From the IMG/VR virus record IMGVR_UViG_3300046836_000576: a stretch of DNA of 64,000 nucleotides, one strand, 5' to 3'. The notes under the pieces are model-generated. The model was not told where the DNA came from, ran no database searches, and worked only from the letters and a program-made list of their open reading frames with translations. Origin of the DNA: an uncultured virus (IMG/VR IMGVR_UViG_3300046836_000576) (taxonomy: Duplodnaviria; Heunggongvirae; Uroviricota; Caudoviricetes). Made by a program: the position numbers and the translations under genes. This document shows, piece after piece, positions 1 through 64,000 of the stretch. How positions within the stretch are numbered: position 1 is the first letter of the stretch; the number at the start of each line of letters is the position of its first letter.

Positions 1-194
1 GCCGACTGTGAGGATGCGGCCATGACCAGCACGGTTGTTCATGCGAACGATTTGGATCGGGCACGCGCCTTGCTCGCCAACGACCCTGATGAAATGGATG
101 AGGAGTGGCTCGCGGAGATTATCGCTGTCGTCCGAGCCGAGGCAGTCGCGGCTGAGCGCGAGCGCATCGCCCGCCGGGTCGTCCTCGTCACTCA

Positions 195-473
195 TCACTT
201 CTTGAACTCCTTAGCTAAATCTGGACCGCCAAACCTACCAAGTGGTGAGAAGTAGCAGTTAGGATCGGCTAAGTCCTTCTGGTATTGTTCACCAAGGACA
301 TCTTCCATTTCCATGATACGCTTGAGGCATAGCTCAGCGTATCTTCGTCTACTAATGATATTTCTAACGATGTTGCGCAGGTGGGTTAAGTCCAGATCGC
401 CAACAGCAATCCTCTTGCCGTCTTTCGTAACCCAGTATTCTTCCTGAGCATCTTTTTGAGCTTTGGTTGTCAT
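195..473 (-). CDS. Hypothetical phage protein
   Basis: ORF directly downstream of the helicase in the same orientation; W..KDGKRIAV.DL..THLRNIV motif of small phage proteins. Confidence 0.7.
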   Translation of the reverse strand: MTTKAQKDAQEEYWVTKDGKRIAVGDLDLTHLRNIVRNIISRRRYAELCLKRIMEMEDVLGEQYQKDLADPNCYFSPLGRFGGPDLAKEFKK

Positions 474-487
474 TCTGGTAAGTCCAT

Positions 488-2224
488 TCAGAACGGAATT
501 CCGTCATCGAGCTTGCGCTGGTAGACAATCTCGGTTGCCTTTCTCACGCCTTCACTATTTTCCCTGGGGTTGATTGCCACCTGCGCAAGCGCAGCATGAG
601 AGTTGATCTGAGGGGTGCGCGCGTCCAAAGCCCGCTCGATCACTTCCTGCTTCTCGACGATGGTGTGGGCCATGATAGAATCGACCGATCCATCGAACAC
701 CAGGTGCTGCACCAGGACCGAACCTTGCTGACCGATACGGTGCAGACGATCTTCGCATTGGCTGATCGTACCAGGCACCCAATCCAGCTCGGCAAAGATC
801 ACCAGCTGAGCGGCGGTCAGTGTAAGCCCAAGACCGGCGGCATGGATTGAACCAATAAACAGGTGGCAATTCGGGTCGTGTTGGAACTTGTCGACCTGCT
901 GCGACCGCGCATTAGGTGGCGTCTCGCCGGTGACCACTGCTGCGGTGGGGAACTCTGCTTGCAGAGCATGGCCCACATCGTGATGATGAACGAACACCAC
1001 AACTTTGTCCTCGGCCTCAAGGCATTCCTTGAGATGCTCGATGACGTTCGGAATCTTGGCGACCGCTGTATCGTGTCGAACTTGCGACATCTCTTCGAAG
1101 GCGATCTTGTTCGCACCATGCAGCTTCCGGATGGAGGCATTATACCCATCCTTGTCGCCCTGCGCGCGTGCCTCCCGCGCGGCTTCTTCTGCGGCCTCTA
1201 TGGTATCACGATAGCGTTTGTACACCGAGAGCTCAGCCGCAATGGCCGTCCCTGAGTGGGTGCTGGGCGGGAGGATAATGACCTGCCTGCGCTTTGCTGG
1301 CATTTCGGTCATAACTTCTGACTTCAACCGGCGCACCATAAACTTGCTGCGCAGGCGCTGCTGAAGTTCACCCAGATTTGAGGCACCATTAAAGTCCCAA
1401 CCATACCCATTGTGATGGGCTTCGGTATAGCGCTTCATGAATGTGAAGAAGTGCCGGCCCAGACCCTGAGGATCGAGCGCATGGACCAAAGTCCACAGTT
1501 CCTTTGGCCGGTTTACGATCGGAGTACCGGTCATAAAGATTTTACGCTTGGCGCTAATTGGCTTGACGACCTTGGCCGGGTCTTTGTCTTCGTGACCGAG
1601 CAAGATCCTCGTCCGCTGGGCGTTTTCATTCTTGACCATGTGGCACTCGTCGACAATGAGCAGGTCCCACTTACGAGCGTCAATTGCTGCGCGGTGCTTG
1701 ATCAGAATGTCGTAATTGATGATTACGATATTGCCGGTCGGGAAAGTCCCATTGGCAATTTCGATTGAGAACTTGCGGACCAGCCACTTGTTCATCTCCC
1801 GCGCCCAGTTCACCTTGAGCGAGGCGGGGCAGACCACAAGGACTGTCTGGATCGAAGTGTCTAGGTTGATCACCCCGATTGCCTCGATCGTCTTGCCCAA
1901 GCCCATTTCGTCCCCGATGAGGGTGGCAGGCTTGCTGGCGGCATAGGCAATGCCGGCAAGCTGATAGGGCAGATAGGCAAGCCCGTTAGGTACGGGAACC
2001 TGGGCGGTGGCACCCGTGGCATAGCTGCTGGCGATGGCTGTGTTTGCCTGGTCCGCAGCGCTCGAATCGAGCTTGGCCGCGACCAGTACGTCCTCGGTCC
2101 ACCACAGTTTCGTGGTCGGATCCCAGTGAAAGCCGGCGGCCTTAACTACGTCCTTGGTCGCCCAATCGAACGCAAACCGCGCGATCCACCGGGCACCGGA
2201 TTTCTCAACTTTGATAGGGTTCAC
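488..2224 (-). CDS. SNF2/SWI2-family helicase (SMARCAL1/HARP-like)
   Basis: Walker A DEMGLGKT, VCPASLKVNW, Walker B DECH, TGTP..N, GLGLTL, QCEDRLHRIGQ; GTG start with GGAG RBS. Confidence 0.93.
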   Translation of the reverse strand: MNPIKVEKSGARWIARFAFDWATKDVVKAAGFHWDPTTKLWWTEDVLVAAKLDSSAADQANTAIASSYATGATAQVPVPNGLAYLPYQLAGIAYAASKPATLIGDEMGLGKTIEAIGVINLDTSIQTVLVVCPASLKVNWAREMNKWLVRKFSIEIANGTFPTGNIVIINYDILIKHRAAIDARKWDLLIVDECHMVKNENAQRTRILLGHEDKDPAKVVKPISAKRKIFMTGTPIVNRPKELWTLVHALDPQGLGRHFFTFMKRYTEAHHNGYGWDFNGASNLGELQQRLRSKFMVRRLKSEVMTEMPAKRRQVIILPPSTHSGTAIAAELSVYKRYRDTIEAAEEAAREARAQGDKDGYNASIRKLHGANKIAFEEMSQVRHDTAVAKIPNVIEHLKECLEAEDKVVVFVHHHDVGHALQAEFPTAAVVTGETPPNARSQQVDKFQHDPNCHLFIGSIHAAGLGLTLTAAQLVIFAELDWVPGTISQCEDRLHRIGQQGSVLVQHLVFDGSVDSIMAHTIVEKQEVIERALDARTPQINSHAALAQVAINPRENSEGVRKATEIVYQRKLDDGIPF

Positions 2225-2231
2225 TGTGCAT

Positions 2232-2280
2232 CTCCGTTCTGACAGCTATACATATAAGCGCTCTTGCGCTCGATTGCAAG
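2232..2280 (-). promoter_or_regulatory. Early promoter + leader, copy 1
   Basis: CTTGCAA-N17-TATATG, then GTCAGAACGGAG upstream of the helicase; one of 10 copies. Confidence 0.85.
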
Positions 2281-2316
2281 CTTGAAATGCACAGCACCTC
2301 AAATCATTGTATGGAC

Positions 2317-2523
2317 TTACTGGGTCTGTAAACGGATAAGCCGTTGGAGATGCCGATTCAAGATGTCGATGCGGTGGCCGAAGTTGATCATCTCGTCAGT
2401 CAAACCTTTCAGGCTGATGTTGAGTCGACTGAGGCTGATGGTTACAAACTCTTGCTCTTGGCGCACTATGCCGATGTCTGCTTGTATGGAGCTGAAGAGT
2501 CGAAAGATTTCTTCATCGGTCAT
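2317..2523 (-). CDS. Hypothetical coiled-coil protein
   Basis: Start revised to MTDEEIF (RBS AGGTGAG); heptad-like pattern. Confidence 0.55.
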   Translation of the reverse strand: MTDEEIFRLFSSIQADIGIVRQEQEFVTISLSRLNISLKGLTDEMINFGHRIDILNRHLQRLIRLQTQ

Positions 2524-2527
2524 AATC

Positions 2528-2791
2528 TCACCTATTAACAAGGCCGCACATGCCGTGCCTTGTTTCTGGTTTGTCCTTGTGCTGTTGCCAGCCGATCCAC
2601 TGCCACGCCATGCAGCGGGAGGCGATGCAGAGACACCACTGATCGGGTTCCCCATCCATTTTTCGATTGGCAGTAAATGGTTGTTCTCCCACATCGAGAT
2701 CATTTGCCTTGGCACGCGCGAACGGGCACCACTTGGTTCGAGCTTCCTCTTCCTCCATCCCTCCGATATCGACTTCGTCAAAGATGCTCAT
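2528..2791 (-). CDS. Hypothetical Cys-containing protein
   Basis: EARTKWCPFAR ... CIASRCMAW ... GMCGL pattern; overlapping gene string. Confidence 0.7.
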   Translation of the reverse strand: MSIFDEVDIGGMEEEEARTKWCPFARAKANDLDVGEQPFTANRKMDGEPDQWCLCIASRCMAWQWIGWQQHKDKPETRHGMCGLVNR

Positions 2792-3141
2792 TTGTCAATC
2801 TCCTCATCCCACTCGAGAGCTCGTGCATCCCAGTGGGCATTCTCCGCATCTATGTCACCAGCCCACTGACGCTCGGCCTCTGCCAGAAGTGCCACCTGCG
2901 CAAAGCTCCGCACTAGACCATGTGGTGGCTTGGGCATGTCGGTTCGAGTCCAGGTCAGATCCTCATCGTAGTCGATGTAGCAGCTCGGATCACCGACGTC
3001 ACCACATAGTGGACATTCAGGACAAATGCACTCATCAAGACGCTGACCACAAACGTTGCAGGGACCGTCATCCGTCTGGTTATACGGTGCATTAGGGTCG
3101 TTTGCTGCACCGGGTGGGTAGGACCAACCAAAGATACCCAT
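2788..3141 (-). CDS. Hypothetical Zn-binding protein
   Basis: CxxC...CxCxxCxxC...C cluster; 4-nt overlap with next gene. Confidence 0.7.
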   Translation of the reverse strand: MGIFGWSYPPGAANDPNAPYNQTDDGPCNVCGQRLDECICPECPLCGDVGDPSCYIDYDEDLTWTRTDMPKPPHGLVRSFAQVALLAEAERQWAGDIDAENAHWDARALEWDEEIDK

Positions 3142-3142
3142 T

Positions 3143-3397
3143 TTAGTTTATCCTTCTCTTGATGATTTCGTCTCTGACATAACGTGCTTGTTTGAACTCG
3201 TCGGCGAAGATTTTCCACATTGTGAATTCAAAGAATTCTATTTCTTGTTTGGTGAATTTCCTGCTCAATCCAAGCATTGTGCCGGCAGTTATCATTAGTA
3301 ATGCTGCACCTTCTTCGGATCCCCCGGCAAGGTTAAAGTCTGTAACGAATTTTGTCACCTTTTTTTGGTTTTCTCTTACGTCTTTGGAGATAGCCAT
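3143..3397 (-). CDS. Hypothetical protein
   Basis: Abutting ORF in the minus-strand string. Confidence 0.65.
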   Translation of the reverse strand: MAISKDVRENQKKVTKFVTDFNLAGGSEEGAALLMITAGTMLGLSRKFTKQEIEFFEFTMWKIFADEFKQARYVRDEIIKRRIN

Positions 3398-3921
3398 CAG
3401 GCGTTTCCTCCAATGGGTAAGATGTTATCGATAAGCTGACCAGCAAAGGCCATGTCATCCGAGGTTGTTTCGGGTATCAGCTGACTGATCTTACCCTTCC
3501 AGTCCCGCTTAATCTCGAAGATTCGAGACTTGGTGTTGGTCCCATCGGTTGCCAGTGCAATAACCACTTCCCGTCTCTCGGGATGTAAGCTTGGGCGTGT
3601 TGTCTTTGTTAGATCAACGCCGGGTCCGTAAGATGGGGACACCCAGGCTTCGGATAGGTTGGAGAGCATAACGGCGTGCATCCCCTTGGCTGCCTCTCTG
3701 AGGGCTGCAAGCATGATCTGTTTTTCCGTGTCATTCTCCCACGGGCAACTGATGATGGACAGTTCATCCCGTGGGGAAACGAGAACAAATACAGGTACGA
3801 GCTGTTTTATACGCTCCACCAATAGCATATGGTGAGCCTGCTTTTCAGCAAGCTCAAGTAAGACGTCAAGTGACATGGCCTTTTCGGCTTTGAATGTCGA
3901 GATCGTGTGTGATTTACTCAT
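3397..3921 (-). CDS. Hypothetical protein
   Basis: Globular-looking ORF (SEAW, PSLHPERREV); start revised to MSKSH. Confidence 0.65.
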   Translation of the reverse strand: MSKSHTISTFKAEKAMSLDVLLELAEKQAHHMLLVERIKQLVPVFVLVSPRDELSIISCPWENDTEKQIMLAALREAAKGMHAVMLSNLSEAWVSPSYGPGVDLTKTTRPSLHPERREVVIALATDGTNTKSRIFEIKRDWKGKISQLIPETTSDDMAFAGQLIDNILPIGGNA

Positions 3922-4360
3922 CGTCATTTTCCGTCCCAACCATCTCGGCATGGTACTCGGCGAAGTGTTGCTGTTGCGCTTCATCGGCAGCAACGAAGAC
4001 ACTTAGCGGCAAGTCCGGGTAGTCCTGCTCTGCCAACACGCGTTCGATATAAGCCGGGTATTCAGCGTTAGTTATCGGTTCACGAAACCAATCCGGTGCA
4101 CAGAAGAAGCCCGGTCCCGGCATGTTACGAGCCTTAGCGGTTATTAGCGCGTTGAGCTTGGGCTTGCCCAAGTCTTCGCATACCCAACCGACAATAGCTA
4201 ACGGTCTGCCTTGACTACGGCGCCAGATACCGGTGACAGCTTCGGCATCGATGTAGTGATAGTCCTCGGCTCTCGTACGGCGACTCATATGCAGGACAGT
4301 ACGTGATACGTAATAGAGCTGGCGTGCCTCCTTGGCGTACTTTAGGCGTGGTCTAGGCAT
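3914..4360 (-). CDS. Hypothetical protein
   Basis: ATG with GAGG RBS; overlaps next gene. Confidence 0.65.
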   Translation of the reverse strand: MPRPRLKYAKEARQLYYVSRTVLHMSRRTRAEDYHYIDAEAVTGIWRRSQGRPLAIVGWVCEDLGKPKLNALITAKARNMPGPGFFCAPDWFREPITNAEYPAYIERVLAEQDYPDLPLSVFVAADEAQQQHFAEYHAEMVGTENDDE

Positions 4361-4477
4361 AACTACGATCCTCTCTTACGATTACGCGGACGGCGCTGAT
4401 AGCGCTTACCGCTTGGCCTAACCTTAGGCCGGATAGCCCGCACGACGCGGGCAATGGGGTTGCGTTTCATGTGGCAC

Positions 4478-4753
4478 CTAGTCGTTAAAGATCACAATGT
4501 CGGTCCGCCGAGCTTCCGGATGGGCTTTAACGTCCACCGGCTCCGGCATGTAATACCAGGCCAGAACATCGCCATCCCGGTCGGTGTCCTCGTGGTGCAG
4601 CCTGTACCGCACCACCGTACCGGTCTTGTCGGACTTTAAGGCGATCACCGGGCTCAGTGGGTGGCGCAACTGCAGAGTGGAAATCTCCTGTGAGAAAGAC
4701 CCGCCACGATAGCTGAAATCGCTGGTGCTGAGGTTCATCATCCGGGTAAGCAT
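4478..4753 (-). CDS. Hypothetical early protein
   Basis: ATG at 4753 follows promoter copy 2 and AAGGAG RBS. Confidence 0.7.
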   Translation of the reverse strand: MLTRMMNLSTSDFSYRGGSFSQEISTLQLRHPLSPVIALKSDKTGTVVRYRLHHEDTDRDGDVLAWYYMPEPVDVKAHPEARRTDIVIFND

Positions 4754-4760
4754 TCGAAAT

Positions 4761-4806
4761 CTCCTTACTGACAAGCTATAATAGCGCTTTTGCAGCGATT
4801 TGCAAG
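4761..4806 (-). promoter_or_regulatory. Early promoter + leader, copy 2
   Basis: CTTGCAA...GCAAAAGCGC-TATTAT, then TGTCAGTAAGGAG. Confidence 0.8.
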
Positions 4807-4959
4807 CTCAAATTAGAGCTTCCTGTTTCGCTTGATCAATCGGGCTATCGATAGCCTTCCCACAATTTGCACATGCCCCCGGAAGGGTGGAAATTCCACC
4901 CTTCCAGTTCGGGTTTTGATCTCCTTTGAAGGATCGTCTTTTACTATAATCCCGTGGCA

Positions 4960-5394
4960 TTACAACCCCATAATTGCCCGACATTCAGGCCCGAGGCCTG
5001 AATCCACACTCTCAGGAACGGTGAGCTTCCTGCCGCATCGACCGCAATTTCCGGAGTGTCGGATCTCCATTTGGGGAGGCATCCGCTCCTCGACGATCCG
5101 GTTCCAGAAGAACTCGAACGCCTTGACCGGGATGCTGTCCGGAGTGTACTTCGACTTGCCCGTGAGCTTGAACATCTTCTGGCAACCCGCCAGGACACCC
5201 ATGTACCGGTAGTCGGAGTAGTTGTCCGGGCCGACGAGCAGGCCCACGAACCACATCTCCTTCGGGGCCCCGTCGTCGTCCTTGGCCTGGCTGACCTTGA
5301 ACGTGTACCGCGCGCCCGTCTTCTCACTGGTGAGGGTCAGGGTGGCATTACCGGCGAGGGTGTAGGCTTTGACATCGGCTGCATTCGAAAACAT
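4960..5394 (-). CDS. DUF6011-like Zn-finger protein
   Basis: C-terminal HSGNCGRCGRKLTVPESVDSGLGPEC; start revised to MFSNA after RBS. Confidence 0.8.
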   Translation of the reverse strand: MFSNAADVKAYTLAGNATLTLTSEKTGARYTFKVSQAKDDDGAPKEMWFVGLLVGPDNYSDYRYMGVLAGCQKMFKLTGKSKYTPDSIPVKAFEFFWNRIVEERMPPQMEIRHSGNCGRCGRKLTVPESVDSGLGPECRAIMGL

Positions 5395-5400
5395 TTTGAT

Positions 5401-5448
5401 CTCCATTTCTGACTCTCTAAATATAAGCGCTTTGCGCTGAATTGCAAT
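5401..5448 (-). promoter_or_regulatory. Early promoter + leader, copy 3
   Basis: TTGCAA...GCAAAGCGCT-TATATT, then GTCAGAAATGGAG. Confidence 0.85.
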
Positions 5449-5565
5449 AGCCCGTGCGAAAATAATTGAAAAAGATTCTCATCGGCTTCGTATGGACTTA
5501 CCGGTGCCTGCTCAGGCGGACGGGGGTAGCGCTTTTGCTACCCCCTTAGCTAATTAGCTAATTGG

Positions 5566-5814
5566 CTAATGGAGCGTAGGATGATAAATCGGGTCCTCAA
5601 AGCGCAGCGCAAGCGCTAGGTCCAAGGGCTCTTCGATATAATATTCGGCGCGCTCAATGGCGAATTCCCAATCGGTTTGACCGTTTTTTGTGGCTTCGGA
5701 TACGGCCGTCCGTTTCACGTCCGCAGCAAACACAGCGCAAAATTCGTCGTCAATGTCAAGATCGATTGCGTCAACATTTGCGTCGATAAAGGCGAGGAAA
5801 TCGATTTCGGTCAT
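5566..5814 (-). CDS. Small acidic early protein
   Basis: ATG at 5814 after CAGGAG RBS and promoter copy 4; D/E rich. Confidence 0.7.
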   Translation of the reverse strand: MTEIDFLAFIDANVDAIDLDIDDEFCAVFAADVKRTAVSEATKNGQTDWEFAIERAEYYIEEPLDLALALRFEDPIYHPTLH

Positions 5815-5822
5815 TTTGTGCA

Positions 5823-5869
5823 CTCCTGTCTGACCGCTTACATATAAGCATTTTGCGGTGGAATGCAAT
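5823..5869 (-). promoter_or_regulatory. Early promoter + leader, copy 4
   Basis: TTGCAT...GCAAAATGCT-TATATG, then GTCAGACAGGAG. Confidence 0.8.
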
Positions 5870-6030
5870 ACCTCAAGCTGAAATAGCTAATTTCTTTTAC
5901 GCAAGCTAAATCAAGGTGTTACATCGTAGAAATCGATCTCTCATACAGCTCGTATGCAGCCGAAAGTGGGTGTCCGTGGCGCATAGTAGCGGAAATCGAA
6001 CACCGCACTAGAGGTGCCTTGAGGCCGTTT

Positions 6031-6684
6031 CTAGAAGCTCAGGTGGTTTGTCGCCACCCGGCACTTGTGCTGACCCTTGACATTCGATGTCGCGCTGCCG
6101 CACGGCATGAGCTTCGAATCTGGGTCCTTGAAAACCAACCCTTCGACCGGGGGCTTGCCTGGCATGTTTCGGATGGAGTCAAACCATTCGGTGAACGAAT
6201 GCAGGTGGCTGTGGGCTAGCCAAACTCCAGGGCAGATGACGGTGTGTGTATGATGGATCTCCCGCTGGCTATGGTCATGTCCGTCACAAAGCCATTTTAG
6301 CAATCTCATCCGATCTCGATAGGTGACGCCGACCAGATAATTGCCGTTTTCAACCAGCAAATCGTGGAGGTAGATCGTGTCCCGAACGCCGACACCCTTG
6401 GAGTGCAGTAGTTCGCCAACGAACACATACCACCCTGTGCCTGGAAATAGGCGCTTCTGAAAAGCATTCCACCGGTCACCGGGTTGCCAGATGAGCTTGT
6501 TGGCAGGACCTGCGCGGCCCATGGCGAAGTTTGACTGATCGGGGCGAACGTACAGGGTCGTACACGTTCCATTCATCTTTGCTTGGCCCAACCACCCGCT
6601 TGCCTCGTAGTTGTGTAGAGTTGAGGGTGCCCCGGCCGTAGTTGGCCGGGGCGGATAAAGGTAGCGGTACATTGGGTAGTGCAT
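6031..6684 (-). CDS. ATP-dependent ligase-like nucleotidyltransferase (adenylation domain only)
   Basis: Motif I QAKMNG, III GELL, IIIa LHDLL, IV EGLVFK, V KCR; no OB-fold follows. Confidence 0.7.
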   Translation of the reverse strand: MHYPMYRYLYPPRPTTAGAPSTLHNYEASGWLGQAKMNGTCTTLYVRPDQSNFAMGRAGPANKLIWQPGDRWNAFQKRLFPGTGWYVFVGELLHSKGVGVRDTIYLHDLLVENGNYLVGVTYRDRMRLLKWLCDGHDHSQREIHHTHTVICPGVWLAHSHLHSFTEWFDSIRNMPGKPPVEGLVFKDPDSKLMPCGSATSNVKGQHKCRVATNHLSF

Positions 6685-6707
6685 GACAATATTTCCTAGC
6701 TTAGGAT

Positions 6708-7307
6708 TTAGAAGAATTCCGCCCAATAGGGATTATCACCCTTATTCAGTCTGTATTCGCAACGAATGCCATGAGGCACCCGAAGCGAGCAGTTATTCTT
6801 CACCCAGGAATCACTGGCGTAACTCCACTTTACGGCGATAAACCACATTGCACCGAGAATTTGGTCGGGAGGAACCTTGCATGTTGCAATCGGATCGGGG
6901 TCTGTCAGCCGGCCGTTAGGAAGGATTAATCCCATCAAGCATTGAAAAGGACGCCCTTGAGTTAGTCTATTCATGCTGTCCCGAACGGGATAGGGATCGT
7001 TGCCGGACAATTCGTTGCAGCGCATCTGGATTCGATTAGTTGGGTATAAATAATTTCCCATTTGAATAGCGTTTCCGTCCCCGGCATATTTGTTAGCGAG
7101 ATTACAAACAACCTGGTCGGGGTCTGGCATCGAATACTCGGATTGGGGTACTGGATCCACTTTCTGGACGTTGGGTTGTAGTATTGATCTGCACTTTGCA
7201 ATGAAGTCGGCTGGCCAACCATCACAGCCCCCTTGCTCGGTGGCGTAAGCAGGTAGGGCAAAAGCCGACATAATGGCGATCCCGGCTAATAGTTGTAACT
7301 TTTTCAT
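6708..7307 (-). CDS. Secreted/periplasmic Cys-rich protein
   Basis: Sec signal MKKLQLLAGIAIMSAFALPAYA; AAGGA RBS; 8 Cys. Confidence 0.7.
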   Translation of the reverse strand: MKKLQLLAGIAIMSAFALPAYATEQGGCDGWPADFIAKCRSILQPNVQKVDPVPQSEYSMPDPDQVVCNLANKYAGDGNAIQMGNYLYPTNRIQMRCNELSGNDPYPVRDSMNRLTQGRPFQCLMGLILPNGRLTDPDPIATCKVPPDQILGAMWFIAVKWSYASDSWVKNNCSLRVPHGIRCEYRLNKGDNPYWAEFF

Positions 7308-7330
7308 CGTAGTTTCCTTTCTAACTTTGA

Positions 7331-8071
7331 CTAGATGGCCTTGAGGGAACCGGTGAGCATCTTCTTGACCTGTGCCTTGGCGTCACCTGGGGTCAGCAGC
7401 GGCTTGACGATTTCCCAAGCCTTCCCGATGTCCTTGAACGCGGGGGTGAGGCTGACTCGGGCGATGAGACCGAACACCGTTTCGACCTGCTCGACCGGGA
7501 GGCGGAACACCGCATCGGTCGCGCTGTCACTGACCACCATTTTGCTGCTGGCAGGAACCGAGATCACGAAATCCTCCGGGATCCCTTTGACTCCGCTCAA
7601 AGCTTTGTCGATCTTCTTGAGCAGGTCCTCGTTGCTGGCGTAGATCGGATTGATCTGCAAGCTGGCCGGGATCGATTCCAGAATCTCCGCAAAGCCCGGG
7701 ACCGCCGTGATGTTGCCATCGGTGTCGTGAACCACATCACCGACCATTTCGGCGAGAAGCTCAACCTCGTCGGTGCTGAGCGGGCTTGCGGTGCTGCGCT
7801 TGGTGATGGCAACACGGCCAGTGGCCTCGCCCTCAACCAGGGAGAGGTGGTCCGGCTTGCTGTGACGCTCGATTCCGGTCTCGATGAGCTGCTCGATCGC
7901 GCTCGACTTCAGCGCCTCCTTTTTCAGGTCGAGCAGGCCCTTGATCGCCTTCATGCAGGCGTCAAGAGCTGCCACCTCGGCCAGACCCTCGATCGTGGTC
8001 GTGGACTTTGGCGGCGCCTTGCCCTTAACGGCCACCGGCAAAACGGCTACTTTTTTGGCATTTGCAAACAT
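7331..8071 (-). CDS. Hypothetical early protein
   Basis: ATG at 8071 follows promoter copy 5; GC3-rich codon usage. Confidence 0.8.
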   Translation of the reverse strand: MFANAKKVAVLPVAVKGKAPPKSTTTIEGLAEVAALDACMKAIKGLLDLKKEALKSSAIEQLIETGIERHSKPDHLSLVEGEATGRVAITKRSTASPLSTDEVELLAEMVGDVVHDTDGNITAVPGFAEILESIPASLQINPIYASNEDLLKKIDKALSGVKGIPEDFVISVPASSKMVVSDSATDAVFRLPVEQVETVFGLIARVSLTPAFKDIGKAWEIVKPLLTPGDAKAQVKKMLTGSLKAI

Positions 8072-8077
8072 TTTCGT

Positions 8078-8125
8078 CTCCATTTCTGACTCTGTAAATA
8101 TAAGCATTTTGCGGGGAATTGCAAG
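8078..8125 (-). promoter_or_regulatory. Early promoter + leader, copy 5
   Basis: CTTGCAA...GCAAAATGCT-TATATT, then GTCAGAAATGGAG. Confidence 0.85.
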
Positions 8126-8637
8126 CCCTGTTTTCAAAAGATTTGATGCAGGAGTACCCACGCGAATGGGCTTAACGGGATGAGGCAGATTATGAGTTTG
8201 GTCATGGATCGTACTCGTCATTTCCTATTTCTGGATAGATCTCATCATTTTCGATGTCATTCCAGACGTCTCTTATGAACTTCAGCAATCTTCTCATTGA
8301 ATTATCCTGGTTTAGTCAGCCGCTAACGGATAGTTGAGTTCACAAAGGTGATCATGATAATCCTCACCAAGATGTGAGCGGGCATCCTTCCGTGAGTCAG
8401 CAGCTTCAAGGCAGTTGAAGCAATTGACTTCACGTGGAGTGCGTCGATAGCCAGGCTGGTTGTTAGGGTAGTGCATTCCGCAAAGCGTAGCGGTCTCCCC
8501 ACCACAGGTCTGATAAAGATATGCGTGATTACGGTCGCCCGAATAGAAGGTGACACTGAGCGGCGGCACGTATCTAGGGTAGTTATCGTTGGCTGCGAAA
8601 GCATAGATAACGGTGGACACGACAGTCTCCGATCGAG

Positions 8638-8666
8638 AAAAAGCCCCGCCCGAAGGCGGGGCTTGT
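8638..8666 (-). terminator. Intrinsic terminator
   Basis: GCCCCGCC-TTCG-GGCGGGGC-TTTTT on the minus strand after the SWIM gene. Confidence 0.85.
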
Positions 8667-8676
8667 GTTTGAGGGG

Positions 8677-8904
8677 TTAGGCTGCGACGCCCATAGCGCG
8701 GAGGTGCTTGCAGGGCTTTTTCTGGTGCGCGGGGCCCTTCTGGTAGATGTGACCCGGGCAAGAGCACTGCCAGTTGTCCGAGCCACGACGCTGCGCGATC
8801 GTGTAGGTCCGGCCGCTGGTGCTGGTTAGCGCGAAGCGGGAAACCCACTGGTCGCTGGCCGGGAGGGACTGCAGGTTTTTGACGGTTGAGCTGAGATTTG
8901 ACAT
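8677..8904 (-). CDS. SWIM zinc-finger protein
   Basis: WQCSCPGH...PCKH; own promoter and terminator. Confidence 0.75.
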   Translation of the reverse strand: MSNLSSTVKNLQSLPASDQWVSRFALTSTSGRTYTIAQRRGSDNWQCSCPGHIYQKGPAHQKKPCKHLRAMGVAA

Positions 8905-8910
8905 TTCGGT

Positions 8911-8957
8911 CTCCATTCTGACTCTATACATATAAGCGCTTTGCAGCTCATTGCAAT
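8911..8957 (-). promoter_or_regulatory. Early promoter + leader, copy 6
   Basis: TTGCAA...GCAAAGCGCT-TATATG, then GTCAGAATGGAG. Confidence 0.85.
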
Positions 8958-8989
8958 ACCCTGAGCGAAAAAAGGTATCAAAAAGACAA

Positions 8990-9021
8990 AAAAATGCCCC
9001 CGGACTTTCGGGGCACTTTTT
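8990..9021. terminator. Probable bidirectional terminator
   Basis: A-tract, TGCCC...GGGCA hairpin, T-tract. Confidence 0.55.
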
Positions 9022-9059
9022 CCTGCGTTTTAGAGCGGGTTATATGATTTTTTGCATGA

Positions 9060-9353
9060 TCAATCATTCCTTGGATGTGGGTAAGAGCATCGGGTAGGGT
9101 CTTTTTCAACGCACGGGTTTGCCCCGTCCTTGCACTTCCAGCAGGCGCTGTCACGAAACCGGCCTTTGGGCAGTGTGCTGGTATCGACTTTTGTCACTCC
9201 GTCTTCTGATGATACCTCGAACACAGTGGCGCTATTCTTCGGATCACGTTGAATCTCTTGGGCAGCTAGTGCAGCGGAGATAGGTCCTGCTGCTGTTAAC
9301 TCGACCTCCCAAGATACGATGTAAGTTTTCTTTGTCACAAGCACTCCTTTCAT
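9060..9353 (-). CDS. Hypothetical protein
   Basis: YIVSWEVEL.A.GP..AA motif; C-terminal Cys cluster. Confidence 0.65.
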   Translation of the reverse strand: MKGVLVTKKTYIVSWEVELTAAGPISAALAAQEIQRDPKNSATVFEVSSEDGVTKVDTSTLPKGRFRDSACWKCKDGANPCVEKDPTRCSYPHPRND

Positions 9354-9790
9354 GATGCGAATGTTCCATCAGGCCAGATGATAAACACTGGTTTCTTAGC
9401 AATTCGGGCCATCCGGATAGTCATCCAGGTACCGGAACGTTGTTCTTCTTTGAACATTTTGGGTGCTGCCACTAGTAAGTCTGTCTCGGACACTATCATC
9501 CGGTTTCGATCACGGTAATCCAGAGCTGGGAAGATTCGAATGGGACTATTTGGGGACTCTTTCCAGGCTCTCTTTTTGGGATCTTCCGGTGGATGAAGGA
9601 CTAGGGAAAGGCTAAGACTGAAGGCAATGTCGTGTGCTTGGGCATCAGCCCCGATGCAGTCACCGTGATGAAACTCCGCGTTGTCATAACCAAGGGTGGC
9701 ACCTAGCAGGAAGCCACGGAGGGCATCGTGCTGCGACAGCGACATGCCTAGTTGAGTGCCGGTAAATCCGATCTTTATCAAAGGGATCAT
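9350..9790 (-). CDS. SLOG/DprA-like Rossmann-fold protein
   Basis: IGFTGT, HHGDCIGAD, RNRMIV..TD.LVAAP, SGTW.TIR.A; start revised to MIPLI. Confidence 0.8.
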   Translation of the reverse strand: MIPLIKIGFTGTQLGMSLSQHDALRGFLLGATLGYDNAEFHHGDCIGADAQAHDIAFSLSLSLVLHPPEDPKKRAWKESPNSPIRIFPALDYRDRNRMIVSETDLLVAAPKMFKEEQRSGTWMTIRMARIAKKPVFIIWPDGTFAS

Positions 9791-9909
9791 GGGCCCACCA
9801 GATATCCGATTAGGGCGAGGAGGCCGAACACGATAAAGATGCGGCCCAGATTGCGCAGCACGGCCATGATAAAGAAGGCCAGTAGGATGCCTCCAGCGAT
9901 GACTAGCAT
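9787..9909 (-). CDS. Small membrane protein (40 aa, two hydrophobic segments)
   Basis: Read manually: MLVIAGGILLAFFIMAVLRNLGRIFIVFGLLALIGYLVGP; overlaps both neighbours. Confidence 0.65.
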   Translation of the reverse strand: MLVIAGGILLAFFIMAVLRNLGRIFIVFGLLALIGYLVGP

Positions 9910-10151
9910 GACGTCGCCTTCCGCAGTACATCAGCTACCTTTTTGATGTAGCCCGCCTTGGCGTAGTTGCTGCATTGGATATGCGTGGCGATTTCGGCCC
10001 GCAGTTCCTCAAGGACAGCTTGCCGCTGCCCCTGTTGCCACTGCGTGATCAACGCCATCCCCTCCTCCTCGGAATGGTAAGCCCAAGGCAACGTCTTCAT
10101 CCGTTCCAGGGCCTCGGCTTCGGTTTTCGGGTTCAGAATAAGTGTGGTCAT
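9903..10151 (-). CDS. Hypothetical early protein
   Basis: ATG at 10151 after promoter copy 7. Confidence 0.7.
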   Translation of the reverse strand: MTTLILNPKTEAEALERMKTLPWAYHSEEEGMALITQWQQGQRQAVLEELRAEIATHIQCSNYAKAGYIKKVADVLRKATSC

Positions 10152-10158
10152 TTTGGCT

Positions 10159-10207
10159 CTCCGTTCTGACATCCATACATATAAGCGCTTTTGCGGCGAT
10201 TTGCAAG
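10159..10207 (-). promoter_or_regulatory. Early promoter + leader, copy 7
   Basis: CTTGCAA...GCAAAAGCGCT-TATATG, then GTCAGAACGGAG. Confidence 0.85.
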
Positions 10208-10331
10208 CACAAAGTCAAAGGAAACGGCGACCCTATAAGCCGCCGTCTCCCCCGCACCTCCAAGAGGTTGCGGTTACCGGGTGGTCCCACCCTGCCCGGA
10301 GCAGGTCGTCAGAAGGAGATTTGGCTGGGAC

Positions 10332-10571
10332 CTAGCCAACTCTGTGTAACTCCGTGATAAACTTTACAAATCCTGTATAGTCCCCACGTTTCATCTGTTT
10401 AACCACTTCCATAGCTCGTTCCTTCGTGAGGAGTCGAGCTGCGGTCTCGGGCGATAGTTGCGCATCGTACCAGTATCGAGCATCGCCTTGATCTGCTTCG
10501 TGTGTACCTAGGAATTTGAGAGCCTTATTGAACTCCCGCCACCAGAGGTGGAATGTAGGTTCGGTCATCAT
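10332..10571 (-). CDS. Hypothetical protein
   Basis: 4-nt overlap with the upstream gene. Confidence 0.65.
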   Translation of the reverse strand: MMTEPTFHLWWREFNKALKFLGTHEADQGDARYWYDAQLSPETAARLLTKERAMEVVKQMKRGDYTGFVKFITELHRVG

Positions 10572-10897
10572 TTGATTCCCGTGATCAGATCAAAGATGGC
10601 ATCGAAATTCTTGTGGTACAACGCCTGCTCGACTGCATGGTGGGCAACCGAACGTGCTTCGGCGTTCCGCGCGCGCACCGCCGAGTTGTATTGGACCAGT
10701 GCACCCGGTGACGTAAAGCCCAGTGCCTTGCAGGCGACCATATCGAACGCCTCCTTGGCGGTGGCACCGATCTCGCAATGCTGCCCGATTCGGGCTACAA
10801 AGCCCTTGGGGCAGTTGTTCACGAAACCGACCTTTTTACGGCCCTCCGTGATGTTCCAGCAGGAGGCGCTAATTTGGGCGAGTCTGTACGTGGTCAT
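10568..10897 (-). CDS. Hypothetical early protein
   Basis: ATG after promoter copy 8 and GGAG RBS. Confidence 0.75.
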   Translation of the reverse strand: MTTYRLAQISASCWNITEGRKKVGFVNNCPKGFVARIGQHCEIGATAKEAFDMVACKALGFTSPGALVQYNSAVRARNAEARSVAHHAVEQALYHKNFDAIFDLITGIK

Positions 10898-10903
10898 TTT
10901 CGT

Positions 10904-10950
10904 CTCCGTTCTGACAGCTTATATATAAGCGCTTTGCGCTACAATGCAAG
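10904..10950 (-). promoter_or_regulatory. Early promoter + leader, copy 8
   Basis: CTTGCAT...GCAAAGCGCT-TATATA, then TGTCAGAACGGAG. Confidence 0.85.
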
Positions 10951-11151
10951 CTTTAATTTTGCCTCACCGGAAATTTCTAGCCATCCATTCTCATCAGAGA
11001 TGAGGATTGGAGTCCCATCAAACTTTAGGGAGCGGAAAATATTGGTGCCACATTCCGGGCAGTATGTCGGCAAACGTGGGTTGACCCAACAGAGTAGCTG
11101 GCCGCAGCACGGTGTCTGGATCAGCCTAAAGTGGATTCGTTCTCTGGTCAT
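10939..11151 (-). CDS. Zn-ribbon protein
   Basis: PCCG...YCPECG. Confidence 0.65.
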   Translation of the reverse strand: MTRERIHFRLIQTPCCGQLLCWVNPRLPTYCPECGTNIFRSLKFDGTPILISDENGWLEISGEAKLKLAL

Positions 11152-11423
11152 TGTGGATCACCAATACGACCACTAGGCTTACGTACGTTCTCATCGATCA
11201 GCCAGTCGTCTTCTTCCATCCAAGCCATGAGGTCAGCACATAGGCGGTTCCAGCCTCTCTCAACCTTCGGCGGGATGTTCAAGTCGGGAATGCTGATCTC
11301 GGCACCTAGCTGATTGGCGCATTCGGCCACCCTGCGCAAGCTTAGTCGTAGGGTGGCGAGTTGCTCTTCAGGTGTTTGCATTTGTTCCGTTCCCTGGTCA
11401 TTGTGGTCTTCGGGTACGTTCAT
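11148..11423 (-). CDS. Hypothetical protein
   Basis: 4-nt overlaps on both sides. Confidence 0.6.
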   Translation of the reverse strand: MNVPEDHNDQGTEQMQTPEEQLATLRLSLRRVAECANQLGAEISIPDLNIPPKVERGWNRLCADLMAWMEEDDWLIDENVRKPSGRIGDPQ

Positions 11424-12403
11424 TGTCTTACTTTGATGTGTCTGCTAATTGTTTCGCCTTGGCCCCGCATATACGGCTCGACAATCCAGTGCTTGTTTCC
11501 TCGTCTAGCCAAGTACCTGCTGACCATGTGGATTCGCGGTGACTTGCGGGTGAACCCTAATGGTGTACGGATTTGCTGCGCGCGCTCGGCAGCGTTAAGA
11601 TGAATGGTTACCCGGGTATGGTCTAGTCTGGGGACTTCATGCCGCTTGACGCGGGCTTTGTTCAGCTTGGATTGATCTACTGGTGTATAGTGAACGATGG
11701 GTCGACTGGCAGTTAGTAGCATCATGATCGCCCAGACCGTAATGTATTCACCATAAACATCGGCGTAGGCTGCTTCTCTTTGATGTGGATTTCTGTTGAG
11801 AAACATCTCACCCCATCTATTAGGTGAATGCTCCGCTGTTTCCCAAATCTGGAATAGAGCTTCCTTTTGGATTGGGTTGTCCGTCCATAGCCTGGCTAGG
11901 TTAGCTATTGACAATCCTAACGTGTTTTCGATCGGTTGTTTGATTCGTTGGTCTAGGTTAAAGTAAGCTGAAATTGGGGCAATGTTGGCCGGGTTTAGAT
12001 CCTTTGAGATTTGTAACCCGTCCATTATTGGGCTTTCCCATGCCCAGGTCACTTGTCCCTTTCGACCACCTTTTTCACATTCAAGGAAAAACCCAACACG
12101 TACTGGTATGGGTCTGCCGGGTTCGTTAATCACGGCATCTGGGAACCTACGACGTAGGTTCTCACGACCGCTTTCTTCCCATTCCACCCACATCTTTGTA
12201 TAAGGTATGTGACAATGAGCCATTGCCTCCAACAGGACTTTGGGGCGGCCAAAGGTTAGTTCGGTCGCGGTGTGAATGGCATTGGTATCAAGCAGAAATC
12301 TCGGTGCCCCCTTTAGTTTATCTTCCATAGCACCAAAGATGGCAATGATGGGATTGAATGGTCTTGTCTTGGCAAGACCAGCCATCTCCACTATGTTGTC
12401 CAT
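11420..12403 (-). CDS. Hypothetical phage protein
   Basis: C-terminal SPRIHMVSRY..R...W..PYMRG basic motif; TGATG coupling to the upstream gene. Confidence 0.75.
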   Translation of the reverse strand: MDNIVEMAGLAKTRPFNPIIAIFGAMEDKLKGAPRFLLDTNAIHTATELTFGRPKVLLEAMAHCHIPYTKMWVEWEESGRENLRRRFPDAVINEPGRPIPVRVGFFLECEKGGRKGQVTWAWESPIMDGLQISKDLNPANIAPISAYFNLDQRIKQPIENTLGLSIANLARLWTDNPIQKEALFQIWETAEHSPNRWGEMFLNRNPHQREAAYADVYGEYITVWAIMMLLTASRPIVHYTPVDQSKLNKARVKRHEVPRLDHTRVTIHLNAAERAQQIRTPLGFTRKSPRIHMVSRYLARRGNKHWIVEPYMRGQGETISRHIKVRQ

Positions 12404-13104
12404 CAGGTACATTTGATGATTTCCCACCCTTCGATTGTTGGGAGTAGTGGATCTTCCCAGCGAAGTTGCGGATTTTCCTGCATCAGTCGATTGATCTCTT
12501 CGACGGGTGTAAACTCACCATCAAACAGTTTGCGGGTCAAGATATGATATTGATGACCCATGACCATCTGGTTTATGATCACGATTGTGGGATCCCAGAC
12601 GTACATAAGTTTTATGTTTGGATGATGCGGCCACAACACCGCTCTAGTAATTGCGGATGGTGGGATTGTGCCCCTATGGGCGCAGGTACCTAGATGTTGT
12701 AGAGATGCCTCCCACCATGTGGTGTCTGTACCGTCCTTATTCTGGGTAGGCCAGTTGAAAGTGAATTGCTGCTTCCGGTAGTGTATAGTCCGTTCTTTCA
12801 TCGAGCCGGGTACCGGGTTATCGATCTTTCGGCTTCCCTGTTCTAGAAAGTCCTCATCGGGGTAGAGGTTAAGTGGGAATAGCTTGTCGGTGTCGATTTC
12901 AATAACGGCGCAGAGAGGCTCTTTGCCTTTGGAAGCGTTGAACGCGAAATATGGGGCGTAGCTGTTCGTCAGGTACACACACTTTGGGTTGCTGTTGACC
13001 GTATGCTTCCAGTTGTTGACTCCTTTCGCACCCCTTGGGTGTATTCCTATCTTTAGAATGTTGTTAAGCCAGGCACCGTTAGTGCCGTGATAGAGTTTTA
13101 CCAT
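12403..13104 (-). CDS. Putative ADP-ribosyltransferase-fold protein
   Basis: LYHGT...GIHPR, VYLT, YFA, VIEID, IPPSAI pattern of H-clade/Tpt1-like ARTs. Confidence 0.6.
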   Translation of the reverse strand: MVKLYHGTNGAWLNNILKIGIHPRGAKGVNNWKHTVNSNPKCVYLTNSYAPYFAFNASKGKEPLCAVIEIDTDKLFPLNLYPDEDFLEQGSRKIDNPVPGSMKERTIHYRKQQFTFNWPTQNKDGTDTTWWEASLQHLGTCAHRGTIPPSAITRAVLWPHHPNIKLMYVWDPTIVIINQMVMGHQYHILTRKLFDGEFTPVEEINRLMQENPQLRWEDPLLPTIEGWEIIKCT

Positions 13105-13107
13105 CTC

Positions 13108-13308
13108 TCAGTTTCCATATTGTTTGATGATTAGGTGAGCTGTCTCTATTAGCTCAGCTATAGGAACCTTTATGACAGACTGTGTCACTCCAGTCGCTTT
13201 GTCAAGCATAGTGACATAGACTGAAGTAACACCACGTTGGCCTACACCAACGTCAACAATCTCAATGATGTGACTTTCCCCCTTCATTCGGATGATTTGA
13301 TCAGCCAT
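13108..13308 (-). CDS. Hypothetical protein
   Basis: ORF in the string; start revised to MADQI. Confidence 0.6.
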   Translation of the reverse strand: MADQIIRMKGESHIIEIVDVGVGQRGVTSVYVTMLDKATGVTQSVIKVPIAELIETAHLIIKQYGN

Positions 13309-13495
13309 TATGCACCCCCGCACGAGCGACACGTTCGATCTGGTCGACTGTCAGCCCTGAGATTTCGGATAGGGCCTGCACTGCCCGTTCTATCTTTACG
13401 GCACCCCACATGTCCCTCGGTTTGGTGTCTCTCAACCAGACGAGGAAGGAGCAGAGGTCGGTAAGTGCTTTGATCTGATTTGATGTGATTTCCAT
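13301..13495 (-). CDS. Hypothetical protein
   Basis: First ORF after promoter copy 9; start revised to MEITS. Confidence 0.6.
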   Translation of the reverse strand: MEITSNQIKALTDLCSFLVWLRDTKPRDMWGAVKIERAVQALSEISGLTVDQIERVARAGVHNG

Positions 13496-13543
13496 TTCCC
13501 GATCCTGTGCTGCCGGATCACCCGGCGTCTGGTTACTATCATC

Positions 13544-13573
13544 ATATATAAGCGCTTTGCAACGAATTGCAAG
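13544..13573 (-). promoter_or_regulatory. Early promoter, copy 9 (no GTCAG leader)
   Basis: CTTGCAA...GCAAAGCGCT-TATATA; back-to-back with copy 10. Confidence 0.8.
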
Positions 13574-13605
13574 CACAAAATGATCTAAAAAATCCGACAC
13601 GGGGA

Positions 13606-13652
13606 CTTGCAATGTGCCGCAAAATGCTTATATGTATGGAGTCAGAATGGAG
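13606..13652 (+). promoter_or_regulatory. Early promoter + leader, copy 10
   Basis: CTTGCAA...GCAAAATGCT-TATATG, then GTCAGAATGGAG. Confidence 0.85.
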
Positions 13653-13658
13653 ACCGAT

Positions 13659-13916
13659 ATGACCAAGTTCGTGAGAGATCAATTTAGCTACTGGGGTGGG
13701 TATCTGACCTACGGGCCGGAACGCCTTTTTATCGCCCGCTTCAAGTACGCCTCGACCTCCAGCAAGCCCCGGTGGATCACGTTCATGTGCAAGAATTTCA
13801 CCGTGGAAGAGTGGCAGGCTGCGCGCGCTCAGGACAAGGCGCCGCTCGACATCATGCGCTCGAAGGGTTTCGAGCTCACTCATATCCTCAAGTGGCGTCG
13901 TGAGGGTGTGATCTAG
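13659..13916 (+). CDS. Hypothetical early protein
   Basis: ATG at 13659 after GGAG RBS. Confidence 0.75.
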   Translation: MTKFVRDQFSYWGGYLTYGPERLFIARFKYASTSSKPRWITFMCKNFTVEEWQAARAQDKAPLDIMRSKGFELTHILKWRREGVI

Positions 13917-13929
13917 AAAGGAGTGGAAA

Positions 13930-14268
13930 ATGCCGTATATCACAATCACCGTTAAACCGTACGATACCCTGGCCACCGCGGCCAGGGATTGCCACGGCAA
14001 GACGCCCAGCCTCAAAGTGCTGCAAAAGGCGGTTGGTGGGTACATCGAAACCGTGCCGCACCTGACCAGCATCGAGCTCGATGGCAAGCGGGTGCGCTGC
14101 ACCGCCTACGCCAACGAGGAGGGCCGATTGCACGATCTGCCCCGTAACCACCACATGAGTAACCTCTGGAAGCGGGAGTTGCTGCGCCAGTCACCGAACG
14201 CCGAATTCCGCTACGAACCCGAGCTTTACGGGCCAGTGGTCTTCGTTGTCAAGGCCTCGGTCAAGTAG
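13930..14268 (+). CDS. DUF3846-like protein
   Basis: LQKAVGGYIE.V, NEEG.L..LPRN, L.GPVV. Confidence 0.8.
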   Translation: MPYITITVKPYDTLATAARDCHGKTPSLKVLQKAVGGYIETVPHLTSIELDGKRVRCTAYANEEGRLHDLPRNHHMSNLWKRELLRQSPNAEFRYEPELYGPVVFVVKASVK

Positions 14269-14285
14269 GTTTTCGAGCGCTGGGA

Positions 14286-14311
14286 AAAGCGGGCTTTGCG
14301 CCCGCTTTTTC
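14286..14311. terminator. Bidirectional intrinsic terminator
   Basis: AAAAGCGGGC-TTTGC-GCCCGCTTTTT. Confidence 0.85.
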
Positions 14312-14353
14312 AGCTCGGGGGTATTGCAATCGGCATTAGCAGCGTAGCGCAAG

Positions 14354-14383
14354 AAAAGGCCCCGTTTAGGCGGGGCTTTTTTT
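14354..14383. terminator. Second bidirectional terminator
   Basis: AAAAG-GCCCCG-TTTAGG-CGGGGC-TTTTTTT. Confidence 0.85.
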
Positions 14384-14413
14384 GTAAAGTTTGTGTACTA
14401 CCAAATTTTTTGC

Positions 14414-14442
14414 TTGCAATCGTTAGCTTTGAATAGCATACT
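14414..14442 (+). promoter_or_regulatory. Putative promoter of the late region
   Basis: TTGCAA-N17-CATACT just downstream of the double terminator. Confidence 0.65.
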
Positions 14443-14503
14443 ACCAACGCTCATCCAAGAAACTAATAACATGTTTAACTACCAACGCTCTAATCATAGG
14501 GCT

Positions 14504-14511
14504 GCGGTAGC
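14504..14511 (+). promoter_or_regulatory. ops-like element
   Basis: GCGGTAGC equals positions 2-9 of E. coli ops (GGCGGTAGCGTG); lies in the leader of an RfaH-like gene. Confidence 0.55.
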
Positions 14512-14546
14512 TCTCTGTGCTTGCGGGAGTGGGGAATGGAGAGCAG

Positions 14547-15053
14547 ATGGCATGGGCTTGCTTTCAAACTTATGGTGCTCAGGAACGTAAAGCTGTCGAG
14601 AACCTGACTCGACAGGGTCTAGACGCGTTTTGCCCGTTCTACACCAAACCCGTACTTCCATCTATCCGAGCACGAGGTCCTAAGGACGCTCCGTTATTTC
14701 CCTGTTACGGTTTTGTCTATCTTGAAGATAAGACGCAGTGGGGAATCCCCGGAAATACATACGGGGTCATTCGGCTTTTAACAGGAAACAAGTTAGATCC
14801 AAGACCTTTATGGGTGGCTACCACCTATATCGAGACAATTTATGAGATTCAAGCAAAGTTTGGTGGGAATGTCTTACCGGTTGATACGATAGTCAGAGTA
14901 AAAACTAAAGATAGCCCGTTTTTTGATCAAATAGGTACTGTTATTTCAATGAATTCAAACGATAGAATCCGGTTATTGATGAGTTTGTTCAATCGAGACA
15001 TTATAGTAGAATTCGAAGCAGGTGCGGATTTAGAAATTGTGGAGCTTGAGTAG
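14547..15053 (+). CDS. NusG/RfaH-family transcription antiterminator
   Basis: NGN domain (W.C.QT...ERKA..NL.RQG..AFCP, PLFPCY.FV, TYGV..LL) plus KOW-like C-terminus; start revised to MAWAC. Confidence 0.88.
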   Translation: MAWACFQTYGAQERKAVENLTRQGLDAFCPFYTKPVLPSIRARGPKDAPLFPCYGFVYLEDKTQWGIPGNTYGVIRLLTGNKLDPRPLWVATTYIETIYEIQAKFGGNVLPVDTIVRVKTKDSPFFDQIGTVISMNSNDRIRLLMSLFNRDIIVEFEAGADLEIVELE

Positions 15054-16030
15054 TGACGAAAATCCCTCCCAACCAACCAAAGACAGATAGGAAGGTGAAA
15101 TACGGTAACAGTACTGCTTATTCTCGTATGCGTTTTGATGATTTACCGCCTTCCCCTCAGACGTTGTGGTTCTATGGTAGATTACCCGCACACCAGCGCA
15201 AGTTTGTTGATGAATTGATTGTCAGTCAGGATCCGCAGCAGGCTGCCACTCGGTCGGGATTCTTGAATTACGATAGTGCAATGAAAGAGATTAGTGTTCG
15301 TTGTGCTATCCGTGAACGACTTGAGACTATTACAGAGATGGCATCGGTTACTGCAGCTGATGTTCGTCGTGAATTAAAACATATTTACGAAGGCGATCCC
15401 ACCGAGATTACCGGTGTTTGGCGGGTGCCCTGCAGGCATTGTTGGGGTGAAGGCAATCGCTTTCAGTACACCGACCCTGAAATGTACTATGTTGAGCAGG
15501 CGCAGTCTTACGGTGAAAACAATTGGCCCTCTTCCTGTATTACTAACGAATTCGGGCCCTTGATCTTCAAACATGCTACCGCTGCATGGGTGGCTGGTAA
15601 GAATCATCACCAAGTCGATATCAAGGGTGGTAGTGGGTATAGTCGCAACCGTGAAATCAACTCGGATTGCCCACAATGCCATGGTATTGGCGAACCGATG
15701 ATGTATGTTTGTGATACAAGGTACCTTTCGGAATCAGCCAAAAAGATCTTTAAGGGTGTAAGGGTTGGTGATAACAAAATCGAAGTAATGACGATTGATA
15801 AGACTCACGCCCTAACATTATTGGCAAGAGATACTCAGGTTGGTATTGAGCGGCGGGAAATCACAATTAACCTCCCCCGCACAAAGGAAGAATTTGAAGA
15901 GACAGTCAGGAAAATGTCTGTTGATGAACTTGAAATGTTTATCGCTAATATGATCACGCTTGGGGAAGAAGAGTACGAAGTACAAGGTGCGGGGGCACAG
16001 CGTAGGTTAAAGTTTTCAAGAGGTAACTAA
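15053..16030 (+). CDS. terS: Terminase small subunit with Zn-binding insertion
   Basis: QRKFVDEL...PQQAA.RSG HTH-like start; CRHCWG and CPQCHG pair; upstream of terL. Confidence 0.8.
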   Translation: MTKIPPNQPKTDRKVKYGNSTAYSRMRFDDLPPSPQTLWFYGRLPAHQRKFVDELIVSQDPQQAATRSGFLNYDSAMKEISVRCAIRERLETITEMASVTAADVRRELKHIYEGDPTEITGVWRVPCRHCWGEGNRFQYTDPEMYYVEQAQSYGENNWPSSCITNEFGPLIFKHATAAWVAGKNHHQVDIKGGSGYSRNREINSDCPQCHGIGEPMMYVCDTRYLSESAKKIFKGVRVGDNKIEVMTIDKTHALTLLARDTQVGIERREITINLPRTKEEFEETVRKMSVDELEMFIANMITLGEEEYEVQGAGAQRRLKFSRGN

Positions 16031-16031
16031 C

Positions 16032-16187
16032 ATGAAGTTGATCATTCTCTCTCTAGTGGTTGGTATGGGCTTTGTCCTTGCCGGCTGCACTGGTTGTGGC
16101 GTAAATGGTCAACGCTGTGTGACCGGTTACACTTACACCCAGACACAACCCGGTGTCTGGGTAATTACAGTGCAGTACGGTAGCTGA
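16032..16187 (+). CDS. Small lipoprotein (51 aa)
   Basis: Read manually: MKLIILSLVVGMGFVLAG-C lipobox; TGATG coupling to terL. Confidence 0.7.
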   Translation: MKLIILSLVVGMGFVLAGCTGCGVNGQRCVTGYTYTQTQPGVWVITVQYGS

Positions 16188-17818
16188 TGCCTACCAAGAC
16201 TAGACATCAAACATTACCACATGAACGGCGCCGTCTGGAAGATTTGGCGCTGGATACCTATGTTAGTTTGAAAGACAGGGTAATTCCAAAGTTACAGTTG
16301 ATTAAGGAACCTGATGTAGACTTGAAATGGGCCTACTCCTATGCGGGTAGGCCACATGATTTCATTGCTGAAATCGTACCTGATTGGTATGGTAGTAATT
16401 GGACTTCCTGGCGTTCTTTTGTTGGTACTGTATTCGCCATTCCATTTGAAGAAAATGAAGAATACCAGATCTTTAGAGACTGCACTGATCTTGTTGATCA
16501 GCCTACGAAAAAGTCGTCACGGGTCTGGATGCCGGTCGGTCGTCGCGGCGGGAAGTCTCGTATACTTGCTGCTATTTCTGTGTATTTGGGTTGTTGTTAT
16601 GATTGGTCTCATTATCTGGACCCCGGGGAACTGGGTGTACTACTTGTATTGGCAGCAGACCGTCGACAAGCTCGAGTAATCATGGGTTATGTTAAAGCCT
16701 TTCTAGATCATCCGAAATTGAAGACCAGAGTCAAGACAGAGAACGCCGAATCTGTTCTATTTCATGGTAATATCTTAGTTGAAGTGGGTACAGCTAGTTA
16801 TAGAGCAGTCCGGTCAAGAACCATTATTGCGGCATTGTGTGATGAGATTGCTTTTTGGCATAGTGACGAATCTTCAGCAAATCCGGATACTGAAATTATT
16901 GCCGCTCTTGAGCCGGCAATGGCCACCATCCCAAATGCACTATTGTTGGGCGCTTCATCCCCATACGCTCGCCGTGGTGTATTGTGGAATAACTTTGAAA
17001 GGTACTTTGGTAAAGATGATGGGCCGCTAATTTGGCGCGCACCCACAAGGGTGATGAACCCTACGGTACCACAATCATTTATTGATGAAAAGTACGAAGA
17101 AGACCCCTATAGTGCGGCAGCTGAATATGGTGCCGAATTTAGATCTGATGTTGATGCGTTTATTACGAAAGAGGCAATTGATAGTGTAACAACTCGCGGA
17201 TTACATGAATTGCCTTATGAGATGGGGATGCGTTATTACGGATTTGTAGATCCTAGTGGTGGTTCCAGTGATAGTATGACCCTGGCAATTGGCCATATTG
17301 ATCCGCAGACCAAACGTGGTGTACTTGATGTATTGAGAGAGCGTAGACCACAATTCTCACCGGAAGCGGTGGTTGAAGAGTTTGTTTCAGTACTACATAC
17401 TTATCGGGTCTTTAGGGTAGTTGGTGACCACTATGCTGGTGAGTGGCCCAGGGAAAGATTTAGAATAAAGGGTGTTGAATATAATGTCTCTAAGGCAAGT
17501 AAATCCGACATTTACGTTGCATTTCTACCGATCGTCAACGCCGGACGGTGTGAGTTACTTGATAACAGTCGCCTATATAACCAGTTGCTCGGACTCGACC
17601 GGCGAATCTCACGTGGAGGTCATGAAACAATTGATCACTCTCCGGGGACACACGACGATCTCGCAAATGTGGTCGCAGGTGTGATGCACATTATGCTCAG
17701 CAAGCGTCAGACCTTGAATGTCGATCCCAAGGTACTGGCAATGTCTGAGACACTGGTTGCTCGTAGACCAGTAGATTTGGTTAATCTAACTTCCAATATG
17801 CACGGACCTCGGTGGTAA
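16187..17818 (+). CDS. terL: Terminase large subunit
   Basis: Walker A GRRGGKS, Walker B LCDE, ASSP, nuclease FVDPSGG..D and HDD. Confidence 0.93.
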   Translation: MPTKTRHQTLPHERRRLEDLALDTYVSLKDRVIPKLQLIKEPDVDLKWAYSYAGRPHDFIAEIVPDWYGSNWTSWRSFVGTVFAIPFEENEEYQIFRDCTDLVDQPTKKSSRVWMPVGRRGGKSRILAAISVYLGCCYDWSHYLDPGELGVLLVLAADRRQARVIMGYVKAFLDHPKLKTRVKTENAESVLFHGNILVEVGTASYRAVRSRTIIAALCDEIAFWHSDESSANPDTEIIAALEPAMATIPNALLLGASSPYARRGVLWNNFERYFGKDDGPLIWRAPTRVMNPTVPQSFIDEKYEEDPYSAAAEYGAEFRSDVDAFITKEAIDSVTTRGLHELPYEMGMRYYGFVDPSGGSSDSMTLAIGHIDPQTKRGVLDVLRERRPQFSPEAVVEEFVSVLHTYRVFRVVGDHYAGEWPRERFRIKGVEYNVSKASKSDIYVAFLPIVNAGRCELLDNSRLYNQLLGLDRRISRGGHETIDHSPGTHDDLANVVAGVMHIMLSKRQTLNVDPKVLAMSETLVARRPVDLVNLTSNMHGPRW

Positions 17819-17909
17819 TGGCAGAGTCAAGACAACAACCTCCGGAACCACGTCATCATGGCCGAATGACTCCTGATGAAATGGAAGCCGCAATTCGGGA
17901 ATTGTTAGA

Positions 17910-18236
17910 ATGGAAGGCAAAGATCGAGAAATCGGAAGCAGCCGTACCGATAGTAGTGGACACGAAGTAGAAACCCTCAAGGTTGGCGGGAAATATGCTA
18001 CGGCCATTAGTCATGATGGTGTTCATACTTTTGCCCTTTCTGTTGCGATGAAAAAGACTGATAATTCAACCACTACTGTTGATGGTGGCGGTACAAGTTT
18101 TCGTGCGATGACAGAGGTGACCGAATATCAAAAGGCATTGTTGGCGGAAGGATTTGCGGTGCAAGTAACTCAATATCCTTCTAATCATTCACAACACGCT
18201 AAGGACGACGCTTTGGCACTGGCGGGTACACTATAG
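17910..18236 (+). CDS. Hypothetical protein
   Basis: ORF abutting the next gene. Confidence 0.55.
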   Translation: MEGKDREIGSSRTDSSGHEVETLKVGGKYATAISHDGVHTFALSVAMKKTDNSTTTVDGGGTSFRAMTEVTEYQKALLAEGFAVQVTQYPSNHSQHAKDDALALAGTL

Positions 18237-19196
18237 ATGTCTGATATCTATATTCCCTCACCGGATCCCAGACCCGATTTGGGTCTAACAATGTTCTACC
18301 AGACTCATCGACTGATAGAGGCCGCACCGATTGTCAGTTTTACCCATGGATCACCATCTATTGTTGTTGTAAATGATAATGGAGTCGAACATACAATTGA
18401 GGTCACCGAAGCATTCTTTACCGCAGGTGACCCTGAAATTGGTGATTACTTTGTTGCTTACCCAGACCCAGCACAAACTATGTACTGGGAAGCGAAACTG
18501 GCATTTGAGCAAGCCTATACAGTTGTAGTTGAGGGACCACCGGGTCCGCAAGGTCCGCAGGGTGAACCAGGAGAAACTGGACCACAAGGTGAACCAGGAG
18601 AAACTGGACCACAAGGTGAACCAGGACCTACTGGAAATACTGGTCCTATTGGCCCTACTGGCCCTAGTGGTCCTACTGTTGTCAGTGTTGATAATGGGAA
18701 TCTAGCCGAGCTAGGTTCTGATAATCTATTACTTGTCCCGAATACTTCAAGACTTGTGGGTGTAACTGACGGATCTGATGCACAACCTGGTGAGATTGGT
18801 GAATACGTAGTATCGGCTAACGCAGTTGGTATTGCAGTTACTTCGGATGTGCCCGCAACGATTACACAAATCACTTTGAGTCCTGGCTGCTGGGAAATGT
18901 GGGGTTGTGTTGACTTTCGACCTCCCTCCAATAAAAGTCCAAATATGATTTGTGGCAGTATTAGTTTGAATGATAACTCGCTGCCGACTGACAACGATCT
19001 GTACGTGGGCGTCGGCATTATGACGTTGTTTTATACAACGGCGCTGACATCCGGGGCGCGGCAGGTATTGATGACTGGACAATGCCGTGCTAACACTGCG
19101 GTATCTCTTACCGTTTATCTGGTAGGAGAGACGGCTTTTGGTGGTGGCGGTACTTCGAATGTTCAGGGTTACATCTGTGCTAGGCGCGTCCGATGA
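18237..19196 (+). CDS. Collagen-repeat virion protein
   Basis: G-X-Y tract; [15 protein letters not shown] and terminal ARRVR as in fibre-like phage proteins. Confidence 0.8.
18558..18627 (+). repeat. 27-bp tandem repeat (QGEPGETGP)
   Basis: GGTGAACCAGGAGAAACTGGACCACAA twice plus a partial copy. Confidence 0.85.
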
Positions 19197-19213
19197 CTCA
19201 CGTGGAGGGCAAG

Positions 19214-19372
19214 ATGATCATCGAAATCCTGTTCGTCGTCGTGATGTTTCTGTGGCTCCTCACAATCCTACCCTTTCCACCATTACAACCATTCGCCACG
19301 TCAAACGTCTTCTTTGCGTTTGTGGCTGTGTTGTTGCTGGGGTTGTTTATCTTTATGCCTGGCATTAGATAA
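19214..19372 (+). CDS. Small two-TM membrane protein
   Basis: Read manually: MIIEILFVVVMFLWLLTILPF...FAFVAVLLLGLFIFMPGIR; GGAGG RBS. Confidence 0.7.
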   Translation: MIIEILFVVVMFLWLLTILPFPPLQPFATSNVFFAFVAVLLLGLFIFMPGIR

Positions 19373-19533
19373 TGCTTGGCATTATTCTTCTAGTTATACT
19401 AATCCTACTGCTTGTAGGTGGGTTGCCTAATTGGGGGCATATGGCACCTTACAACTATGGTTATTACCCATCATTTGGGGTTTTGTTATTGATAATTGTT
19501 CTACTAGTCTTGATCTTCGGAGGACATCTCTAG
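19372..19533 (+). CDS. DUF3309-like membrane protein
   Basis: Read manually: MLGIILLVILILLLVGGLPNWGH...GYYPSFG; TAATG coupling. Confidence 0.75.
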   Translation: MLGIILLVILILLLVGGLPNWGHMAPYNYGYYPSFGVLLLIIVLLVLIFGGHL

Positions 19534-22278
19534 TTGGCTGAAGTTACCGATCTCAAGCAAGTATCGGAAACAAAGAACCCGGTAAAGATAATACCGTCTG
19601 AGGTTCTGGCTAAGTCAGCCATGATTAGGCGGCCTTCAGTAGCAACTCGTAGTCCATTTGAAGTACCGAGCTTCCCGCCAGCAGTTGAGAACGCGCTAAA
19701 AGAGCGCGATATTCCAACACTGGCGATGGATGAAACAATATCTGGAACCTTTGGTTGGGCGTCCAGAGATTTTATTGCCACAGCTTATGCTGAAGGCGTT
19801 GTGTTTATGGGCTATGCCTACCTGGCTAGTCTATCACAACGCCCAGAGTACCGGGTGGTTACAGAAGTTATTGCTTCTGAAATGACTCGTGAGTGGATTG
19901 AGTTAAAGGCCGCCAGTGGTGATGAAAGCAAGTCAGACAAGATCAAGAAAATCAATGACAAGATGGACAACCTTAGGATTAGAAAGGCATTTCAAAAAGC
20001 AACAGAGGCTGATGGTTTCTTTGGTCGCGGTCATTTATACCTAGACACCGGCAAAACTCACGATGACGAAGAGTTAAGGCTGGATTTGGGTGATGGTCGC
20101 AATCTGTTGAGTAAACAGAAGGTTGGTTCGTCAAAAAGTGGTAAAGCGCAAAAGCTGATTAGAGTCTTGCCGGTAGAGCCCACTTGGTGTTATCCTACCC
20201 GGTATGACTCGGTTGATCCACTGAGCCCTGATTGGTATAACCCAATCACTTGGTTTGTAATGTCACGCGAGGTACATCGCTCAAGGTTGCTGACATTTGT
20301 TGGTCGAGAAATGCCGGACATCTTGAAACCCGCCTATGCTTTTGGCGGGTTAAGCATGTCTCAAATGCTCAAGCCCTATGTCGACAATTGGTTAAGGACA
20401 AGACAGAGTGTCAGTGATCTGATTCAGAACTTTTCACATAGTGTATTGAAAACCAATATGGACGCCACCACAGCGGTGGGTGGGGATGCACTTTTCGCTC
20501 GGGTTGCGTTGTTTAACAATATCAAGAATAACCAAGGTGCAATGGTTATTGATAAGGATGCTGAAGATTTCAGTAATGTTAGTGCCCCATTGGGTGGACT
20601 GGATTCCTTACAAGCACAATCTCAAGAACATATGGCGGCGATTGCCCGTATTCCACTGGTTAAGTTGTTGGGCATTCAGCCTGCTGGATTGAATGCAAGT
20701 AGCGAGGGTGAACTGGTTTCTTTTGAAGACTGGATTGCGGCATTTCAGGAAGTATTGTACCGGCCCAATCTGACCAAGATTATTGACCTTATTCAGTTAA
20801 GCGAGTTTGATGAAGTGGACGATGATATTACGTTTGACTTTAAGCCACTAAGACAAGAGAAGCCTGAAGAGATTGTTCAGAGAGAGCAAGTAAAGGCGAC
20901 CACTAGAGAAACCTACTATGGAATGGGTGCTGTAGATCCACAAGAGGTGCGAGATTCTCTTGCTCAGGATCCGGATAGTCCATTTGATGGTGTAGATCTA
21001 ACAAAAGAACTTCCAGCACCACCACAGCCTCCTGGTGTACCTGGTGTCCCACAACCACCAGGTGCTGCATCACAACCAGGAGGGCCAGGTGGACCACCGG
21101 GTGGGGGTCCACCATCACCTGCTTCTGGGCCACCTGGTGCAGCGCCTCCGAAACAACCGAGCCGCCCCCCGGCCCCGGGCGGAGGCGCTCCTGGTGACAA
21201 TAGTAATGATAATAATCAGAAATTAGTTGATCTATTGAATGCTAAGGTAGCGGCAGACGCTGGCTTTGATCCTAAAGACCATCCACATGCACCTGAAGGT
21301 ACTAGTGGTGGTAAAGGTGGTCAGTTTGTCAGTAAAGGTTCTGGTGCATCGGCAGCTACAGCTCCCGCCGCACCAGCAAAGCCTGCAGCTAAGGCGCAGA
21401 CTGCAAAGCCTGCTGCAAAGAAAGCAAAAACAACCACTGCCAAACCTAAGAAAGAATCAACCGTTGGGTATTACAGTCTAACTCCTGCCCCGGCCAATAA
21501 AGAAGATTGGCCAGAACATGCCAAAGACTTTAAGATCCCACCAGCCTGGACCGATGTTAGAATCAATATGGATCCTAACGCTAGGGGTCAACTAGCGGGT
21601 GGTAAAGACTCTAAGGGTCGTATTCAACCACTATTCCATCAGGAGTACAGAGATTCTCAGGATGCAAAAAAGTTTGAGCTTGAATTAAAGTTAACCCCAC
21701 ATATGCCGGAGTACAAGGAAGGAAATGATAAGAATTTGACTGCCTGGGATGGTCGAACTCGTGAACATGCTACATGTCTTGGTATAATCATGCAGATGGG
21801 CCTAAGGCCGGGTAGTGAACGAGATACAGGGGCTGAAAAGCAGGCTTATGGTGCGACTACATTACAAGGTAAGTTTGTCAAGACTGAGGGGGATAAGACA
21901 TTTTTGAGATTTACAGGTAAGAAGGGTGTCTCGTTAAACTTACCAGTTGAAGATCCCGAACTTGCCGCCTCTCTGCGCAAGATGGCAGGGGAAAATCAGG
22001 GTAAGTTGTTCACGAAGATCAATGATCAATCCTTGCGGGATTACACAAAACATATTACAAAGGGTTTAGGCAAGCCTAAGGATTTTAGGACGTTGTTTGC
22101 TAACAAGACTGCAAACGAAGTAATATCAAAGATGCGTGCACCCCCACCCGGTGATGATGCAGCTTTTAAGAAGGCCTGCCAACAGGTTGCATTGGCAGTA
22201 TCGAAAAAGCTAGGCAATACACCAGATGTCGCCTTGCGATCGTATATTAATCCGATCGTGTTCTCAGGCTGGAGATAA
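19534..22278 (+). CDS. Portal protein (DUF1073-like) fused to a type IB DNA topoisomerase
   Basis: aa 1-490 portal (GYAYLA.L.QRPEYR, IPLVKLLGI.P.GLNASSEGE); Pro/Ala linker; C-terminal IPPAWTDV, LRPG, F.GKKG, KDFRT, LGNTP, RSYINP. Confidence 0.9.
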   Translation: MAEVTDLKQVSETKNPVKIIPSEVLAKSAMIRRPSVATRSPFEVPSFPPAVENALKERDIPTLAMDETISGTFGWASRDFIATAYAEGVVFMGYAYLASLSQRPEYRVVTEVIASEMTREWIELKAASGDESKSDKIKKINDKMDNLRIRKAFQKATEADGFFGRGHLYLDTGKTHDDEELRLDLGDGRNLLSKQKVGSSKSGKAQKLIRVLPVEPTWCYPTRYDSVDPLSPDWYNPITWFVMSREVHRSRLLTFVGREMPDILKPAYAFGGLSMSQMLKPYVDNWLRTRQSVSDLIQNFSHSVLKTNMDATTAVGGDALFARVALFNNIKNNQGAMVIDKDAEDFSNVSAPLGGLDSLQAQSQEHMAAIARIPLVKLLGIQPAGLNASSEGELVSFEDWIAAFQEVLYRPNLTKIIDLIQLSEFDEVDDDITFDFKPLRQEKPEEIVQREQVKATTRETYYGMGAVDPQEVRDSLAQDPDSPFDGVDLTKELPAPPQPPGVPGVPQPPGAASQPGGPGGPPGGGPPSPASGPPGAAPPKQPSRPPAPGGGAPGDNSNDNNQKLVDLLNAKVAADAGFDPKDHPHAPEGTSGGKGGQFVSKGSGASAATAPAAPAKPAAKAQTAKPAAKKAKTTTAKPKKESTVGYYSLTPAPANKEDWPEHAKDFKIPPAWTDVRINMDPNARGQLAGGKDSKGRIQPLFHQEYRDSQDAKKFELELKLTPHMPEYKEGNDKNLTAWDGRTREHATCLGIIMQMGLRPGSERDTGAEKQAYGATTLQGKFVKTEGDKTFLRFTGKKGVSLNLPVEDPELAASLRKMAGENQGKLFTKINDQSLRDYTKHITKGLGKPKDFRTLFANKTANEVISKMRAPPPGDDAAFKKACQQVALAVSKKLGNTPDVALRSYINPIVFSGWR

Positions 22279-22475
22279 TGGCACCACTTCCTCAACCTTC
22301 CTATGGTGAATATGGCAATCATGCTGATTTGCCAACTGACGAGGAGCGGGAGGAAGAGGTTGATGAGGATGCTCCAGTTAGTCAAGACTGGATAGACATC
22401 ATGGGTTTTGACCCTGATGAGCTAGATTGGGATGACGTGGAAGAACCCGAAACCACAGAGGAAGAAGATGCATAA
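22278..22475 (+). CDS. Small highly acidic protein
   Basis: TAATG-coupled to the portal-Topo gene; D/E rich; IMGFDP motif. Confidence 0.75.
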   Translation: MAPLPQPSYGEYGNHADLPTDEEREEEVDEDAPVSQDWIDIMGFDPDELDWDDVEEPETTEEEDA

Positions 22476-22815
22476 GGGGATTCAATCGATTTGGACAGCA
22501 GAACAAGACGAAATTCTAATCAAGGCGATAAATGATGGGATGGAACAAGGGTTGACACAAAAGAAAGTCATTATTGCATTGATGAAAGCATTTGATCGAG
22601 AGTATGGGAGTATACGAACTCGAATTACCAGGCTGCGTGAGGAAAAGACGTTAGTTAACTATGTCCGCCGAAAAAGTAGAAAATCGGGCAGCGTACCTGG
22701 TGCTTATCAAAATTGGGTGGATACACGTAAGAAACCCTTCGTTAAGCCAAGTCTAAATCGACCGGATTGGTTTGACAAAGAGAATCTTCAGGAGCGAATA
22801 CTTGCCGGAAGATAA
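22468..22815 (+). CDS. HTH (GcrA/Myb-like N-terminus) DNA-binding protein
   Basis: WTAEQDEIL...R.YGSIRTRI.RL; start revised to MHKGI. Confidence 0.55.
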   Translation: MHKGIQSIWTAEQDEILIKAINDGMEQGLTQKKVIIALMKAFDREYGSIRTRITRLREEKTLVNYVRRKSRKSGSVPGAYQNWVDTRKKPFVKPSLNRPDWFDKENLQERILAGR

Positions 22816-23077
22816 TCCACCTATTGGTACTTTGGTGACCTGCGAAAACGGGCATCGAATTTGTGAGATAGTGGGACCAATTGCGGATTGGCGAGAAAAG
22901 ACTGCACTGTCCGCTGGATTTGGTAACTATACACCCGGTGAGAAACTTGTTGGACCTGGTGACATTGCAGCGTACTGCAGATGCCAACAATGTGGTGCCC
23001 CTTGGGTGGATGTACGGCCAAATGTCAGGGGTACGTTGAGTGCAAAAGTTCATCTCGAAACTGGTTGGTGGCCGTAG
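22772..23077 (+). CDS. Hypothetical Zn-ribbon protein
   Basis: TCENGH.IC and CQQCGAPW. Confidence 0.55.
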   Translation: MTKRIFRSEYLPEDNPPIGTLVTCENGHRICEIVGPIADWREKTALSAGFGNYTPGEKLVGPGDIAAYCRCQQCGAPWVDVRPNVRGTLSAKVHLETGWWP

Positions 23078-23104
23078 CTCTAACACCTTGCAAGGAGTAC
23101 AAAA

Positions 23105-23593
23105 ATGGACATAGACATTATGTGGTCGATGTTTAACAAGTATCGTCCGATGCTTGACGAGATGCATACGGCATGGTTGGTCATGCCTCCGTACAACAAA
23201 GATGTTCCCTTTGTTGAGGGAGCACCTATGGTTGGTCAGAGTCTGACCTGCACCATGGGTAACTGGAACCACATGGATGCAGAGCCTCATAGCTATGTAT
23301 TCCAGTGGAAGCGTGATGGTGCAGACGTAGATGGTGGTATTGAGCCCAACACCTATGCGGTTGCCGATTCCGATGCCGGTCATGTTATTACTTGTGTAGT
23401 GACGGCGACCAACGAATATGGGACGACCGAAGCTCCGCCGAGTAATGAAATCGAAATTCCGGCGGCGGATGGTTCAACTCGTTCCTCACGAGGCGCAGAA
23501 AAAGAAGAAAAAGAGGAAGATGATGACCACCGTTCGGGTCCACCGTCTCCAAGACGGGACAATAATCAACCCCAGCACCATCGCCGCACGTAA
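23105..23593 (+). CDS. Ig-like domain virion protein
   Basis: VGQSLTC..G.W...Y.FQW.RDG...TY.V...D.G..ITC.VTATN. Confidence 0.8.
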   Translation: MDIDIMWSMFNKYRPMLDEMHTAWLVMPPYNKDVPFVEGAPMVGQSLTCTMGNWNHMDAEPHSYVFQWKRDGADVDGGIEPNTYAVADSDAGHVITCVVTATNEYGTTEAPPSNEIEIPAADGSTRSSRGAEKEEKEEDDDHRSGPPSPRRDNNQPQHHRRT

Positions 23594-23615
23594 TTGTTGA
23601 ACAGGAGGAAGTCAA

Positions 23616-23735
23616 GTGTCGGATCCTCACCCACAAGAAGCACCACCACCTCCTCCACCTCCTGGTACCGCACCTATCGTCCCTAATCCTCATCCACCGG
23701 AGCCCGATAGGGAAGAGGAAAAGGAGCTCGTCTAG
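23616..23735 (+). CDS. Small Pro-rich protein
   Basis: AGGAGG RBS, GTG start, 39 aa read manually. Confidence 0.5.
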   Translation: MSDPHPQEAPPPPPPPGTAPIVPNPHPPEPDREEEKELV

Positions 23736-23840
23736 TAGACGGCTTTTAGGCGGTACACATGCGGTAAAGGGTCCTACGCATACCAAGCTGCTTAGGACCC
23801 GTTCATCCCACTAGAAACCGAGCTCTATGGGACTCTTGCT

Positions 23841-25352
23841 ATGGCGTTCGATCAGACCAGCCCCGAGTTCTTAAGCCAAATGAGAAACTTTGCTCGAGGA
23901 CTGTTGTCCTGGATCAATGAAGAGGGTGAGGAAGAGGAGCACGATGAAGTGGGTGATCAAGCTAATGATGAGCAACCGCCACTGTTGAAAGTAAAGACGG
24001 TAACAGAGCATCATTACGCTGATCCGAATGGTATGGCAACGGATCCTCCTGTCAGTGAAGCGCAACGTGGTGCAATGGGTGCTGCGGCTGGTGGTAATTC
24101 TACACTTGGCATTCCCCAATCGGTTGGTAAAGAGTTTATGAATGCCGACCCCGGTGGGAAATTGCAACAAAAGGCAAAGGATGGTGCGTATTATACTCGT
24201 ACAGCAATAGGGGAAAGACAAGAAAAGCCTGCTATAGATGATCAAAATGGTCGGTTTTCATTGTCACCCGACGGTCAATATGTTATTGATAATCAGACTG
24301 GTAACCAGCATAGCATTGATGACGTTATGCGGATTTTGTTTTCTGATGGGCAAAATGATTCTGCTGCAAGCTTGAAACCAGAAGTTACCGTAGCTAAGGA
24401 TCCTGTTTCCAAGCCCATGACACCCACAGGTATGTGGAAGAGCCCAAAGATTGATCCAAGTACTCGTAGTGGCAATCCTGGTGATAACGGGAAACCTCCT
24501 CTTGGTAATGGTGAGGGTGGAACAGCACTTGGGAACTTGCTCAAGTACACTGCTGGTGAAACCAGTCGTGATGATACCATGAAAGGTGGATCGATGGGCT
24601 ATCAAGGTAATGGTTGGTCATCTCCTACAATTCCACCTCAAAAGGCAAAGGATGGTGGTCCCGGTAGTGGACCACAAAAGGGTAGGCAGCGTTCACTGCC
24701 GAAGGAACTACCGTCAGGTGAACTAAATACAAGTCCTTATAAAGGTTTGCCTGATCCTAAGTCTTCAAATGAAGCTGCTAAGGCGGCCATGAAGGCAAAC
24801 ATGCAGAAATATCAGTCTAGTGTTACGAATAGAAAACCCACAAGGGATGGTATTGGTGCCAGTATTGTAAAGGGTGCAACTACCGCAGTCAATAAAGCCA
24901 ATACTGTATCCCAAGGTGGTCCAGTATTTGGTGACGGTGGCCCTGGCAGTGGACCGCATCCGGGTGGCGGGTCTGAAGGAGGAGAGACAGTGAAGAGTAC
25001 CTCTGGTAAATCAACAGTGACTAAAGTTGAGCCCACTGCTAAAGGGGCTGTCTATCATGTTGACAGCTCTGAGCATGGTGGGTTAATGAAGAATCAGCTT
25101 CATTATACTAGTGGTGGTAATTTATATCAACACGTATCTAATGGTTCCCCTATTGCTAATAAGATCTCGTTAAAGTTTAATCCTGATATACACGATGCTG
25201 TGAAGAATCATATTAAACAACATGGATTACCCAAGTCCGTAAAGGGTGGGACTGGTTCTATTGTTCAGGCACAGCCCGGTTCGTCCTCTGTTGGGGCAAA
25301 TATTAAAAGAAATATGGCAGCTCAGGCTGGTAAACGTAGGGCTGGATTTTGA
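23841..25352 (+). CDS. Low-complexity putative internal head protein
   Basis: Repeated A-x-D motifs, two DGGPGSGP motifs, SEAQRGAM...GIPQSVGKEF segment. Confidence 0.75.
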   Translation: MAFDQTSPEFLSQMRNFARGLLSWINEEGEEEEHDEVGDQANDEQPPLLKVKTVTEHHYADPNGMATDPPVSEAQRGAMGAAAGGNSTLGIPQSVGKEFMNADPGGKLQQKAKDGAYYTRTAIGERQEKPAIDDQNGRFSLSPDGQYVIDNQTGNQHSIDDVMRILFSDGQNDSAASLKPEVTVAKDPVSKPMTPTGMWKSPKIDPSTRSGNPGDNGKPPLGNGEGGTALGNLLKYTAGETSRDDTMKGGSMGYQGNGWSSPTIPPQKAKDGGPGSGPQKGRQRSLPKELPSGELNTSPYKGLPDPKSSNEAAKAAMKANMQKYQSSVTNRKPTRDGIGASIVKGATTAVNKANTVSQGGPVFGDGGPGSGPHPGGGSEGGETVKSTSGKSTVTKVEPTAKGAVYHVDSSEHGGLMKNQLHYTSGGNLYQHVSNGSPIANKISLKFNPDIHDAVKNHIKQHGLPKSVKGGTGSIVQAQPGSSSVGANIKRNMAAQAGKRRAGF

Positions 25353-25392
25353 GGTGCACTCATGAATTTAGCGTATACAGGGTCTCAGAGAC

Positions 25393-25602
25393 ATGATTGA
25401 TCTATCACAACCAATTTTAACCAATGGAACATTCACATTACGGACCATGATAATGATTGTTGACGAAGGGAAAGAAGCCTTTCGTGCTGGCCTAAAATTG
25501 CGCCAATGTCCACGTTTCAAATCCCCGGACATGGTACGCGCGTGGCGTGACGGTTGGCGAGAGGCAAAGCACTCCACCAGCCGAGCGCGGATATCGCAAT
25601 AA
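25393..25602 (+). CDS. Rmf-like small protein
   Basis: EGKEAF.AG.....CP.......AWRDGW resembles ribosome modulation factor. Confidence 0.5.
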   Translation: MIDLSQPILTNGTFTLRTMIMIVDEGKEAFRAGLKLRQCPRFKSPDMVRAWRDGWREAKHSTSRARISQ

Positions 25603-25633
25603 AACCGCAATGATAATTCTTTAATATGTAGAA

Positions 25634-25720
25634 CTTCGGCTTCCCCCTGAGGCCGAGGGCGAGGATCGGGGCGGTCTCCTTTCTGACAAAGAGTAACTTG
25701 CCCCGGTCCTCTTGCCTTTC
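25634..25720 (+). ncRNA. Candidate two-hairpin sRNA antisense to early leaders
   Basis: Two stems with G-U pairs; 25672-25688 is the reverse complement of TGTCAGAAAGGAGACCG. Confidence 0.5.
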
Positions 25721-25743
25721 CTAATCACAGTGGAGTAAAGCTA

Positions 25744-26151
25744 ATGCCTGCCATTAAACTGAGGCCTGGCGAAACCGTTGTCGTCGCGGCAATCGATCCG
25801 TCACTGGAAATCGGTGGCGGTCCAATGCCTGGTGGAGATCCGCCGGTTGATCCAGGTTACGGTATCGATCTTGGACTGGGCTATCTGCGCCCGACCCATC
25901 CGATCGTTCTCCCACCGCCCACCGTTCCCATTGAACCGCCGCCAGAGGGTCCGGTTGATCCGGGTTGGGGCATTGATGTAGACATCGGCTATGTCCGCCC
26001 AGAGCATCCGATTGTGCTGCCCCCGGTGCCGACACCCACACCTCCAACGCCCACGCTTCAGTGGGAAGTTAAAACGGCGTGGACACCTGTGACGGGGTGG
26101 GTTGTTGTTGCCGTTCCGACGGGTCCGACTCCAACGCCGGCCAAAACCTAA
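25744..26151 (+). CDS. Pro-rich protein with internal duplication
   Basis: PVDPG(Y/W)GID...GY.RP.HPIVLPP twice; GGAG RBS. Confidence 0.75.
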   Translation: MPAIKLRPGETVVVAAIDPSLEIGGGPMPGGDPPVDPGYGIDLGLGYLRPTHPIVLPPPTVPIEPPPEGPVDPGWGIDVDIGYVRPEHPIVLPPVPTPTPPTPTLQWEVKTAWTPVTGWVVVAVPTGPTPTPAKT

Positions 26152-26172
26152 TCATGATGTCGGCGGTGCAGC

Positions 26173-26811
26173 ATGACACAACCACCGCCGACGCCTCCTT
26201 CTTCAAGCAAGGGTTGGCTTGTTGATACAATAACGTCAATCCTTGCCTTTATAGATAAGCCTTGGAAAGCTGTAGTTATAGTTGTACTATTGATACTTGG
26301 TGGTATTGGGTTCTTTGTTTATGACAAACGTAATGAACTCTTTGAGGCTTGGCTGACTCCCGATGCACCAGAACTCAAGACAAGCGAAATTCCAGCCTCG
26401 CTCGATTTACTTGCGCAAGAGACAGATGCAGATCTCGTCCAAGTCTGGGCCGTCGATATTTCTTCCAATTCTCAGTGGTTTATTGCTGCTAGGCGGCATG
26501 ATGGGGAACGCCCTGTAATTCCATCACCAAGACGCTTGCCGATTATGGACCATGCGTCAGATATACGAAAACTAGTTGATATTTTAGAAGGACACCCTGT
26601 TTGTGTTGATTTGAATATAAATGGTACACCTGTTGCTAGGCGTTTAGCCGAGCGTGGTATGAAAAGGGGATGTGCAATTCCTATACCACCAAATCCTGAA
26701 TCATTTGTTGGTGTGATTTATCTATCCTGGTCTACTCCAGTTGATTCAAGTACTGAGAGTGTGGCGGTAGGCTCCGCTCGTGAGATAGCAAAGAAACTAT
26801 CTACACACTGA
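26173..26811 (+). CDS. Single-TM protein with GAF-like C-terminal domain (possible T-type holin)
   Basis: One TM helix, then a globular domain ending CAIPIPP...FVGVIYLSW. Confidence 0.5.
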   Translation: MTQPPPTPPSSSKGWLVDTITSILAFIDKPWKAVVIVVLLILGGIGFFVYDKRNELFEAWLTPDAPELKTSEIPASLDLLAQETDADLVQVWAVDISSNSQWFIAARRHDGERPVIPSPRRLPIMDHASDIRKLVDILEGHPVCVDLNINGTPVARRLAERGMKRGCAIPIPPNPESFVGVIYLSWSTPVDSSTESVAVGSAREIAKKLSTH

Positions 26812-26821
26812 GGAGGTTCCA

Positions 26822-27001
26822 ATGCCTGAAGATGATACTCGAGTGCTTGACTCTATTGGTCATTTTCCAATGGCTGGTAAAGTAAAGAGTGAAAAAGAAG
26901 CCGCTATTGAGCGGAAGCGTCGTGAAGTGCGTGATATAATGCTTAAAAAGTCGCTCTGCTTCCATCCTCTTGATTGGAAAGCTGGACTCTCCATCTGGTA
27001 A
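26822..27001 (+). CDS. Hypothetical protein (59 aa)
   Basis: Read manually; AGGAGG RBS. Confidence 0.55.
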   Translation: MPEDDTRVLDSIGHFPMAGKVKSEKEAAIERKRREVRDIMLKKSLCFHPLDWKAGLSIW

Positions 27002-27066
27002 CCTCTCTGCGGACCATGGCCTAGTTCGTGGGCGTGTAGCCCCGAGCGACGGAGGGTCGGGGCCCT

Positions 27067-27177
27067 ATGACATGGTTGTATTTTATACTGGTTGGGGTCG
27101 TTGTTTTAGCTTTAATCAGTTGGGCGCTAGATAAACCACCACCACCTGATAGTGAGTTTGATGACGACTGGCCTTAG
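27067..27177 (+). CDS. Small membrane peptide (36 aa)
   Basis: Read manually: MTWLYFILVGVVVLALISWALDKPPP... Confidence 0.45.
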   Translation: MTWLYFILVGVVVLALISWALDKPPPPDSEFDDDWP

Positions 27178-29161
27178 GGAATACCTGATTGGAAGGCTGC
27201 CGCTCCTGTCATTAGCGTTTGATGAGAGCGCTAAACAGAGAAAAGATAAGTATGATTTAGATGTTTGCTGTAATTATGGGGATGAAGCCCCGGCCAAAGG
27301 TAAGGCGGCAAGTGTAGCATTCTTTACCCCACAAAATAAGGTCCTATTTGTAAAACGATCAGCATCAGAAGAAAATTGGGCTGATACTTGGTCCTGGCCC
27401 GGTGGTAAGGTAGATGATGGCGAGGGCGAGTATGATGCGGTTCGTCGTGAATGTGAAGAAGAACTTGGTCATTGTCCAGAAGATGATGGTCAGTGGATTA
27501 AAGTAGAGACTAAACGAACACCATTTGGTTGGGATCATACTACTTTTGCTTGTCCGGTAGAGGATGAATTTGAACCTACATTAAACAGTGAACATTCAGC
27601 TTATCTTTGGCGTGGATTGAATGAATTACCTGAACCACTTCATCCAGGAGTAAAGGCATCATTAGAGAAGTTGAAAGATATTGCAGAGGACGAAGAGCCC
27701 GTCCCACTAGATCCTGATATCTTAGAACTTGCTCGAAACATGCCTTCAAATATCATTCAACAATTGTATCAACTACAGGCCGAGCGTGATAGGTATCGGG
27801 AGCCTGGTGAAGACGCTGAATTCAAGAATCCCGCACAGGATGCAGCACTTAGGCAATTTCTATTTTGTCGTTTACCGAACCTTCTTGCCTATGATGCACC
27901 AGAAGGTACCTGGTCAGAAGAAGTGCATCCTAGAGACAAGACTGGTAAATTTGCCAAGAAAGGTAGTGCTTCACCTAAATTGATAAAGCAGTTGAAGGAT
28001 GCAGGGTATATAGAGCATCCTGATTTCTCTAAAACAGAAATATACCACCATCCGGAAACAGGGCATCATGTCGGTTTTATCGGAATGAGTGGGAATAGCA
28101 ATGCAATCAAACATCTGCCACCCACAGGTAAACCTTCAAAGCTGATTATTGGCCAGAAGGGTATTGCGGAATTCTTACAAAGGGTGCATGGTCATGGTGG
28201 TGGTCCAGTAGATACTGGTACGGAATCAAAGCAAACAGAAAAGGCAATCAAGAAGAAGACTCTAACTCCAAGGGAAAGGATTAAGCAGATCATTGATCCA
28301 ATGGGTTATTATCATACCGTTGAAGCGCAAACAATAGAAGCATTTAAGAATGCCAATATAGCGATAGATATAAGTGGCGGTTCGTGGGGGCGCCCATCAG
28401 AGTTTAGATTAAGGGAATGGAAGGGTACGAAGGTTATTCAACCGGAGGAACTTGATCCTGAACTTCAGCATACGTTTGATCACTTAAAAGAATCTAGTGA
28501 GATGGCAACTAAGGCTTCCATTAGTCTCAGTCATCGTTTAACTGATGAGGAAGCGAAGGAAGTAAAGAGCTTGGTCGCTGAGGAATTAGATTATCCTGAT
28601 AAGAAGATCAAGATAAGCAAGGCAACGCCAACCGATAGATTGAATGGTCGTAGGTTTAGGGTTGCTGGTCATGCTTTCCTGAATACAGGGATTATTAAGA
28701 TTTATCAAAAGAACGTTAGTAGTCGCTCTATTTGCGCAGTTACAGCTCATGAAGTAATGCATCAAAAGTGGGAAGCGGTTAAGCGACAATATGAGAAGGA
28801 ACAAGCTGAATTTCATAAGAAAAGGGCTGAGATCTATCCTAATGATCTCTCAATTGAAGAGGTCAACAGGGATTATCCCACTTATGCTGCAATTGGACTT
28901 ATGCCTGCTTCTGCATTACAGAAGCATGATGGATTGACTGACTATAGTCGGGATTGGTGGAAGTCATACGAAGATGGGCATACTTCCAGTACTAGATTGC
29001 CAATTCATGAGACTTTAGCTGAAATGGCTGCATTAGATTGGGAAGGTATGTTGAACGAAAAAGATTTATCAATATGGTACAGGGATCCTAACCCTTGGAA
29101 GAAGATTTATAAGGCGATTTTAGAGAGATTCCCGCATGTACCAAAGATACAGAGATATTAA
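27152..29161 (+). CDS. Multidomain head-associated protein: NUDIX hydrolase + zincin metallopeptidase
   Basis: Nudix box GGKVDDGEGEYDAVRRECEEELG; HPRDKTGKF motif; HEVMH and downstream ETLAE. Confidence 0.85.
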   Translation: MSLMTTGLREYLIGRLPLLSLAFDESAKQRKDKYDLDVCCNYGDEAPAKGKAASVAFFTPQNKVLFVKRSASEENWADTWSWPGGKVDDGEGEYDAVRRECEEELGHCPEDDGQWIKVETKRTPFGWDHTTFACPVEDEFEPTLNSEHSAYLWRGLNELPEPLHPGVKASLEKLKDIAEDEEPVPLDPDILELARNMPSNIIQQLYQLQAERDRYREPGEDAEFKNPAQDAALRQFLFCRLPNLLAYDAPEGTWSEEVHPRDKTGKFAKKGSASPKLIKQLKDAGYIEHPDFSKTEIYHHPETGHHVGFIGMSGNSNAIKHLPPTGKPSKLIIGQKGIAEFLQRVHGHGGGPVDTGTESKQTEKAIKKKTLTPRERIKQIIDPMGYYHTVEAQTIEAFKNANIAIDISGGSWGRPSEFRLREWKGTKVIQPEELDPELQHTFDHLKESSEMATKASISLSHRLTDEEAKEVKSLVAEELDYPDKKIKISKATPTDRLNGRRFRVAGHAFLNTGIIKIYQKNVSSRSICAVTAHEVMHQKWEAVKRQYEKEQAEFHKKRAEIYPNDLSIEEVNRDYPTYAAIGLMPASALQKHDGLTDYSRDWWKSYEDGHTSSTRLPIHETLAEMAALDWEGMLNEKDLSIWYRDPNPWKKIYKAILERFPHVPKIQRY

Positions 29162-29407
29162 ATGATTGAACATCGAGAAATAGATGGGCGTCCTGCATCA
29201 GTGGTATATCTTGATGAGGACATGGCACCAGCAGAGCGTGATGATGCAACTATAGTCAAGATCTTGTTTGATGATGGTGAGATAAAGTGGTTAGTTGCTG
29301 ATGATAGTGAAGACAACGACGAAGATAAAGAAGATGACGAAGAAGATACTGACGAAGACGAAGCAGAAGATTCCGGTTGGAAAAGTCCTCATTTTAGAAA
29401 GATATAG
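29162..29407 (+). CDS. Small acidic protein
   Basis: Abuts the previous gene; long D/E tail. Confidence 0.75.
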   Translation: MIEHREIDGRPASVVYLDEDMAPAERDDATIVKILFDDGEIKWLVADDSEDNDEDKEDDEEDTDEDEAEDSGWKSPHFRKI

Positions 29408-31206
29408 TGAGAATGGTTATTGGTAATAAGGGATGGGCAGGTGTCACCCGTGGTGGTGGTATTGGTGACAATATTGTAACATCTTCGGTTTTACCGGGAC
29501 TTAAGAAGCGTTATGGACATGTTGAAGTAATTAGTGCATCACCACATCATGTAGTGTTTGAAAATAATCCTTACATTGACAAGTTATCTGTACATGCTCC
29601 GGAAGACATTCCTCTTGAAAGTGGTCCTAATTGGCACTGGATTAGATCAAAGGAATTTGAATTCTATATAAACTTGTCACATTCGATTGAGTTTCAGCAG
29701 GCATTCTTTTCTAGCCAATATCAGTTCCAGTGGCCCAAAGAGGCTAGACACAAGATCGCTAATCGTTCTTATCTAGAAGTAGCACATGATATTGCACTAA
29801 TTCCTTATGATGAAATAGCGCCTGCTTTCTACCCAACTAAAGAAGAAGTCTCTGATGCCCAAGCAATCAAACAGAAAATTGGTGGTCACTTTATTGCCTG
29901 GATGATTAAAGGTACACGATGTGACAAGGTACATCCTTATGCACCATCAATCATTGCCAAGCTGATACAGGAAATAAAACTTCCAGTAGTATTGATGGGA
30001 TCGGCTCGTGAACTAGAATTAGCTAATCTAATTCGCGCTGATCTGATTAAGATAAATGGGGACGCTAACGGATTAAGAAGAGCAATCACTGAACCTGGTG
30101 ACGAATGGCCGATTAGACGCAGCTTGACTTTGGCACAACAGGCTGATTTAGTTATTGGTCCAGATACGGGTGTATTGTGGGCCTGCGCTATGCGTGACAT
30201 GCCAAAGATTGTAATGTTATCCCATGCTTCCCCTGAGAACATTACTAAATATTGGGTGAGAACATCAACTCTACACGCCGATGTCAATAGAGTTGATTGT
30301 TGGCCTTGTCATCGACTACATGATAATATGGTAACATGCAGGCAGAACGAAGAGCAAACAGGCGCAGCTTGTATTAGTGATATATCGGTTAAGTCTATTG
30401 TGCAGGAAGCACATAAGTTGTTGGCCACGGGAACGGTGTCGGTTACTACAGCGTCACCGAAACAGAGTACCGATATTTGTACTTACAAGCATGGACGTCT
30501 GATTTACTTTCCTGGTGACCCTTATATGGGTAAGTTTCTCTCTGAACATGGTGAATATTCCGAGGGTGAAGTTGATCTGTTTAGACAGATTTTACAACCA
30601 GATGATTGCGTTATTGAAGTTGGTGCGAATATCGGGTGTCACACTATTCCACTAGCTAGAATGTGTAGGTCTGTTATTGCCATAGAACCTCAAACCACGT
30701 TGTTTAATACTTTGTGTGGTAATCTTGCTCTTAATGGTATTTCTAATGTTCAGGCAATCAATGCCGCTGCCGGTTCTGAAGTCGGAAGTTGTGTTGTTCC
30801 AATTGTTGATTATCAAGCATTGGGTGTTAATTTTGGTGGCATTTCAATGCTGCCTGCGGGTAGTTCAGGTCAGAAGATTACTATGATGATGTTAGTTGAT
30901 TTAAGGCATTTGGTATCTAATCTAAAACTAATCAAAGCCGATGTTGAGGGGATGGAGTGGAACGTATTGATGGGGGCATGGCCTCTTATTTCAGAACATA
31001 GACCTTACTTGTATTTAGAAGATGATCGAGAAGATAAACGTGAACGTTTACATACCTTGCTTAGAGAGATGAATTATCGAATTTATCAGCATCATCCACC
31101 TTATGTTATTGGACACAATAACTTGGTTTCTCTAAACCTGTTTTGTGTCCCTGAGGAAAAGGAACTAGACCATGACGTTTCAATACGGCACGGCCTTACG
31201 CAATAA
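29407..31206 (+). CDS. GT9-like glycosyltransferase fused to FkbM-family methyltransferase
   Basis: GGIGD, NNPYID, ADLVIGPDTG, CWPCH; EVGANIG.HT, IEPQ, IKADVEG.E. Confidence 0.88.
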   Translation: MRMVIGNKGWAGVTRGGGIGDNIVTSSVLPGLKKRYGHVEVISASPHHVVFENNPYIDKLSVHAPEDIPLESGPNWHWIRSKEFEFYINLSHSIEFQQAFFSSQYQFQWPKEARHKIANRSYLEVAHDIALIPYDEIAPAFYPTKEEVSDAQAIKQKIGGHFIAWMIKGTRCDKVHPYAPSIIAKLIQEIKLPVVLMGSARELELANLIRADLIKINGDANGLRRAITEPGDEWPIRRSLTLAQQADLVIGPDTGVLWACAMRDMPKIVMLSHASPENITKYWVRTSTLHADVNRVDCWPCHRLHDNMVTCRQNEEQTGAACISDISVKSIVQEAHKLLATGTVSVTTASPKQSTDICTYKHGRLIYFPGDPYMGKFLSEHGEYSEGEVDLFRQILQPDDCVIEVGANIGCHTIPLARMCRSVIAIEPQTTLFNTLCGNLALNGISNVQAINAAAGSEVGSCVVPIVDYQALGVNFGGISMLPAGSSGQKITMMMLVDLRHLVSNLKLIKADVEGMEWNVLMGAWPLISEHRPYLYLEDDREDKRERLHTLLREMNYRIYQHHPPYVIGHNNLVSLNLFCVPEEKELDHDVSIRHGLTQ

Positions 31207-31555
31207 CCAGATTGGCCAAATCCAAACGTCTATCGGCACAGCTGGTTTATTGAAAATATTTACGGGTGCCGAGCCAGCGAGCTGTACTGCGGCTGATCCT
31301 GCTGGACCTGTGGCAACGATTGCACTTCCAGCGACCTTTCTAACCTCTGTTGCTGGTGTGACAACTATTGCTGGTGCTTGGACTGCTAGTGCCGCTGCAA
31401 CTGGTACTGCTTCAAGCTTTCGAATGTATGACGCTGCCGGTACCTGCCATGTTCAGGGGAATGTCGCCACCGATCTTGTACTTAACAATACCTCGATTAC
31501 GTCTGGTCAGACGGTGACCGTTACCAGTTTTAGTGTTACCGCTGGGAACGCATAA
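31172..31555 (+). CDS. Small T/A-rich virion protein
   Basis: LKIFTG..P, GTA..FR, DLVLNNTSI.SGQ.V.V.SF pattern. Confidence 0.75.
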   Translation: MTFQYGTALRNNQIGQIQTSIGTAGLLKIFTGAEPASCTAADPAGPVATIALPATFLTSVAGVTTIAGAWTASAAATGTASSFRMYDAAGTCHVQGNVATDLVLNNTSITSGQTVTVTSFSVTAGNA

Positions 31556-31568
31556 AGGGAGTACCGCG

Positions 31569-31901
31569 ATGGCCGTAGCGACCGCGACCCCGGAGCAACT
31601 GGCGCAACTGCATAATTTCGTGCAGATGCAGCGAGCGACGACTATCGAGTGGTTCAGGATTATGAACCAGATCGAGGCGTTGATCCTTGGCTGGAATAGT
31701 ACCATCTTGGGCATTATCGGCCCGCCACAGAACACCGTCATTCACGATGCGAGCAGCCTCGCTGGTTGCTCAGAGTTGACCGACACACAAGTTACCAATC
31801 TGTTTGGTACACTTCAGCAGATGCACACGGATTACTTCACGGCGAACAATCAAGCCGCTGCCGTGCTGGCGACTGGACCGGGCAACTCAAGTGTTAGCTG
31901 A
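31569..31901 (+). CDS. Hypothetical virion protein
   Basis: GGGAG RBS before MAVAT; TGATG coupling to next gene. Confidence 0.7.
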   Translation: MAVATATPEQLAQLHNFVQMQRATTIEWFRIMNQIEALILGWNSTILGIIGPPQNTVIHDASSLAGCSELTDTQVTNLFGTLQQMHTDYFTANNQAAAVLATGPGNSSVS

Positions 31902-33175
31902 TGGCTGTCAACCTAACCACAATTTGGCGTGCCAGACCACTTGGTAACAATGCCAATGGCGGCGGGTACGATCCCGGCATAGCTGGCGCGGGAACCGATT
32001 ACAGTCAGCAGGATGCGGCGCAAGCCAGCGGTACCAACGGGTCCGCTACCGGAACCACCACATTCACCGCATCCGGTTTCACTTCTGCAATGGTGGGTAA
32101 CGCCATCAATATTGCAGGGCAGGGGTTTTACTTCATTACCTCTTACACTAATGCCAGCAACGTTGTAGTAGATCGGGCATTAGGAACATTCTCGGGAGCA
32201 AGCTGGAGATTAGGTGGAGGTTGGTCGGACTTTGTAACCAATACGACGAGCGCCGGTCCACTGGTGCCAGGGAACATCATCTACATCCTGGGTGGGGCTG
32301 CACCGAGCTATGCTTCGCCGGATTACGCCGTATCGTATTTTACACCAGTTTCCGGTGCACCTGATCTCGGTTTGATACAATTTGTCGGCGACCCTAATAC
32401 ACCAATCAGTAATGGATATGGGGGACTGCCACTTATCAACTCGACCTATGGGATCATATTTTACCAATCGCAGTATTATGCTGTCCGTAATTTGTACATA
32501 TTCGCTGGTAGCACGACAGGCGGTGGAATAGTTCAGTCATATGTCGGGCCAGCCTTTATAACGGGGGTGGTTTACGACGAAAATGGTTGGGATCAGTCTT
32601 TGACCGGGCTGACAGGTCCGTGTCATGTGATTAACTGCGAGATTTTTAGTTCCATTCCTGCAAGAGCGGGATACACTTTCCCTGGTATTAACTGTGGTCC
32701 GTATGGGACGAGAATTATAAACTGCAATATTCATAACTGCCTTGGTGTTGGTGTAGTTCTAACTTGGATCGGAAGTATACATAACTCAATTATCGCAAAG
32801 AACGGAGGCAGTGGGATAGTTTTTCAAGGGGATGGCAGCACTGGTTGGCTGACTGCTGTTTTCAACTGCACGATAGATGGCAACGGTGGACACGGCATAG
32901 AGATTGGGGTGGGAAACAGTAACAACCAATCCCTGTTAGCCCAGACAGCAATCGTGGGTAACATCATCAGCAACCATACCGGGGTGAGTAAAGCGGGGAT
33001 CGCGGTCACTACCAACCTCGCAGTGCAGAACGACCTGTGCAAGGCGATGGTGGATTTCAACTCTTTCTACAATAACGCAGTCAACTGTTCTGGCATAAGC
33101 GCGGGAGCGCATGACGTTGCACTGCCGTCTGATCCTTATGTTGCTCAGTCAACCCAGAATTATAAGTTAAAGTGA
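31901..33175 (+). CDS. Right-handed beta-helix protein
   Basis: Stacked INC.I.N, N.G.GI and NCTI.GN repeats. Confidence 0.8.
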   Translation: MAVNLTTIWRARPLGNNANGGGYDPGIAGAGTDYSQQDAAQASGTNGSATGTTTFTASGFTSAMVGNAINIAGQGFYFITSYTNASNVVVDRALGTFSGASWRLGGGWSDFVTNTTSAGPLVPGNIIYILGGAAPSYASPDYAVSYFTPVSGAPDLGLIQFVGDPNTPISNGYGGLPLINSTYGIIFYQSQYYAVRNLYIFAGSTTGGGIVQSYVGPAFITGVVYDENGWDQSLTGLTGPCHVINCEIFSSIPARAGYTFPGINCGPYGTRIINCNIHNCLGVGVVLTWIGSIHNSIIAKNGGSGIVFQGDGSTGWLTAVFNCTIDGNGGHGIEIGVGNSNNQSLLAQTAIVGNIISNHTGVSKAGIAVTTNLAVQNDLCKAMVDFNSFYNNAVNCSGISAGAHDVALPSDPYVAQSTQNYKLK

Positions 33176-33426
33176 TGGCGTGGGTCCGCTCTGGCGAATG
33201 CTGTAAATGTGGTGATTGTTGCCGGGGTGGTATCGGTAACCTTCCAGCACAACCAGATGGTGCCTGCCCGTTCCTAGAACGTGAAGAGGACGGACAGCGT
33301 CTTTGCGCCATACACGATTCTCAAAACACTTATTGGTCGCGCGGTTGCAATGTGTGGCCAGATCATCCCCATCAAATTAGGAATTACGATCGCTGCACGT
33401 TCAGTTTTGTGTGGCAGGATGACTGA
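33172..33426 (+). CDS. YkgJ-like cysteine-cluster protein
   Basis: CCKCGDCC, CPFL, CAIH, CNVWP. Confidence 0.8.
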   Translation: MMAWVRSGECCKCGDCCRGGIGNLPAQPDGACPFLEREEDGQRLCAIHDSQNTYWSRGCNVWPDHPHQIRNYDRCTFSFVWQDD

Positions 33427-36400
33427 TGGCCGTCCAAACTATCTATCTGCTGGGCACAGCGGGAGTTACACCGAACTTCTGGGGCAACACCCAACTTAAC
33501 GGTTCTGCTCCAACTGCGGCCAATTCTGCCTTCGGCTGGGGACCAGCCAAGACCGCTGTCACTACGCCTTATTATCGTGGACGCTTAGGAGCAACCACTA
33601 CCGGCTCTGATGCCGCTGTCTCAACCAGCTACAACGCGGGTCGAGCGACACCACAACCCGGCACTGGTACTGGTGCGGCGACGGCGGGCGACAGCTTTGT
33701 TGTTGGTCCACTAACTGGTACTTTTGCCGCTACCGCGTGGACCTTTAACTTCAATCTGCGCGCCGGGACAGCGGGGGCGATCGGCCATGTCAACATGCGG
33801 ATGTGGCGTGGTACCCTTGCTAACGGTTCTAATGCTACACAGGTCGTCGCTAACACTGTGGGTGCGACAGTCACCCTATCAACCAGCGCCGATGTTAATA
33901 GCTCGATCACCGCCTCGCCGGGGCAGTTGGTACTCAACAATGAGTACCTGTTCTTTCAGGTAGAGTGGCAGGAAACCACTGCCGGATCGAGTAACAGCGA
34001 CAATGTCTTCTTCCGTATCGGTACGGCTTCGATCACCACCGCTGATTATGTTGCCGCCGCGACCGGCACGGTTGCTGTTACTGAGATTTCCGACACGATC
34101 GTCTCGACCGGTAGAACTCCCTATGTTGGCACGCTTGCTGTTACTGAGATTTCCGACACGATCGTCGCGGCAGGCGGTCCAAGGATAGCCGGAACGCTCG
34201 CTGTTACCGAGATTTCCGACACGCTCGTCGCAACGGCGGAAGGTCCAGCGGCTCCGATAGCGGTCGCCCCCTGGCCCCCAGCCTTCCCGCAACACGGCGC
34301 AGGGCAAAGTTTAGGTGTAACAAACTTTGCCGCACCGGGTGCGGTGCAGCCCTCGATCAGTGGGTTGGTCGCCGGTCCTTGGCCCCCCGCCTTCCCGCAG
34401 CACAGGGCGGGGCAGACAACCGGTGTTACCAACTATACGCATCCCGGTGCGGTGCAACCGGTTTACCAGATCGCTGATACTGGTATTGTTAATGGTAATC
34501 TTTCCCGGGCTGAAATACCGGATATACTGACAGCAACTGGCACTGTTCTAAGTGGTGTTGGTGGTAATCTCTCCCAGATTGAAGCGCTCGATACGATAAC
34601 TGCTGCTGGCAATGTTCCAGTAATTGGTAATCTCTCTATTGTTCAGGCGTCACAGACCATCTCCTCTACTGGTACTGTGACCATACGTGGTACATTAAGT
34701 CAGCTACAGGCACCAAATACTTTATCAGCAGTTGCTAGGGCAACCGTTACTGGTACACTTAATCTTCCACAAGCAAATAATACAATATCAGCAACTGGTA
34801 CTCCTATTGTTGCTGGTACACTTAATCAGAATCAAGCTAATAATACAATTATAAGTACTGGTACTGTTGTAGTTCGTGGTGTACTCAATCAACTTCAAGC
34901 AAATCAAATAATCTCCTCAACTGGTGCTGTACTTTCGCCAGTCATTGGTACTCTAAGTGTTAATGAAGCGGCGGATTCGGTTTCTGCCACGGGCACGGTT
35001 GCTAATCCGCTCGATGTTGTTTTGCTTTGTCACTTTGACACGGGATTTATTGACTTTTCGAACTACGCGCACAAGCTAACCCCGATTGGCAATGTCATCC
35101 TCTCAGGAGCCAATCCGAAATTTGGTTCTGGTTCTGCGAACTACGTCATCGGGAACGGTGCCAATTCAATCGACACCGGCAATTCGTCTGATTTTTACTT
35201 TGGTGCCGCGCCGTTTACGATCGAGGCTTGGTGCTATGCGACCCAATCGGGGACCGGTGACGGCTATGATCCGATCCTGGCCCAGTGGGACGCGGTCCTC
35301 GGTAATGTCGGCTTTTTCTTTAATGTCTTTCCGCAGATCATGTTTTTCTGGAGTCCTGACGGCAACGCTTATTCCTACATCTCATCCACCGGGCCATTGT
35401 CGCCGTTAAACGCTTGGCACCATGTCGCGGCTGACCGAGACGCCACGGGCTTTTTACGTCTTTACCTAGACGGTGCTGTAGTTGCTTCTGGTCCGTGTCT
35501 AGACAGTTTCTATCATTCGTCACTAACCACTCGGATCGGGAATGACAATAGTGCTGGTCGCGCGTTCCCCGGGTATATAGATGAAATAAGAGTGGTGCGG
35601 GGCACCGCTGTCTATGGTGGTGCTTTTACACCACCGACAGCACCGTTCCCCAATCCATTACCTAGCGGTTTTAGCGGTTCGCTTAATGTTACCCAAGCTA
35701 ATCAGATAATTACAAGTACTGGTACTATTGTAGTTAGTGGTGCTCTTAATCAACCACAAGCAAACAATACAATAGCGTCCACTGGTACTGTCACTATTCT
35801 TGGGACGCTAAGTCAGTCACAAGCACCTAATACTTTATCGGCAGTGGTTAGAGCCACTGTTTCTGGTACGCTTAATGTTCTTCAAGCACCAAATACTTTA
35901 TCAGCGATCGCTAGAACCAATGTTACTGGCACTCTTGGTCAGTTACAACCACCAAATACTTTAGTAGCAACTGGCTCGGTTCTTTCTGGTATTGGTGGTG
36001 CTCTTAATGTTCTTCAAGCGTCACAGACATTAACAGCGGCCGGTAATTCACCCTATGTTATCAAAGGTGATCTTAGTCAGCTACAGGCACCAAATACTTT
36101 ATCAGCAGTTGCTAGAGTAACCGTTACAGGTACTCTTGGTCAGTTACAACCACCAAATGCACTTGTTGCGACGGGCAGTTTGGTTGTTAGTGGTACTCTT
36201 AGTCGGCTTCAAGCTACACAAACAATTACTACCACTGGTACAATCACTGTTGGTGGTGTTCTTAATCGAGTACAAGTATCTAATACAATAGTTTCTACTG
36301 GTGTGGTTGTTGTTACTGGTACATTAAATCAACTACAGTTATCAAATACTTTATCAGCTACTGGATCAGCTCTTTCTGGTATTGGTGGTGCTCTTGATGT

Positions 36401-36968
36401 TCTTCAAGCATCACAAACAATATCAGCAACCGGTAGTGTGCCTTATGTTGCTACACTTAATCAGGTTCAGGCGTCTAATACTATAGTTGCTACTGCTAGT
36501 CTTGTAGTTGTTGGTACACTTAATCGAACACAAGCAAATAATACAGTAGTATCAGAAGCTTCAGCTATTGCTGGTGGTGTACTCAATCTAGTTCAAGACA
36601 ATCAGTCATTTATTGGTACGGGTAGAATTGTTGTTGAAGGTACTTTACGAGTTGCTCAAAATGATAACATAGTAAGTGCAACTTGCTTTGTTGATAAGAT
36701 TACAGCAGATCTTGAAGTAGTAGAGACAAACGATACAATTACAGGATTTGCTTCTATTGGTGCTGCTTGGTTCCCTGCTGTTCCTGGTGTAATTCCAGGT
36801 ACACCACCTGATCGGATATTAGTTGGTGATAACCCTGATAGGCTGGTTGTTGCTGGTGAAAATGGTAGTCGTACAAGTACAGGCACTGCTCCTAACAGAA
36901 CGAACGTTGCCGGTGGTAATGGTAACAGGACAATATCTGTCCCATCCCGTCGTAGGATTGCCGCATGA
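33426..36968 (+). CDS. Large repeat-rich head fibre/decoration protein with LamG domain
   Basis: About 21-25-aa G(T/A)L.Q.QA.NT repeats flanking a LamG domain ([25 protein letters not shown]). Confidence 0.85.
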
Positions 36969-37606
36969 TCGCAATGGTTGGAGCATTTAACCCACTCAAG
37001 TCGCAATCCAGTCCTATTGCGATGGATCAAAACCCATCTGTGCGCAGGGTTAGTGAAGACGGTCATATGCACGTTGAAAATAGCAACATATCAAAAGCGA
37101 CTGTTAATCCATACTGGGGTGAAGAGATTCCGGACTATGAAAGATTAGGATTAGACCCTGCTAGAAAGTATTGGTTGTTAAGGCATCCCAAGGAATTGGC
37201 AAAGGGTGCTAGAACCTTTAACAACTTACCTATACTCGCGAAACATCAGCCTATTAGTTCAGATAAGCATCCAGCTGATTTAGTGGTTGGTTCTACTGGT
37301 ACCAATGCTGTTTATAGACATCCTTATCTGCAGAATAGTTTGGTTTTTTGGACAAAACCCGCCATAGATTCAATTGAAGATGGTGAACAGAGAGAGTTAT
37401 CTTGTGCGTATCATTACGACCCTTTAATGACCCCAGGTATGTATGAGGGTCAGCACTATGATGGGATTATGACTAATATACGAGGCAACCATGTCGCGCT
37501 CGTCGAGGATGGCCGTGCGGGCTCGGATGTAGTTGTAGCTGATGCTGCTTTTGATGAGAATTTAGGTCATTGGTGGACTATTGTTCATGCTGTGGTTCGG
37601 ATTTAG
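36965..37606 (+). CDS. Prohead protease (DUF2213-like)
   Basis: ISKA.VNPY.G.EIP, RELSCAY, YDG.MTNI.GNHVALV..GRAG.DV. Confidence 0.88.
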
Positions 37607-38194
37607 TTTACATTTATCGAAATGCCATCGCTTCAAAACCATTAGATTACTTTCCAATCCACAGTGTGGGCAATGAACTCTTATGTGAGCACCTGACTTT
37701 TGTAGAGATGCAGCTTTTCGACCACCAACAAGTCCTGCCTTTCGACCAATCTCTGAGCTTTGTTCTTTAGTTAGATTTATGCGACTTCTTAATCCAGCTT
37801 CATGACCTTGTTTAGACTTTTGCTCAAATGTTTTCGACTCTGCTGAGGCTTTACCTGCTTTTCGACCGATTTCTGAACTTCTCTCTGGTGTTAATGCTTT
37901 AGCTCGAGCTAGCCCACCATTTCTACTATTACCTTTCCGGCCCATTAGGCTTCTTAGTTGTCTTCGTTTCTCTGGATCCATTGTTACAATAGGTATTTTG
38001 GAATAGTGAACCGTGTCAACTTTGTAACCTTTCTTAATCTGCCACCACTTCTCACGATCACCAGCTTCTTTAGGTGTATTGCATACTTCAATAACTACAA
38101 GATTAGTTCCTTTTGGGTACCACTTTGCCTTTTCCTCTATAGTAAGCTGTGTACAACCAACCTTTTTCCCGGGTATTTCATAGATTATGTACAT
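37562..38194 (-). mobile_element. Antisense free-standing putative homing endonuclease (GIY-YIG-like)
   Basis: YIIY...KVGCT, EAGDREK, repeated SSEIGRKAG helices, CPHCG..RWHFDKCK; only clear minus-strand gene in the late region. Confidence 0.65.
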
Positions 38195-38243
38195 TAAATC
38201 GTCCTTGGCAAGTTGCTTCGTCTAATATAGCAGGAATAGTTAA

Positions 38244-39482
38244 ATGAGCAAGCAACTTCTAAAAGCATTACGAAAAAAGTACCGAACGCCACAAGATGCG
38301 GTGCGGGCGCTCGGCTTAGACGCCGCTCTTCTAGACGATAAGGAGGTATCTATGCCTGATCCTAAGCCCGTACCAAAGCCTGATACAAAACTAGCGCCGG
38401 CAGCTATGGTTGCCAAAGGTGCTCTGCTTACCTATCTCACACCTCGCCTCGCTCAAGATGCTGCACCCCTTGACTATAACTCCATTGTGCGTGGAGTTAC
38501 GTCAAAGAACTTTAACAGCAGAAAGACCGACATCATCAAGACGGTCAAGTATGCGACCAAAGGCAAGTTGGCCAAGGATGCTGATATCCAGGATCTAGCC
38601 AACCTTTTGGACGCATTGTCACCTTCTGCGGGTCAGGCAGATGTTGAGGGTGGGATGATGCCTCAGGGTGGTGGTGGACCGCCTCCCATGCAGACGGAGC
38701 CCAATGCTGGGCCGCCCATGGGTGCATCACCAGAGGAAGATGGTGAACCCGAAGATGTTGTTGCAAAGATTAAGGCATACCTTGAGCAAGAAGGGGTATC
38801 GCCTGAGATCTTGCAGAACCTTGACGCATTTCTCGCTGAGCAAGGCAATCCTGATCCTGACCTCAGTGGAGGTGGCGGCGCTCCTCCTCCCGACAATGGT
38901 GGTGGTGGCGGTGGTGGCGGCGGCGAGGAACAGCAGAGTAAAGACCCCAATGGAAACGGAGGAGATCAAGGTATGGCCAGCAACATTCCGCCCCCGACCG
39001 CAATCGGCGGTATGGACGAAAACGAGCTTGAGGATTGCGTGAGCGACGAAGAGGAAGAGACCGAAGAGGAGCGCAAAAAGCGCGAAGAGGCAATGGATGA
39101 AGTTGTCCCCTCTGAGCAATCCGAGCCGGTGACAAAGACGGCAATGGACGCGGCAATCAAGCGCGCTGTTGCTCGTACTGTCCAGACCCAGAAGAACATT
39201 CGCGCAGCTGAGCGCTTTGTTCGTCCTTGGGTTGGTGACCTGGCTATGGATGCTGCTCGGCCGTCCGATGTTTACCGTACTGCCTTAAAGGCACTCGGTA
39301 TGGACTCGGCAAAGGTCGACAAGATGCATCCGGATGCCTTGTTGCCTGTGCTTGAAGCGCAGCCTCGGCCTAGTGTTCGTCGTCCCAATCAGGGCGGCCC
39401 GCGCATGGCGGCGGATGCCAAGATTGAAGGCGGTTCGTTCGCTGAGCGGTTCGACTTCACCAAGAACATCACTATTCAGTAA
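38244..39482 (+). CDS. Capsid scaffold protein
   Basis: Acidic low-complexity middle; AMDAA motifs; V.P.VG.LAMD C-terminus; second start at 38352 with AGGAGG. Confidence 0.8.
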   Translation: MSKQLLKALRKKYRTPQDAVRALGLDAALLDDKEVSMPDPKPVPKPDTKLAPAAMVAKGALLTYLTPRLAQDAAPLDYNSIVRGVTSKNFNSRKTDIIKTVKYATKGKLAKDADIQDLANLLDALSPSAGQADVEGGMMPQGGGGPPPMQTEPNAGPPMGASPEEDGEPEDVVAKIKAYLEQEGVSPEILQNLDAFLAEQGNPDPDLSGGGGAPPPDNGGGGGGGGGEEQQSKDPNGNGGDQGMASNIPPPTAIGGMDENELEDCVSDEEEETEEERKKREEAMDEVVPSEQSEPVTKTAMDAAIKRAVARTVQTQKNIRAAERFVRPWVGDLAMDAARPSDVYRTALKALGMDSAKVDKMHPDALLPVLEAQPRPSVRRPNQGGPRMAADAKIEGGSFAERFDFTKNITIQ

Positions 39483-39520
39483 ATCCTGAGGTGATTTGCT
39501 GATAACTAATGGAGGTTTCA

Positions 39521-40492
39521 ATGCCTTTGTTTCAAGCTCAGGTTTATCCGCAACAGGCACCTGGTGTAGAGGGTGACTTTTGCGATCACAATCCGCGGGC
39601 CACTGTGGATGCTGGCCCCGGTGGGCTGGTTGCTGCATCTGAGGGCGTGACTGTTGCTCGGTTTGGTTGGCTTGATGCCAGCATTATCGACCCGAACAAT
39701 GCTCCGACCTTGGTTCACACCCGCGCTATTGGTGGTGTTATTGCACCGGCAGGGTTTGTTCATCGTGAACAGCAGGGCCTGATCACCAGTTACCTTGGTG
39801 GTGTCAGTATGCTGGTCCCCGGTGGCTTCCCCATTACTCTCCATCAGGCTGGTGGGTTCTTTGTTCTCAATCGGGGTACTACCTATGCCCAGTATGGGAT
39901 GAAGGCCTTTGCTCGTCTGAGCGATGGTGCTGTGGTATTTGGTGCAACAGGTACTGCCCCGGGTGCAGCGACCGTGACTAGTTCGGTCGCAGCATCAACC
40001 TTTAGTGCCACCGGCTCAATTGCTGGTAATGTCTTGACTGTTAGTGCAGTTGGGGCTGGTTCTGTGGTACCTGGTTCCACAATCTCTGGTACCAATGTTG
40101 TAACGGGTACCAGGATTCTCGGTCAGTTGAGTGGTGCTACACCTGGTGGTGTTGGTACTTATGCAGTCAGCATTGCCGAGCAGACTGTTGCCTCCACAGC
40201 AATTGCTGGTACCTATGGTACGATGACTGTCACCGTCGCCGGTGCAACTCCAATCGAGGTTGGTGATGCGCTGTCGGGTGGTACTGTTGTTGCTGGTACT
40301 TCCATCACGGCAATGGGCCCAAACTACGGTCTGACTGGTACGGGTGGCCTTGGTACCTATGCTGTGGACAATAACACAGTGGTTGCCTCTGCTTCTCTTG
40401 GCGCCACTGACGCAATTGAGACCAAGTGGTTTGCGACCAGCGCAGGTGCGGCAGGCGAAATCATCAAGATGTCCAGCTGGCCGCTTGGCTAA
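39521..40492 (+). CDS. Head decoration/cement protein
   Basis: FQ.QV....APGVEGDF...NPR, GFVHREQQGLIT; directly before the capsid gene. Confidence 0.8.
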   Translation: MPLFQAQVYPQQAPGVEGDFCDHNPRATVDAGPGGLVAASEGVTVARFGWLDASIIDPNNAPTLVHTRAIGGVIAPAGFVHREQQGLITSYLGGVSMLVPGGFPITLHQAGGFFVLNRGTTYAQYGMKAFARLSDGAVVFGATGTAPGAATVTSSVAASTFSATGSIAGNVLTVSAVGAGSVVPGSTISGTNVVTGTRILGQLSGATPGGVGTYAVSIAEQTVASTAIAGTYGTMTVTVAGATPIEVGDALSGGTVVAGTSITAMGPNYGLTGTGGLGTYAVDNNTVVASASLGATDAIETKWFATSAGAAGEIIKMSSWPLG

Positions 40493-40575
40493 GAAGTGGT
40501 GGGCTTAGTCCCACCACTAATACAGTAACTACCGCAAGGATCACCAGGCGGTAATCCTTTATTCCGGAGGAACAA

Positions 40576-41745
40576 ATGCAAAATTTTAGTGGTGCGCGGG
40601 CTGCCTGGTCGGCTGATCGTGCGGAATGGGAAAATCGTGGTGTATATCTTCCCGCGATTACGGCATACACGCCGGAGTCTTGGAAGAACAACCCACAACT
40701 GGCCCAGGACGAGATGCTCCAGATGGCCCAGGATGCTTGGGGCTATGGTGGATACGGCCATAATAGTATGGCGATGGATGCACCGCCTCCACTATATACT
40801 GACCCGAACTCGGCAATCCCCGCCCTGCTTACTACGACTATTGACCCCGAGGTCTTTCGTATCTTGTTCAGCCCGAACAAGGCAGCGGAAGCGCTTGGTG
40901 GTGAAGTCAAGCGTGGTGATTGGCTGCAAGACATCATCTACTTCCCGGTCGTCGAGGCGACTGGTGAAGTGTCTAGCTATGGCGACTACAATGAGAACGG
41001 CAACGCCGGGATCAATGTTGGGTGGCCGGCTAGGCAAAACTATCTCTTCCAGGTCATCAAAGAGTATGGTGAGCGGGAAGTAGAGCGTGGTGGTCTTGCT
41101 CGGGTCAATTGGGTGGCTGAGATCGATCGTGCAGCGGCCCAGACTATTGCCAAGTTCATGAACCTTACCTACCTGTTTGGTGTTGGTGGGCTCCAGAACT
41201 ATGGCATGACTAATGATCCCAATCTGACTGCAGCCCTTAGCCCTGCTCCAAAGGCAGCGGCAGGCAACAGCCCGAGATGGATCATCAATGGTGTCATGAA
41301 TGCAACGGCAAACGAGGTCTATGCTGATATTGAGACCTTGTTCTACCAACTGGTCTTGCAGACCGGTGGGTTGATCGACACGGATACTTCGATGACCTTG
41401 TGCATGTCACCTGGCGCCCAAGTCGCCCTGACGATCACCAACAGCTTCGGTGTCAACGTTCGTGACCTGATTGACAAGAACTTTGGCAATATCAAGCTGA
41501 TCACGATCCCGCAATATGCAGCTCGTGGGCCAATCATGCCGCAAGGTGTGGCGGCTGGCGAGTTCGTGCAGCTGTTTGCCAATGAAGTTGAAGGTCAGAA
41601 GTTTGCGTTTCCGGCTTACTCAGAGAAGATGCGCGCGCACCCTGTTATTCGCGCACGTTCGTCCTTCTCTCAGAAGGTCAGTGCAGGTACTTGGGGCACA
41701 GTGGTGCGGATGCCGGCAGCTGTTGTCAGCATGATTGGTGTCTAG
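40576..41745 (+). CDS. Major capsid protein (DUF2184-like)
   Basis: AMDA, N..IPA.L.T.IDP, GE.SSYGD, YG..NDPNL, EKMRAH, QK..AGTWG. Confidence 0.9.
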   Translation: MQNFSGARAAWSADRAEWENRGVYLPAITAYTPESWKNNPQLAQDEMLQMAQDAWGYGGYGHNSMAMDAPPPLYTDPNSAIPALLTTTIDPEVFRILFSPNKAAEALGGEVKRGDWLQDIIYFPVVEATGEVSSYGDYNENGNAGINVGWPARQNYLFQVIKEYGEREVERGGLARVNWVAEIDRAAAQTIAKFMNLTYLFGVGGLQNYGMTNDPNLTAALSPAPKAAAGNSPRWIINGVMNATANEVYADIETLFYQLVLQTGGLIDTDTSMTLCMSPGAQVALTITNSFGVNVRDLIDKNFGNIKLITIPQYAARGPIMPQGVAAGEFVQLFANEVEGQKFAFPAYSEKMRAHPVIRARSSFSQKVSAGTWGTVVRMPAAVVSMIGV

Positions 41746-41747
41746 GC

Positions 41748-41775
41748 AGTTAGGGGGAAACTGGTCCCCCTAACA
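41748..41775 (+). terminator. Hairpin after the capsid gene
   Basis: GTTAGGGGGA-AACTGG-TCCCCTAAC; weak U-tract. Confidence 0.5.
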
Positions 41776-41807
41776 ATGTTTGAAATGATAGGAGGTAAAA
41801 GGTAATC

Positions 41808-42359
41808 ATGGCTGATAGTATGCAAGTCCCGCCGCCCCAGCCACCGCGCCCAGCGGTCCCGTTCTCAAGAGGAGCAACAACGGGCGACACTGTATATGTC
41901 GCCTGTAAGCTCCCATCAGGGATTGTCTTGCGGGTATTTCAGTGGCAAGAATATATGGAGCCGCTGCGGGATGGTACAATGAAAGAATCGCGTAGAGCCA
42001 TCCCTGTTGAAGGCGCCCAGTTTGTTTGTCGCGGACCTTGGATTGCCACAGCAGGCCAGGCATACAATTTCAGTAGTGCAGTCACTGAATTGTTACCTGG
42101 TGGTTATGCGATAACAGAAGGTTGTCCCAAAGATGTATGGGATGGCTGGCATATGCAGAATAAGACCAGTGATCTGGTCAAAAACCAGGTTGTCTTGGCC
42201 CATAAGGATAGGGCAACACTGATTACCGAATGCAAGCAATTGACTAGTGTTGTTACGGGTCTAGAACCTCTGGACCGTAATAATCCAAGTGCCAAGATGG
42301 GTGGTGTAGACAGAAGACTTAGGCTTGGCATCCTTGAGCAAGGGGAAGGCAATAGGTAA
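41808..42359 (+). CDS. Conserved head-module protein
   Basis: VACKLPSG..L, GGYAIT, TGLEPL; position after the capsid gene. Confidence 0.75.
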   Translation: MADSMQVPPPQPPRPAVPFSRGATTGDTVYVACKLPSGIVLRVFQWQEYMEPLRDGTMKESRRAIPVEGAQFVCRGPWIATAGQAYNFSSAVTELLPGGYAITEGCPKDVWDGWHMQNKTSDLVKNQVVLAHKDRATLITECKQLTSVVTGLEPLDRNNPSAKMGGVDRRLRLGILEQGEGNR

Positions 42360-43201
42360 TGGCGTCCGATACAACATTTGGACCCATACTCCCAGCACCT
42401 GTGCGGGACTACTTTACCTTTGACTTTACCAATGAAATTGGTAATGTCCCGCCAGGTGCTACTAATACCAGTCCCGTTATCCAGTCAGCATTATGGACTA
42501 TTGATATTGAACCAACATCAGATCCGACTCTTGACTTGACACCATTGTCTAGGTTGATTGGTACACCTGTATTTGATCAGTATAAGACCAGTCAACTAGT
42601 AGGAGATATGGTTGACCAATGTATCTATGTATTGACTGCTCAAGTAGCCTTAGATGACGGAAGGATTTTATTGAAGTCTGGTGAATGTGTTTGTATGACA
42701 TGGCAAGAACCCGTCTTGCCACCAGTAGACGCATTTGTTGTCAAGTTTGATTATGATAGATTTACTAGTGCTTTCCCTCAGTTTAGTGGTACAGATAGTG
42801 ACGCCTTAGAAAGGATGTGGATTACTGCAGGATTGATATTTAGAAATGATGCGACTAGTCCTGAGCAGGATCTAAATACAAGAGCCTATTTATTGGCATT
42901 GTTGACTGCTCACATTGCAACACTGTTTGCTGGACCAGGTGGTCCTGGTATGGGTGGGTATGGCGGTAGTGGAATGGTGGGAAGAATTAACAGCAAATCG
43001 GTAAACGGTGTAAGTGTTTCCTCCGAGGGATTCCCTGGTGTTACAGGTACTCAGAGCTGGTATTTGATGACCCAGTTTGGAGCTTTGTTTTGGAAGGCAA
43101 CAGCAGCCTATCGTACCTTCCATTATGTACCTGGGCCTGTTAGGTTTCCAACTTACTTTGGTTGGCCTTATGGTAGGTTTGGAGGACCTTGGTTGACTTA
43201 G
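42359..43201 (+). CDS. Head-tail adaptor (DUF4054-like) with extra N-terminal domain
   Basis: C-half FDY..F...FPQF, LLTAHIA, VGRI.S..V..VSVS, TQFG..FW. Confidence 0.8.
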   Translation: MASDTTFGPILPAPVRDYFTFDFTNEIGNVPPGATNTSPVIQSALWTIDIEPTSDPTLDLTPLSRLIGTPVFDQYKTSQLVGDMVDQCIYVLTAQVALDDGRILLKSGECVCMTWQEPVLPPVDAFVVKFDYDRFTSAFPQFSGTDSDALERMWITAGLIFRNDATSPEQDLNTRAYLLALLTAHIATLFAGPGGPGMGGYGGSGMVGRINSKSVNGVSVSSEGFPGVTGTQSWYLMTQFGALFWKATAAYRTFHYVPGPVRFPTYFGWPYGRFGGPWLT

Positions 43202-43405
43202 GTTGGGAGGTAGTGATGCCTATAGTGGAGCATGACGAACCCCGAAGTGAAACAATGTCATGGCGGCCCCTGCCATACCTGGCGCCAGGTGAAGTGGAGC
43301 GGAGGTCTGATATCACCGCTGTGTGGTCGGAAACGACGGGCGATGATGAGGGGCAGGCGGGAGCCGGTAAAGAGTAGCCCGCACTTTTGATAGGGGAGAA
43401 ATGTT

Positions 43406-43726
43406 ATGCCGTTTGATGGTACAGGCTTTGATCCGGTAACCCGTAGGTTGATACTGGCGCGGGAAAGAGTTGAAGCAGGGTGGTGTAAGGGTACCTTTCG
43501 AACCAACCAACAAGAGTACTGTATGTTGGGTGCGATTGGATTCCGTTCTCTGAAAGAGATCACTGATAGTTTCAAGTCCTACCGGTCGCTTAGGTTTAAG
43601 GCAATGATGCGACTGCAAGATGCCTTGGGTCATGATTGGTCCATAATAGCTTGGCAAGACAAACACAGGCGGACCAAGGAGGAAGTCTTAGCCATCTTTG
43701 ATAAGGCTCTCACCCTTGTGGGATGA
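43406..43726 (+). CDS. DUF6197-like protein
   Basis: GWCKG, C.LGAI, WQD...RTKEEVL..FDKA. Confidence 0.7.
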   Translation: MPFDGTGFDPVTRRLILARERVEAGWCKGTFRTNQQEYCMLGAIGFRSLKEITDSFKSYRSLRFKAMMRLQDALGHDWSIIAWQDKHRRTKEEVLAIFDKALTLVG

Positions 43727-43796
43727 GCCTGGTACTGAATGATGCGTTGGTATTGATATTTGTCTCTCAGATAGTGCTGGTGTTTGTATTGTTGGC

Positions 43797-44042
43797 TTGC
43801 TACAAAGCCGATATTCCAATCCGTATACTAGAGTTGATGATAATATTGTCATGGGGTTGGTTGTTGTGTTGTTTATAATACTCTGGTTACGCGGTGTGGT
43901 GCTGGTGCTGTGGTTTAGTTTTCTTGGGATGCTGTTAACACATCCCATAGTTACTTTCTATTGGGTTAGTGCTAGGCCTATTCCCCTCACTTTATTGTCA
44001 TTGATTTGCTTGATGACGGTGCTCCCACCGCCCAGTCGCTAA
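43797..44042 (+). CDS. Membrane protein (start uncertain)
   Basis: Hydrophobic segments; just upstream of the endolysin. Confidence 0.45.
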   Translation: MLQSRYSNPYTRVDDNIVMGLVVVLFIILWLRGVVLVLWFSFLGMLLTHPIVTFYWVSARPIPLTLLSLICLMTVLPPPSR

Positions 44043-44169
44043 GTTCCCTACTAATACTCACTCATACATCGTTTTCCAGGCGATTCTAGCGGTATTACCG
44101 GAGCGTCGAGTACCGCAGCATAGCTAGGATACTTCACCTCGATGTACACCCTGTAAATAGGCATTCATC

Positions 44170-44616
44170 ATGCAGATGTCAGACAATGGTCGTCGCCTCT
44201 TGATGGAGCGGGAAGGCGTTAAGTTAACCGCTTATCAAGACAGCAAAGGCATTTGGACTATTGGGGTGGGTCATACCAGTGTGGCTGGCCCTCCAACAGT
44301 CACTCCTGGTTTGACTATTACCAGGGAAGAGGTAGAAGAAATCTTTGAAAGAGACATTGCCAAGTTTGAGAATGGTGTTTCCGCAAGACTAAAGCGTGAG
44401 GTTAATCAGCATCAGTTTGATGCTTTAGTATCGATCGCCTATAACATTGGCTTAGGTGGATTTGGTGGATCCACGTTCTTGCGGCATATTAACGATGGTC
44501 TCATTGAAGCGGCAGCAGATGCCATTCTAATGTGGAATAAACCACCTGAGATCATTGGTAGAAGACGTGCAGAAGCTGAACAGTTTCTTGATTTGCAACA
44601 TGTTGCTCGTGTATAA
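44170..44616 (+). CDS. Endolysin, GH24 lysozyme
   Basis: EG..L.AYQD..G.WTIG.GHT, QFDALVS..YNIG, RR.AE. Confidence 0.93.
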   Translation: MQMSDNGRRLLMEREGVKLTAYQDSKGIWTIGVGHTSVAGPPTVTPGLTITREEVEEIFERDIAKFENGVSARLKREVNQHQFDALVSIAYNIGLGGFGGSTFLRHINDGLIEAAADAILMWNKPPEIIGRRRAEAEQFLDLQHVARV

Positions 44617-44717
44617 TGCAGTCATTGGAACTATTAACAATCATACTGGTAGGTATAAAAGTGGTGGTGGACTCGGGGTTGTTTATCCTCTTGATCCTTA
44701 AAGTGTATCATTCATGA
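44616..44717 (+). CDS. Small hydrophobic peptide
   Basis: Read manually: MQSLELLTIILVGIKVVVDSGLFILLILKVYHS; coupled on both sides. Confidence 0.5.
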   Translation: MQSLELLTIILVGIKVVVDSGLFILLILKVYHS

Positions 44718-45523
44718 GAACAGTTGGTCTCCCCCCAGAACTTGCCCGTTCACGCTGGCGTCCTACCGCTACCCAGCGTAGGCAATTACAACGTGAACGG
44801 CAACATTTTGAGAAGGTAAGGCGGGCTGAAAGATATTATGCACAACAACTAAGAGCAGTTGCTCGTAATATTGGCATGATCATCAATGGTTTCACCCCAG
44901 GTGATAGAGACCATTTACCTCAGCTAATAGAGCTGCTTAGTAGATATTCAGCAATGATTAACCCCTGGGCTAGAGTAACTGCAGCCCGCATGATAGCTGA
45001 AGTCTCACGTAGAGATGCAGGAGCCTGGTTTAGGCTTAGTAGGGAAATTGGTGTTGAGTTAAGAAACATGATTGAGAATGCCCCTATTGGTGGGGTAATC
45101 AAGCAAATGTTAGATGATCAAGTTACTCTAATCACATCTTTACCTATTGATGCAGGTAGAAGAGTACAGGAATACACACAAGACTTTGTTGTAGGTGGAC
45201 GCAGATATGACGACCTTGTTCAGTTGGTGCGGGATTCTGGTAATGTTACAGTATCTAGAGCCACGCTCATTGCGCGGACTGAAACGGCTAAGTGTCAATC
45301 GGCTATTGTTCAGGCACGCGCACAACACATAGGTGCAGAACAGTATATCTGGAGGACAGTAAGAGATGCGGCTGTTAGGCGGGAACACAGGGCTTTGGAA
45401 GGGACAATACAATCATGGGATGACCCACCCGTGGCTGAGGCCGGTGGTGAGCGCCATCACCCTGGTAACTTTCCTAATTGCCGTTGCTTCGCTGAGCCTA
45501 TTCTTCCTGAGGTGATAGTGTGA
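44714..45523 (+). CDS. MuF/SPP1 gp7-like minor head protein
   Basis: RA.LIARTET, YIWRT..D..VR..H, HPG...NCRC. Confidence 0.9.
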   Translation: MRTVGLPPELARSRWRPTATQRRQLQRERQHFEKVRRAERYYAQQLRAVARNIGMIINGFTPGDRDHLPQLIELLSRYSAMINPWARVTAARMIAEVSRRDAGAWFRLSREIGVELRNMIENAPIGGVIKQMLDDQVTLITSLPIDAGRRVQEYTQDFVVGGRRYDDLVQLVRDSGNVTVSRATLIARTETAKCQSAIVQARAQHIGAEQYIWRTVRDAAVRREHRALEGTIQSWDDPPVAEAGGERHHPGNFPNCRCFAEPILPEVIV

Positions 45524-45720
45524 CAGACTATTACACAAGTCAACCTGGTAGTGTTCTCAAGTTTAATGACTTGGAACATAGTTGGTTAACCTTTAACCCC
45601 TGTGGTGTAAGAGTCAATCTAAAGACAGGTGAAGTAGTCATTCCTGAAGGTATAACGTTAGATGAAGCATCCCGCGCGTTCTGGGAAGGATTGAGTCACT
45701 TTTATGGGGTTAAAGTTTAA
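45520..45720 (+). CDS. Hypothetical protein
   Basis: GTGA overlap; DEASRAFWE motif. Confidence 0.6.
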   Translation: MTDYYTSQPGSVLKFNDLEHSWLTFNPCGVRVNLKTGEVVIPEGITLDEASRAFWEGLSHFYGVKV

Positions 45721-45839
45721 AGTTTCGAAGCGCGCGCGCATCCATCCCGCGTACGCGCGCTTCGAAAAATAATCGAAAAGGAGTCTTTTTAGTGGGCATG
45801 ATAGCCGCGCGGGTATGCTTGCATGGGAGGAGTATTATT

Positions 45840-46040
45840 GTGGAAGAATGGCAAGTCAGAGTCATGGAAGAGCGTCAGGAATTGAATGATAGACTACAGC
45901 GTTTAGCAAAATTCATCAAGAGTAAAGAGGCGTTTGCCTTAAATCATATAGACTTTGCCCTTTTGTATTCACAAGAGTCAGCTATGCGGTCATACTTAAC
46001 CATCCTCAATCAACGTATTGATAGGTGGACTAATGCCTGA
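45840..46040 (+). CDS. Small coiled-coil phage protein
   Basis: RV.EE..EL..RL..L..FI ... Q...M..Y..IL..RI; GGAGGAG RBS. Confidence 0.7.
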   Translation: MEEWQVRVMEERQELNDRLQRLAKFIKSKEAFALNHIDFALLYSQESAMRSYLTILNQRIDRWTNA

Positions 46041-46587
46041 TGACACAGACAATTACGACAAGATCACCAAGGCACTGGAACGCCTTGCTGATATACATGT
46101 CATGGTGGGCATTCCTGCTGCCAATGATCAGCGCAGTGATAAAGCACCCAGCAACGCAACATTAGGTTATATCCACGAGGTAGGTAGTCCAATCAACAAC
46201 ATCCCAGCGCGTCCATTCCTAGTACCTGGTGTCAGGTCATCTGAGCGTGAGTGGACAAAGTATATGGTGCAGGCTGGGCAGGCTGCCTTTCGTGGTGATG
46301 AAGGTGTACTTGATAGAGCATTGAATGCCGCAGGACAAACGGCTGTCACGGCGGTCAAGAAGACAATAGTTGCTGGCATTCCACCACCACTAAAGCCAGG
46401 CACCGTTGCAGCAAGGGCTAGGCATGCAGGGGATGCCGCCTTTAATCAGGCCTATAGGCAATGGCATGCCAATTATAGACCAGGTCATACAGAAGTAACA
46501 TCAGGTGGTGTCACCCCATTGATAGATACTGCACAGCTAATAAACAGCATTACTTACGTGGTAAAGAAGCGTCCCGCACCACCTTAA
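46033..46587 (+). CDS. Neck/tail-completion protein
   Basis: VGIP, HE.G.P..NIPARPFL, PLIDT.QL.NSITY. Confidence 0.82.
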   Translation: MPDDTDNYDKITKALERLADIHVMVGIPAANDQRSDKAPSNATLGYIHEVGSPINNIPARPFLVPGVRSSEREWTKYMVQAGQAAFRGDEGVLDRALNAAGQTAVTAVKKTIVAGIPPPLKPGTVAARARHAGDAAFNQAYRQWHANYRPGHTEVTSGGVTPLIDTAQLINSITYVVKKRPAPP

Positions 46588-46678
46588 ACAACAACGTACA
46601 CGCGCGCATATATACGCGCGCACGCACAAGTGGCCAAGTCCCCATTTTGCCTGTAAATAGGATCTAAAAGGCAAAGGC

Positions 46679-47095
46679 ATGCCAATACACAATGTAGATG
46701 AAGCATTCGACCCTACCTTCTGGGATTACATCACTGTTGTCAGGCGTCAAGAGACTGTGAGCGGGCAAGGTCGCACGGTAATGAAGTTAGTCACTAGTCA
46801 ACAATTAGCGGTAGTAGTACCTGCATCACCAAATGATCTAAACAGATTGCCTGAAGCCGATATGATGAATAGAGCAATCACGATCTATACACCATACAGG
46901 CTACAAAGTTCATCTATTAACCATCTCACAGGTAGTCAAACTTTACCTGATCAGATTGTCTGGCACAATACCACGTTTATTGTGCGTATACTTGATGACT
47001 ATTCAGGTTATGGGCGAGGTTGGATTCAAGCAACAGCTGTGTCTTACGACTCTATCCCTGCCCCTCCCATACCAGATCCTATAGGCAGTGCCTAA
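46679..47095 (+). CDS. Head-closure protein
   Basis: DL.RLPE, D.I.W...T(F/Y).V, DYS.YG.G; synteny. Confidence 0.75.
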   Translation: MPIHNVDEAFDPTFWDYITVVRRQETVSGQGRTVMKLVTSQQLAVVVPASPNDLNRLPEADMMNRAITIYTPYRLQSSSINHLTGSQTLPDQIVWHNTTFIVRILDDYSGYGRGWIQATAVSYDSIPAPPIPDPIGSA

Positions 47096-47096
47096 G

Positions 47097-47243
47097 ATGA
47101 CTAAAAACGAAGCTGATGAGATTATCGATAGGCTTGATAAACTTATAGTTTTACTGAAAGTCTTAATAGAACAGTCTAGAAAATCTGAACCGGTTCGATT
47201 GTCTGCTGATGACTTGTATAGTCTTACGCATAGAAAGACCTAA
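47097..47243 (+). CDS. Hypothetical protein (48 aa)
   Basis: Read manually: MTKNEADEIIDRLDKLIVLLK... Confidence 0.5.
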   Translation: MTKNEADEIIDRLDKLIVLLKVLIEQSRKSEPVRLSADDLYSLTHRKT

Positions 47244-47250
47244 CAAGTTC

Positions 47251-47405
47251 AGGCCTCCCAACTCGCCCCCGAGGTGGTACCGCCGGAGATATGGGAGAGA
47301 GGGCAATGCAAGTCCAACAGTTGGGTGGAAGGACTTGCTTCAAGTGGAACGCGACAGAAATGCGACAAGCCAGTAGTCAAGAGTCCACGGACTGGCACAG
47401 CCTTT
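47251..47405 (+). ncRNA. Candidate structured RNA or leader
   Basis: Stems CTCCCA/TGGGAG, GCAAGTCC/GGACTTGC and GCCAGT/ACTGGC in an intergenic gap. Confidence 0.35.
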
Positions 47406-47421
47406 CCAAGGGAGTAGACTC

Positions 47422-47811
47422 ATGCACAGTGCAGTTCGGACGCGGATACAGCGCAATGCTGACTACCATGCTGCGGTAGCCGAGCATTACACTTCTCTTC
47501 AAAAGAAGGCGACTAATGGCAATGGTGAGGGTCACCCCAATCCTGATGCACCACCACCGCCACCTGTAGAGACTGGCAGTGGTCGTAGGCGGGGTTCGGC
47601 ACCTGTTGCTGTACCTGCAAATCACACCGGTCCTTCTTCTGAGGACTTGGCTAAACTGATCGAGACGCACACAGAAGCAGCCGCACAACTAAACGCTCTG
47701 CTTGTCAATGATAGGCAACAGTCAATAATCAAGGAGCGTGCCAAGCCTGCTGTTACTCGTCAGACTGGGACTATTAGGTCTGATCTCGCTAGGTCACTAC
47801 GGACCCACTAA
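47422..47811 (+). CDS. Hypothetical protein
   Basis: GGGAG RBS; TAATG coupling to next gene. Confidence 0.6.
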   Translation: MHSAVRTRIQRNADYHAAVAEHYTSLQKKATNGNGEGHPNPDAPPPPPVETGSGRRRGSAPVAVPANHTGPSSEDLAKLIETHTEAAAQLNALLVNDRQQSIIKERAKPAVTRQTGTIRSDLARSLRTH

Positions 47812-48509
47812 TGCCTTTTGTCCCTGACAGTAGGCAGGCAGGGTATCTTGGCCCGGAGCCGACGCCAAGACCACCGCACGATCAGTCATGGGAGAATTTC
47901 TTGCATGACATCATTGCAGGGGTCACTGGTCTGCCACCCGATCTGGTTAGGCCTCGCTGGCAACCTGAGCCACCGAATATGCCGGCTTTTGGCACAGATT
48001 GGGTGGCGTTCGGCATAATGTCAACTGAGGTTGACTTTGACCCTTGGCTGGGTAATGATCCTCACGGTAACAATGGTCTGGGTCAACTAAAACTACAGGA
48101 ACACCAAATTGACACAATAATGTGTTCCTTCTACGGTGACAATGCAGGTCAGTACGCCAGCTTCTTTAGAAGAGGTTTCTTTATCTGGCAGAATAGGGCT
48201 GTGCTGCGGGCTAATGCTTGTGGTCTTGTTGAGATTAAATCAATGAACCACGCACCAGAGTTGTATATGAACCAATGGGTTAATCGAATAGATGTTGATC
48301 TTGTACTTAGACGAGAAGTTAGGTACAACTATAACGTTGCAACTATTATTGGTGCACAGGTTGGTATTGAAGCAGAACCACCCTTTGAGAGCAGAAGGCA
48401 TTTCCATAGGGATGTTGAGGTTGGCTCCGAGACATTATGGGATCACTATGCTCGTGGTCACTTTACCTACTGGGATGATGGTAGAACAAAGTGGGATGTA
48501 ATAGAATGA
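47811..48509 (+). CDS. Tail terminator/neck protein
   Basis: GVTGLP..LVRPRWQ..PP, W.AFG, SFYG; precedes the sheath. Confidence 0.8.
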   Translation: MPFVPDSRQAGYLGPEPTPRPPHDQSWENFLHDIIAGVTGLPPDLVRPRWQPEPPNMPAFGTDWVAFGIMSTEVDFDPWLGNDPHGNNGLGQLKLQEHQIDTIMCSFYGDNAGQYASFFRRGFFIWQNRAVLRANACGLVEIKSMNHAPELYMNQWVNRIDVDLVLRREVRYNYNVATIIGAQVGIEAEPPFESRRHFHRDVEVGSETLWDHYARGHFTYWDDGRTKWDVIE

Positions 48510-48718
48510 CTTCACTAATAGATCCCACCGTACCAGAAGAAGGTAATGCCTTTACTAGGGATGTCCGCAACAACTTTGCTATTGCTCAGGAAGAGATTAC
48601 TGAATTGCAGACTCAGGTTAATCTACAGATTCAACAGATTGCTGATTTGCAGATGCGTGTGACTATACTTGAGACCCAGTTAACTGGGTTCATCACCAAA
48701 GATCCTCCAGAGGAGTAA
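48506..48718 (+). CDS. Small coiled-coil virion protein
   Basis: IDPT.P..GNA.T.DVR.NF..A..EI..LQ. Confidence 0.65.
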   Translation: MTSLIDPTVPEEGNAFTRDVRNNFAIAQEEITELQTQVNLQIQQIADLQMRVTILETQLTGFITKDPPEE

Positions 48719-48723
48719 CTATC

Positions 48724-50226
48724 ATGCAAGGCTTGAGCGTATCGCGCGTAGTCGACGTGGAGGTCAGCTTTGCGCCGATCGCCGCGCCTCTAGCCCGTTT
48801 CGATACTCTGTTGATTATGGGCGATAGTACCGTAGTCGACACGGGTGAAGCAATGCGGGAGTACAATACCATTGAAGAAGTCGCTGGTGACTTTGGTACT
48901 ACCGCACCGGAGTTCCTGGCAGCAGAACTGTTCTTTAGTCAAGTACCAAAGCCTACCACACTATTCATTGGTCGGTGGGCAAGGACACCGACTTCAGGGC
49001 GCCTGACAGGTGGGCCTATGCCTTCCGAGGATCAGGTGATCAGCAACTGGACCTCAATCATCAATGGTGGGTTCCAGATCTCTGTTGATGGTGGTCCTGT
49101 TGTATCAATTGTCAATATGGACTTTTCACTGCAGACCAACCTCAATGGTATTGCTACGATAATCAATGCCGCCTTTGCTGCACTTACACCAACACCTGTT
49201 CATGCACTCTGCACCTGGACTGGACATCAATTTATCATCCAGAGTACTACTACCGGTCCTACCTCATCGGTTAGCTTTCTGCTGCCACCGCCGGGGGCGC
49301 CTGCTACGGCTACAGACATCTCGGATAATATGCTGTGCACCGCTGCACTAGCCCAGCGTAGTTCGCCCGGTGTCGCACTAGAGACACCAGTAGACAGCGT
49401 GGTGCGGGTGGATGGTCGTGGGTGGTACTCGCTGATCTTTGCAGCTAGTGCACCATTGACTGATGCTCAGCACTTGGCGGTTTGTGGTTATATTGAAGCC
49501 GCATCCGATAAGCATCTGTACGGCATCACCACAGCAGAGGCGACCTGCATTGATCCGGTCAATACTACTGATATTGGCAGCCAGTGCTCCCTGGCGGATT
49601 ACATGCGGACTGCCGTTCAGTATTGCGCCACCAATAGTTATGCTATGGCCAGCTTCTTTGGTCGCGCGCTAACTGTTAACTTCGAAGGTAGCAACACTAC
49701 CATCACAATGAAGTTTAAGGTGCAGCCAGGAATCATCCCAGAGCTGCTATCAGCGACTTCAGCTAGTACTCTTGCCAGCAAGCGTATCAACGTCTATGCT
49801 CAATACAATAATGGCACAAGCATTATTGAAGAGGGCGTGATGAGTGGTCGCGCTTACTTTGATGAGATGCACGGTCTGGATTGGTTGGCAAACCGCATTC
49901 AGACTGACGTGTACAATGTCCTGTATCAGTCACCCAAGATCCCACAGACTGATCCAGGCATTCATGTGCTGGTTGCAACTACTGATGGTGCACTGTCACA
50001 GGGTGTCACCAATGGTCTTATCGCACCGGGTAGATGGAATGCACCTGGCTTTGGTCAGTTGGGGCAAGGTGACCTGCTTTCCAGTGGTTGGTATACCTTT
50101 GCCGCCTCAGTTGACACGCAAGACCAGGCACAGCGTGAAGCGCGCATTGCACCACTGATCCAGGTCGCGGTAAAGTTGGCTGGTGCTGTCCACTTCTCGA
50201 ACGTGCTCATAAATGTTAACCGTTAA
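48724..50226 (+). CDS. Tail sheath protein (DUF3383-like)
   Basis: L.VSRVV.V, FFSQ.P.P..L.IGRW, TIT.KFK, DE.HGLDW, K.AGAVH. Confidence 0.9.
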   Translation: MQGLSVSRVVDVEVSFAPIAAPLARFDTLLIMGDSTVVDTGEAMREYNTIEEVAGDFGTTAPEFLAAELFFSQVPKPTTLFIGRWARTPTSGRLTGGPMPSEDQVISNWTSIINGGFQISVDGGPVVSIVNMDFSLQTNLNGIATIINAAFAALTPTPVHALCTWTGHQFIIQSTTTGPTSSVSFLLPPPGAPATATDISDNMLCTAALAQRSSPGVALETPVDSVVRVDGRGWYSLIFAASAPLTDAQHLAVCGYIEAASDKHLYGITTAEATCIDPVNTTDIGSQCSLADYMRTAVQYCATNSYAMASFFGRALTVNFEGSNTTITMKFKVQPGIIPELLSATSASTLASKRINVYAQYNNGTSIIEEGVMSGRAYFDEMHGLDWLANRIQTDVYNVLYQSPKIPQTDPGIHVLVATTDGALSQGVTNGLIAPGRWNAPGFGQLGQGDLLSSGWYTFAASVDTQDQAQREARIAPLIQVAVKLAGAVHFSNVLINVNR

Positions 50227-50289
50227 GTAATTCTTGCTTTTAATTAGTACTCTGCTATCCTCTTGTGGGATACCGAGGAGTACTGAGCG

Positions 50290-50937
50290 ATGGATTACTA
50301 CGTCTATGTACTGATTCGATCTGACAATGGAAAGCCTTTCTACGTTGGATGTGCCATACAACTAGGTCGGATCAGTACACATCTTTCAGGTAGGGATACA
50401 GCAACAGGTACGATTGTTCGGTCTCTTCGTGATCTAGGATATGAAACCATTCCAATAATAGTGAGGGATGATATAGAATATAAAGAAGCTCGTTTGATTG
50501 AGACTTGTTTAATAGATGCGCTTAATGGGTTGATTGTAAACAAACGTAGATATGTTGGTGGGTTTTGTGAAGAAACTAGACGTCGAATGTCCCTTGCCAA
50601 ACTCGGGAAGCCTAGTGCAAGAAAAGGTAAAAGATATGGACCTACTGAGCGAGGTAAGATTGCTCAAGGACAATTAGGTTGGATAACAAATGGTGTTGAA
50701 GATAAAAGAGTCAATAAGAACAACCCTATTCCTGATGGTTGGTATCGAGGCCGAAGTTTAATAGTTACTCAACAAGAATTAGATAAACGAATTGAACAGA
50801 AACAAGAGAATCGAAAGATTTGGCTTTATCGAAATCGAAATCGATCTTGGATCACGAACGGTTTAAAGAGTAAAAGGCTTCTTGATACTGACCCTATTCC
50901 TGATGGTTGGTATCTTGGACGAAAAGTCAACCGGTAA
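50290..50937 (+). mobile_element. Free-standing GIY-YIG homing endonuclease
   Basis: YYVY...PFYVG...R...H, E..LI, ETRRRMS.AK (NUMOD3-like), WITNG...IPDGWY.GR twice; AT-rich. Confidence 0.82.
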
Positions 50938-51067
50938 GGTTAAGCCGCCAAGGCCAAGTCGGCCCGACATCACAGGGCTTTTGGTTCCTGTTGGGATCGG
51001 TACAGCGGTTTCTAATAATGGCGTGGTCGCCCCTCCTCTTTCGACCGCGAAATCCGGACTAACGATC

Positions 51068-51313
51068 ATGGTCATTACACAATACTGGATCGATGCCGTC
51101 CCCTTTGCCAGCGAGGAAGAAGCCCTCGCGGCAATAGCGGATTTCGATCTCTACCACCCACACGACCTCTGCATCATCCATCGTTTCTCTCGTGATGGTA
51201 TCTTTGTCCGCGCCTTCGATTATGATGCAGGCTCTAGTGGTTGGCTAACAACAGATGTGCGGGACGAGCAGACGATAACTAATTGGTACTTGGCTCGATT
51301 TCGCGCTCCCTAA
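51068..51313 (+). CDS. Hypothetical protein (start uncertain)
   Basis: 3' part of ORF 50882..51313. Confidence 0.4.
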   Translation: MVITQYWIDAVPFASEEEALAAIADFDLYHPHDLCIIHRFSRDGIFVRAFDYDAGSSGWLTTDVRDEQTITNWYLARFRAP

Positions 51314-51414
51314 GGGTGGCGGGGTCGTCCCTCCTTCCCGTTTACGACCCTGAAATGCAGACTGGCATACTCTGTCCACCACGTATGCTGTTTCCTGTTT
51401 CTTAGGAGAACCCA

Positions 51415-51882
51415 ATGGCAACCTACAGTTTCCAAGACAACATGTGCAGCATCTCTGGCCCCAATGGCAGTTTTAGTCTTGGGGCTGGTGCTGGCGACGC
51501 TGAAGGTGGTATCAGTGTCGTGATGACAGAAGACAAGTCCACGATGACTATTGGCGCCGACGGTTCTGTAATGCACTCGCTGCACGCGGGCAAGTCAGCA
51601 ACGGTCACGGTGCGCCTGCTCAAGACAAGCCCAACTAATGCTCAGTTGTCAGCAATGTATGCTGCGGATTGCGTCTTTAGTCAGTCGTTCGGCATCAATA
51701 CAATCTCGATAAGAGACATGGCGCGCAATGACGTTATTGTCTGCCAGATGTGCGCCTGGGCAAAGTTTGCTGACGTCACTTATGCCAAGGAAGGTGGCGA
51801 GATGACGTGGACTTTCCACGCCGGTATTGTCGACTTTGTCCTTGGTACAGGTCTGGCAAGCGCGACTGGTATAGCAGCGTAG
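51415..51882 (+). CDS. Tail tube protein (DUF3277-like)
   Basis: TYSF.D, EGGI, M.IGADG..MHSLHA, LLKTSPTN. Confidence 0.88.
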   Translation: MATYSFQDNMCSISGPNGSFSLGAGAGDAEGGISVVMTEDKSTMTIGADGSVMHSLHAGKSATVTVRLLKTSPTNAQLSAMYAADCVFSQSFGINTISIRDMARNDVIVCQMCAWAKFADVTYAKEGGEMTWTFHAGIVDFVLGTGLASATGIAA

Positions 51883-51892
51883 GAGTAGACTT

Positions 51893-52351
51893 ATGCAAGA
51901 ACTCGAGCTTGGTACTTCCCGGTATCGCACCGGTAGGCTTGACGCGTTTAAGCAGTTTCACTTGTTTCGGAAGCTTATGCCTGTGTTTTCCGGAATGGGT
52001 GAGACTTTTTCTGACATCGGACCAACCGATGGTACTAATGTCGCAATGGATGCCAACTTCTGGTCGGCATTGGGACCCGTTGCTACTGCGGTTGCTGAGA
52101 TGTCACAGCAGGATAGTGAGTTTATCCTGAAGACTTGTTTGCAGGTCGTGTCAAGATGGAACGGGCAAGCCTGGGTACGCATCACCATGCCATCCGGCGA
52201 ACTAATGTTCGAAGATATTGACATGATGGAGATGCTTCAACTAACCTTTGCTGTGTTGCAGGATAACCTCAGCGGTTTTTTCTCCGCACCCCTGCCCAAC
52301 ACTTCGGAGGAGGCAGGGGGTCAGGTTCTTCCGTATCCGTCGTCAGCATGA
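51893..52351 (+). CDS. Tail assembly chaperone (G)
   Basis: Y..G.LDA.KQFH..RKL.P, LMF.DI; GGTTTTTT slippery site. Confidence 0.82.
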   Translation: MQELELGTSRYRTGRLDAFKQFHLFRKLMPVFSGMGETFSDIGPTDGTNVAMDANFWSALGPVATAVAEMSQQDSEFILKTCLQVVSRWNGQAWVRITMPSGELMFEDIDMMEMLQLTFAVLQDNLSGFFSAPLPNTSEEAGGQVLPYPSSA

Positions 52352-52521
52352 ACGACGAAGAAGATTGGGTTATGCGCCCAGCCCTAGAGGGAATTTGTCT
52401 CTACGAGTCGCTAGTTGACGGTACTTTGGATCTAGCTGATGTAGCGAGGATGAATGAAGCACTAAATGTCAGGGATGAGAACCGAAGCAGGTATGAGGAA
52501 GCAGCAAGGAATAGTAACTAA
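52348..52521 (+). CDS. Tail assembly chaperone downstream part (T; probable -1 frameshift product)
   Basis: Read manually: DWVMRP..EG.C.YESL.DGTLDLADVA.MNEAL; -1 frame open from 52274. Confidence 0.8.
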   Translation: MNDEEDWVMRPALEGICLYESLVDGTLDLADVARMNEALNVRDENRSRYEEAARNSN

Positions 52522-55500
52522 TGGCAGGCATCACAATCCAAGAATTCTTTGTTAAACTAGGCTTCCAGACGGACCCCGCGAGTTCGAAGCGTTTCCATGA
52601 TACCATGCAGAATGGTATTCGTGGGGTCAAGGAGTTTAGGTTAGCACTGATTGGATTGGCTATTGGTGCTGAAGAAGCTATTCGTCGGACGATGAATAGC
52701 TTTAATAACATGTATCTCCTATCAAAATCAACAGGAGTACCAGTTGCTGCACTAAAGAGTTTCGAATTTGGTTTAAAGGCTGTCGGGATCCAATCTGAAC
52801 AGACAGCGCAAATTGTTAGTAAGTTAGCCGAAACCCTGCGTAAGCCAGGGAAAATGGAACAATGGCAGGGTTTGTTAAACACAGTTGGGGATACAAAACC
52901 AATCCTGAATGCTCAAGATGCCTATGTAAGACTGGCGACTGCCCTAGATAAAGCAAGAAGAAACGGTGGTGAAGCAACCATTCAGTATCAAATGCTCAAG
53001 AATACGATTGAGAAAGGTGATCTTGGTATTGATCTTGATCCTATTCGTAATCTTTCATTAAATCTAAAAGATTATAACGACCAAATAAAGTTTCACAATG
53101 ACCTAATGGTCAAGATGAAGCTTAATCAAGAGCAAGCTGCTGATGCTGGTCACAAGCTTTCTATGACGTGGGATCGAATAGTTGATATATTTAGTTCAGG
53201 TATTGATAAGATTGTTAGTGACAACTTTGAAAACATTAAAAAGATACTTGATGCAATAGGTGACTGGTTAACTGATCCCGAAGTTATTGACGGCTTTAAG
53301 CACATCTTTGATGAGATGCGGAAGTTCTTTGAGGATAAGGACAATCGGGCTAAGTTTATTGAAGATCTAAAGTTAGTAGGGGAGGCGATAAAGGGTATTG
53401 TTTGGGTTGTTGGTAAGTTAATTGAAGGGTTTAAGTGGCTAAAAGATATAGTCGGTCCTGAATGGGCGGTGGCTATTGCTGCAGTCTTATTTATGTTTGG
53501 TCCTGCTATTGCGGGAGCTTTGATAAGTGGATTGCTTGGTGCACTATCAGCCGCTGCACTAGCGCCGATAGGTTTGGCGGTGGCTGGGGCAATAGCATCG
53601 GCGGTTGGCGGTTATCTTATTGGTGATGCTCTGCGCAAGGCGATTGAGAGCACCGAAATCGGCAAGCTGATCATGGACATGATCGCTCGAGCCATAACTG
53701 CCCCATTCCTGCCTACTAAGACAGGTGTTCAAATTTCACCTGAAATGGCAAAGCGAATTGAAGATGCACGCAGGAAGGGCCTAATAAAAGATCGAGGACC
53801 GGGCACTGGTAATGTAGAGAATCCTTATAGTGATTACGATACACCACAATATCAGCATGGCGGGATCGTTAACGCTAACCTGCATGATGGTGAGATGGTA
53901 CTTCCTCGCAACATTAGCGAGGGACTACAACGAATGTTCGGTCCTCATCCAGATAATTTGCTTGAAAGTGGTGATCCCGGCCTTAGTTTTAAAGACTTCT
54001 TTGAAGAAGTTCAGCGTTGGTGGTCTGGTGATGCTTCTTTCCGTCCTATTGTCGATCTAGCTGACAGATTCTACGAAAGGATGTCCGAACTACTGATAAA
54101 TGTTCTAGATCAGACTTTAAAGGCAATGGGCTATAAAGACGGTATCTATGGAGCAGCAGGTACTACCGGTGCCTCACCTGGTGCTGCGCCCGCTCCTGGT
54201 GGTCCCACTCCTGGTACACCTGGAACTCCGGGTTCCCCAACTGGTACACCTGGTGGTGGAGTTGAGTTCCCACCCGACTGGAAGCCTCCTGAAGGTACGC
54301 AAACAACATCGTCTGGAATGGAAATATCACATCCAGAACGCAACAACCCAGGCAATCTGCGGGTTGGAGGTGGTGATTGGTTAGGTAAGAATACTAGACC
54401 TGGACAGGCTTTTGAGAGTTTTGACACAATGGCGCATGGTATCCGTGCGCGCATCATTACTTACAATAGTTACTTTAAGAGAGGCTTAGATACGATTGCA
54501 AAGATTGCTGAGGCTTCTGGGCCCGGATTTGAAAACAACATGAAGGCCCAACTTGAAGCTTACAAAACAGCAATGGGTGGTGATTATAACAAACCGGGTG
54601 GTGAAAACCTACCGATACAATTAACACCAGAAAACCTACGGAAATTAACTATAGCCGGTATCAGTTTCGAGCATGGTGGTAAAGGAGTAAAGCTTCCCAA
54701 GGGTGCTGGTGAAAAAGAAATAAACGAAGAGATGCTGAAGTTGATGGAGGAGCAAAAAGCGAGTGGTGGAACTGGTGTTCCAGGTGGTCCTGGGGATCCA
54801 AATGCTGTCTACGGAGAAAGGATTACTCCACAGTTGAAAGCTTTGTTGGCGAAGGTTGCTGCCGATCAGGGCGTCAAATTTGGTGTCCATTCAGGTATTC
54901 GTCAACCAGGTGGTTCGGGTCGACATGACCCACGAGGAGGGATGGGTGCCGCTGACACGTACATTTACGACCAGAAAACCGGTCGTATGTTGAATCCAAC
55001 AGATCCCAACGATTTTGCTCGGTTAGGTCAGATTGCGGAAGAAGCTTATCGACTTGGTGCGAAAGGTATTGGGGCTGGTGAAGGTTATATGGGTGGTAGA
55101 TCATTACACATCGGTGGTACTGGCTATTCACCTACTGGCACAGCGTATTGGGGTACTGGTGAACATGAAGCAGGTGCAATGCCTTGGCTTAAAGAAGCGT
55201 ATAGACGAAGCCAACAACGACAAGTGGCTGCCGCTACTAAAAAGGTAGCAGAAACTGCTAAAAAGGCAACGGACGCGGCTACTGGTAGGGACCGTACTGG
55301 ACCGCTGGTTGAGGGTGGCAAAACCTACCCCGAAGGTGTCATGTCTCCCAGTGAACTTGAACAATGGCACAACGCGCAGCAAAAGGTATCGGAAGTTACA
55401 GGTACTAAGTTAGGTGGTGGTGCTGGTGGTGGTACATCAGGAAACAGACAGGTGGCAATGAATACAACTAACAACTATTACATCAATGGAGCCGGTGATC

Positions 55501-55586
55501 CTCATCATACACAAAAGTTAATTGATGAGTCTCATAAGAGGCGTGGTCATGAAGAACAACGTAACTCAAGAGCATTTTTAGCGTAG
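52521..55586 (+). CDS. Tape measure protein with C-terminal peptidoglycan-hydrolase-like domains
   Basis: I.EFFVKLGF start, helical body; RNNPGNLR domain; SG.R...RH...AAD...LHIG domain. Confidence 0.85.
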   Translation: MAGITIQEFFVKLGFQTDPASSKRFHDTMQNGIRGVKEFRLALIGLAIGAEEAIRRTMNSFNNMYLLSKSTGVPVAALKSFEFGLKAVGIQSEQTAQIVSKLAETLRKPGKMEQWQGLLNTVGDTKPILNAQDAYVRLATALDKARRNGGEATIQYQMLKNTIEKGDLGIDLDPIRNLSLNLKDYNDQIKFHNDLMVKMKLNQEQAADAGHKLSMTWDRIVDIFSSGIDKIVSDNFENIKKILDAIGDWLTDPEVIDGFKHIFDEMRKFFEDKDNRAKFIEDLKLVGEAIKGIVWVVGKLIEGFKWLKDIVGPEWAVAIAAVLFMFGPAIAGALISGLLGALSAAALAPIGLAVAGAIASAVGGYLIGDALRKAIESTEIGKLIMDMIARAITAPFLPTKTGVQISPEMAKRIEDARRKGLIKDRGPGTGNVENPYSDYDTPQYQHGGIVNANLHDGEMVLPRNISEGLQRMFGPHPDNLLESGDPGLSFKDFFEEVQRWWSGDASFRPIVDLADRFYERMSELLINVLDQTLKAMGYKDGIYGAAGTTGASPGAAPAPGGPTPGTPGTPGSPTGTPGGGVEFPPDWKPPEGTQTTSSGMEISHPERNNPGNLRVGGGDWLGKNTRPGQAFESFDTMAHGIRARIITYNSYFKRGLDTIAKIAEASGPGFENNMKAQLEAYKTAMGGDYNKPGGENLPIQLTPENLRKLTIAGISFEHGGKGVKLPKGAGEKEINEEMLKLMEEQKASGGTGVPGGPGDPNAVYGERITPQLKALLAKVAADQGVKFGVHSGIRQPGGSGRHDPRGGMGAADTYIYDQKTGRMLNPTDPNDFARLGQIAEEAYRLGAKGIGAGEGYMGGRSLHIGGTGYSPTGTAYWGTGEHEAGAMPWLKEAYRRSQQRQVAAATKKVAETAKKATDAATGRDRTGPLVEGGKTYPEGVMSPSELEQWHNAQQKVSEVTGTKLGGGAGGGTSGNRQVAMNTTNNYYINGAGDPHHTQKLIDESHKRRGHEEQRNSRAFLA

Positions 55587-55592
55587 GTGAAC

Positions 55593-57008
55593 ATGGCTGA
55601 CGATTCAAGTCAAGTAGCAAAGTTTCAAACTTCTAAACTAACTGCTCAAGCGGATAGTTGGACATCCCTGGCTGACCAAATGCAGCCGAGTAACGCACCT
55701 GGCTCGGCGCCTATATCTAAAGATGATAAGAATCATGATGCGCAATGGATGCGTAAACTGAGTTTTGTTTTGTATAGTCAGGGTTCGGGGGATGCGGCTA
55801 GTAATACTACTCGTCTGACAACCCCTACCGCAACACCTGCCACCGCCACTACAAGAACACCAACTACTCGCACTGATAGTACTACTCTTCCTGAGGTTAG
55901 TGTTAATGCTAAAGCAGATAGTGCTCAATCTAGTGATGATAAGAGTAAGACTTCAGGTGGGATTGATCTCTCAGCTCTGAGGGTCTTCTTTAACATTAAA
56001 CAAGCGGACGCCAATACACCCGCGACACTTTGGGCGCGCGTGTATAACATGGCTCCCACAACAATGGCAAAGGTTATTCAGTTTACCAGGATACAAGTAC
56101 AGGCTGGATACAAGTATGCAAACTTTGGTTTGATCTTTGATGGTACGGTGGTTCAATACAAGAAGGGTAAAGAAAATCCAACTGACACTTATTTTGAGAT
56201 ACATGCGGGTGATGGTGATCTAAGATACAACCGGGAAATAGTCACCACTCAGTACCCTGCAGGTACACAAGACTTAGTTCCCCTTAAGAATGCTGCCACG
56301 AAATTGGGTATCAGCATAAGTTATATTGATCCAGAGGTTGGTTTGGATAAATCCCAACGAGATACAACTGAAATTGCGGCTGCTAGAGACGTAATTCGAC
56401 AATACATGGAAAAGAATGATGCTAAGTTCTTTATTGAGCATGGTAAGATTGTCATCCTTAAGAATAAGAATACCAGACCTGGTGCTCCTGTCATACTAAC
56501 AACAAAGACTGGTCTTGTTAGTCTACCTGAGGTAACTCCTCAAGGTATTGAATGTAAGTGTCTGCTTAACCCGAATATTAAACTTGGTGGTACTATCAAG
56601 CTGGATACAAGTGTCCTCTCCGGTGTACCATTTACCCCAGGTTCTTCTGTTAAGGTTGATAAAAATGGTAATATTCAAGGTGATTCTACAGGTGGTATAA
56701 TAAATCCTGTTGCGACTTTTGGTAAGCAAATGGAGTCAGCTTATTCCTCTCCAATTGGTTCTTATAAAGTTGTCTTGTTGGAGCATCAAGGAGACACTCG
56801 TGGTCTTCCTTGGTATTCCAATATAGTTGGTGTTGCACTTAATGATAAAGGAGAGACTATTCAAAATCCAGCTTCCGCAGCCAGTCGTGGTGCCCCAGAA
56901 ACCTATGGTCCGAAACAACCCACGCCTACCCCTACGCCTACCCCTACCCCTACTAGAACACCAACACCGGGATGGTCACCAACATTAGTTGCATCAAACC
57001 GGAGGTGA
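55593..57008 (+). CDS. Baseplate hub-like protein
   Basis: L.V.FNI, RVYN, QAGY....GLIF.G, CLLNP.I, GDTRG..WY. Confidence 0.8.
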   Translation: MADDSSQVAKFQTSKLTAQADSWTSLADQMQPSNAPGSAPISKDDKNHDAQWMRKLSFVLYSQGSGDAASNTTRLTTPTATPATATTRTPTTRTDSTTLPEVSVNAKADSAQSSDDKSKTSGGIDLSALRVFFNIKQADANTPATLWARVYNMAPTTMAKVIQFTRIQVQAGYKYANFGLIFDGTVVQYKKGKENPTDTYFEIHAGDGDLRYNREIVTTQYPAGTQDLVPLKNAATKLGISISYIDPEVGLDKSQRDTTEIAAARDVIRQYMEKNDAKFFIEHGKIVILKNKNTRPGAPVILTTKTGLVSLPEVTPQGIECKCLLNPNIKLGGTIKLDTSVLSGVPFTPGSSVKVDKNGNIQGDSTGGIINPVATFGKQMESAYSSPIGSYKVVLLEHQGDTRGLPWYSNIVGVALNDKGETIQNPASAASRGAPETYGPKQPTPTPTPTPTPTRTPTPGWSPTLVASNRR

Positions 57009-57012
57009 AAGA

Positions 57013-58221
57013 ATGAGAACTCGGGAGCGTCAGCGTAATCGTAGACAACAAGATACTTATATGGAAGTATTACCACCTCATCCACGTCGGTATGGGGTGA
57101 GCCTTTATGAGCTTGCTCGTCCACCAGAGGGTGGTGATGATACCGGTTTAGTCGGGCAGGGTGATGCTGCATCCAACGCCCAAACTATTACTACTTCTTC
57201 GGGCGGAGACTTTGGTGGCGGTGGAGACGATTTTGGAGGCGGTGGTCAACTAACTCCACAACCTTCTGCTGCTACAAGTGTTCAACCACAAAATCTTTAT
57301 GGTAACTGGACTCCAGCATTGTTTATGCCACATAGACGCTCTATCGGTGGAATCATTGCTGAAGTGACAATTGAAGAAAATGGTACGGATGATGTTACGA
57401 TAACCGAGCACCCGGTGGAGCAGGGCGCACCAATTGCTGACCATGCGTTTAAGAGGCCCTCTACGGTTACCATAAAGGCAGGATGGAGTGTCCGTGGGTC
57501 ATATGACCTCTCCGCAGAAAGCGGTGTGTACGGGCTTCTACTAAGCTGGCAGGCTGCGCTTCGGCCCTTCGATGTCATTACCGGGAAGCGTAAGTATACC
57601 AACATGCTGATAGAGCGTTTATCTGTCATTACAGATGAGAAGTCTGAATATGCGTTAATGGCTGATATTGTATGTAGGCAGGTGATTATTGTTGCAACAG
57701 CATCAAGCAACGTACAAACAGCATCTCAGTCTCCTTCTGATCAGAAGGAACCTGAGAAGACATCCCAACCAGAAACGAAAGGTGATCAACCAACGCGCGA
57801 TATTGGTGATGGTGGGATGATTGAGCAGAGCTACCCGACGACCGCTACGCCGGTCACTGGCCCCGAGAGCCCGCCCGAGGGCGGCAACGACAGCGTCTTG
57901 CAGCCCGAGGGGCAGAAGGTCGAAAGCACCATCACCGGGCAGCCGATCGGCAGAGCCGAGGGGACCGACTCGCCACTAATCGGTCCCGGCCAGACCGGCA
58001 CCGGCTCTACCGCGCTGCCGGGGAACGCCAATGAGACGCAACTCAACGAAAAGGGCATGACGACCAGAACTGACAGCAGCGGAAATTTCCTCAGCGTCAG
58101 CGCGCCATTAGCACCAAAGCAACAGAGGAGTTCAGTGTGGCAACGAACGTCGAGATCCCCACACGGTCAGGTCGTCCTTTCTCCGAGCGCGTTACGATAC
58201 TTGGCATTGTCTACACGTTAA
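57013..58221 (+). CDS. Dit-like baseplate protein with disordered extensions
   Basis: TIEE...D...ITEHPVEQGA.I.DHAFKRP, V.TGKRKY.NML; GGAGG RBS. Confidence 0.8.
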   Translation: MRTRERQRNRRQQDTYMEVLPPHPRRYGVSLYELARPPEGGDDTGLVGQGDAASNAQTITTSSGGDFGGGGDDFGGGGQLTPQPSAATSVQPQNLYGNWTPALFMPHRRSIGGIIAEVTIEENGTDDVTITEHPVEQGAPIADHAFKRPSTVTIKAGWSVRGSYDLSAESGVYGLLLSWQAALRPFDVITGKRKYTNMLIERLSVITDEKSEYALMADIVCRQVIIVATASSNVQTASQSPSDQKEPEKTSQPETKGDQPTRDIGDGGMIEQSYPTTATPVTGPESPPEGGNDSVLQPEGQKVESTITGQPIGRAEGTDSPLIGPGQTGTGSTALPGNANETQLNEKGMTTRTDSSGNFLSVSAPLAPKQQRSSVWQRTSRSPHGQVVLSPSALRYLALSTR

Positions 58222-58469
58222 CATTCAAATGGAACACGGTAATATCTTGTTGGACCGTGGATTTTGATGACGAAACTGGTACTAGAATGGTATTACATGG
58301 GATGCCTTTACTGACTGGTGCTGATATGCTTGAACAGTTTGGTTATATGCCTCTAGGGGATCAGGCGATACTAACCGTTATGAGTATCGGTCCTGATGTC
58401 TCACCCGACGAGGTACCGAACTTTAATAATTTAGGTTCAGAGGGTCATCTCTACTTGACTACACCATAG
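58137..58469 (+). CDS. Small baseplate protein
   Basis: WN.....W..D, G.PL.TG.D.L.QF.Y, NLG....LY; GTG start. Confidence 0.78.
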   Translation: MATNVEIPTRSGRPFSERVTILGIVYTLTFKWNTVISCWTVDFDDETGTRMVLHGMPLLTGADMLEQFGYMPLGDQAILTVMSIGPDVSPDEVPNFNNLGSEGHLYLTTP

Positions 58470-58478
58470 GACTAAACA

Positions 58479-61400
58479 ATGTCAAGTCCGTTTTATCACA
58501 CCGAACGGTATGAGGATTTTCAGGAGAATGACCGTCTCCGAAAGCAGGCTGATAGAGCTGATTTATGGACTTCTTTACCTGTTGTTATTGGTGAACATCA
58601 GGCGGCTCAGAATACGGTAACAATTGATCCTGCACTAAAACTAGCCTATGTAAATGATAAGGGTGTAATTGAATGGAAACAGATTCCAACAATCAAGTCC
58701 TCACCCCTACTCTATTTGGGTGGTGGTGGGATGCACATTACCATCCCTGTAGCAAAGGGAGATGAAGGACTAGCGATCTTTGCTTCTCGTGGAATTGACG
58801 CTTGGTGGGCAAATGGAGGTGTTCAGAATCAAGATCAGAATAGGACTCATCATTTAACTGATGCTTTTGTTATTCCTGGTTTTCACTCTCAGCCTAACAA
58901 ACTAAAGGATGTCGATACCACATCTATGCAGATGAGGACGACGGACGGCAAGACTAATTTCAACTTTAATCCGACTAGTGGCGGGTCAATGACTATGACC
59001 GCCCCTAATAATCCAACTACAATACAGGGGAAAGCGTTTAATACTACTGTTGATTCTTCTAATCATAACGTGGCAAATGGAGTCGCATACAATACACCTT
59101 CTATTCGAGCCAGTGGCTTTATTGATGCCAAAGGTGGTTTCTTTGTTAATGGGCACCCAATTGGTACAGGTGGCGGTGGAGGTGGTACAGGTGGTGGAGG
59201 GGCGATTATTAGTCCTATCCCACCTGTTGTACCCGATGCAGGTACTTTCTGGTGGGATCCAATTGGTGGGCAACTCTACGTCTGGTATGACGATGGTAAT
59301 TCCGCACAATGGGTTGCTGCTACAAATATGCCAGGTCCGCAAGGACCACCTGGACCTGTTGGTAGTGGTACTATTACCGGTGTCATTGCAGGTATTGGCC
59401 TCTCCGGTGGTGGTACTAATGATATTGTCACTATTGATATGGATACTCCTGTCGCTATTTCTCTTGGTGGTACAGGAGCATCAGCACCGGTAGGCGCCTT
59501 AGCTAATCTTGGTGGATTGCCTATTGCTGGTGGGACGATGCAAGGGTTCTTGACCCTTTCCGCTGCACCAGCCCAGCCTCTACACGCAGCAACAAGAACC
59601 TATGTAGATACCGCTGTTTCACTTCTAGCACCAGTAAATAGTCCTCAGTTCACAGGCATTCCTAGGGTTCCGACAGCCCCTACCGCTACTAATGATACCA
59701 CTATTGCTTCTACTGCCTTTGTCAAGGTACAGCCGATCACATTTATTGGCGATATAGCGGGTTCTGGTACTCTTGGTAGTACCAATATCAATATTACCAA
59801 TGTTGGTTTGCAAGGTCGTCCTGTTGCTATAACAGCACCAACCACTAATCAAGTACTACAATGGTCAGGTACCGCATGGGCACCTGCTGCTGTTGCTGGT
59901 ACGGGTACAGTGACCACCATCAATGTTGGTGTTGGTCTTACAGGCGGTCCAATAATTAACATAGTTGGTACTATTGCACTAGCTGTTCCTGTTGCTGTTA
60001 CCAATGGTGGTACAGGTATTGCTTCAGGTAATGCTGGTGGGTTTGTATACTTTAGTAATGCCAACACTATTTCTTCTACAACAAATTGGACTATCGCTGG
60101 TGGGCAGATTGTAGGGGATTCCGGTAGTTCTATTACTGTAGGTGGATTAACAAGTCAAGGTCCTGGGACTGTTAATGCTGTTGGTCTTTACATAAATGGT
60201 GTGCCAGTTGGAACAAATTCCTTGTCTCTAACTGGTGGTACACTAACTGGTAGTTTAGGGATCAACGGTAGTGGTAGTATGCTTCTCTTTGGCAATCCAG
60301 GACTTGGTTTGCCAACAGTTATTTCTAGATCGATTGGAACTAGGATCGTCTTGTGGAATGGTTTATCCACTACCGAGGTTGATTATGCTATCGGGATGGA
60401 TGGTGGTACTCAATGGTTTTCAGTTCCCAACAATACAACTGCTAGATTTAGGTGGTTTGGTGGCACCTCTGAAGCAATGTCGCTTGGTGGTAATGGGGTG
60501 TTGTCGACCACGGGCGTCATCACTGCGCCAGTGATGTTGGTCATGAGTGCTACCGGAGGCGGTCCCGTTGCTACTAACGGCATTGCCGTGAAAATCCCCA
60601 GCGGCGGCGAGGTCAACCTTATTCCTGGCAGTTCAGTCAATACCGGCTACATCGAGTGGAGACTGCCCAACGCAGCGGTGGGAGCCGGTGCCCGTCTTGC
60701 CTATCTCGGTTGGAACTCTGGTACGACGTTTGGCTTGCAACTGGACACGGCGACTGTCTTCGCCATCAGTGGGACAGTCACAGCGCCCACCTTTGTTGGA
60801 GCCTTGACCGGCCAAGCTTCGCTCAACTTGCCTCTAACTGGTGGGACGCTCACCGGAAATTTGAACACCGTTGGACAGACCAATAACGGCTGGTTCTATA
60901 CCGGAATTAACTCGCCAGCTTACCCGACTAGCTTTGGTGGTCTCGCAATTTCATGGAACTTTAACGTAGGACAGGGTGACGTAGATTTCTGGAATTGTTA
61001 CACCAGTGGTAGCGGTTACACTTCATTCTTTTGGTATCAACTGACGACTGCTGGCTCAGCAGCAACAAAAGTGATGCAGGTTGGTCCAAGCGGTCTTCTG
61101 GTTCCATCTACGTTTCTAAAAACCGGTGGTGGGGCGAGCTACCGCATGTCGCCCAACGCCAACAACACCGGCATCGGCTCGTTTTGGTACACCGACACCA
61201 GCACCATGTACTTGTTGCTGACCGCGAATAATGACGCTTGGGGTAGCTTCAACGGGCTGCGTCCTTTCGCGGTGGACCTCGCCACTGGCGTCGCGACATT
61301 CGGTCACCGGGTGACATTCAACCAAGGCGTGACGATCAGCGGTATCGGCCTCAACGCCTTGACTGTGACTGGCTGGAACATCGTCCTGCAAAACAGTGCG

Positions 61401-62681
61401 TCCAACAATTACATCATGGCGCAGAACTCCGGCGGTTCCAACGTCAAGATATACGATGACGGCAACAGCCACATCGAAGCTAGTGCCCAGCTTTGGATTA
61501 ACAACGCCACCGGAGCTTATACTCAGATCGGCGGCGGGATGACTGTTGCCGGTGCGGTGCAAATCAACGGCGCCTCCAACACAAACGGAAACGCCACCTG
61601 TCAGGGGAACATCTACACCAACAGCATCGTGATGAACAACACTTGCTTACTGTATGGCAGGGACACTGCCGGAACTCAGCAGTGGTTGATCGGATGTTGG
61701 AACGATAACACTATCTATGTCGGTGACAATTCCCGCACATTGCATCTGCGCGGCTCAGTAAACGTATTCGATAACCAAGTTCAATGCCCCACCATCACTG
61801 TTGGGGGCCTCCTTTGGCAGAACTACAACAGCGGCTGGTGGTGGACCGGAAGCCCGATCCACACCGACAGCGCGGTTCAGGCTGGTTTATGGATAACCGC
61901 CGGAACTGACATCAGTGCTGGCGGTCAGCTCAGTTGCAGCGGCAATTTGAACGTCAGTGGGACATCGTATTTGAATGGGAATCAGACCCGCGTTCACGGC
62001 ACCGATGCCAACGATAGCCTTACCGTCACCTGTTCCGACTATAGCAGGTTTCTCACTATCAAACCCCAATCTCCCCAGAATAACTGGTGTCAGATGGGCT
62101 ACTATTGTGGTGGCGCCGGGTGGGGAACCCTCGAAATAGTCGGGCAGCTTTACTGCGACGGCTCGATGCATTGCGGCGATCTAACCGCCACCGGCTGGAT
62201 TTACGGTGGTGGCAACGGAGGAGCGCAAATTAGATGTTGGGCGGGTGATTGGGGCGCGATGTCCTACGCCATGAGCGGCGGCTACTTTGAGATTAGCCCG
62301 GATCAAGGCGTGTCCGGTTTCTACTTTCCCAATGCAGGAAACTGGTCCGACGCACGACTGAAGCTCAACATCCGCGACAGCGAGATTGATGCCCTGGCGG
62401 TGCTTGGCAGGATACCGGTGCGCGCCTTTGAATGGAACGATCACGGTCGCAAGCTAATGCCCTATCGGGACAGATCAGTAACATGCGGCCTCGTCGCGCA
62501 GGAAGTAGAGGAGCTAATACCCAGCGCGGTAGACATCCCGCCCCTTATCGGTGACGACATGAAGGCCATCCTTTATGAGCAGTTCCACCCCTACTATATC
62601 CGCGCTATCCAGCAACTAAAGGCAGAAAATGATGAGTTAATGGAAAGATTAACTAGGTTGGAGCAATCAATTGTCCATTAA
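58479..62681 (+). CDS. Baseplate spike (Gp138-like N-terminus) fused to a long fibre with intramolecular chaperone (peptidase S74)
   Basis: P..KGDEGL.IFASR.ID.WW..GG, H.L.DAF.IPG; fibre repeats; SDARLK.NI...GLVAQEVE and coiled coil. Confidence 0.85.
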   Translation: MSSPFYHTERYEDFQENDRLRKQADRADLWTSLPVVIGEHQAAQNTVTIDPALKLAYVNDKGVIEWKQIPTIKSSPLLYLGGGGMHITIPVAKGDEGLAIFASRGIDAWWANGGVQNQDQNRTHHLTDAFVIPGFHSQPNKLKDVDTTSMQMRTTDGKTNFNFNPTSGGSMTMTAPNNPTTIQGKAFNTTVDSSNHNVANGVAYNTPSIRASGFIDAKGGFFVNGHPIGTGGGGGGTGGGGAIISPIPPVVPDAGTFWWDPIGGQLYVWYDDGNSAQWVAATNMPGPQGPPGPVGSGTITGVIAGIGLSGGGTNDIVTIDMDTPVAISLGGTGASAPVGALANLGGLPIAGGTMQGFLTLSAAPAQPLHAATRTYVDTAVSLLAPVNSPQFTGIPRVPTAPTATNDTTIASTAFVKVQPITFIGDIAGSGTLGSTNINITNVGLQGRPVAITAPTTNQVLQWSGTAWAPAAVAGTGTVTTINVGVGLTGGPIINIVGTIALAVPVAVTNGGTGIASGNAGGFVYFSNANTISSTTNWTIAGGQIVGDSGSSITVGGLTSQGPGTVNAVGLYINGVPVGTNSLSLTGGTLTGSLGINGSGSMLLFGNPGLGLPTVISRSIGTRIVLWNGLSTTEVDYAIGMDGGTQWFSVPNNTTARFRWFGGTSEAMSLGGNGVLSTTGVITAPVMLVMSATGGGPVATNGIAVKIPSGGEVNLIPGSSVNTGYIEWRLPNAAVGAGARLAYLGWNSGTTFGLQLDTATVFAISGTVTAPTFVGALTGQASLNLPLTGGTLTGNLNTVGQTNNGWFYTGINSPAYPTSFGGLAISWNFNVGQGDVDFWNCYTSGSGYTSFFWYQLTTAGSAATKVMQVGPSGLLVPSTFLKTGGGASYRMSPNANNTGIGSFWYTDTSTMYLLLTANNDAWGSFNGLRPFAVDLATGVATFGHRVTFNQGVTISGIGLNALTVTGWNIVLQNSASNNYIMAQNSGGSNVKIYDDGNSHIEASAQLWINNATGAYTQIGGGMTVAGAVQINGASNTNGNATCQGNIYTNSIVMNNTCLLYGRDTAGTQQWLIGCWNDNTIYVGDNSRTLHLRGSVNVFDNQVQCPTITVGGLLWQNYNSGWWWTGSPIHTDSAVQAGLWITAGTDISAGGQLSCSGNLNVSGTSYLNGNQTRVHGTDANDSLTVTCSDYSRFLTIKPQSPQNNWCQMGYYCGGAGWGTLEIVGQLYCDGSMHCGDLTATGWIYGGGNGGAQIRCWAGDWGAMSYAMSGGYFEISPDQGVSGFYFPNAGNWSDARLKLNIRDSEIDALAVLGRIPVRAFEWNDHGRKLMPYRDRSVTCGLVAQEVEELIPSAVDIPPLIGDDMKAILYEQFHPYYIRAIQQLKAENDELMERLTRLEQSIVH

Positions 62682-64000
62682 CTTTCCTAATACCCCTCAA
62701 CCGGGGGATGAGTGGACTGATTCTGGTGCGTCTTGGACGTGGGATGGAGCCAAGTGGGAAGCAACTACCTTTGCTAATGATGGTCCTTACCTGCCACTAG
62801 CTGGTGGTATGATGGCAGGTATGTTGACTTTGTTTCATACTGCACCAACTGCTGCCTATCATGCGACACCAAAAAATTACGTTGATTTGTTTGCCCCACT
62901 TAATAGTCCTATTCTTACTGGTAATCCAACAGGGCCTACCAGGCCGGTCGGTGATAACAGTGCCAGCCTTGCTACTACAGCCTTTGTCAGCTCGTACGCA
63001 CCATTAGCTTCGCCCATCTTTATCGGCAACCCACGAGCGCCTACGCCGGCTTTAGGCGATAATACGACCACTATCCCAACGACAGCCTGGGTTAAGTCAC
63101 AGGGATATGGTACTGCATTGGCGTTTCTGCCGTTGACTGGTGGGACTTTAACTGGATTTCTATATATATCCACAGGTGGATCACCTGTACACGGTTCTAC
63201 AGCGGCAGGGTTTGGTGCTACACGTTGGAGTTTTGCTGTAGCTCCTAGTGATGAAATTAGTACCGGAACAATTGATTATCGTGGTTTCGACACTGGAGCA
63301 CTCAGTATTATTGGTGCAGGGACGGATGGTAGCAATCGTCGGATTCGTCTCTGGGACAATGTGTTGGTAAGTAATACTTTAACTGTTGGCGGTGGAGGTA
63401 TATCGGCTGCAAATACGATTGCAAGCACCGGTGGCAATGCGATCATTACTTGGACGGATCGGACCAGTGGAGTGACATGGGGATGGTATGCTTCTGGCGG
63501 TTTGTGTCGATTGTGGGATGCCAATATTGGTGACATGCTCTCAATGTCCAATACTGGTAATCTGACACATATTGGTAACTATCACTATTTCTCTAACAGT
63601 GGTGGAAATGTTAATAGTTCAGGTGGTAATTTTATCTATTCTGATCCAAACTGGACGATATTCCATATAGGCACTGGTAATCAAGGAGTTCAGGTTCAAG
63701 ATACTAATGGTAATGCTCGTCACTTATTTTATAGTGGTGGTAATGCTTATCATGGAGGTCCTCTTAGCATACAAGGTAATAATGCAGTCGATAGTCTACT
63801 TATCTATAGGAGTGGTGGTACTGCTTATATGACGTTTAAGCCTGAGACTGGTGGTAACTGGTCTCAGATTGGTTACTACGGATCAAGTTTTGGCTGGGGT
63901 GGTATTGAATTCCCGGGTCCGGTACAGTTTGATTCTGGCTTCACCACGTTAGGTAACCTTCAAGCCAATGGGTATGTGGTTACTAACAATTTATATCTGT
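62671..64000 (+). CDS. Tail fibre protein (partial; runs off the window)
   Basis: TTG start after GGAG; INFP..P..G...WTWDG.KW, YLPLAGG.M.G, APL.SP...G.P.APT repeats; absent from the ORF track; start and end read in one frame, middle not fully checked. Confidence 0.82.
   Translation, partial: MSINFPNTPQPGDEWTDSGASWTWDGAKWEATTFANDGPYLPLAGGMMAGMLTLFHTAPTAAYHATPKNYVDLFAPLNSPILTGNPTGPTRPVGDNSASLATTAFVSSYAPLASPIFIGNPRAPTPALGDNTTTIPTTAWVKSQGYGTALAFLPLTGGTLTGFLYISTGGSPVHGSTAAGFGATRWSFAVAPSDEISTGTIDYRGFDTGALSIIGAGTDGSNRRIRLWDNVLVSNTLTVGGGGISAANTIASTGGNAIITWTDRTSGVTWGWYASGGLCRLWDANIGDMLSMSNTGNLTHIGNYHYFSNSGGNVNSSGGNFIYSDPNWTIFHIGTGNQGVQVQDTNGNARHLFYSGGNAYHGGPLSIQGNNAVDSLLIYRSGGTAYMTFKPETGGNWSQIGYYGSSFGWGGIEFPGPVQFDSGFTTLGNLQANGYVVTNNLYL

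Follow-up and report, generated by a model that had tools for sequence, protein, structure and literature searches.

Enzymes carried in the phage head are known, T4 Alt and the N4 RNA polymerase among them, and the capsid-targeting leader of the T4 internal proteins and Alt is cut off by the prohead protease. A role for the vaccinia topoisomerase in early transcription was reportedly described by Da Fonseca and Moss in 2003. This topoisomerase, H6R, is counted among the "known virion enzymes" (PMC1540416). In phages, the closest known kind of system to the locus analyzed here is that of the polyvalent proteins, with effectors fused to portal or MuF proteins (Iyer, Burroughs, Anand, de Souza and Aravind, 2017; PMC5512222). 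The portal-InPase fusion BcepF1.124 is an example of a portal-fused effector (PMC5512222).

The locus lies in a stretch of 64,000 nucleotides from a large, uncultured soil phage of the Caudoviricetes (the window, meaning the whole stretch analyzed), and encodes a portal protein that continues into a type IB topoisomerase (TopIB). Polyvalent proteins join, in one chain of a phage or conjugative element, at least two domains of disparate activity, in a virion or late-gene setting of a portal-terminase phage. Both traits are found here, with portal and TopIB as the two domains, and, as in the cases treated in the main text of PMC5512222, an enzyme on a capsid-internal carrier is predicted to be packaged and injected. 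Relatives of the window protein also share InPase, ADP-ribosyltransferase (ART), NUDIX, 2H/Acb1 and zeta-toxin domains with the polyvalent proteins (PMC5512222). The word topoisomerase occurs once in the main text of that paper, in the reference list, and in the same text neither a leader tag nor an acidic partner like those described below was found mentioned. The T4 internal proteins and Alt are similar in that a short leader brings enzymes into the prohead, to be injected with the DNA (PMC5512222). Unlike the T4 leader, the tag described below also occurs internally, between modules, and the likeness meant here is one of layout.

The poxvirus TopIB (vaccinia H6R; variola 2h7f, 2h7g and 3igc) has the same fold and is likewise carried by a virus, and the window TopIB shares its catalytic residues except for N in place of H265. 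At 21-22% identity with the window TopIB, the poxvirus enzyme differs in that it lies free in the core of a virus of eukaryotes, untethered to any portal and with neither tag nor partner. Bacterial TopIBs (D. radiodurans 2f4q and 3m4a; P. aeruginosa PAT, PMC2666729) have Asn at the His265 position and the same two-domain layout, and the D. radiodurans enzyme is the best sequence match among solved structures (about 25% identity). Cellular bacterial TopIBs are stand-alone proteins of about 330-350 aa, whereas the nearest relatives of the window enzyme are mostly multidomain phage proteins. A literature search found neither a phage portal protein with topoisomerase IB nor a TopIB in a bacteriophage virion. 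By titles and abstract starts, papers on type IB topoisomerase and prophages dealt with telomere resolvases, tyrosine or serine recombinases and single unrelated topics, and no packaged phage TopIB was among the matches listed for topoisomerase IB and bacteriophage; the search for portal-fused ejected effectors returned T6SS or unrelated papers only. It is probable that this phage carries TopIB inside its particle, a habit known in poxviruses and not found described for phages.

Portal and topoisomerase halves of the fusion

The fusion (P0001) is a single ORF of 914 aa at 19534..22278, on the plus strand, as are the other features given below with both start and end. It starts with TTG, 9 nt downstream of a Shine-Dalgarno sequence, GGAGGA (19519..19524), that was read directly. 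A sequence-only reading had proposed one ORF made of portal, linkers and TopIB; Pfam, PHROG and Foldseek agree with that layout, in which a PF06381 portal (aa ~56-497) is followed by a disordered tether of about 150 residues and by TopIB (aa ~650-914). All motifs that it named were found where it placed them, namely VAAD (from aa 572), GFDPKDHPH (577) and GGQF (595) in the tether, and LRPG (757), GKKG (795), KDFRT (849), LGNTP (893) and RSYINP (902) in TopIB, with the codon of Tyr904 at nt 22243. An AlphaFold2 model of the whole fusion (mean pLDDT 75.2) is confident for the portal (aa ~90-490) and for TopIB (aa ~650-914), and in it aa 499-578, 590-595 and 600-643 appear disordered (pLDDT <50).

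The portal body (19699..21024) matches PF06381, Phage_portal_3, over aa 95-457 (E 1.9e-75; 254 bits, cutoff 33.8), and the PHROG 'portal protein' family phrog_146 over aa 56-497 (E 2.6e-102); with NCBIfam TIGR01555 the score, 95.6 bits, stays below the threshold of 196.25. The best Foldseek match is the portal of the Pseudomonas myophage E217 (8fvh_O; E 1.4e-16, TM 0.70), followed by that of another Pseudomonas myophage, Pa193 (9b41; E 2.0e-15, TM 0.70), both at 24-25% identity, and the Pam3, T1 and XM1 portals are matched as well. The gene belongs to a packaging and head module with TerS at 15053, TerL at 16187, the portal at 19534, a protease at 36965 and the major head protein at 40576. Between TerL and the portal there is a gene for a fibre with collagen repeats. 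A second portal gene was found neither in the window nor in the 61 kb beyond it.

In E217 gp19 the C-terminal barrel "projects into the head" (PMC10329688); about 237 C-terminal residues of this 765-aa protein are unmodelled. The earlier statement that the C-terminal side of the portal faces inward is thus backed by the best structural match (PMC10329688). From family knowledge and by analogy with E217, the portal would form a dodecamer at the unique capsid vertex. Its loading of up to 12 TopIB domains per head, also proposed before, can fairly be inferred because the C-terminus would face the head interior, as in E217, and no second portal gene was found.

TopIB occupies 21481..22275 and consists of an N-terminal β-sheet domain (aa ~660-701) and a catalytic domain (aa ~703-914). 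Pfam finds PF01028, Topoisom_I, at aa 704-895 (E 8.7e-21; 74.8 bits, cutoff 23.7). PF21338, Top1B_N_bact, stays under its cutoff at aa 664-686 (21.1 bits against 27), and the N-terminal domain is supported by model strands at 673-677, 686-691 and 697-701 with pLDDT of about 87-91. Foldseek, a check that the sequence-only reading had proposed for this region along with profile searches, matches the variola TopIB structures 2h7f, 2h7g and 3igc (E about 2e-11, TM 0.68-0.70), with about 280 columns of the 313-314-residue variola enzyme aligned. In HMMER alignments with the enzymes of D. radiodurans (2f4q; E 3.4e-17) and variola virus (2h7f; E 5.2e-6), R758, K796, R852, N895 and Y904 pair with the catalytic residues as listed in PMC2666729. 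Together with K849, another member of the catalytic set that aligns with these two enzymes, they are invariant in all 37 aligned portal-TopIB fusions, and the catalytic R, K, R, N and Y recognized from sequence alone are thereby confirmed. Across these 37 fusions 39 columns are invariant, 36 of them at position 660 or beyond. TopIB is complete, of poxvirus/bacterial type and apparently active.

Leader tag, acidic partner and mobility of the cassette

The connection between the two halves has three parts: a Pro/Gly-rich disordered tether (21028..21246, aa ~499-571), a leader tag, VAADAGFDPKDHPHAPEGTSGGKGGQFVSKGSG (21247..21336, aa 572-601), and an Ala/Lys-rich disordered linker (21337..21480, aa ~602-649). 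The pLDDT of the tag, 50-56, is slightly raised against its flanks. Among relatives, a tag of about 30 residues, D-A-x-F-x-E-x-D-H-P-R...G-x-F-G-S-G-G, precedes each cargo module, and its pattern can be given as D-A-x-F...H-P-R/H...G-x-F-x-x-G-G. In an alignment of 37 rows the R, G596 and F598 are near-invariant; the window has a variant with H at that R (HPH for HPR). Of 91 portals shorter than 700 aa, 1 matches the regular expression for the tag; of 29 with at least 700 aa, 21 do. Up to five copies occur in one protein, each preceding a module, and 56 of 120 stand-alone TopIBs carry the tag, which in 37 of these 56 falls inside the N-terminal 40 residues. It lies at most 140 aa upstream of TopIB in 85 of the best 150 relatives, as does that of the window. 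Because it is confined largely to long portals, repeated per module and N-terminal on stand-alone TopIBs, the leader behaves as a cargo tag. The cleavage site 'A-x-D' that the sequence-only reading had placed here is not supported in that form; the conserved element is the tag itself, and the window's 'VAA|DAGF' is a natural portal end meeting the tag ('...AA' ends 41 of 91 bare portals).

The tag is found with several portal families, which probably means several prohead protease families. In the window, a DUF2213 (PF09979) head-maturation protease is encoded at 36965..37606 (Pfam E 1.8e-45; phrog_2229 E 1.3e-85) and is a candidate processing enzyme. In other phages the same protease carries the same TopIB cassette (fusions P0004 and P0017). 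A predicted complex between the leader segment (aa 560-615) and this protease scored 0.03 against a mark of 0.32, in a prediction run without controls, a score that speaks neither for nor against such docking. A search by eye for prohead-protease sites, without statistics, found no tag-like motif in either the scaffold or the major head protein.

Directly 3' of TopIB is a conserved, very acidic ORF that the sequence-only reading had missed (22278..22475, 65 aa), whose ATG overlaps the TopIB stop codon (TAATG). Its family has the signature '...PDVHFG...DWR...DDDEEL-ETP-DV--MLGFDP', found after TopIB. With a profile built from 48 such modules, the 65-aa ORF is the sole significant match among the 1144 stop-to-stop pieces of the window (E 2.1e-4; next best 2.6). 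The 'GFDP' in the tether was considered as a possible remnant of the acidic module; the profile match there is not significant (E 6.9, six residues). Of 71 viral loci, 53 have the module 3' of TopIB, and 16 proteins carry it as a C-terminal extension of TopIB; in this natural single-chain form it has pLDDT of 64-81 against <50 for linkers. A programmed frameshift from TopIB into the acidic ORF was rejected because no single shift fits the three frame classes (23 loci with the module in frame +1, 24 with +2 and 6 with the frame of TopIB).

An exhaustive search for TopIB relatives gave 4212 representative clusters at E<=1e-3, of which 835 reach E<=1e-30. Among the best 150 relatives, 114 have at least 450 aa, 115 have no more than 20 aa between the end of TopIB and the C-terminus, and a PF06381-like portal is present in 31, always N-terminal to TopIB. 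Carriers were counted in the first 54 of 120 TopIB relatives listed. A PF06381 portal precedes TopIB in 28 and another portal family in 4 (PF05136, PF06074 and, twice, PF04860). The DUF2213 protease is the carrier in 2 of the 54, ADP-ribosyltransferase domains occur in 5, NUDIX in 5 (one of these also with Acb1), zeta toxin in 1, and the N-terminus is unannotated in 9. An InPase domain stands between portal and TopIB in six of the portal fusions. MuF (PF04233)-TopIB fusions are present in the precomputed domain annotation of the relatives, and the cassette thus ranges over four portal families, MuF, the DUF2213 protease, multi-enzyme proteins and stand-alone genes. Many TopIB carriers come from contigs of more than 100 kb.

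A tree of the 120 nearest portals requires at least eight gains or losses of TopIB among 10 carriers, six of these changes being forced by supported branches. The window portal groups with three bare portals at 98% support, and its nearest portal relatives (59-74% identical) are without TopIB. These comparisons indicate that the fusion is one case of a widespread mobile cassette of three parts, leader tag, TopIB and small acidic partner, whose carriers have in common their location inside the capsid, and whose co-domains are host-directed effectors. A search of the deposited phage collection matched TopIB in a single Bacteroides phage. The top1E gene of Bacteroides phage BS162P1, which encodes a short TopIB by itself and has small genes without annotation around it, is not a member of the cassette.

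Packaged cargo and competing explanations

The explanation that we regard as somewhat probable is that TopIB is a virion-carried cargo, released from the portal and delivered with the DNA, that relaxes the incoming genome. We infer packaging, copy number, cleavage, ejection, the role of the partner and the physiological target as follows. The portal, the sole one detected, would bear a C-terminal cargo cassette facing the head interior, and dodecamer assembly would put up to 12 TopIB domains per head at the vertex where DNA enters and exits. The acidic partner, translationally coupled, would most likely hide the DNA-binding surface of TopIB until delivery. Proteolysis in or near the leader tag may free TopIB from the portal, and the freed enzyme would exit the head together with the DNA. 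In the new host cell it would relieve the torsional stress of an incoming genome of at least 125 kb, and the relaxed DNA might aid early transcription and replication, as with vaccinia's virion-borne TopIB.

Several observations speak against parts of this explanation. Fully extended, the tether is estimated to measure at most about 52 nm, too short to reach the host through a contractile tail, and delivery would therefore need cleavage. The presence of the tag across several portal families suggests a universal docking peptide more than a site for one protease. On stand-alone TopIBs it is N-terminal, where no domain needs separating; its role may therefore be targeting alone, in which case the portal fusion could remain intact. 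To get through the tail tube, a folded enzyme of 30 kDa has to unfold, and the window tag has HPH where R is near-invariant.

A wider proposal, which we hold only tentatively, is that tag, TopIB and acidic partner form a self-contained mobile "packaged topoisomerase" module. The tag would load and release cargo across portal and protease families, the partner would be a DNA-mimicking inhibitor in the producing cell and the packed head, and the released TopIB would enter with the genome and be needed for the first transcription or replication of large genomes.

It is unlikely that the injected TopIB is instead a weapon against host DNA or rival elements, nicking or relaxing the chromosome for host shutdown, or against a topology-sensing defence, with the acidic ORF as its immunity protein. 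ADP-ribosyltransferase, zeta-toxin, NUDIX and Acb1 domains do occur in the same polypeptides, the frequent swapping of the cassette resembles an arms race, and a small coupled downstream gene is the layout of toxin-immunity pairs; MuF polymorphic toxins with such gene pairs were reportedly described by Jamet et al. in 2017. However, the religation-competent catalytic set is invariant, which a pure nicking toxin would not need, only about 12 molecules would arrive per infection, and the acidic module is often part of the TopIB chain (16 proteins), unusual for an immunity protein.

The sequence-only reading had left undecided whether TopIB acts as a swivel or is injected. A swivel, covalently held on the portal, relieving twist during packaging or ejection and never injected, is unlikely in our estimate. 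The placing of TopIB beside the DNA channel, on a tether that is long and flexible, would suit it, as would an enzyme that relaxes DNA without ATP, which is established for TopIB (PMC2666729); the portal is the commonest carrier (28 plus 4 of the first 54 listed, 31 of the best 150), twist could matter more on the contigs of more than 100 kb from which many carriers come, and the cleavage that injection would need is putative. Yet the cassette is also found on MuF, the prohead protease, effector polyproteins and stand-alone genes, none of them fixed at the channel, the nearest portals work without TopIB, with eight changes on the tree, and a dedicated acidic partner suggests that TopIB is kept off DNA, not on it. 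Of the two earlier options the cargo side has gained and a portal-specific swivel has become less favoured: sequence comparison favours capsid-loaded cargo because the cassette sits on unrelated capsid-internal carriers, lies beside effector domains and is swapped often among close portals.

A cytoplasmic late function only, in replication or concatemer processing, is very improbable; the portal fusion would then be an accident of gene order and the cargo perhaps clipped and discarded. Solo phage TopIB genes outside head modules, in BS162P1 (top1E) and in jumbo phages (PMC7824862), would agree with it, but fusion has occurred repeatedly and independently to capsid-internal proteins in particular, tag and partner are conserved, and selection keeps the frame through a 150-residue low-complexity linker.

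That the fusion is an artefact, two genes joined by misassembly at a Pro/Gly- and Ala/Lys-rich junction of low complexity, is of negligible probability, since the same ORF recurs in separate contigs, variant strains keep its frame with whole-codon deletions only, assemblies span the locus without differences and dozens of divergent fusions have the identical domain order.

Authenticity of the fusion and its meaning

The entire 2745-nt ORF is present in all seven separate viral contigs found, four of them identical, one with a single mismatch and two at 97.7% identity. The 97.7% variant keeps the frame over 912 aa, with two single-codon deletions in the Ala/Lys linker (aa 611 and 632), and differs by 44 synonymous against 10 non-synonymous codons, 6 of the 10 falling in aa 491-660; in the TopIB portion the comparison is thin, 2 differences being synonymous and 1 non-synonymous. 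Every word sampled from 20700-21800 was present in 24 soil or rhizosphere runs, and no RNA runs were among the sequencing runs matching the ORF. A single contig spanned 19300-22500 with 0 differences in three of the four metagenome runs compared over the locus, which may include the source sample; the fourth, of which 66% was read, gave an edge piece over the ORF only. An assembly chimera at the junction, for which a check of read coverage had been proposed, is thereby ruled out for practical purposes. The nearest genome record begins at window position 31905 and so lacks the portal. The fusion is real, its domains are intact and under purifying selection, and the cassette is mobile and associated with capsid-internal carriers.

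With 835 clusters at E<=1e-30, and most of the best 150 relatives multidomain, such topoisomerase proteins are widespread among phages of the environment, though unstudied, and not the oddity of one genome. Two reusable handles emerge, a short tag that marks cargo across phage lineages and a conserved acidic partner of TopIB; if the tag is a loading signal, it would offer a route to place chosen proteins in phage capsids. Should the tentative module reading be true, bacterial viruses would have an independent counterpart to the topoisomerase that poxviruses carry in their virions, and the tag would be a portable means of bringing foreign proteins into phage heads. If loading and delivery of TopIB do take place, the topology of the DNA at entry would be a controlled variable of phage infection, paralleling poxviruses.

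The fusion protein and its genome setting

A single open reading frame (ORF) of 914 aa at 19534-22278 (+) begins with a TTG start codon, with GGAGGA 9 nt upstream; the stop codon of a small, very hydrophobic ORF (19373-19533, +) abuts this start. Pfam places a Phage_portal_3 domain (PF06381) at aa 95-457 (E 1.9e-75) and a type IB topoisomerase (TopIB) catalytic core (PF01028) at aa 704-895 (E 8.7e-21), both far over the curated cutoff; aa 664-686 match the N-terminal domain of bacterial TopIB below threshold. PHROGs assigns aa 56-497 to a portal protein (E 2.6e-102). Every motif named in the sequence-only reading lies where it was said to lie, including the Tyr904 codon at 22243, and the fusion of a portal to a TopIB is confirmed by Pfam, PHROGs, residue alignment, a structure model and Foldseek.

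The solved structures nearest to the TopIB part by sequence are those of Deinococcus radiodurans (2f4q, E 3.4e-17) and variola virus (2h7f, E 5.2e-6), and R758, K796, R852, N895 and Y904 align with the catalytic residues of both. According to the available text of PMC2666729, the catalytic residues of vaccinia TopIB are R130, K167, K220, R223, H265 and Y274, with Asn in place of the His in bacterial TopIB; the D. radiodurans Arg called Arg-237 there is residue 239 by count along the chain. Across 37 aligned full-length portal-TopIB fusions, R758, K796, K849, R852, N895 and Y904 do not vary, and 36 of the 39 invariant columns are within the TopIB part. The AlphaFold2 model built on this alignment (mean pLDDT 75.2) is confident over the portal body (aa ~90-490) and TopIB (aa ~650-914), which are joined by a connector of about 150 residues with pLDDT <50. 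With the halves matched separately, Foldseek retrieves the portals of phages E217 and Pa193 (TM 0.70) and the TopIB of variola and D. radiodurans (TM 0.55-0.70). In E217, the closest solved structure, the portal C-terminus points into the head (PMC10329688, as far as its text was available). The same portal, gp19 (PDB 8fvh), is 765 aa long and modelled for residues 97-528 only; about 237 C-terminal residues within the head are not accounted for in the available part of that paper.

An assembly chimera at the junction, a worry of the sequence-only reading, is rejected by multiple contigs, a frame-keeping variant and junction-spanning metagenome contigs. The entire ORF is present in seven separate viral contigs, four of them 100% identical, one with a single mismatch and two at 97.7%. 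The latter pair keeps one uninterrupted 912-aa frame and differs from the window by 44 synonymous and 10 non-synonymous codons, the linker holding six of the non-synonymous differences plus two whole-codon deletions. All sampled words of the junction were found in 24 soil or rhizosphere sequencing runs. Of four runs compared with the window in full, three gave a contig covering 19300-22500 with 0 differences, and the fourth an edge piece only; some of these runs may be the window's own source.

The phage is contractile-tailed. Its genes run from a NusG-like antiterminator through the small and large terminase and a collagen-repeat fibre gene to the portal, then across a 14-kb stretch of large ORFs to a DUF2213 head-maturation protease, followed by scaffold-like, minor and major head proteins, endolysin, MuF, sheath, tape measure, baseplate hub and fibres. 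The fibre-like gene (G-x-y repeats; 18237-19196, +) occupies an unusual site for such a gene, between large terminase and portal. The protease and scaffold united in phrog_2229 (a 428-aa profile) are split here into the DUF2213 protease (36965-37606) and a scaffold-like ORF (38244-39482), separated by an opposite-strand, unannotated 210-aa ORF (37562-38194). An HNH/homing-endonuclease-like ORF (50290-50937, +) separates the tail sheath gene from the tail genes that follow it. A related viral record, G001, aligns to 31905-64000 at 99.997% and extends 61 kb beyond, so the genome measures at least ~125 kb; no second portal or TopIB was found in G001.

Carriers of the topoisomerase and a shared leader tag

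In the deposited phage collection, 1013 records matched the fusion, none at >=80% coverage and none beyond the portal half; the TopIB part had one match, a Bacteroides phage gene. A word-indexed search of metagenomic protein databases gave 162 relatives, 120 of them listed. In the first 54 listed, which were scanned with Pfam, TopIB follows a PF06381 portal in 28 and accompanies a lambda-, HK97- or Mu-type portal (three further families) in four, a DUF2213 protease in two, ADP-ribosyltransferase domains in five, NUDIX in five (one also with an anti-CBASS Acb1 domain), a zeta toxin in one and an unannotated N-terminus in nine; in six portal fusions, an InPase domain separates the portal from TopIB. 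MuF-TopIB fusions appear in the precomputed domain annotation of the listed relatives. One relative, the fragment P0016, is named 'anti-CBASS Acb1 family protein' at NCBI; Pfam finds a PF06381 portal and TopIB there and no Acb1 domain, so the portal family seems to have been mislabelled under this name. An exhaustive HMMER search returned 4212 representative clusters with E<=1e-3, of which 835 reach E<=1e-30. Among the best 150 matches, 114 are >=450 aa long, 31 have a PF06381-like portal (N-terminal every time) and 115 end their TopIB <=20 residues from the C-terminus.

A leader tag of about 30 residues, VAADAGFDPKDHPHAPEGTSGGKGGQFVSKGSG in the window, stands between the Pro/Gly and Ala/Lys linkers. 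Its consensus in relatives is D-[AE]-x-[FW]-x-E-x-[DEK]-H-P-R-(3-10 residues)-G-[QKE]-F-[GSTV]-[SK]-G-G-G, and it precedes each cargo module, with up to five copies per protein. Of the 120 nearest portal relatives, 91 are <700 aa, and one of these has a loose form of the motif; 21 of the 29 longer ones have it. The short, cargo-less PF06381 portals (P0122-P0237) end in '...AA' in 41 of 91 cases, often as '...KAA' or '...EAA'. From these ends and the motif distribution, KVAA/DAGF in the window looks like the portal's natural end joined to a cargo leader; the sequence-only reading, which put a cleavage site at this AAD, was imprecise on that point. Of 120 TopIB proteins that stand alone or are short, 56 contain the motif (37 of them in residues 1-40), and others have evident variants. 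Variants are also present ahead of TopIB on MuF and on portals of the lambda, HK97 and Mu types.

By its distribution, the leader tag marks cargo. It may be a loading peptide, a protease site or both: that stand-alone proteins carry it N-terminally and that it accompanies several portal families argue for loading, and the single copy at each junction of multi-enzyme chains argues for processing. A 669-aa ORF (27152-29161, +) with a NUDIX domain (aa 50-168) and the tag (WSEEVHPRDKTGKFAKKG, nt 27926) appears to encode another tagged cargo protein, the window's second, of the polyvalent type; it has a HEVMH zincin-like motif near aa 533 and is perhaps a processing peptidase. The portal-protease interval also encodes a 599-aa protein (29407-31206, +) with an FkbM-type methyltransferase domain (aa 404-559) and a repeat-rich 1180-aa protein (33426-36968, +) with a Laminin_G_3/ConA-like domain, both without the strict tag. 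A 503-aa ORF (23841-25352, +) without family matches has two DGGPGSGPxxG repeats, possibly another cargo-tag type, like GN[FW]GHxGRPGxxGGS ahead of TopIB on MuF fusions.

An acidic partner of the topoisomerase

The TopIB stop shares TAATG with the ATG of an Asp/Glu-rich 65-aa ORF (22278-22475, +). From 80 viral loci collected with the fusion alignment, nine were removed (seven of the same phage, one without the TopIB part, one ending at a contig edge). In 53 of the remaining 71, [LMIV][LMIV]G[FVIL]DP occurs <=450 nt downstream of TopIB (median distance 141 nt), a lower bound, as five of the 18 misses have <450 nt past TopIB and at least one holds a near-variant. About 55 residues around the motif are conserved (...PDVHFG...DWR...DDPDDEEL-ETP-DV--MLGFDP...). 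A profile of 48 distinct modules searched against 1144 stop-to-stop pieces had the 65-aa ORF as its sole significant match (E 2.1e-4; next best, 2.6).

Relative to TopIB, the module occupies frame +1 at 23 loci and frame +2 at 24, and at 6 loci it shares the TopIB frame. These mixed frames rule out a programmed frameshift product; the module is either fused or encoded by a separate, coupled gene. It lies within the protein chain in 17 of 456 proteins, directly after TopIB in 16. Fusion in some genomes with fission in others, as seen for TopIB and its acidic partner, is classic evidence of a functional pair. P0393 is a natural leader-TopIB-tail protein; its model has pLDDT 64-81 in the tail and <50 in the linkers, which is compatible with packing of the tail on TopIB. 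We infer that the partner is a DNA-mimicking mask or chaperone of TopIB.

Swivel or cargo

A maximum-likelihood tree was built from the portal parts of the 120 nearest relatives. Its 10 carriers require 8 changes of the TopIB label (shuffled mean 9.8), and well-supported branches force six of them. The window's portal clusters with three bare portals (98% support). The label changes imply that TopIB is freely exchanged among portals that work without it. Since it also sits on carriers away from the DNA channel, the sequence comparisons favour a cargo cassette loaded into the capsid rather than a mechanical role specific to the portal. The sequence-only reading, which offered both a swivel at the portal and an injected enzyme, was right about the protein's identity, and the loading it proposed is plausible.

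The fusion fits the frame set by Iyer et al. (2017; PMC5512222), that of polyvalent proteins and of effectors fused to a portal or MuF; in the available main text, 'topoisomerase' occurs once, in the reference list. A later paper of that group mentions, in its available part, that some jumbo phages have solo genes for a phage-type topoisomerase I (PMC7824862). The literature searched yielded no account of a phage TopIB that is packaged or fused to a portal. In poxviruses, the virion TopIB contributes to early transcription. As a virion enzyme (PMC1540416 and PMC11980589, in their available parts), it is a functional precedent for a packaged phage TopIB. The phage enzyme may act inside the head; the tether is, by estimate, far shorter than a contractile tail, so delivery of the cargo to the host would need cleavage.

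Follow-up and report, generated by a model that had tools for sequence, protein, structure and literature searches.

A hairpin pair in the late gene block of an uncultured phage carries a sequence complementary to the leaders of its early mRNAs

Results

A double hairpin between two late genes

We analyzed a 64,000-nt stretch of DNA (the window) from an uncultured virus of the Caudoviricetes, IMG/VR record IMGVR_UViG_3300046836_000576. A second virus record (G001) matched the window from position 31905 onward with 1 mismatch in 32,096 bases, and its last 61 bases were those at the start of the window; joined, the two gave a closed circle of ~124.8 kb (the genome). When the ORFs were compared with phage protein families, the − strand from ~0.5 to 13.5 kb was found to encode a helicase and many small proteins of unknown function, and the + strand from 13.6 kb to encode the small and large terminase, portal, head protease, major head protein, sheath, tape measure, baseplate and fibers. 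The phage looks lytic. Because the window had no nucleotide match in the phage collection, in either the near or the distant search mode, and the best capsid protein identity in that collection was 48.6%, we regard it as an uncultured myovirus-like phage for which metagenomes are the sole source.

The + strand operon begins at an early-type promoter cassette (13607) and encodes a NusG/RfaH/UpxY-like protein at its head (14517–15053). Within this late (structural) gene block, the element described here lies between the stop of a 69-amino-acid gene (25602) and the start of a 135-amino-acid gene (25744), with the following features.

25393..25602, + strand: upstream gene, encoding a 69-amino-acid Rmf/CrpP-family protein (NCBIfam NF041886, 30 bits against a cut-off of 28)
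25590..25633, + strand: conserved block of ~44 nt that overlaps the upstream stop codon and aligns between the window and a strain variant (L005/L006) despite the differing upstream genes
25634..25658, + strand: hairpin 1, 10 bp with a 5-nt loop, CCCCC
25657..25717, + strand: hairpin 2, 24 pairs, −34.0 kcal/mol
25672..25688, + strand: anti-leader CGGTCTCCTTTCTGACA, the complement of the early leader between ~+1 and the far end of its Shine-Dalgarno sequence
25683..25687, + strand: 5-nt apical loop CUGAC of the minimum-free-energy and centroid folds, complementary to the invariant leader GUCAG
25744..26151, + strand: downstream gene, encoding a proline-rich protein of 135 amino acids that contains an internal repeat; the GGAG Shine-Dalgarno sequence of this gene lies 15 nt past hairpin 2

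Against the Pfam RMF family the upstream protein scored 23.3 bits, under the cut-off of 27.9.

Refolding positions 25634–25717 as + strand RNA returned both hairpins, with a predicted energy of −46.2 kcal/mol (z −3.86, none of 200 shuffled sequences being as good), which bears out the intergenic double hairpin described in an earlier interpretation made from the letters of this DNA (the sequence-only reading). The − strand folded at −41.2 kcal/mol (z −2.25, with 5 of 200 shuffles as good), and the strand difference was greatest for hairpin 1 (−16.0 kcal/mol on the + strand versus −8.9 kcal/mol on the − strand). With 3 of the 24 pairs of hairpin 2 being G–U pairs on the + strand, these values uphold the earlier claim that G–U pairing favors that strand.

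In hairpin 2, an outer stem of 17 bp, interrupted by one 2-nt bulge, leads through an internal loop to a bulged 5-bp mini-helix. Its distal part is GGUCUCCUUUCUGACAAAGAG, in which the mini-helix exposes CUGAC at the apex; that CUGAC can occupy the apical loop had been suggested before, and both the minimum-free-energy and the centroid folds placed it there. The apical CUGA fits the YUNR U-turn motif of antisense recognition loops. As modeled, the outer stem with its 2-nt bulge is also compatible with the ~20 bp of near-continuous duplex of RNase III-type processing.

Early promoter cassettes and their leaders

The early cassettes share a promoter unit, cTTGCAAt-N5-GCAAA-N2-4-GCTTATAT (also written TTGCAA-N6-GCAA...GCTTATAT, lying 5–9 nt upstream of GTCAG), which occurs in 14 copies in the whole genome. 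In 12 of these, the −10 hexamer is followed after 5–9 nt by GTCAG-N3(4)-GGAGA and then, another 5–9 nt on, by a start codon; the two others, at 13572 and at genome position 97463 (both on the − strand), have leaders of another type. Nine of the 12 GTCAG leaders are inside the window (eight on the − strand and one, at 13641, on the + strand), and three are elsewhere in the genome. Searching the window for GTCAGAANGGAG with at most 1 mismatch yielded 8 matches against 0.95 expected, seven of them behind a promoter and one being the hairpin, and two further window cassettes have GTCAGAAATGGAG, i.e., one additional A. The seven leaders of the GTCAGAANGGAG type and the two of the GTCAGAAATGGAG type give the same count of nine as the sequence-only reading. 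By the usual spacing rule, the G of GUCAG, or a base adjoining it, should be the first one transcribed, in which case the conserved 13 nt would comprise the very 5′ end of the mRNA and its Shine-Dalgarno sequence. The promoter type offers a hint, though no more than that, of an alphaproteobacterial host. The nine leaders are listed here with their predicted net energies of pairing with the hairpin.

13641..13656, + strand: GTCAGAATGGAGACCG, an early-type leader that follows the + strand cassette and comes first in the operon continuing into the structural genes; −15.5 kcal/mol
8907..8922, − strand: early leader GTCAGAATGGAGACCG; −16.9 kcal/mol
10904..10915, − strand: early leader GTCAGAACGGAG; −12.9 kcal/mol
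10159..10170, − strand: early leader GTCAGAACGGAG; −11.3 kcal/mol
8078..8090, − strand: early leader GTCAGAAATGGAG, with one extra A; −12.9 kcal/mol
5823..5834, − strand: early leader GTCAGACAGGAG; −6.7 kcal/mol
5401..5413, − strand: early leader GTCAGAAATGGAG, with one extra A; −14.1 kcal/mol
4761..4772, − strand: early leader GTCAGTAAGGAG; −7.1 kcal/mol
2232..2243, − strand: early leader GTCAGAACGGAG; −10.0 kcal/mol

The anti-leader of hairpin 2 is complementary to the consensus of these leaders: the reverse complement of 25672–25688 is, with 0 mismatches, the 17-mer to which the sequence-only reading had matched it, and the match of 15 out of 16 nt reported for the leaders at 8907–8922 and 13641–13656 was reproduced. 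With the leader at genome position 81753–81770, the match reaches 17 out of 18. When the 124.8 kb were searched for GTCAGAANGGAGA at 0 mismatches, the hairpin was the only copy outside a cassette; for 12 specified bases on two strands of this length, we arithmetically estimate that ~0.015 exact copies would be expected by chance. The similarity ends at the edges of the transcribed leader, extending neither to the −10 region upstream nor to coding sequence downstream. On the − strand, no TTGCAA/TTATAT promoter lies upstream of the anti-leader, where nothing resembles the cassette, and the 25 nt that follow GGAG contain no ATG, GTG or TTG; having neither promoter nor start codon on that strand, the site is not an 11th early cassette, as had been argued before. 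The sequence comparison thus supports an exposed distal part that is specifically complementary to the early-mRNA 5′ end and its Shine-Dalgarno sequence.

Predicted pairing between the hairpin and the leaders

When the distal 29 nt of hairpin 2 were paired with each transcript, the raw duplex energies of the 12 leaders with GTCAG ranged from −20.5 to −34.1 kcal/mol; the two cassettes with other leaders gave −12.8 and −14.5 kcal/mol, and the median over 177 predicted start regions was −13.0 kcal/mol. Charging for the opening of both RNAs and optimizing the pairing interval gave net energies of −6.7 to −16.9 kcal/mol for the 12 leaders and −1.4 and −3.0 kcal/mol for the two other cassettes, with a median of −2.4 kcal/mol and a 5th percentile of −8.0 kcal/mol over the 177 start regions. 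The top eight of the 177 all belonged to early-strand genes, seven being cassette leaders and the eighth a leader-like internal ribosome-binding site at 7325. The cost of opening was 4.35 kcal/mol for the 12-nt core and 9.9 kcal/mol for the 17-nt stretch.

When the full hairpin was opened in a nested two-strand fold, the net gain for the 12 leaders shrank to between −0.5 and −10.0 kcal/mol, and by this measure they did no better than 47 start regions of late genes (mean −3.7, best −15.0 kcal/mol). Because this gain is weak, the proposed pairing would need contact between the loop and the 5′ end, a geometry that the nested model cannot represent; winding of the leader into the loop is conceivable, the target being a free 5′ end. 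In the predictions, then, the complement of the target lies in an exposed loop and the pairing would cover the ribosome-binding site specifically, as in the antisense class of RNAs.

Transcription context of the element

Our promoter scan placed no sigma-70-type promoter-like site at the element. The upstream block contains TAATATG (25622–25628), which resembles the early −10 sequence TTATATG; we did not accept it as a promoter because it has neither a −35 sequence nor a TG extension and its distance from hairpin 1 differs between variants (7 nt in the window, 4 nt in L005/L006). No late-promoter motif emerged from 7-mer enrichment in 59 upstream regions, which yielded only the early cassette, and CTTTAAT, found 15 times on the + strand and 9 times on the − strand, had no convincing common context.

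At its 3′ side hairpin 2 is followed by UUUCCU (UUAUCC in the variant), which contains no U-run. Clear terminators elsewhere in the phage have long U-runs, and our terminator scan did not list the element. Because the tail lacks the U-run of the phage's canonical terminators, plain termination is a poor explanation, and we rejected an intrinsic terminator despite the GC-rich stem. GC-rich hairpins without U-runs also occur in other late gaps, for example after 40492 and after 41745, beside the major head gene; these are simple stems with loops of 4–6 nt, whereas hairpin 2 has a 25-nt distal region. Across the whole window no Rfam family, C4 included, reached its gathering score. The mir-207 match obtained for 25400–25900 when E values of up to 10 were admitted was spurious (16.7 bits against 88, E 2.5).

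A separate late small RNA, as the sequence-only reading had inferred, is not indicated by an element with neither a promoter-like site nor a U-run terminator tail. The cassette start of the + strand operon and the NusG/RfaH/UpxY-like protein fit a long antiterminated late transcript. For these reasons, we consider it more likely that the module belongs to the late polycistronic RNA, or is released from it by processing, than that it is an independent small RNA.

Strain variants of the same species

Seven IMG/VR loci encode the 503-amino-acid protein found upstream, and five of them extend to the element, which was present in all five. One (L003) is identical to the window across all 240 nt compared and another (L002) across the 157 nt that it reaches, and a third (L007) is 91% identical upstream and identical through the covered part of the hairpins. 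The remaining two, L005 and L006, are 84% identical over 210 nt. In these the Rmf-like gene is missing, the 503-amino-acid gene has a different C-terminus, and an unrelated hairpin of 7 bp takes the place of hairpin 1; the ~44-nt upstream block is retained. In both strain contexts the element begins about 30–45 nt past a stop codon.

We compared the 24 pairs of hairpin 2 between the window and L005 on a hand-written structure, with only two distinct sequences to compare. Twenty pairs were invariant, 2 were changed on one side and still paired (U–G to C–G and C–G to U–G), 1 was changed on both sides (G–C to A–U), and 1 pair of the mini-helix was lost. With two sequences, this covariation carries no statistical weight (233 of 500 shuffles did as well). 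The G–U pairs of L005/L006 likewise favor the + strand.

The 18-nt anti-leader core (25673–25690) is unchanged in L005/L006, flanked by a substitution directly 5′ and by two substitutions and an insertion directly 3′. At the element's own divergence rate, such invariance has a post hoc probability of ~0.07 by arithmetic estimate. The earlier picture of a + strand RNA structure in the late block holds, and the anti-leader core was kept in a diverged variant as its flanks changed. In this variant, the single diverged one compared, loop and leaders are both unchanged. No rearrangement between a cassette and the hairpin was seen in the contigs examined.

Search beyond the species

A covariance model of hairpin 2 was run against 90 sources (1,043,260 bases) and returned the element, its own reverse strand, and one match at 15.5 bits (E 0.49); we found no homologue of the hairpin outside the species in 1.04 Mb of DNA from other relatives. 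A related phage is represented by two fragments (G035/G036) that are 65–72% identical to the genome and syntenic with its 0.6–8.8, 65–83 and 108–121 kb regions. These fragments keep the promoter type and have six heterogeneous leaders, 2 of which have GGGTAGCAA(T/G)GGA. Because of this heterogeneity, control through the leaders does not appear to be general to the lineage. A search of the same fragments, which contain no counterpart of the 22–27 kb region, for an anti-leader to the GGGTAGCAA-type leaders found only the leaders themselves.

The 212-amino-acid protein encoded near the element, for which matches in the phage collection were at 22–23% only, had 233 homologues. Among 42 metagenome loci with such a homologue, eight lacked upstream sequence, and none of the other 34 had an anti-leader within 1.5 kb upstream; none of the 42 encoded the 503-amino-acid, Rmf-like or 135-amino-acid neighbors. 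Of 27 long IMG/VR records, 8 contained a single GTCAGNNNGGAG, which equals the level in the reversed control, and none contained several. Judged by their sequences, phages that share the 212-amino-acid neighbor are of a different, smaller kind, without the neighboring genes, the anti-leader, or the leaders. The nearest other lineage, anchored on the portal (G006/G007), was set aside as too distant (67% portal identity, 62% GC, and one motif match at control level).

Scanning IMG/VR with the promoter pattern returned 67 stretches, which were mostly from the same species, together with G035/G036 and a few chance matches. In the genome collection the scan returned 102 stretches; among those listed, at least 80 were single matches in separate records from many phyla, which we took as chance, and the 8 loci that we inspected (seven bacterial and one from IMG/VR, L203) resemble ordinary promoters. 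Two matches of an earlier promoter pattern inside a sheath-like gene were likewise dismissed as chance. The loop 16-mer occurred exactly at 43 loci in IMG/VR, 5 from the same species and 38 not, and most of the latter were the complement of a site adjoining a start codon, i.e., unrelated ribosome-binding sites.

Discussion

We propose that the element is an antisense module, embedded in the late mRNA, that may occlude the ribosome-binding sites of early mRNAs. This reading, built on sequence comparison and folding models, is a serious possibility that we put somewhat short of an even chance. Once late transcription had moved beyond 25.6 kb, hairpin 2 would display CUGAC in its apical loop, on an RNA that would accumulate either as part of the long mRNA or in excised form. 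Early mRNAs would nucleate on this loop by their free 5′ ends in the infected cell, and pairing would extend through the mini-helix and across the Shine-Dalgarno sequence to 14–18 bp. The ribosome-binding site would thereby be occluded, with the duplex perhaps also being cut by a double-strand RNase, and early protein synthesis would drop as late transcripts build up. The leader at 13641, which heads the + strand operon itself, would be among the targets. In its fullest form, the proposal has a module in the late mRNA, lacking a promoter and terminator of its own, whose CUGAC loop captures every early-mRNA 5′ end, pairs on across the common Shine-Dalgarno sequence, and silences a dozen dispersed operons together as an early-to-late switch, in RNA form the equivalent of T4 RegB; this form is possible, and we hold it tentatively. 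On the same switch reading, the early leaders would have been kept homogeneous since one loop must address them all. We regard the antisense reading as plausible and specific, yet unproven.

In the main rival reading, the two hairpins would be an ordinary intercistronic pair that acts as a barrier to 3′ exonucleases, as an RNase III-type site, or as a weak attenuator, with a loop that holds a relic of ~20 nt of leader, left by recombination long ago and having no role in trans. We consider this explanation possible but doubtful. It would account for an element placed a similar distance past a stop codon in both strain contexts, in a phage whose other late gaps also hold GC-rich hairpins without U-runs, and it is in keeping with conservation statistics that are weak and with the lack of a promoter or terminator that would delimit a small RNA; the NusG/RfaH-like factor at the head of the operon also suggests read-through of internal hairpins. 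A relic would be expected to decay evenly, however, whereas the core is perfect, is bounded by unrelated or variable sequence, and has the edges of the transcribed leader. The insertion of an inverted 20-nt leader fragment exactly at the apex of a hairpin would also be an unusual event, the stems evolve by pairing-preserving changes, and the 25-nt distal region of hairpin 2 sets it apart from the simple stems and 4–6-nt loops in the other late gaps.

Because double-stranded DNA can be read in either orientation, the shared sequence could also matter as DNA, either as a duplex GTCAGAANGGAGA that a phage or host protein would bind both where early promoters begin to be transcribed and at this inverted late copy (a shut-off repressor, or in the loading of an elongation factor) or as a substrate for cassette recombination. 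The leader is indeed conserved beyond what a Shine-Dalgarno sequence needs, over ~+1 to +13 of 12 promoters, and the early promoters contain a palindrome, TTGC-N8-GCAA, that looks like an operator. The shared motif itself, however, is neither palindromic nor repeated within the site; its position at the apex of a hairpin whose stem changes preserve pairing specifically on the + strand points to RNA, and the contigs examined held no cassette–hairpin rearrangement. We therefore judge a DNA-level site improbable. Chance could have placed a pyrimidine run resembling an anti-Shine-Dalgarno sequence next to CUGAC in a structured spacer: GTCAGAAAGGAGAC also serves as a normal ribosome-binding context in unrelated phages of several AT-rich families, 38 of the 43 IMG/VR loci with the 16-mer lie outside the species, and the original observation was free to pick any oddity. 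Given the ~0.015 exact copies expected, the matches that reach 16–18 nt, and a location that is at once intergenic, apical, and antisense to the leaders, we regard chance as very unlikely. To explanations outside those named here we assign a small probability.

Early shut-off in virulent phages is so far explained mainly by proteins, namely promoter shut-off factors, T4 RegB and T4 RegA, and the known phage antisense RNAs mostly act on one gene and belong to temperate phages. Among the matches listed by our full-text literature search, taken at the level of titles and abstract openings, there was no case of a phage small RNA acting on multiple leaders of early genes, which is no proof of absence. 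If the antisense reading is true, one late RNA would serve a whole family of early leaders as a compact, programmable global switch, and would explain why some phages have near-identical early leaders. The same search, for late-strand hairpin loops complementary to repeated early leaders, could be applied to other genomes. If the element is just a stabilizer hairpin with a relic in its loop, it amounts to a minor annotation.

Two known kinds of element resemble parts of what we describe. The RNase III and stabilizer hairpins of T7-type phages are long, imperfect hairpins without a U-run that lie between late cistrons, just past stop codons. The present element is likewise long, imperfect, devoid of a U-run, and placed after a stop codon; we know of no T7-type intercistronic hairpin with a complement to a family of other phage mRNAs. 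The PeSL elements of T4 are many near-identical early promoter-plus-leader units spread across the early region. This likeness concerns the early cassettes and not the hairpin, the copy at 25.6 kb having neither promoter nor start codon.

The P22 sar RNA is a cis-antisense phage RNA that lowers expression of a phage regulator by base pairing. Phage lambda OOP and aQ are phage RNAs that also lower the expression of phage regulators in this way (PMC12197685). All three are transcribed opposite a single target, with full complementarity, whereas here the proposed targets lie 12–56 kb away and share 14–18 nt with the hairpin. In the P1/P7 c4 RNA, as summarized in the same source, complementary sequences that are thought to lie in loops block a ribosome-binding site (PMC12197685). 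By analogy with that summary, the present element would be another structured RNA encoded by a phage, with action in trans and a block of ribosome binding being what we propose for it. The c4 RNA serves immunity and acts on one antirepressor operon, with its targets in the same transcript, whereas here there are 12 dispersed leaders and the proposed role is a temporal switch. T4 RegB inactivates many early mRNAs at GGAG Shine-Dalgarno sequences (PMC3014915). It is a protein, an endoribonuclease dependent on ribosomal protein S1, and its specificity lies in GGAG and an A-rich tail, whereas the agent proposed here is an RNA, for which GUCAG and GGAGA would specify the targets. In our comparison, c4 is thus the closest known system in mechanism, and T4 RegB the closest in biological role.

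Genes flanking the hairpins

The two + strand hairpins (25634-25717), the second of which presents the anti-leader loop, are flanked by two genes:

25393-25602, + strand, Rmf/CrpP-family protein of 69 aa (NCBIfam score of 30 bits, above the cut-off of 28)
25744-26151, + strand, proline-rich protein of 135 aa with an internal duplication

The Rmf/CrpP-family gene lies immediately 5′ of the hairpins, and its product scored under the cut-off of Pfam RMF. This gene is absent from the strain variant (L005/L006), and its version at another locus of the same species (L007) has an in-frame 12-nt insertion close to its end. The adjoining of a ribosome-modulation-factor-like gene and an anti-Shine-Dalgarno-like RNA is suggestive, though the gene and the RNA are separable. 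The proline-rich protein encoded 3′ of the hairpins, in which the duplicated segments are DPGYGIDLGLGYLRPTHPIVLPPP and DPGWGIDVDIGYVRPEHPIVLPPV, had no family match.

In a phage that shares the downstream 212-aa gene with the window (L073), that gene begins only ~300 nt downstream of the portal C-terminus. The window counterpart of this gap is a ~3.9-kb block (22278-26173) containing the hairpins, which, because the gap in L073 is so short, looks like a lineage-specific insertion zone running from the portal gene to the 212-aa gene.

Early promoters, a leader-like site and the structural operon

All 14 early cassettes keep an inverted repeat, TTGC-N8-GCAA, that covers the -35 element and the spacer and is also kept in a related phage (G035/G036). 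Two examples are:

13607-13633, + strand, TTGC-N8-GCAA repeat
2253-2279, - strand, TTGC-N8-GCAA repeat

A dimeric regulator may use the repeat as its operator. A divergent pair of cassettes, with ~35 bp of spacer between them, occupies 13545-13660. The leader of its - strand member is long and different, and in strain G003 the counterpart of this partner cassette has a GTCAGTAAGGAG leader instead.

Two further features were noted:

7313-7325, - strand, internal early-operon ribosome-binding site GTTAGAAAGGAAA, preceding the gene at 6708-7307
14517-15053, + strand, NusG/RfaH/UpxY-like protein (37.3 bits to Pfam NusG; weak RfaH and UpxY matches)

The internal site is leader-like, has no promoter, and is predicted to pair with the hairpin loop at a net -11.8 kcal/mol. 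The NusG/RfaH/UpxY-like gene and its position, just 5′ of the terminase genes and 3′ of the sole + strand early-type cassette, suggest processive antitermination of the structural operon.

Genome closure and distant relatives

Window positions 1-61 correspond to 92906-92966 of an overlapping virus record (G001); the two overlap at both ends, and the genome therefore closes to ~124.8 kb. In CheckV's estimate, the 93-kb record was already 98% complete. An HNH or homing-endonuclease-like ORF (50290-50937, + strand; weak PHROG matches) separates the sheath gene from the tail genes that follow.

The distant relative G006 (L045-L050; 67% portal identity, 62% GC) has a different short repeat, (A)TGGCTCGCTC, clustered in both orientations (for example at 81157-81690, 31425-31625 and 24386-24583). 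At L043, from this distant relative, the portal homologue is contained in a 1631-aa ORF (9965-14860) and makes up its N-terminal third.

Promoter matches in alphaproteobacterial genomes

In the genome collection, the promoter pattern matched once each in L326, L321, L342, L344, L299 and L317, which are Hyphomicrobiales and other alphaproteobacterial genomes. These single matches, such as TTGCAATTGCACGCAAAAGCGCTTATAT in a Rhizobiaceae record, give a weak hint of the phage's host group, and they look like real promoters built like those of the phage.
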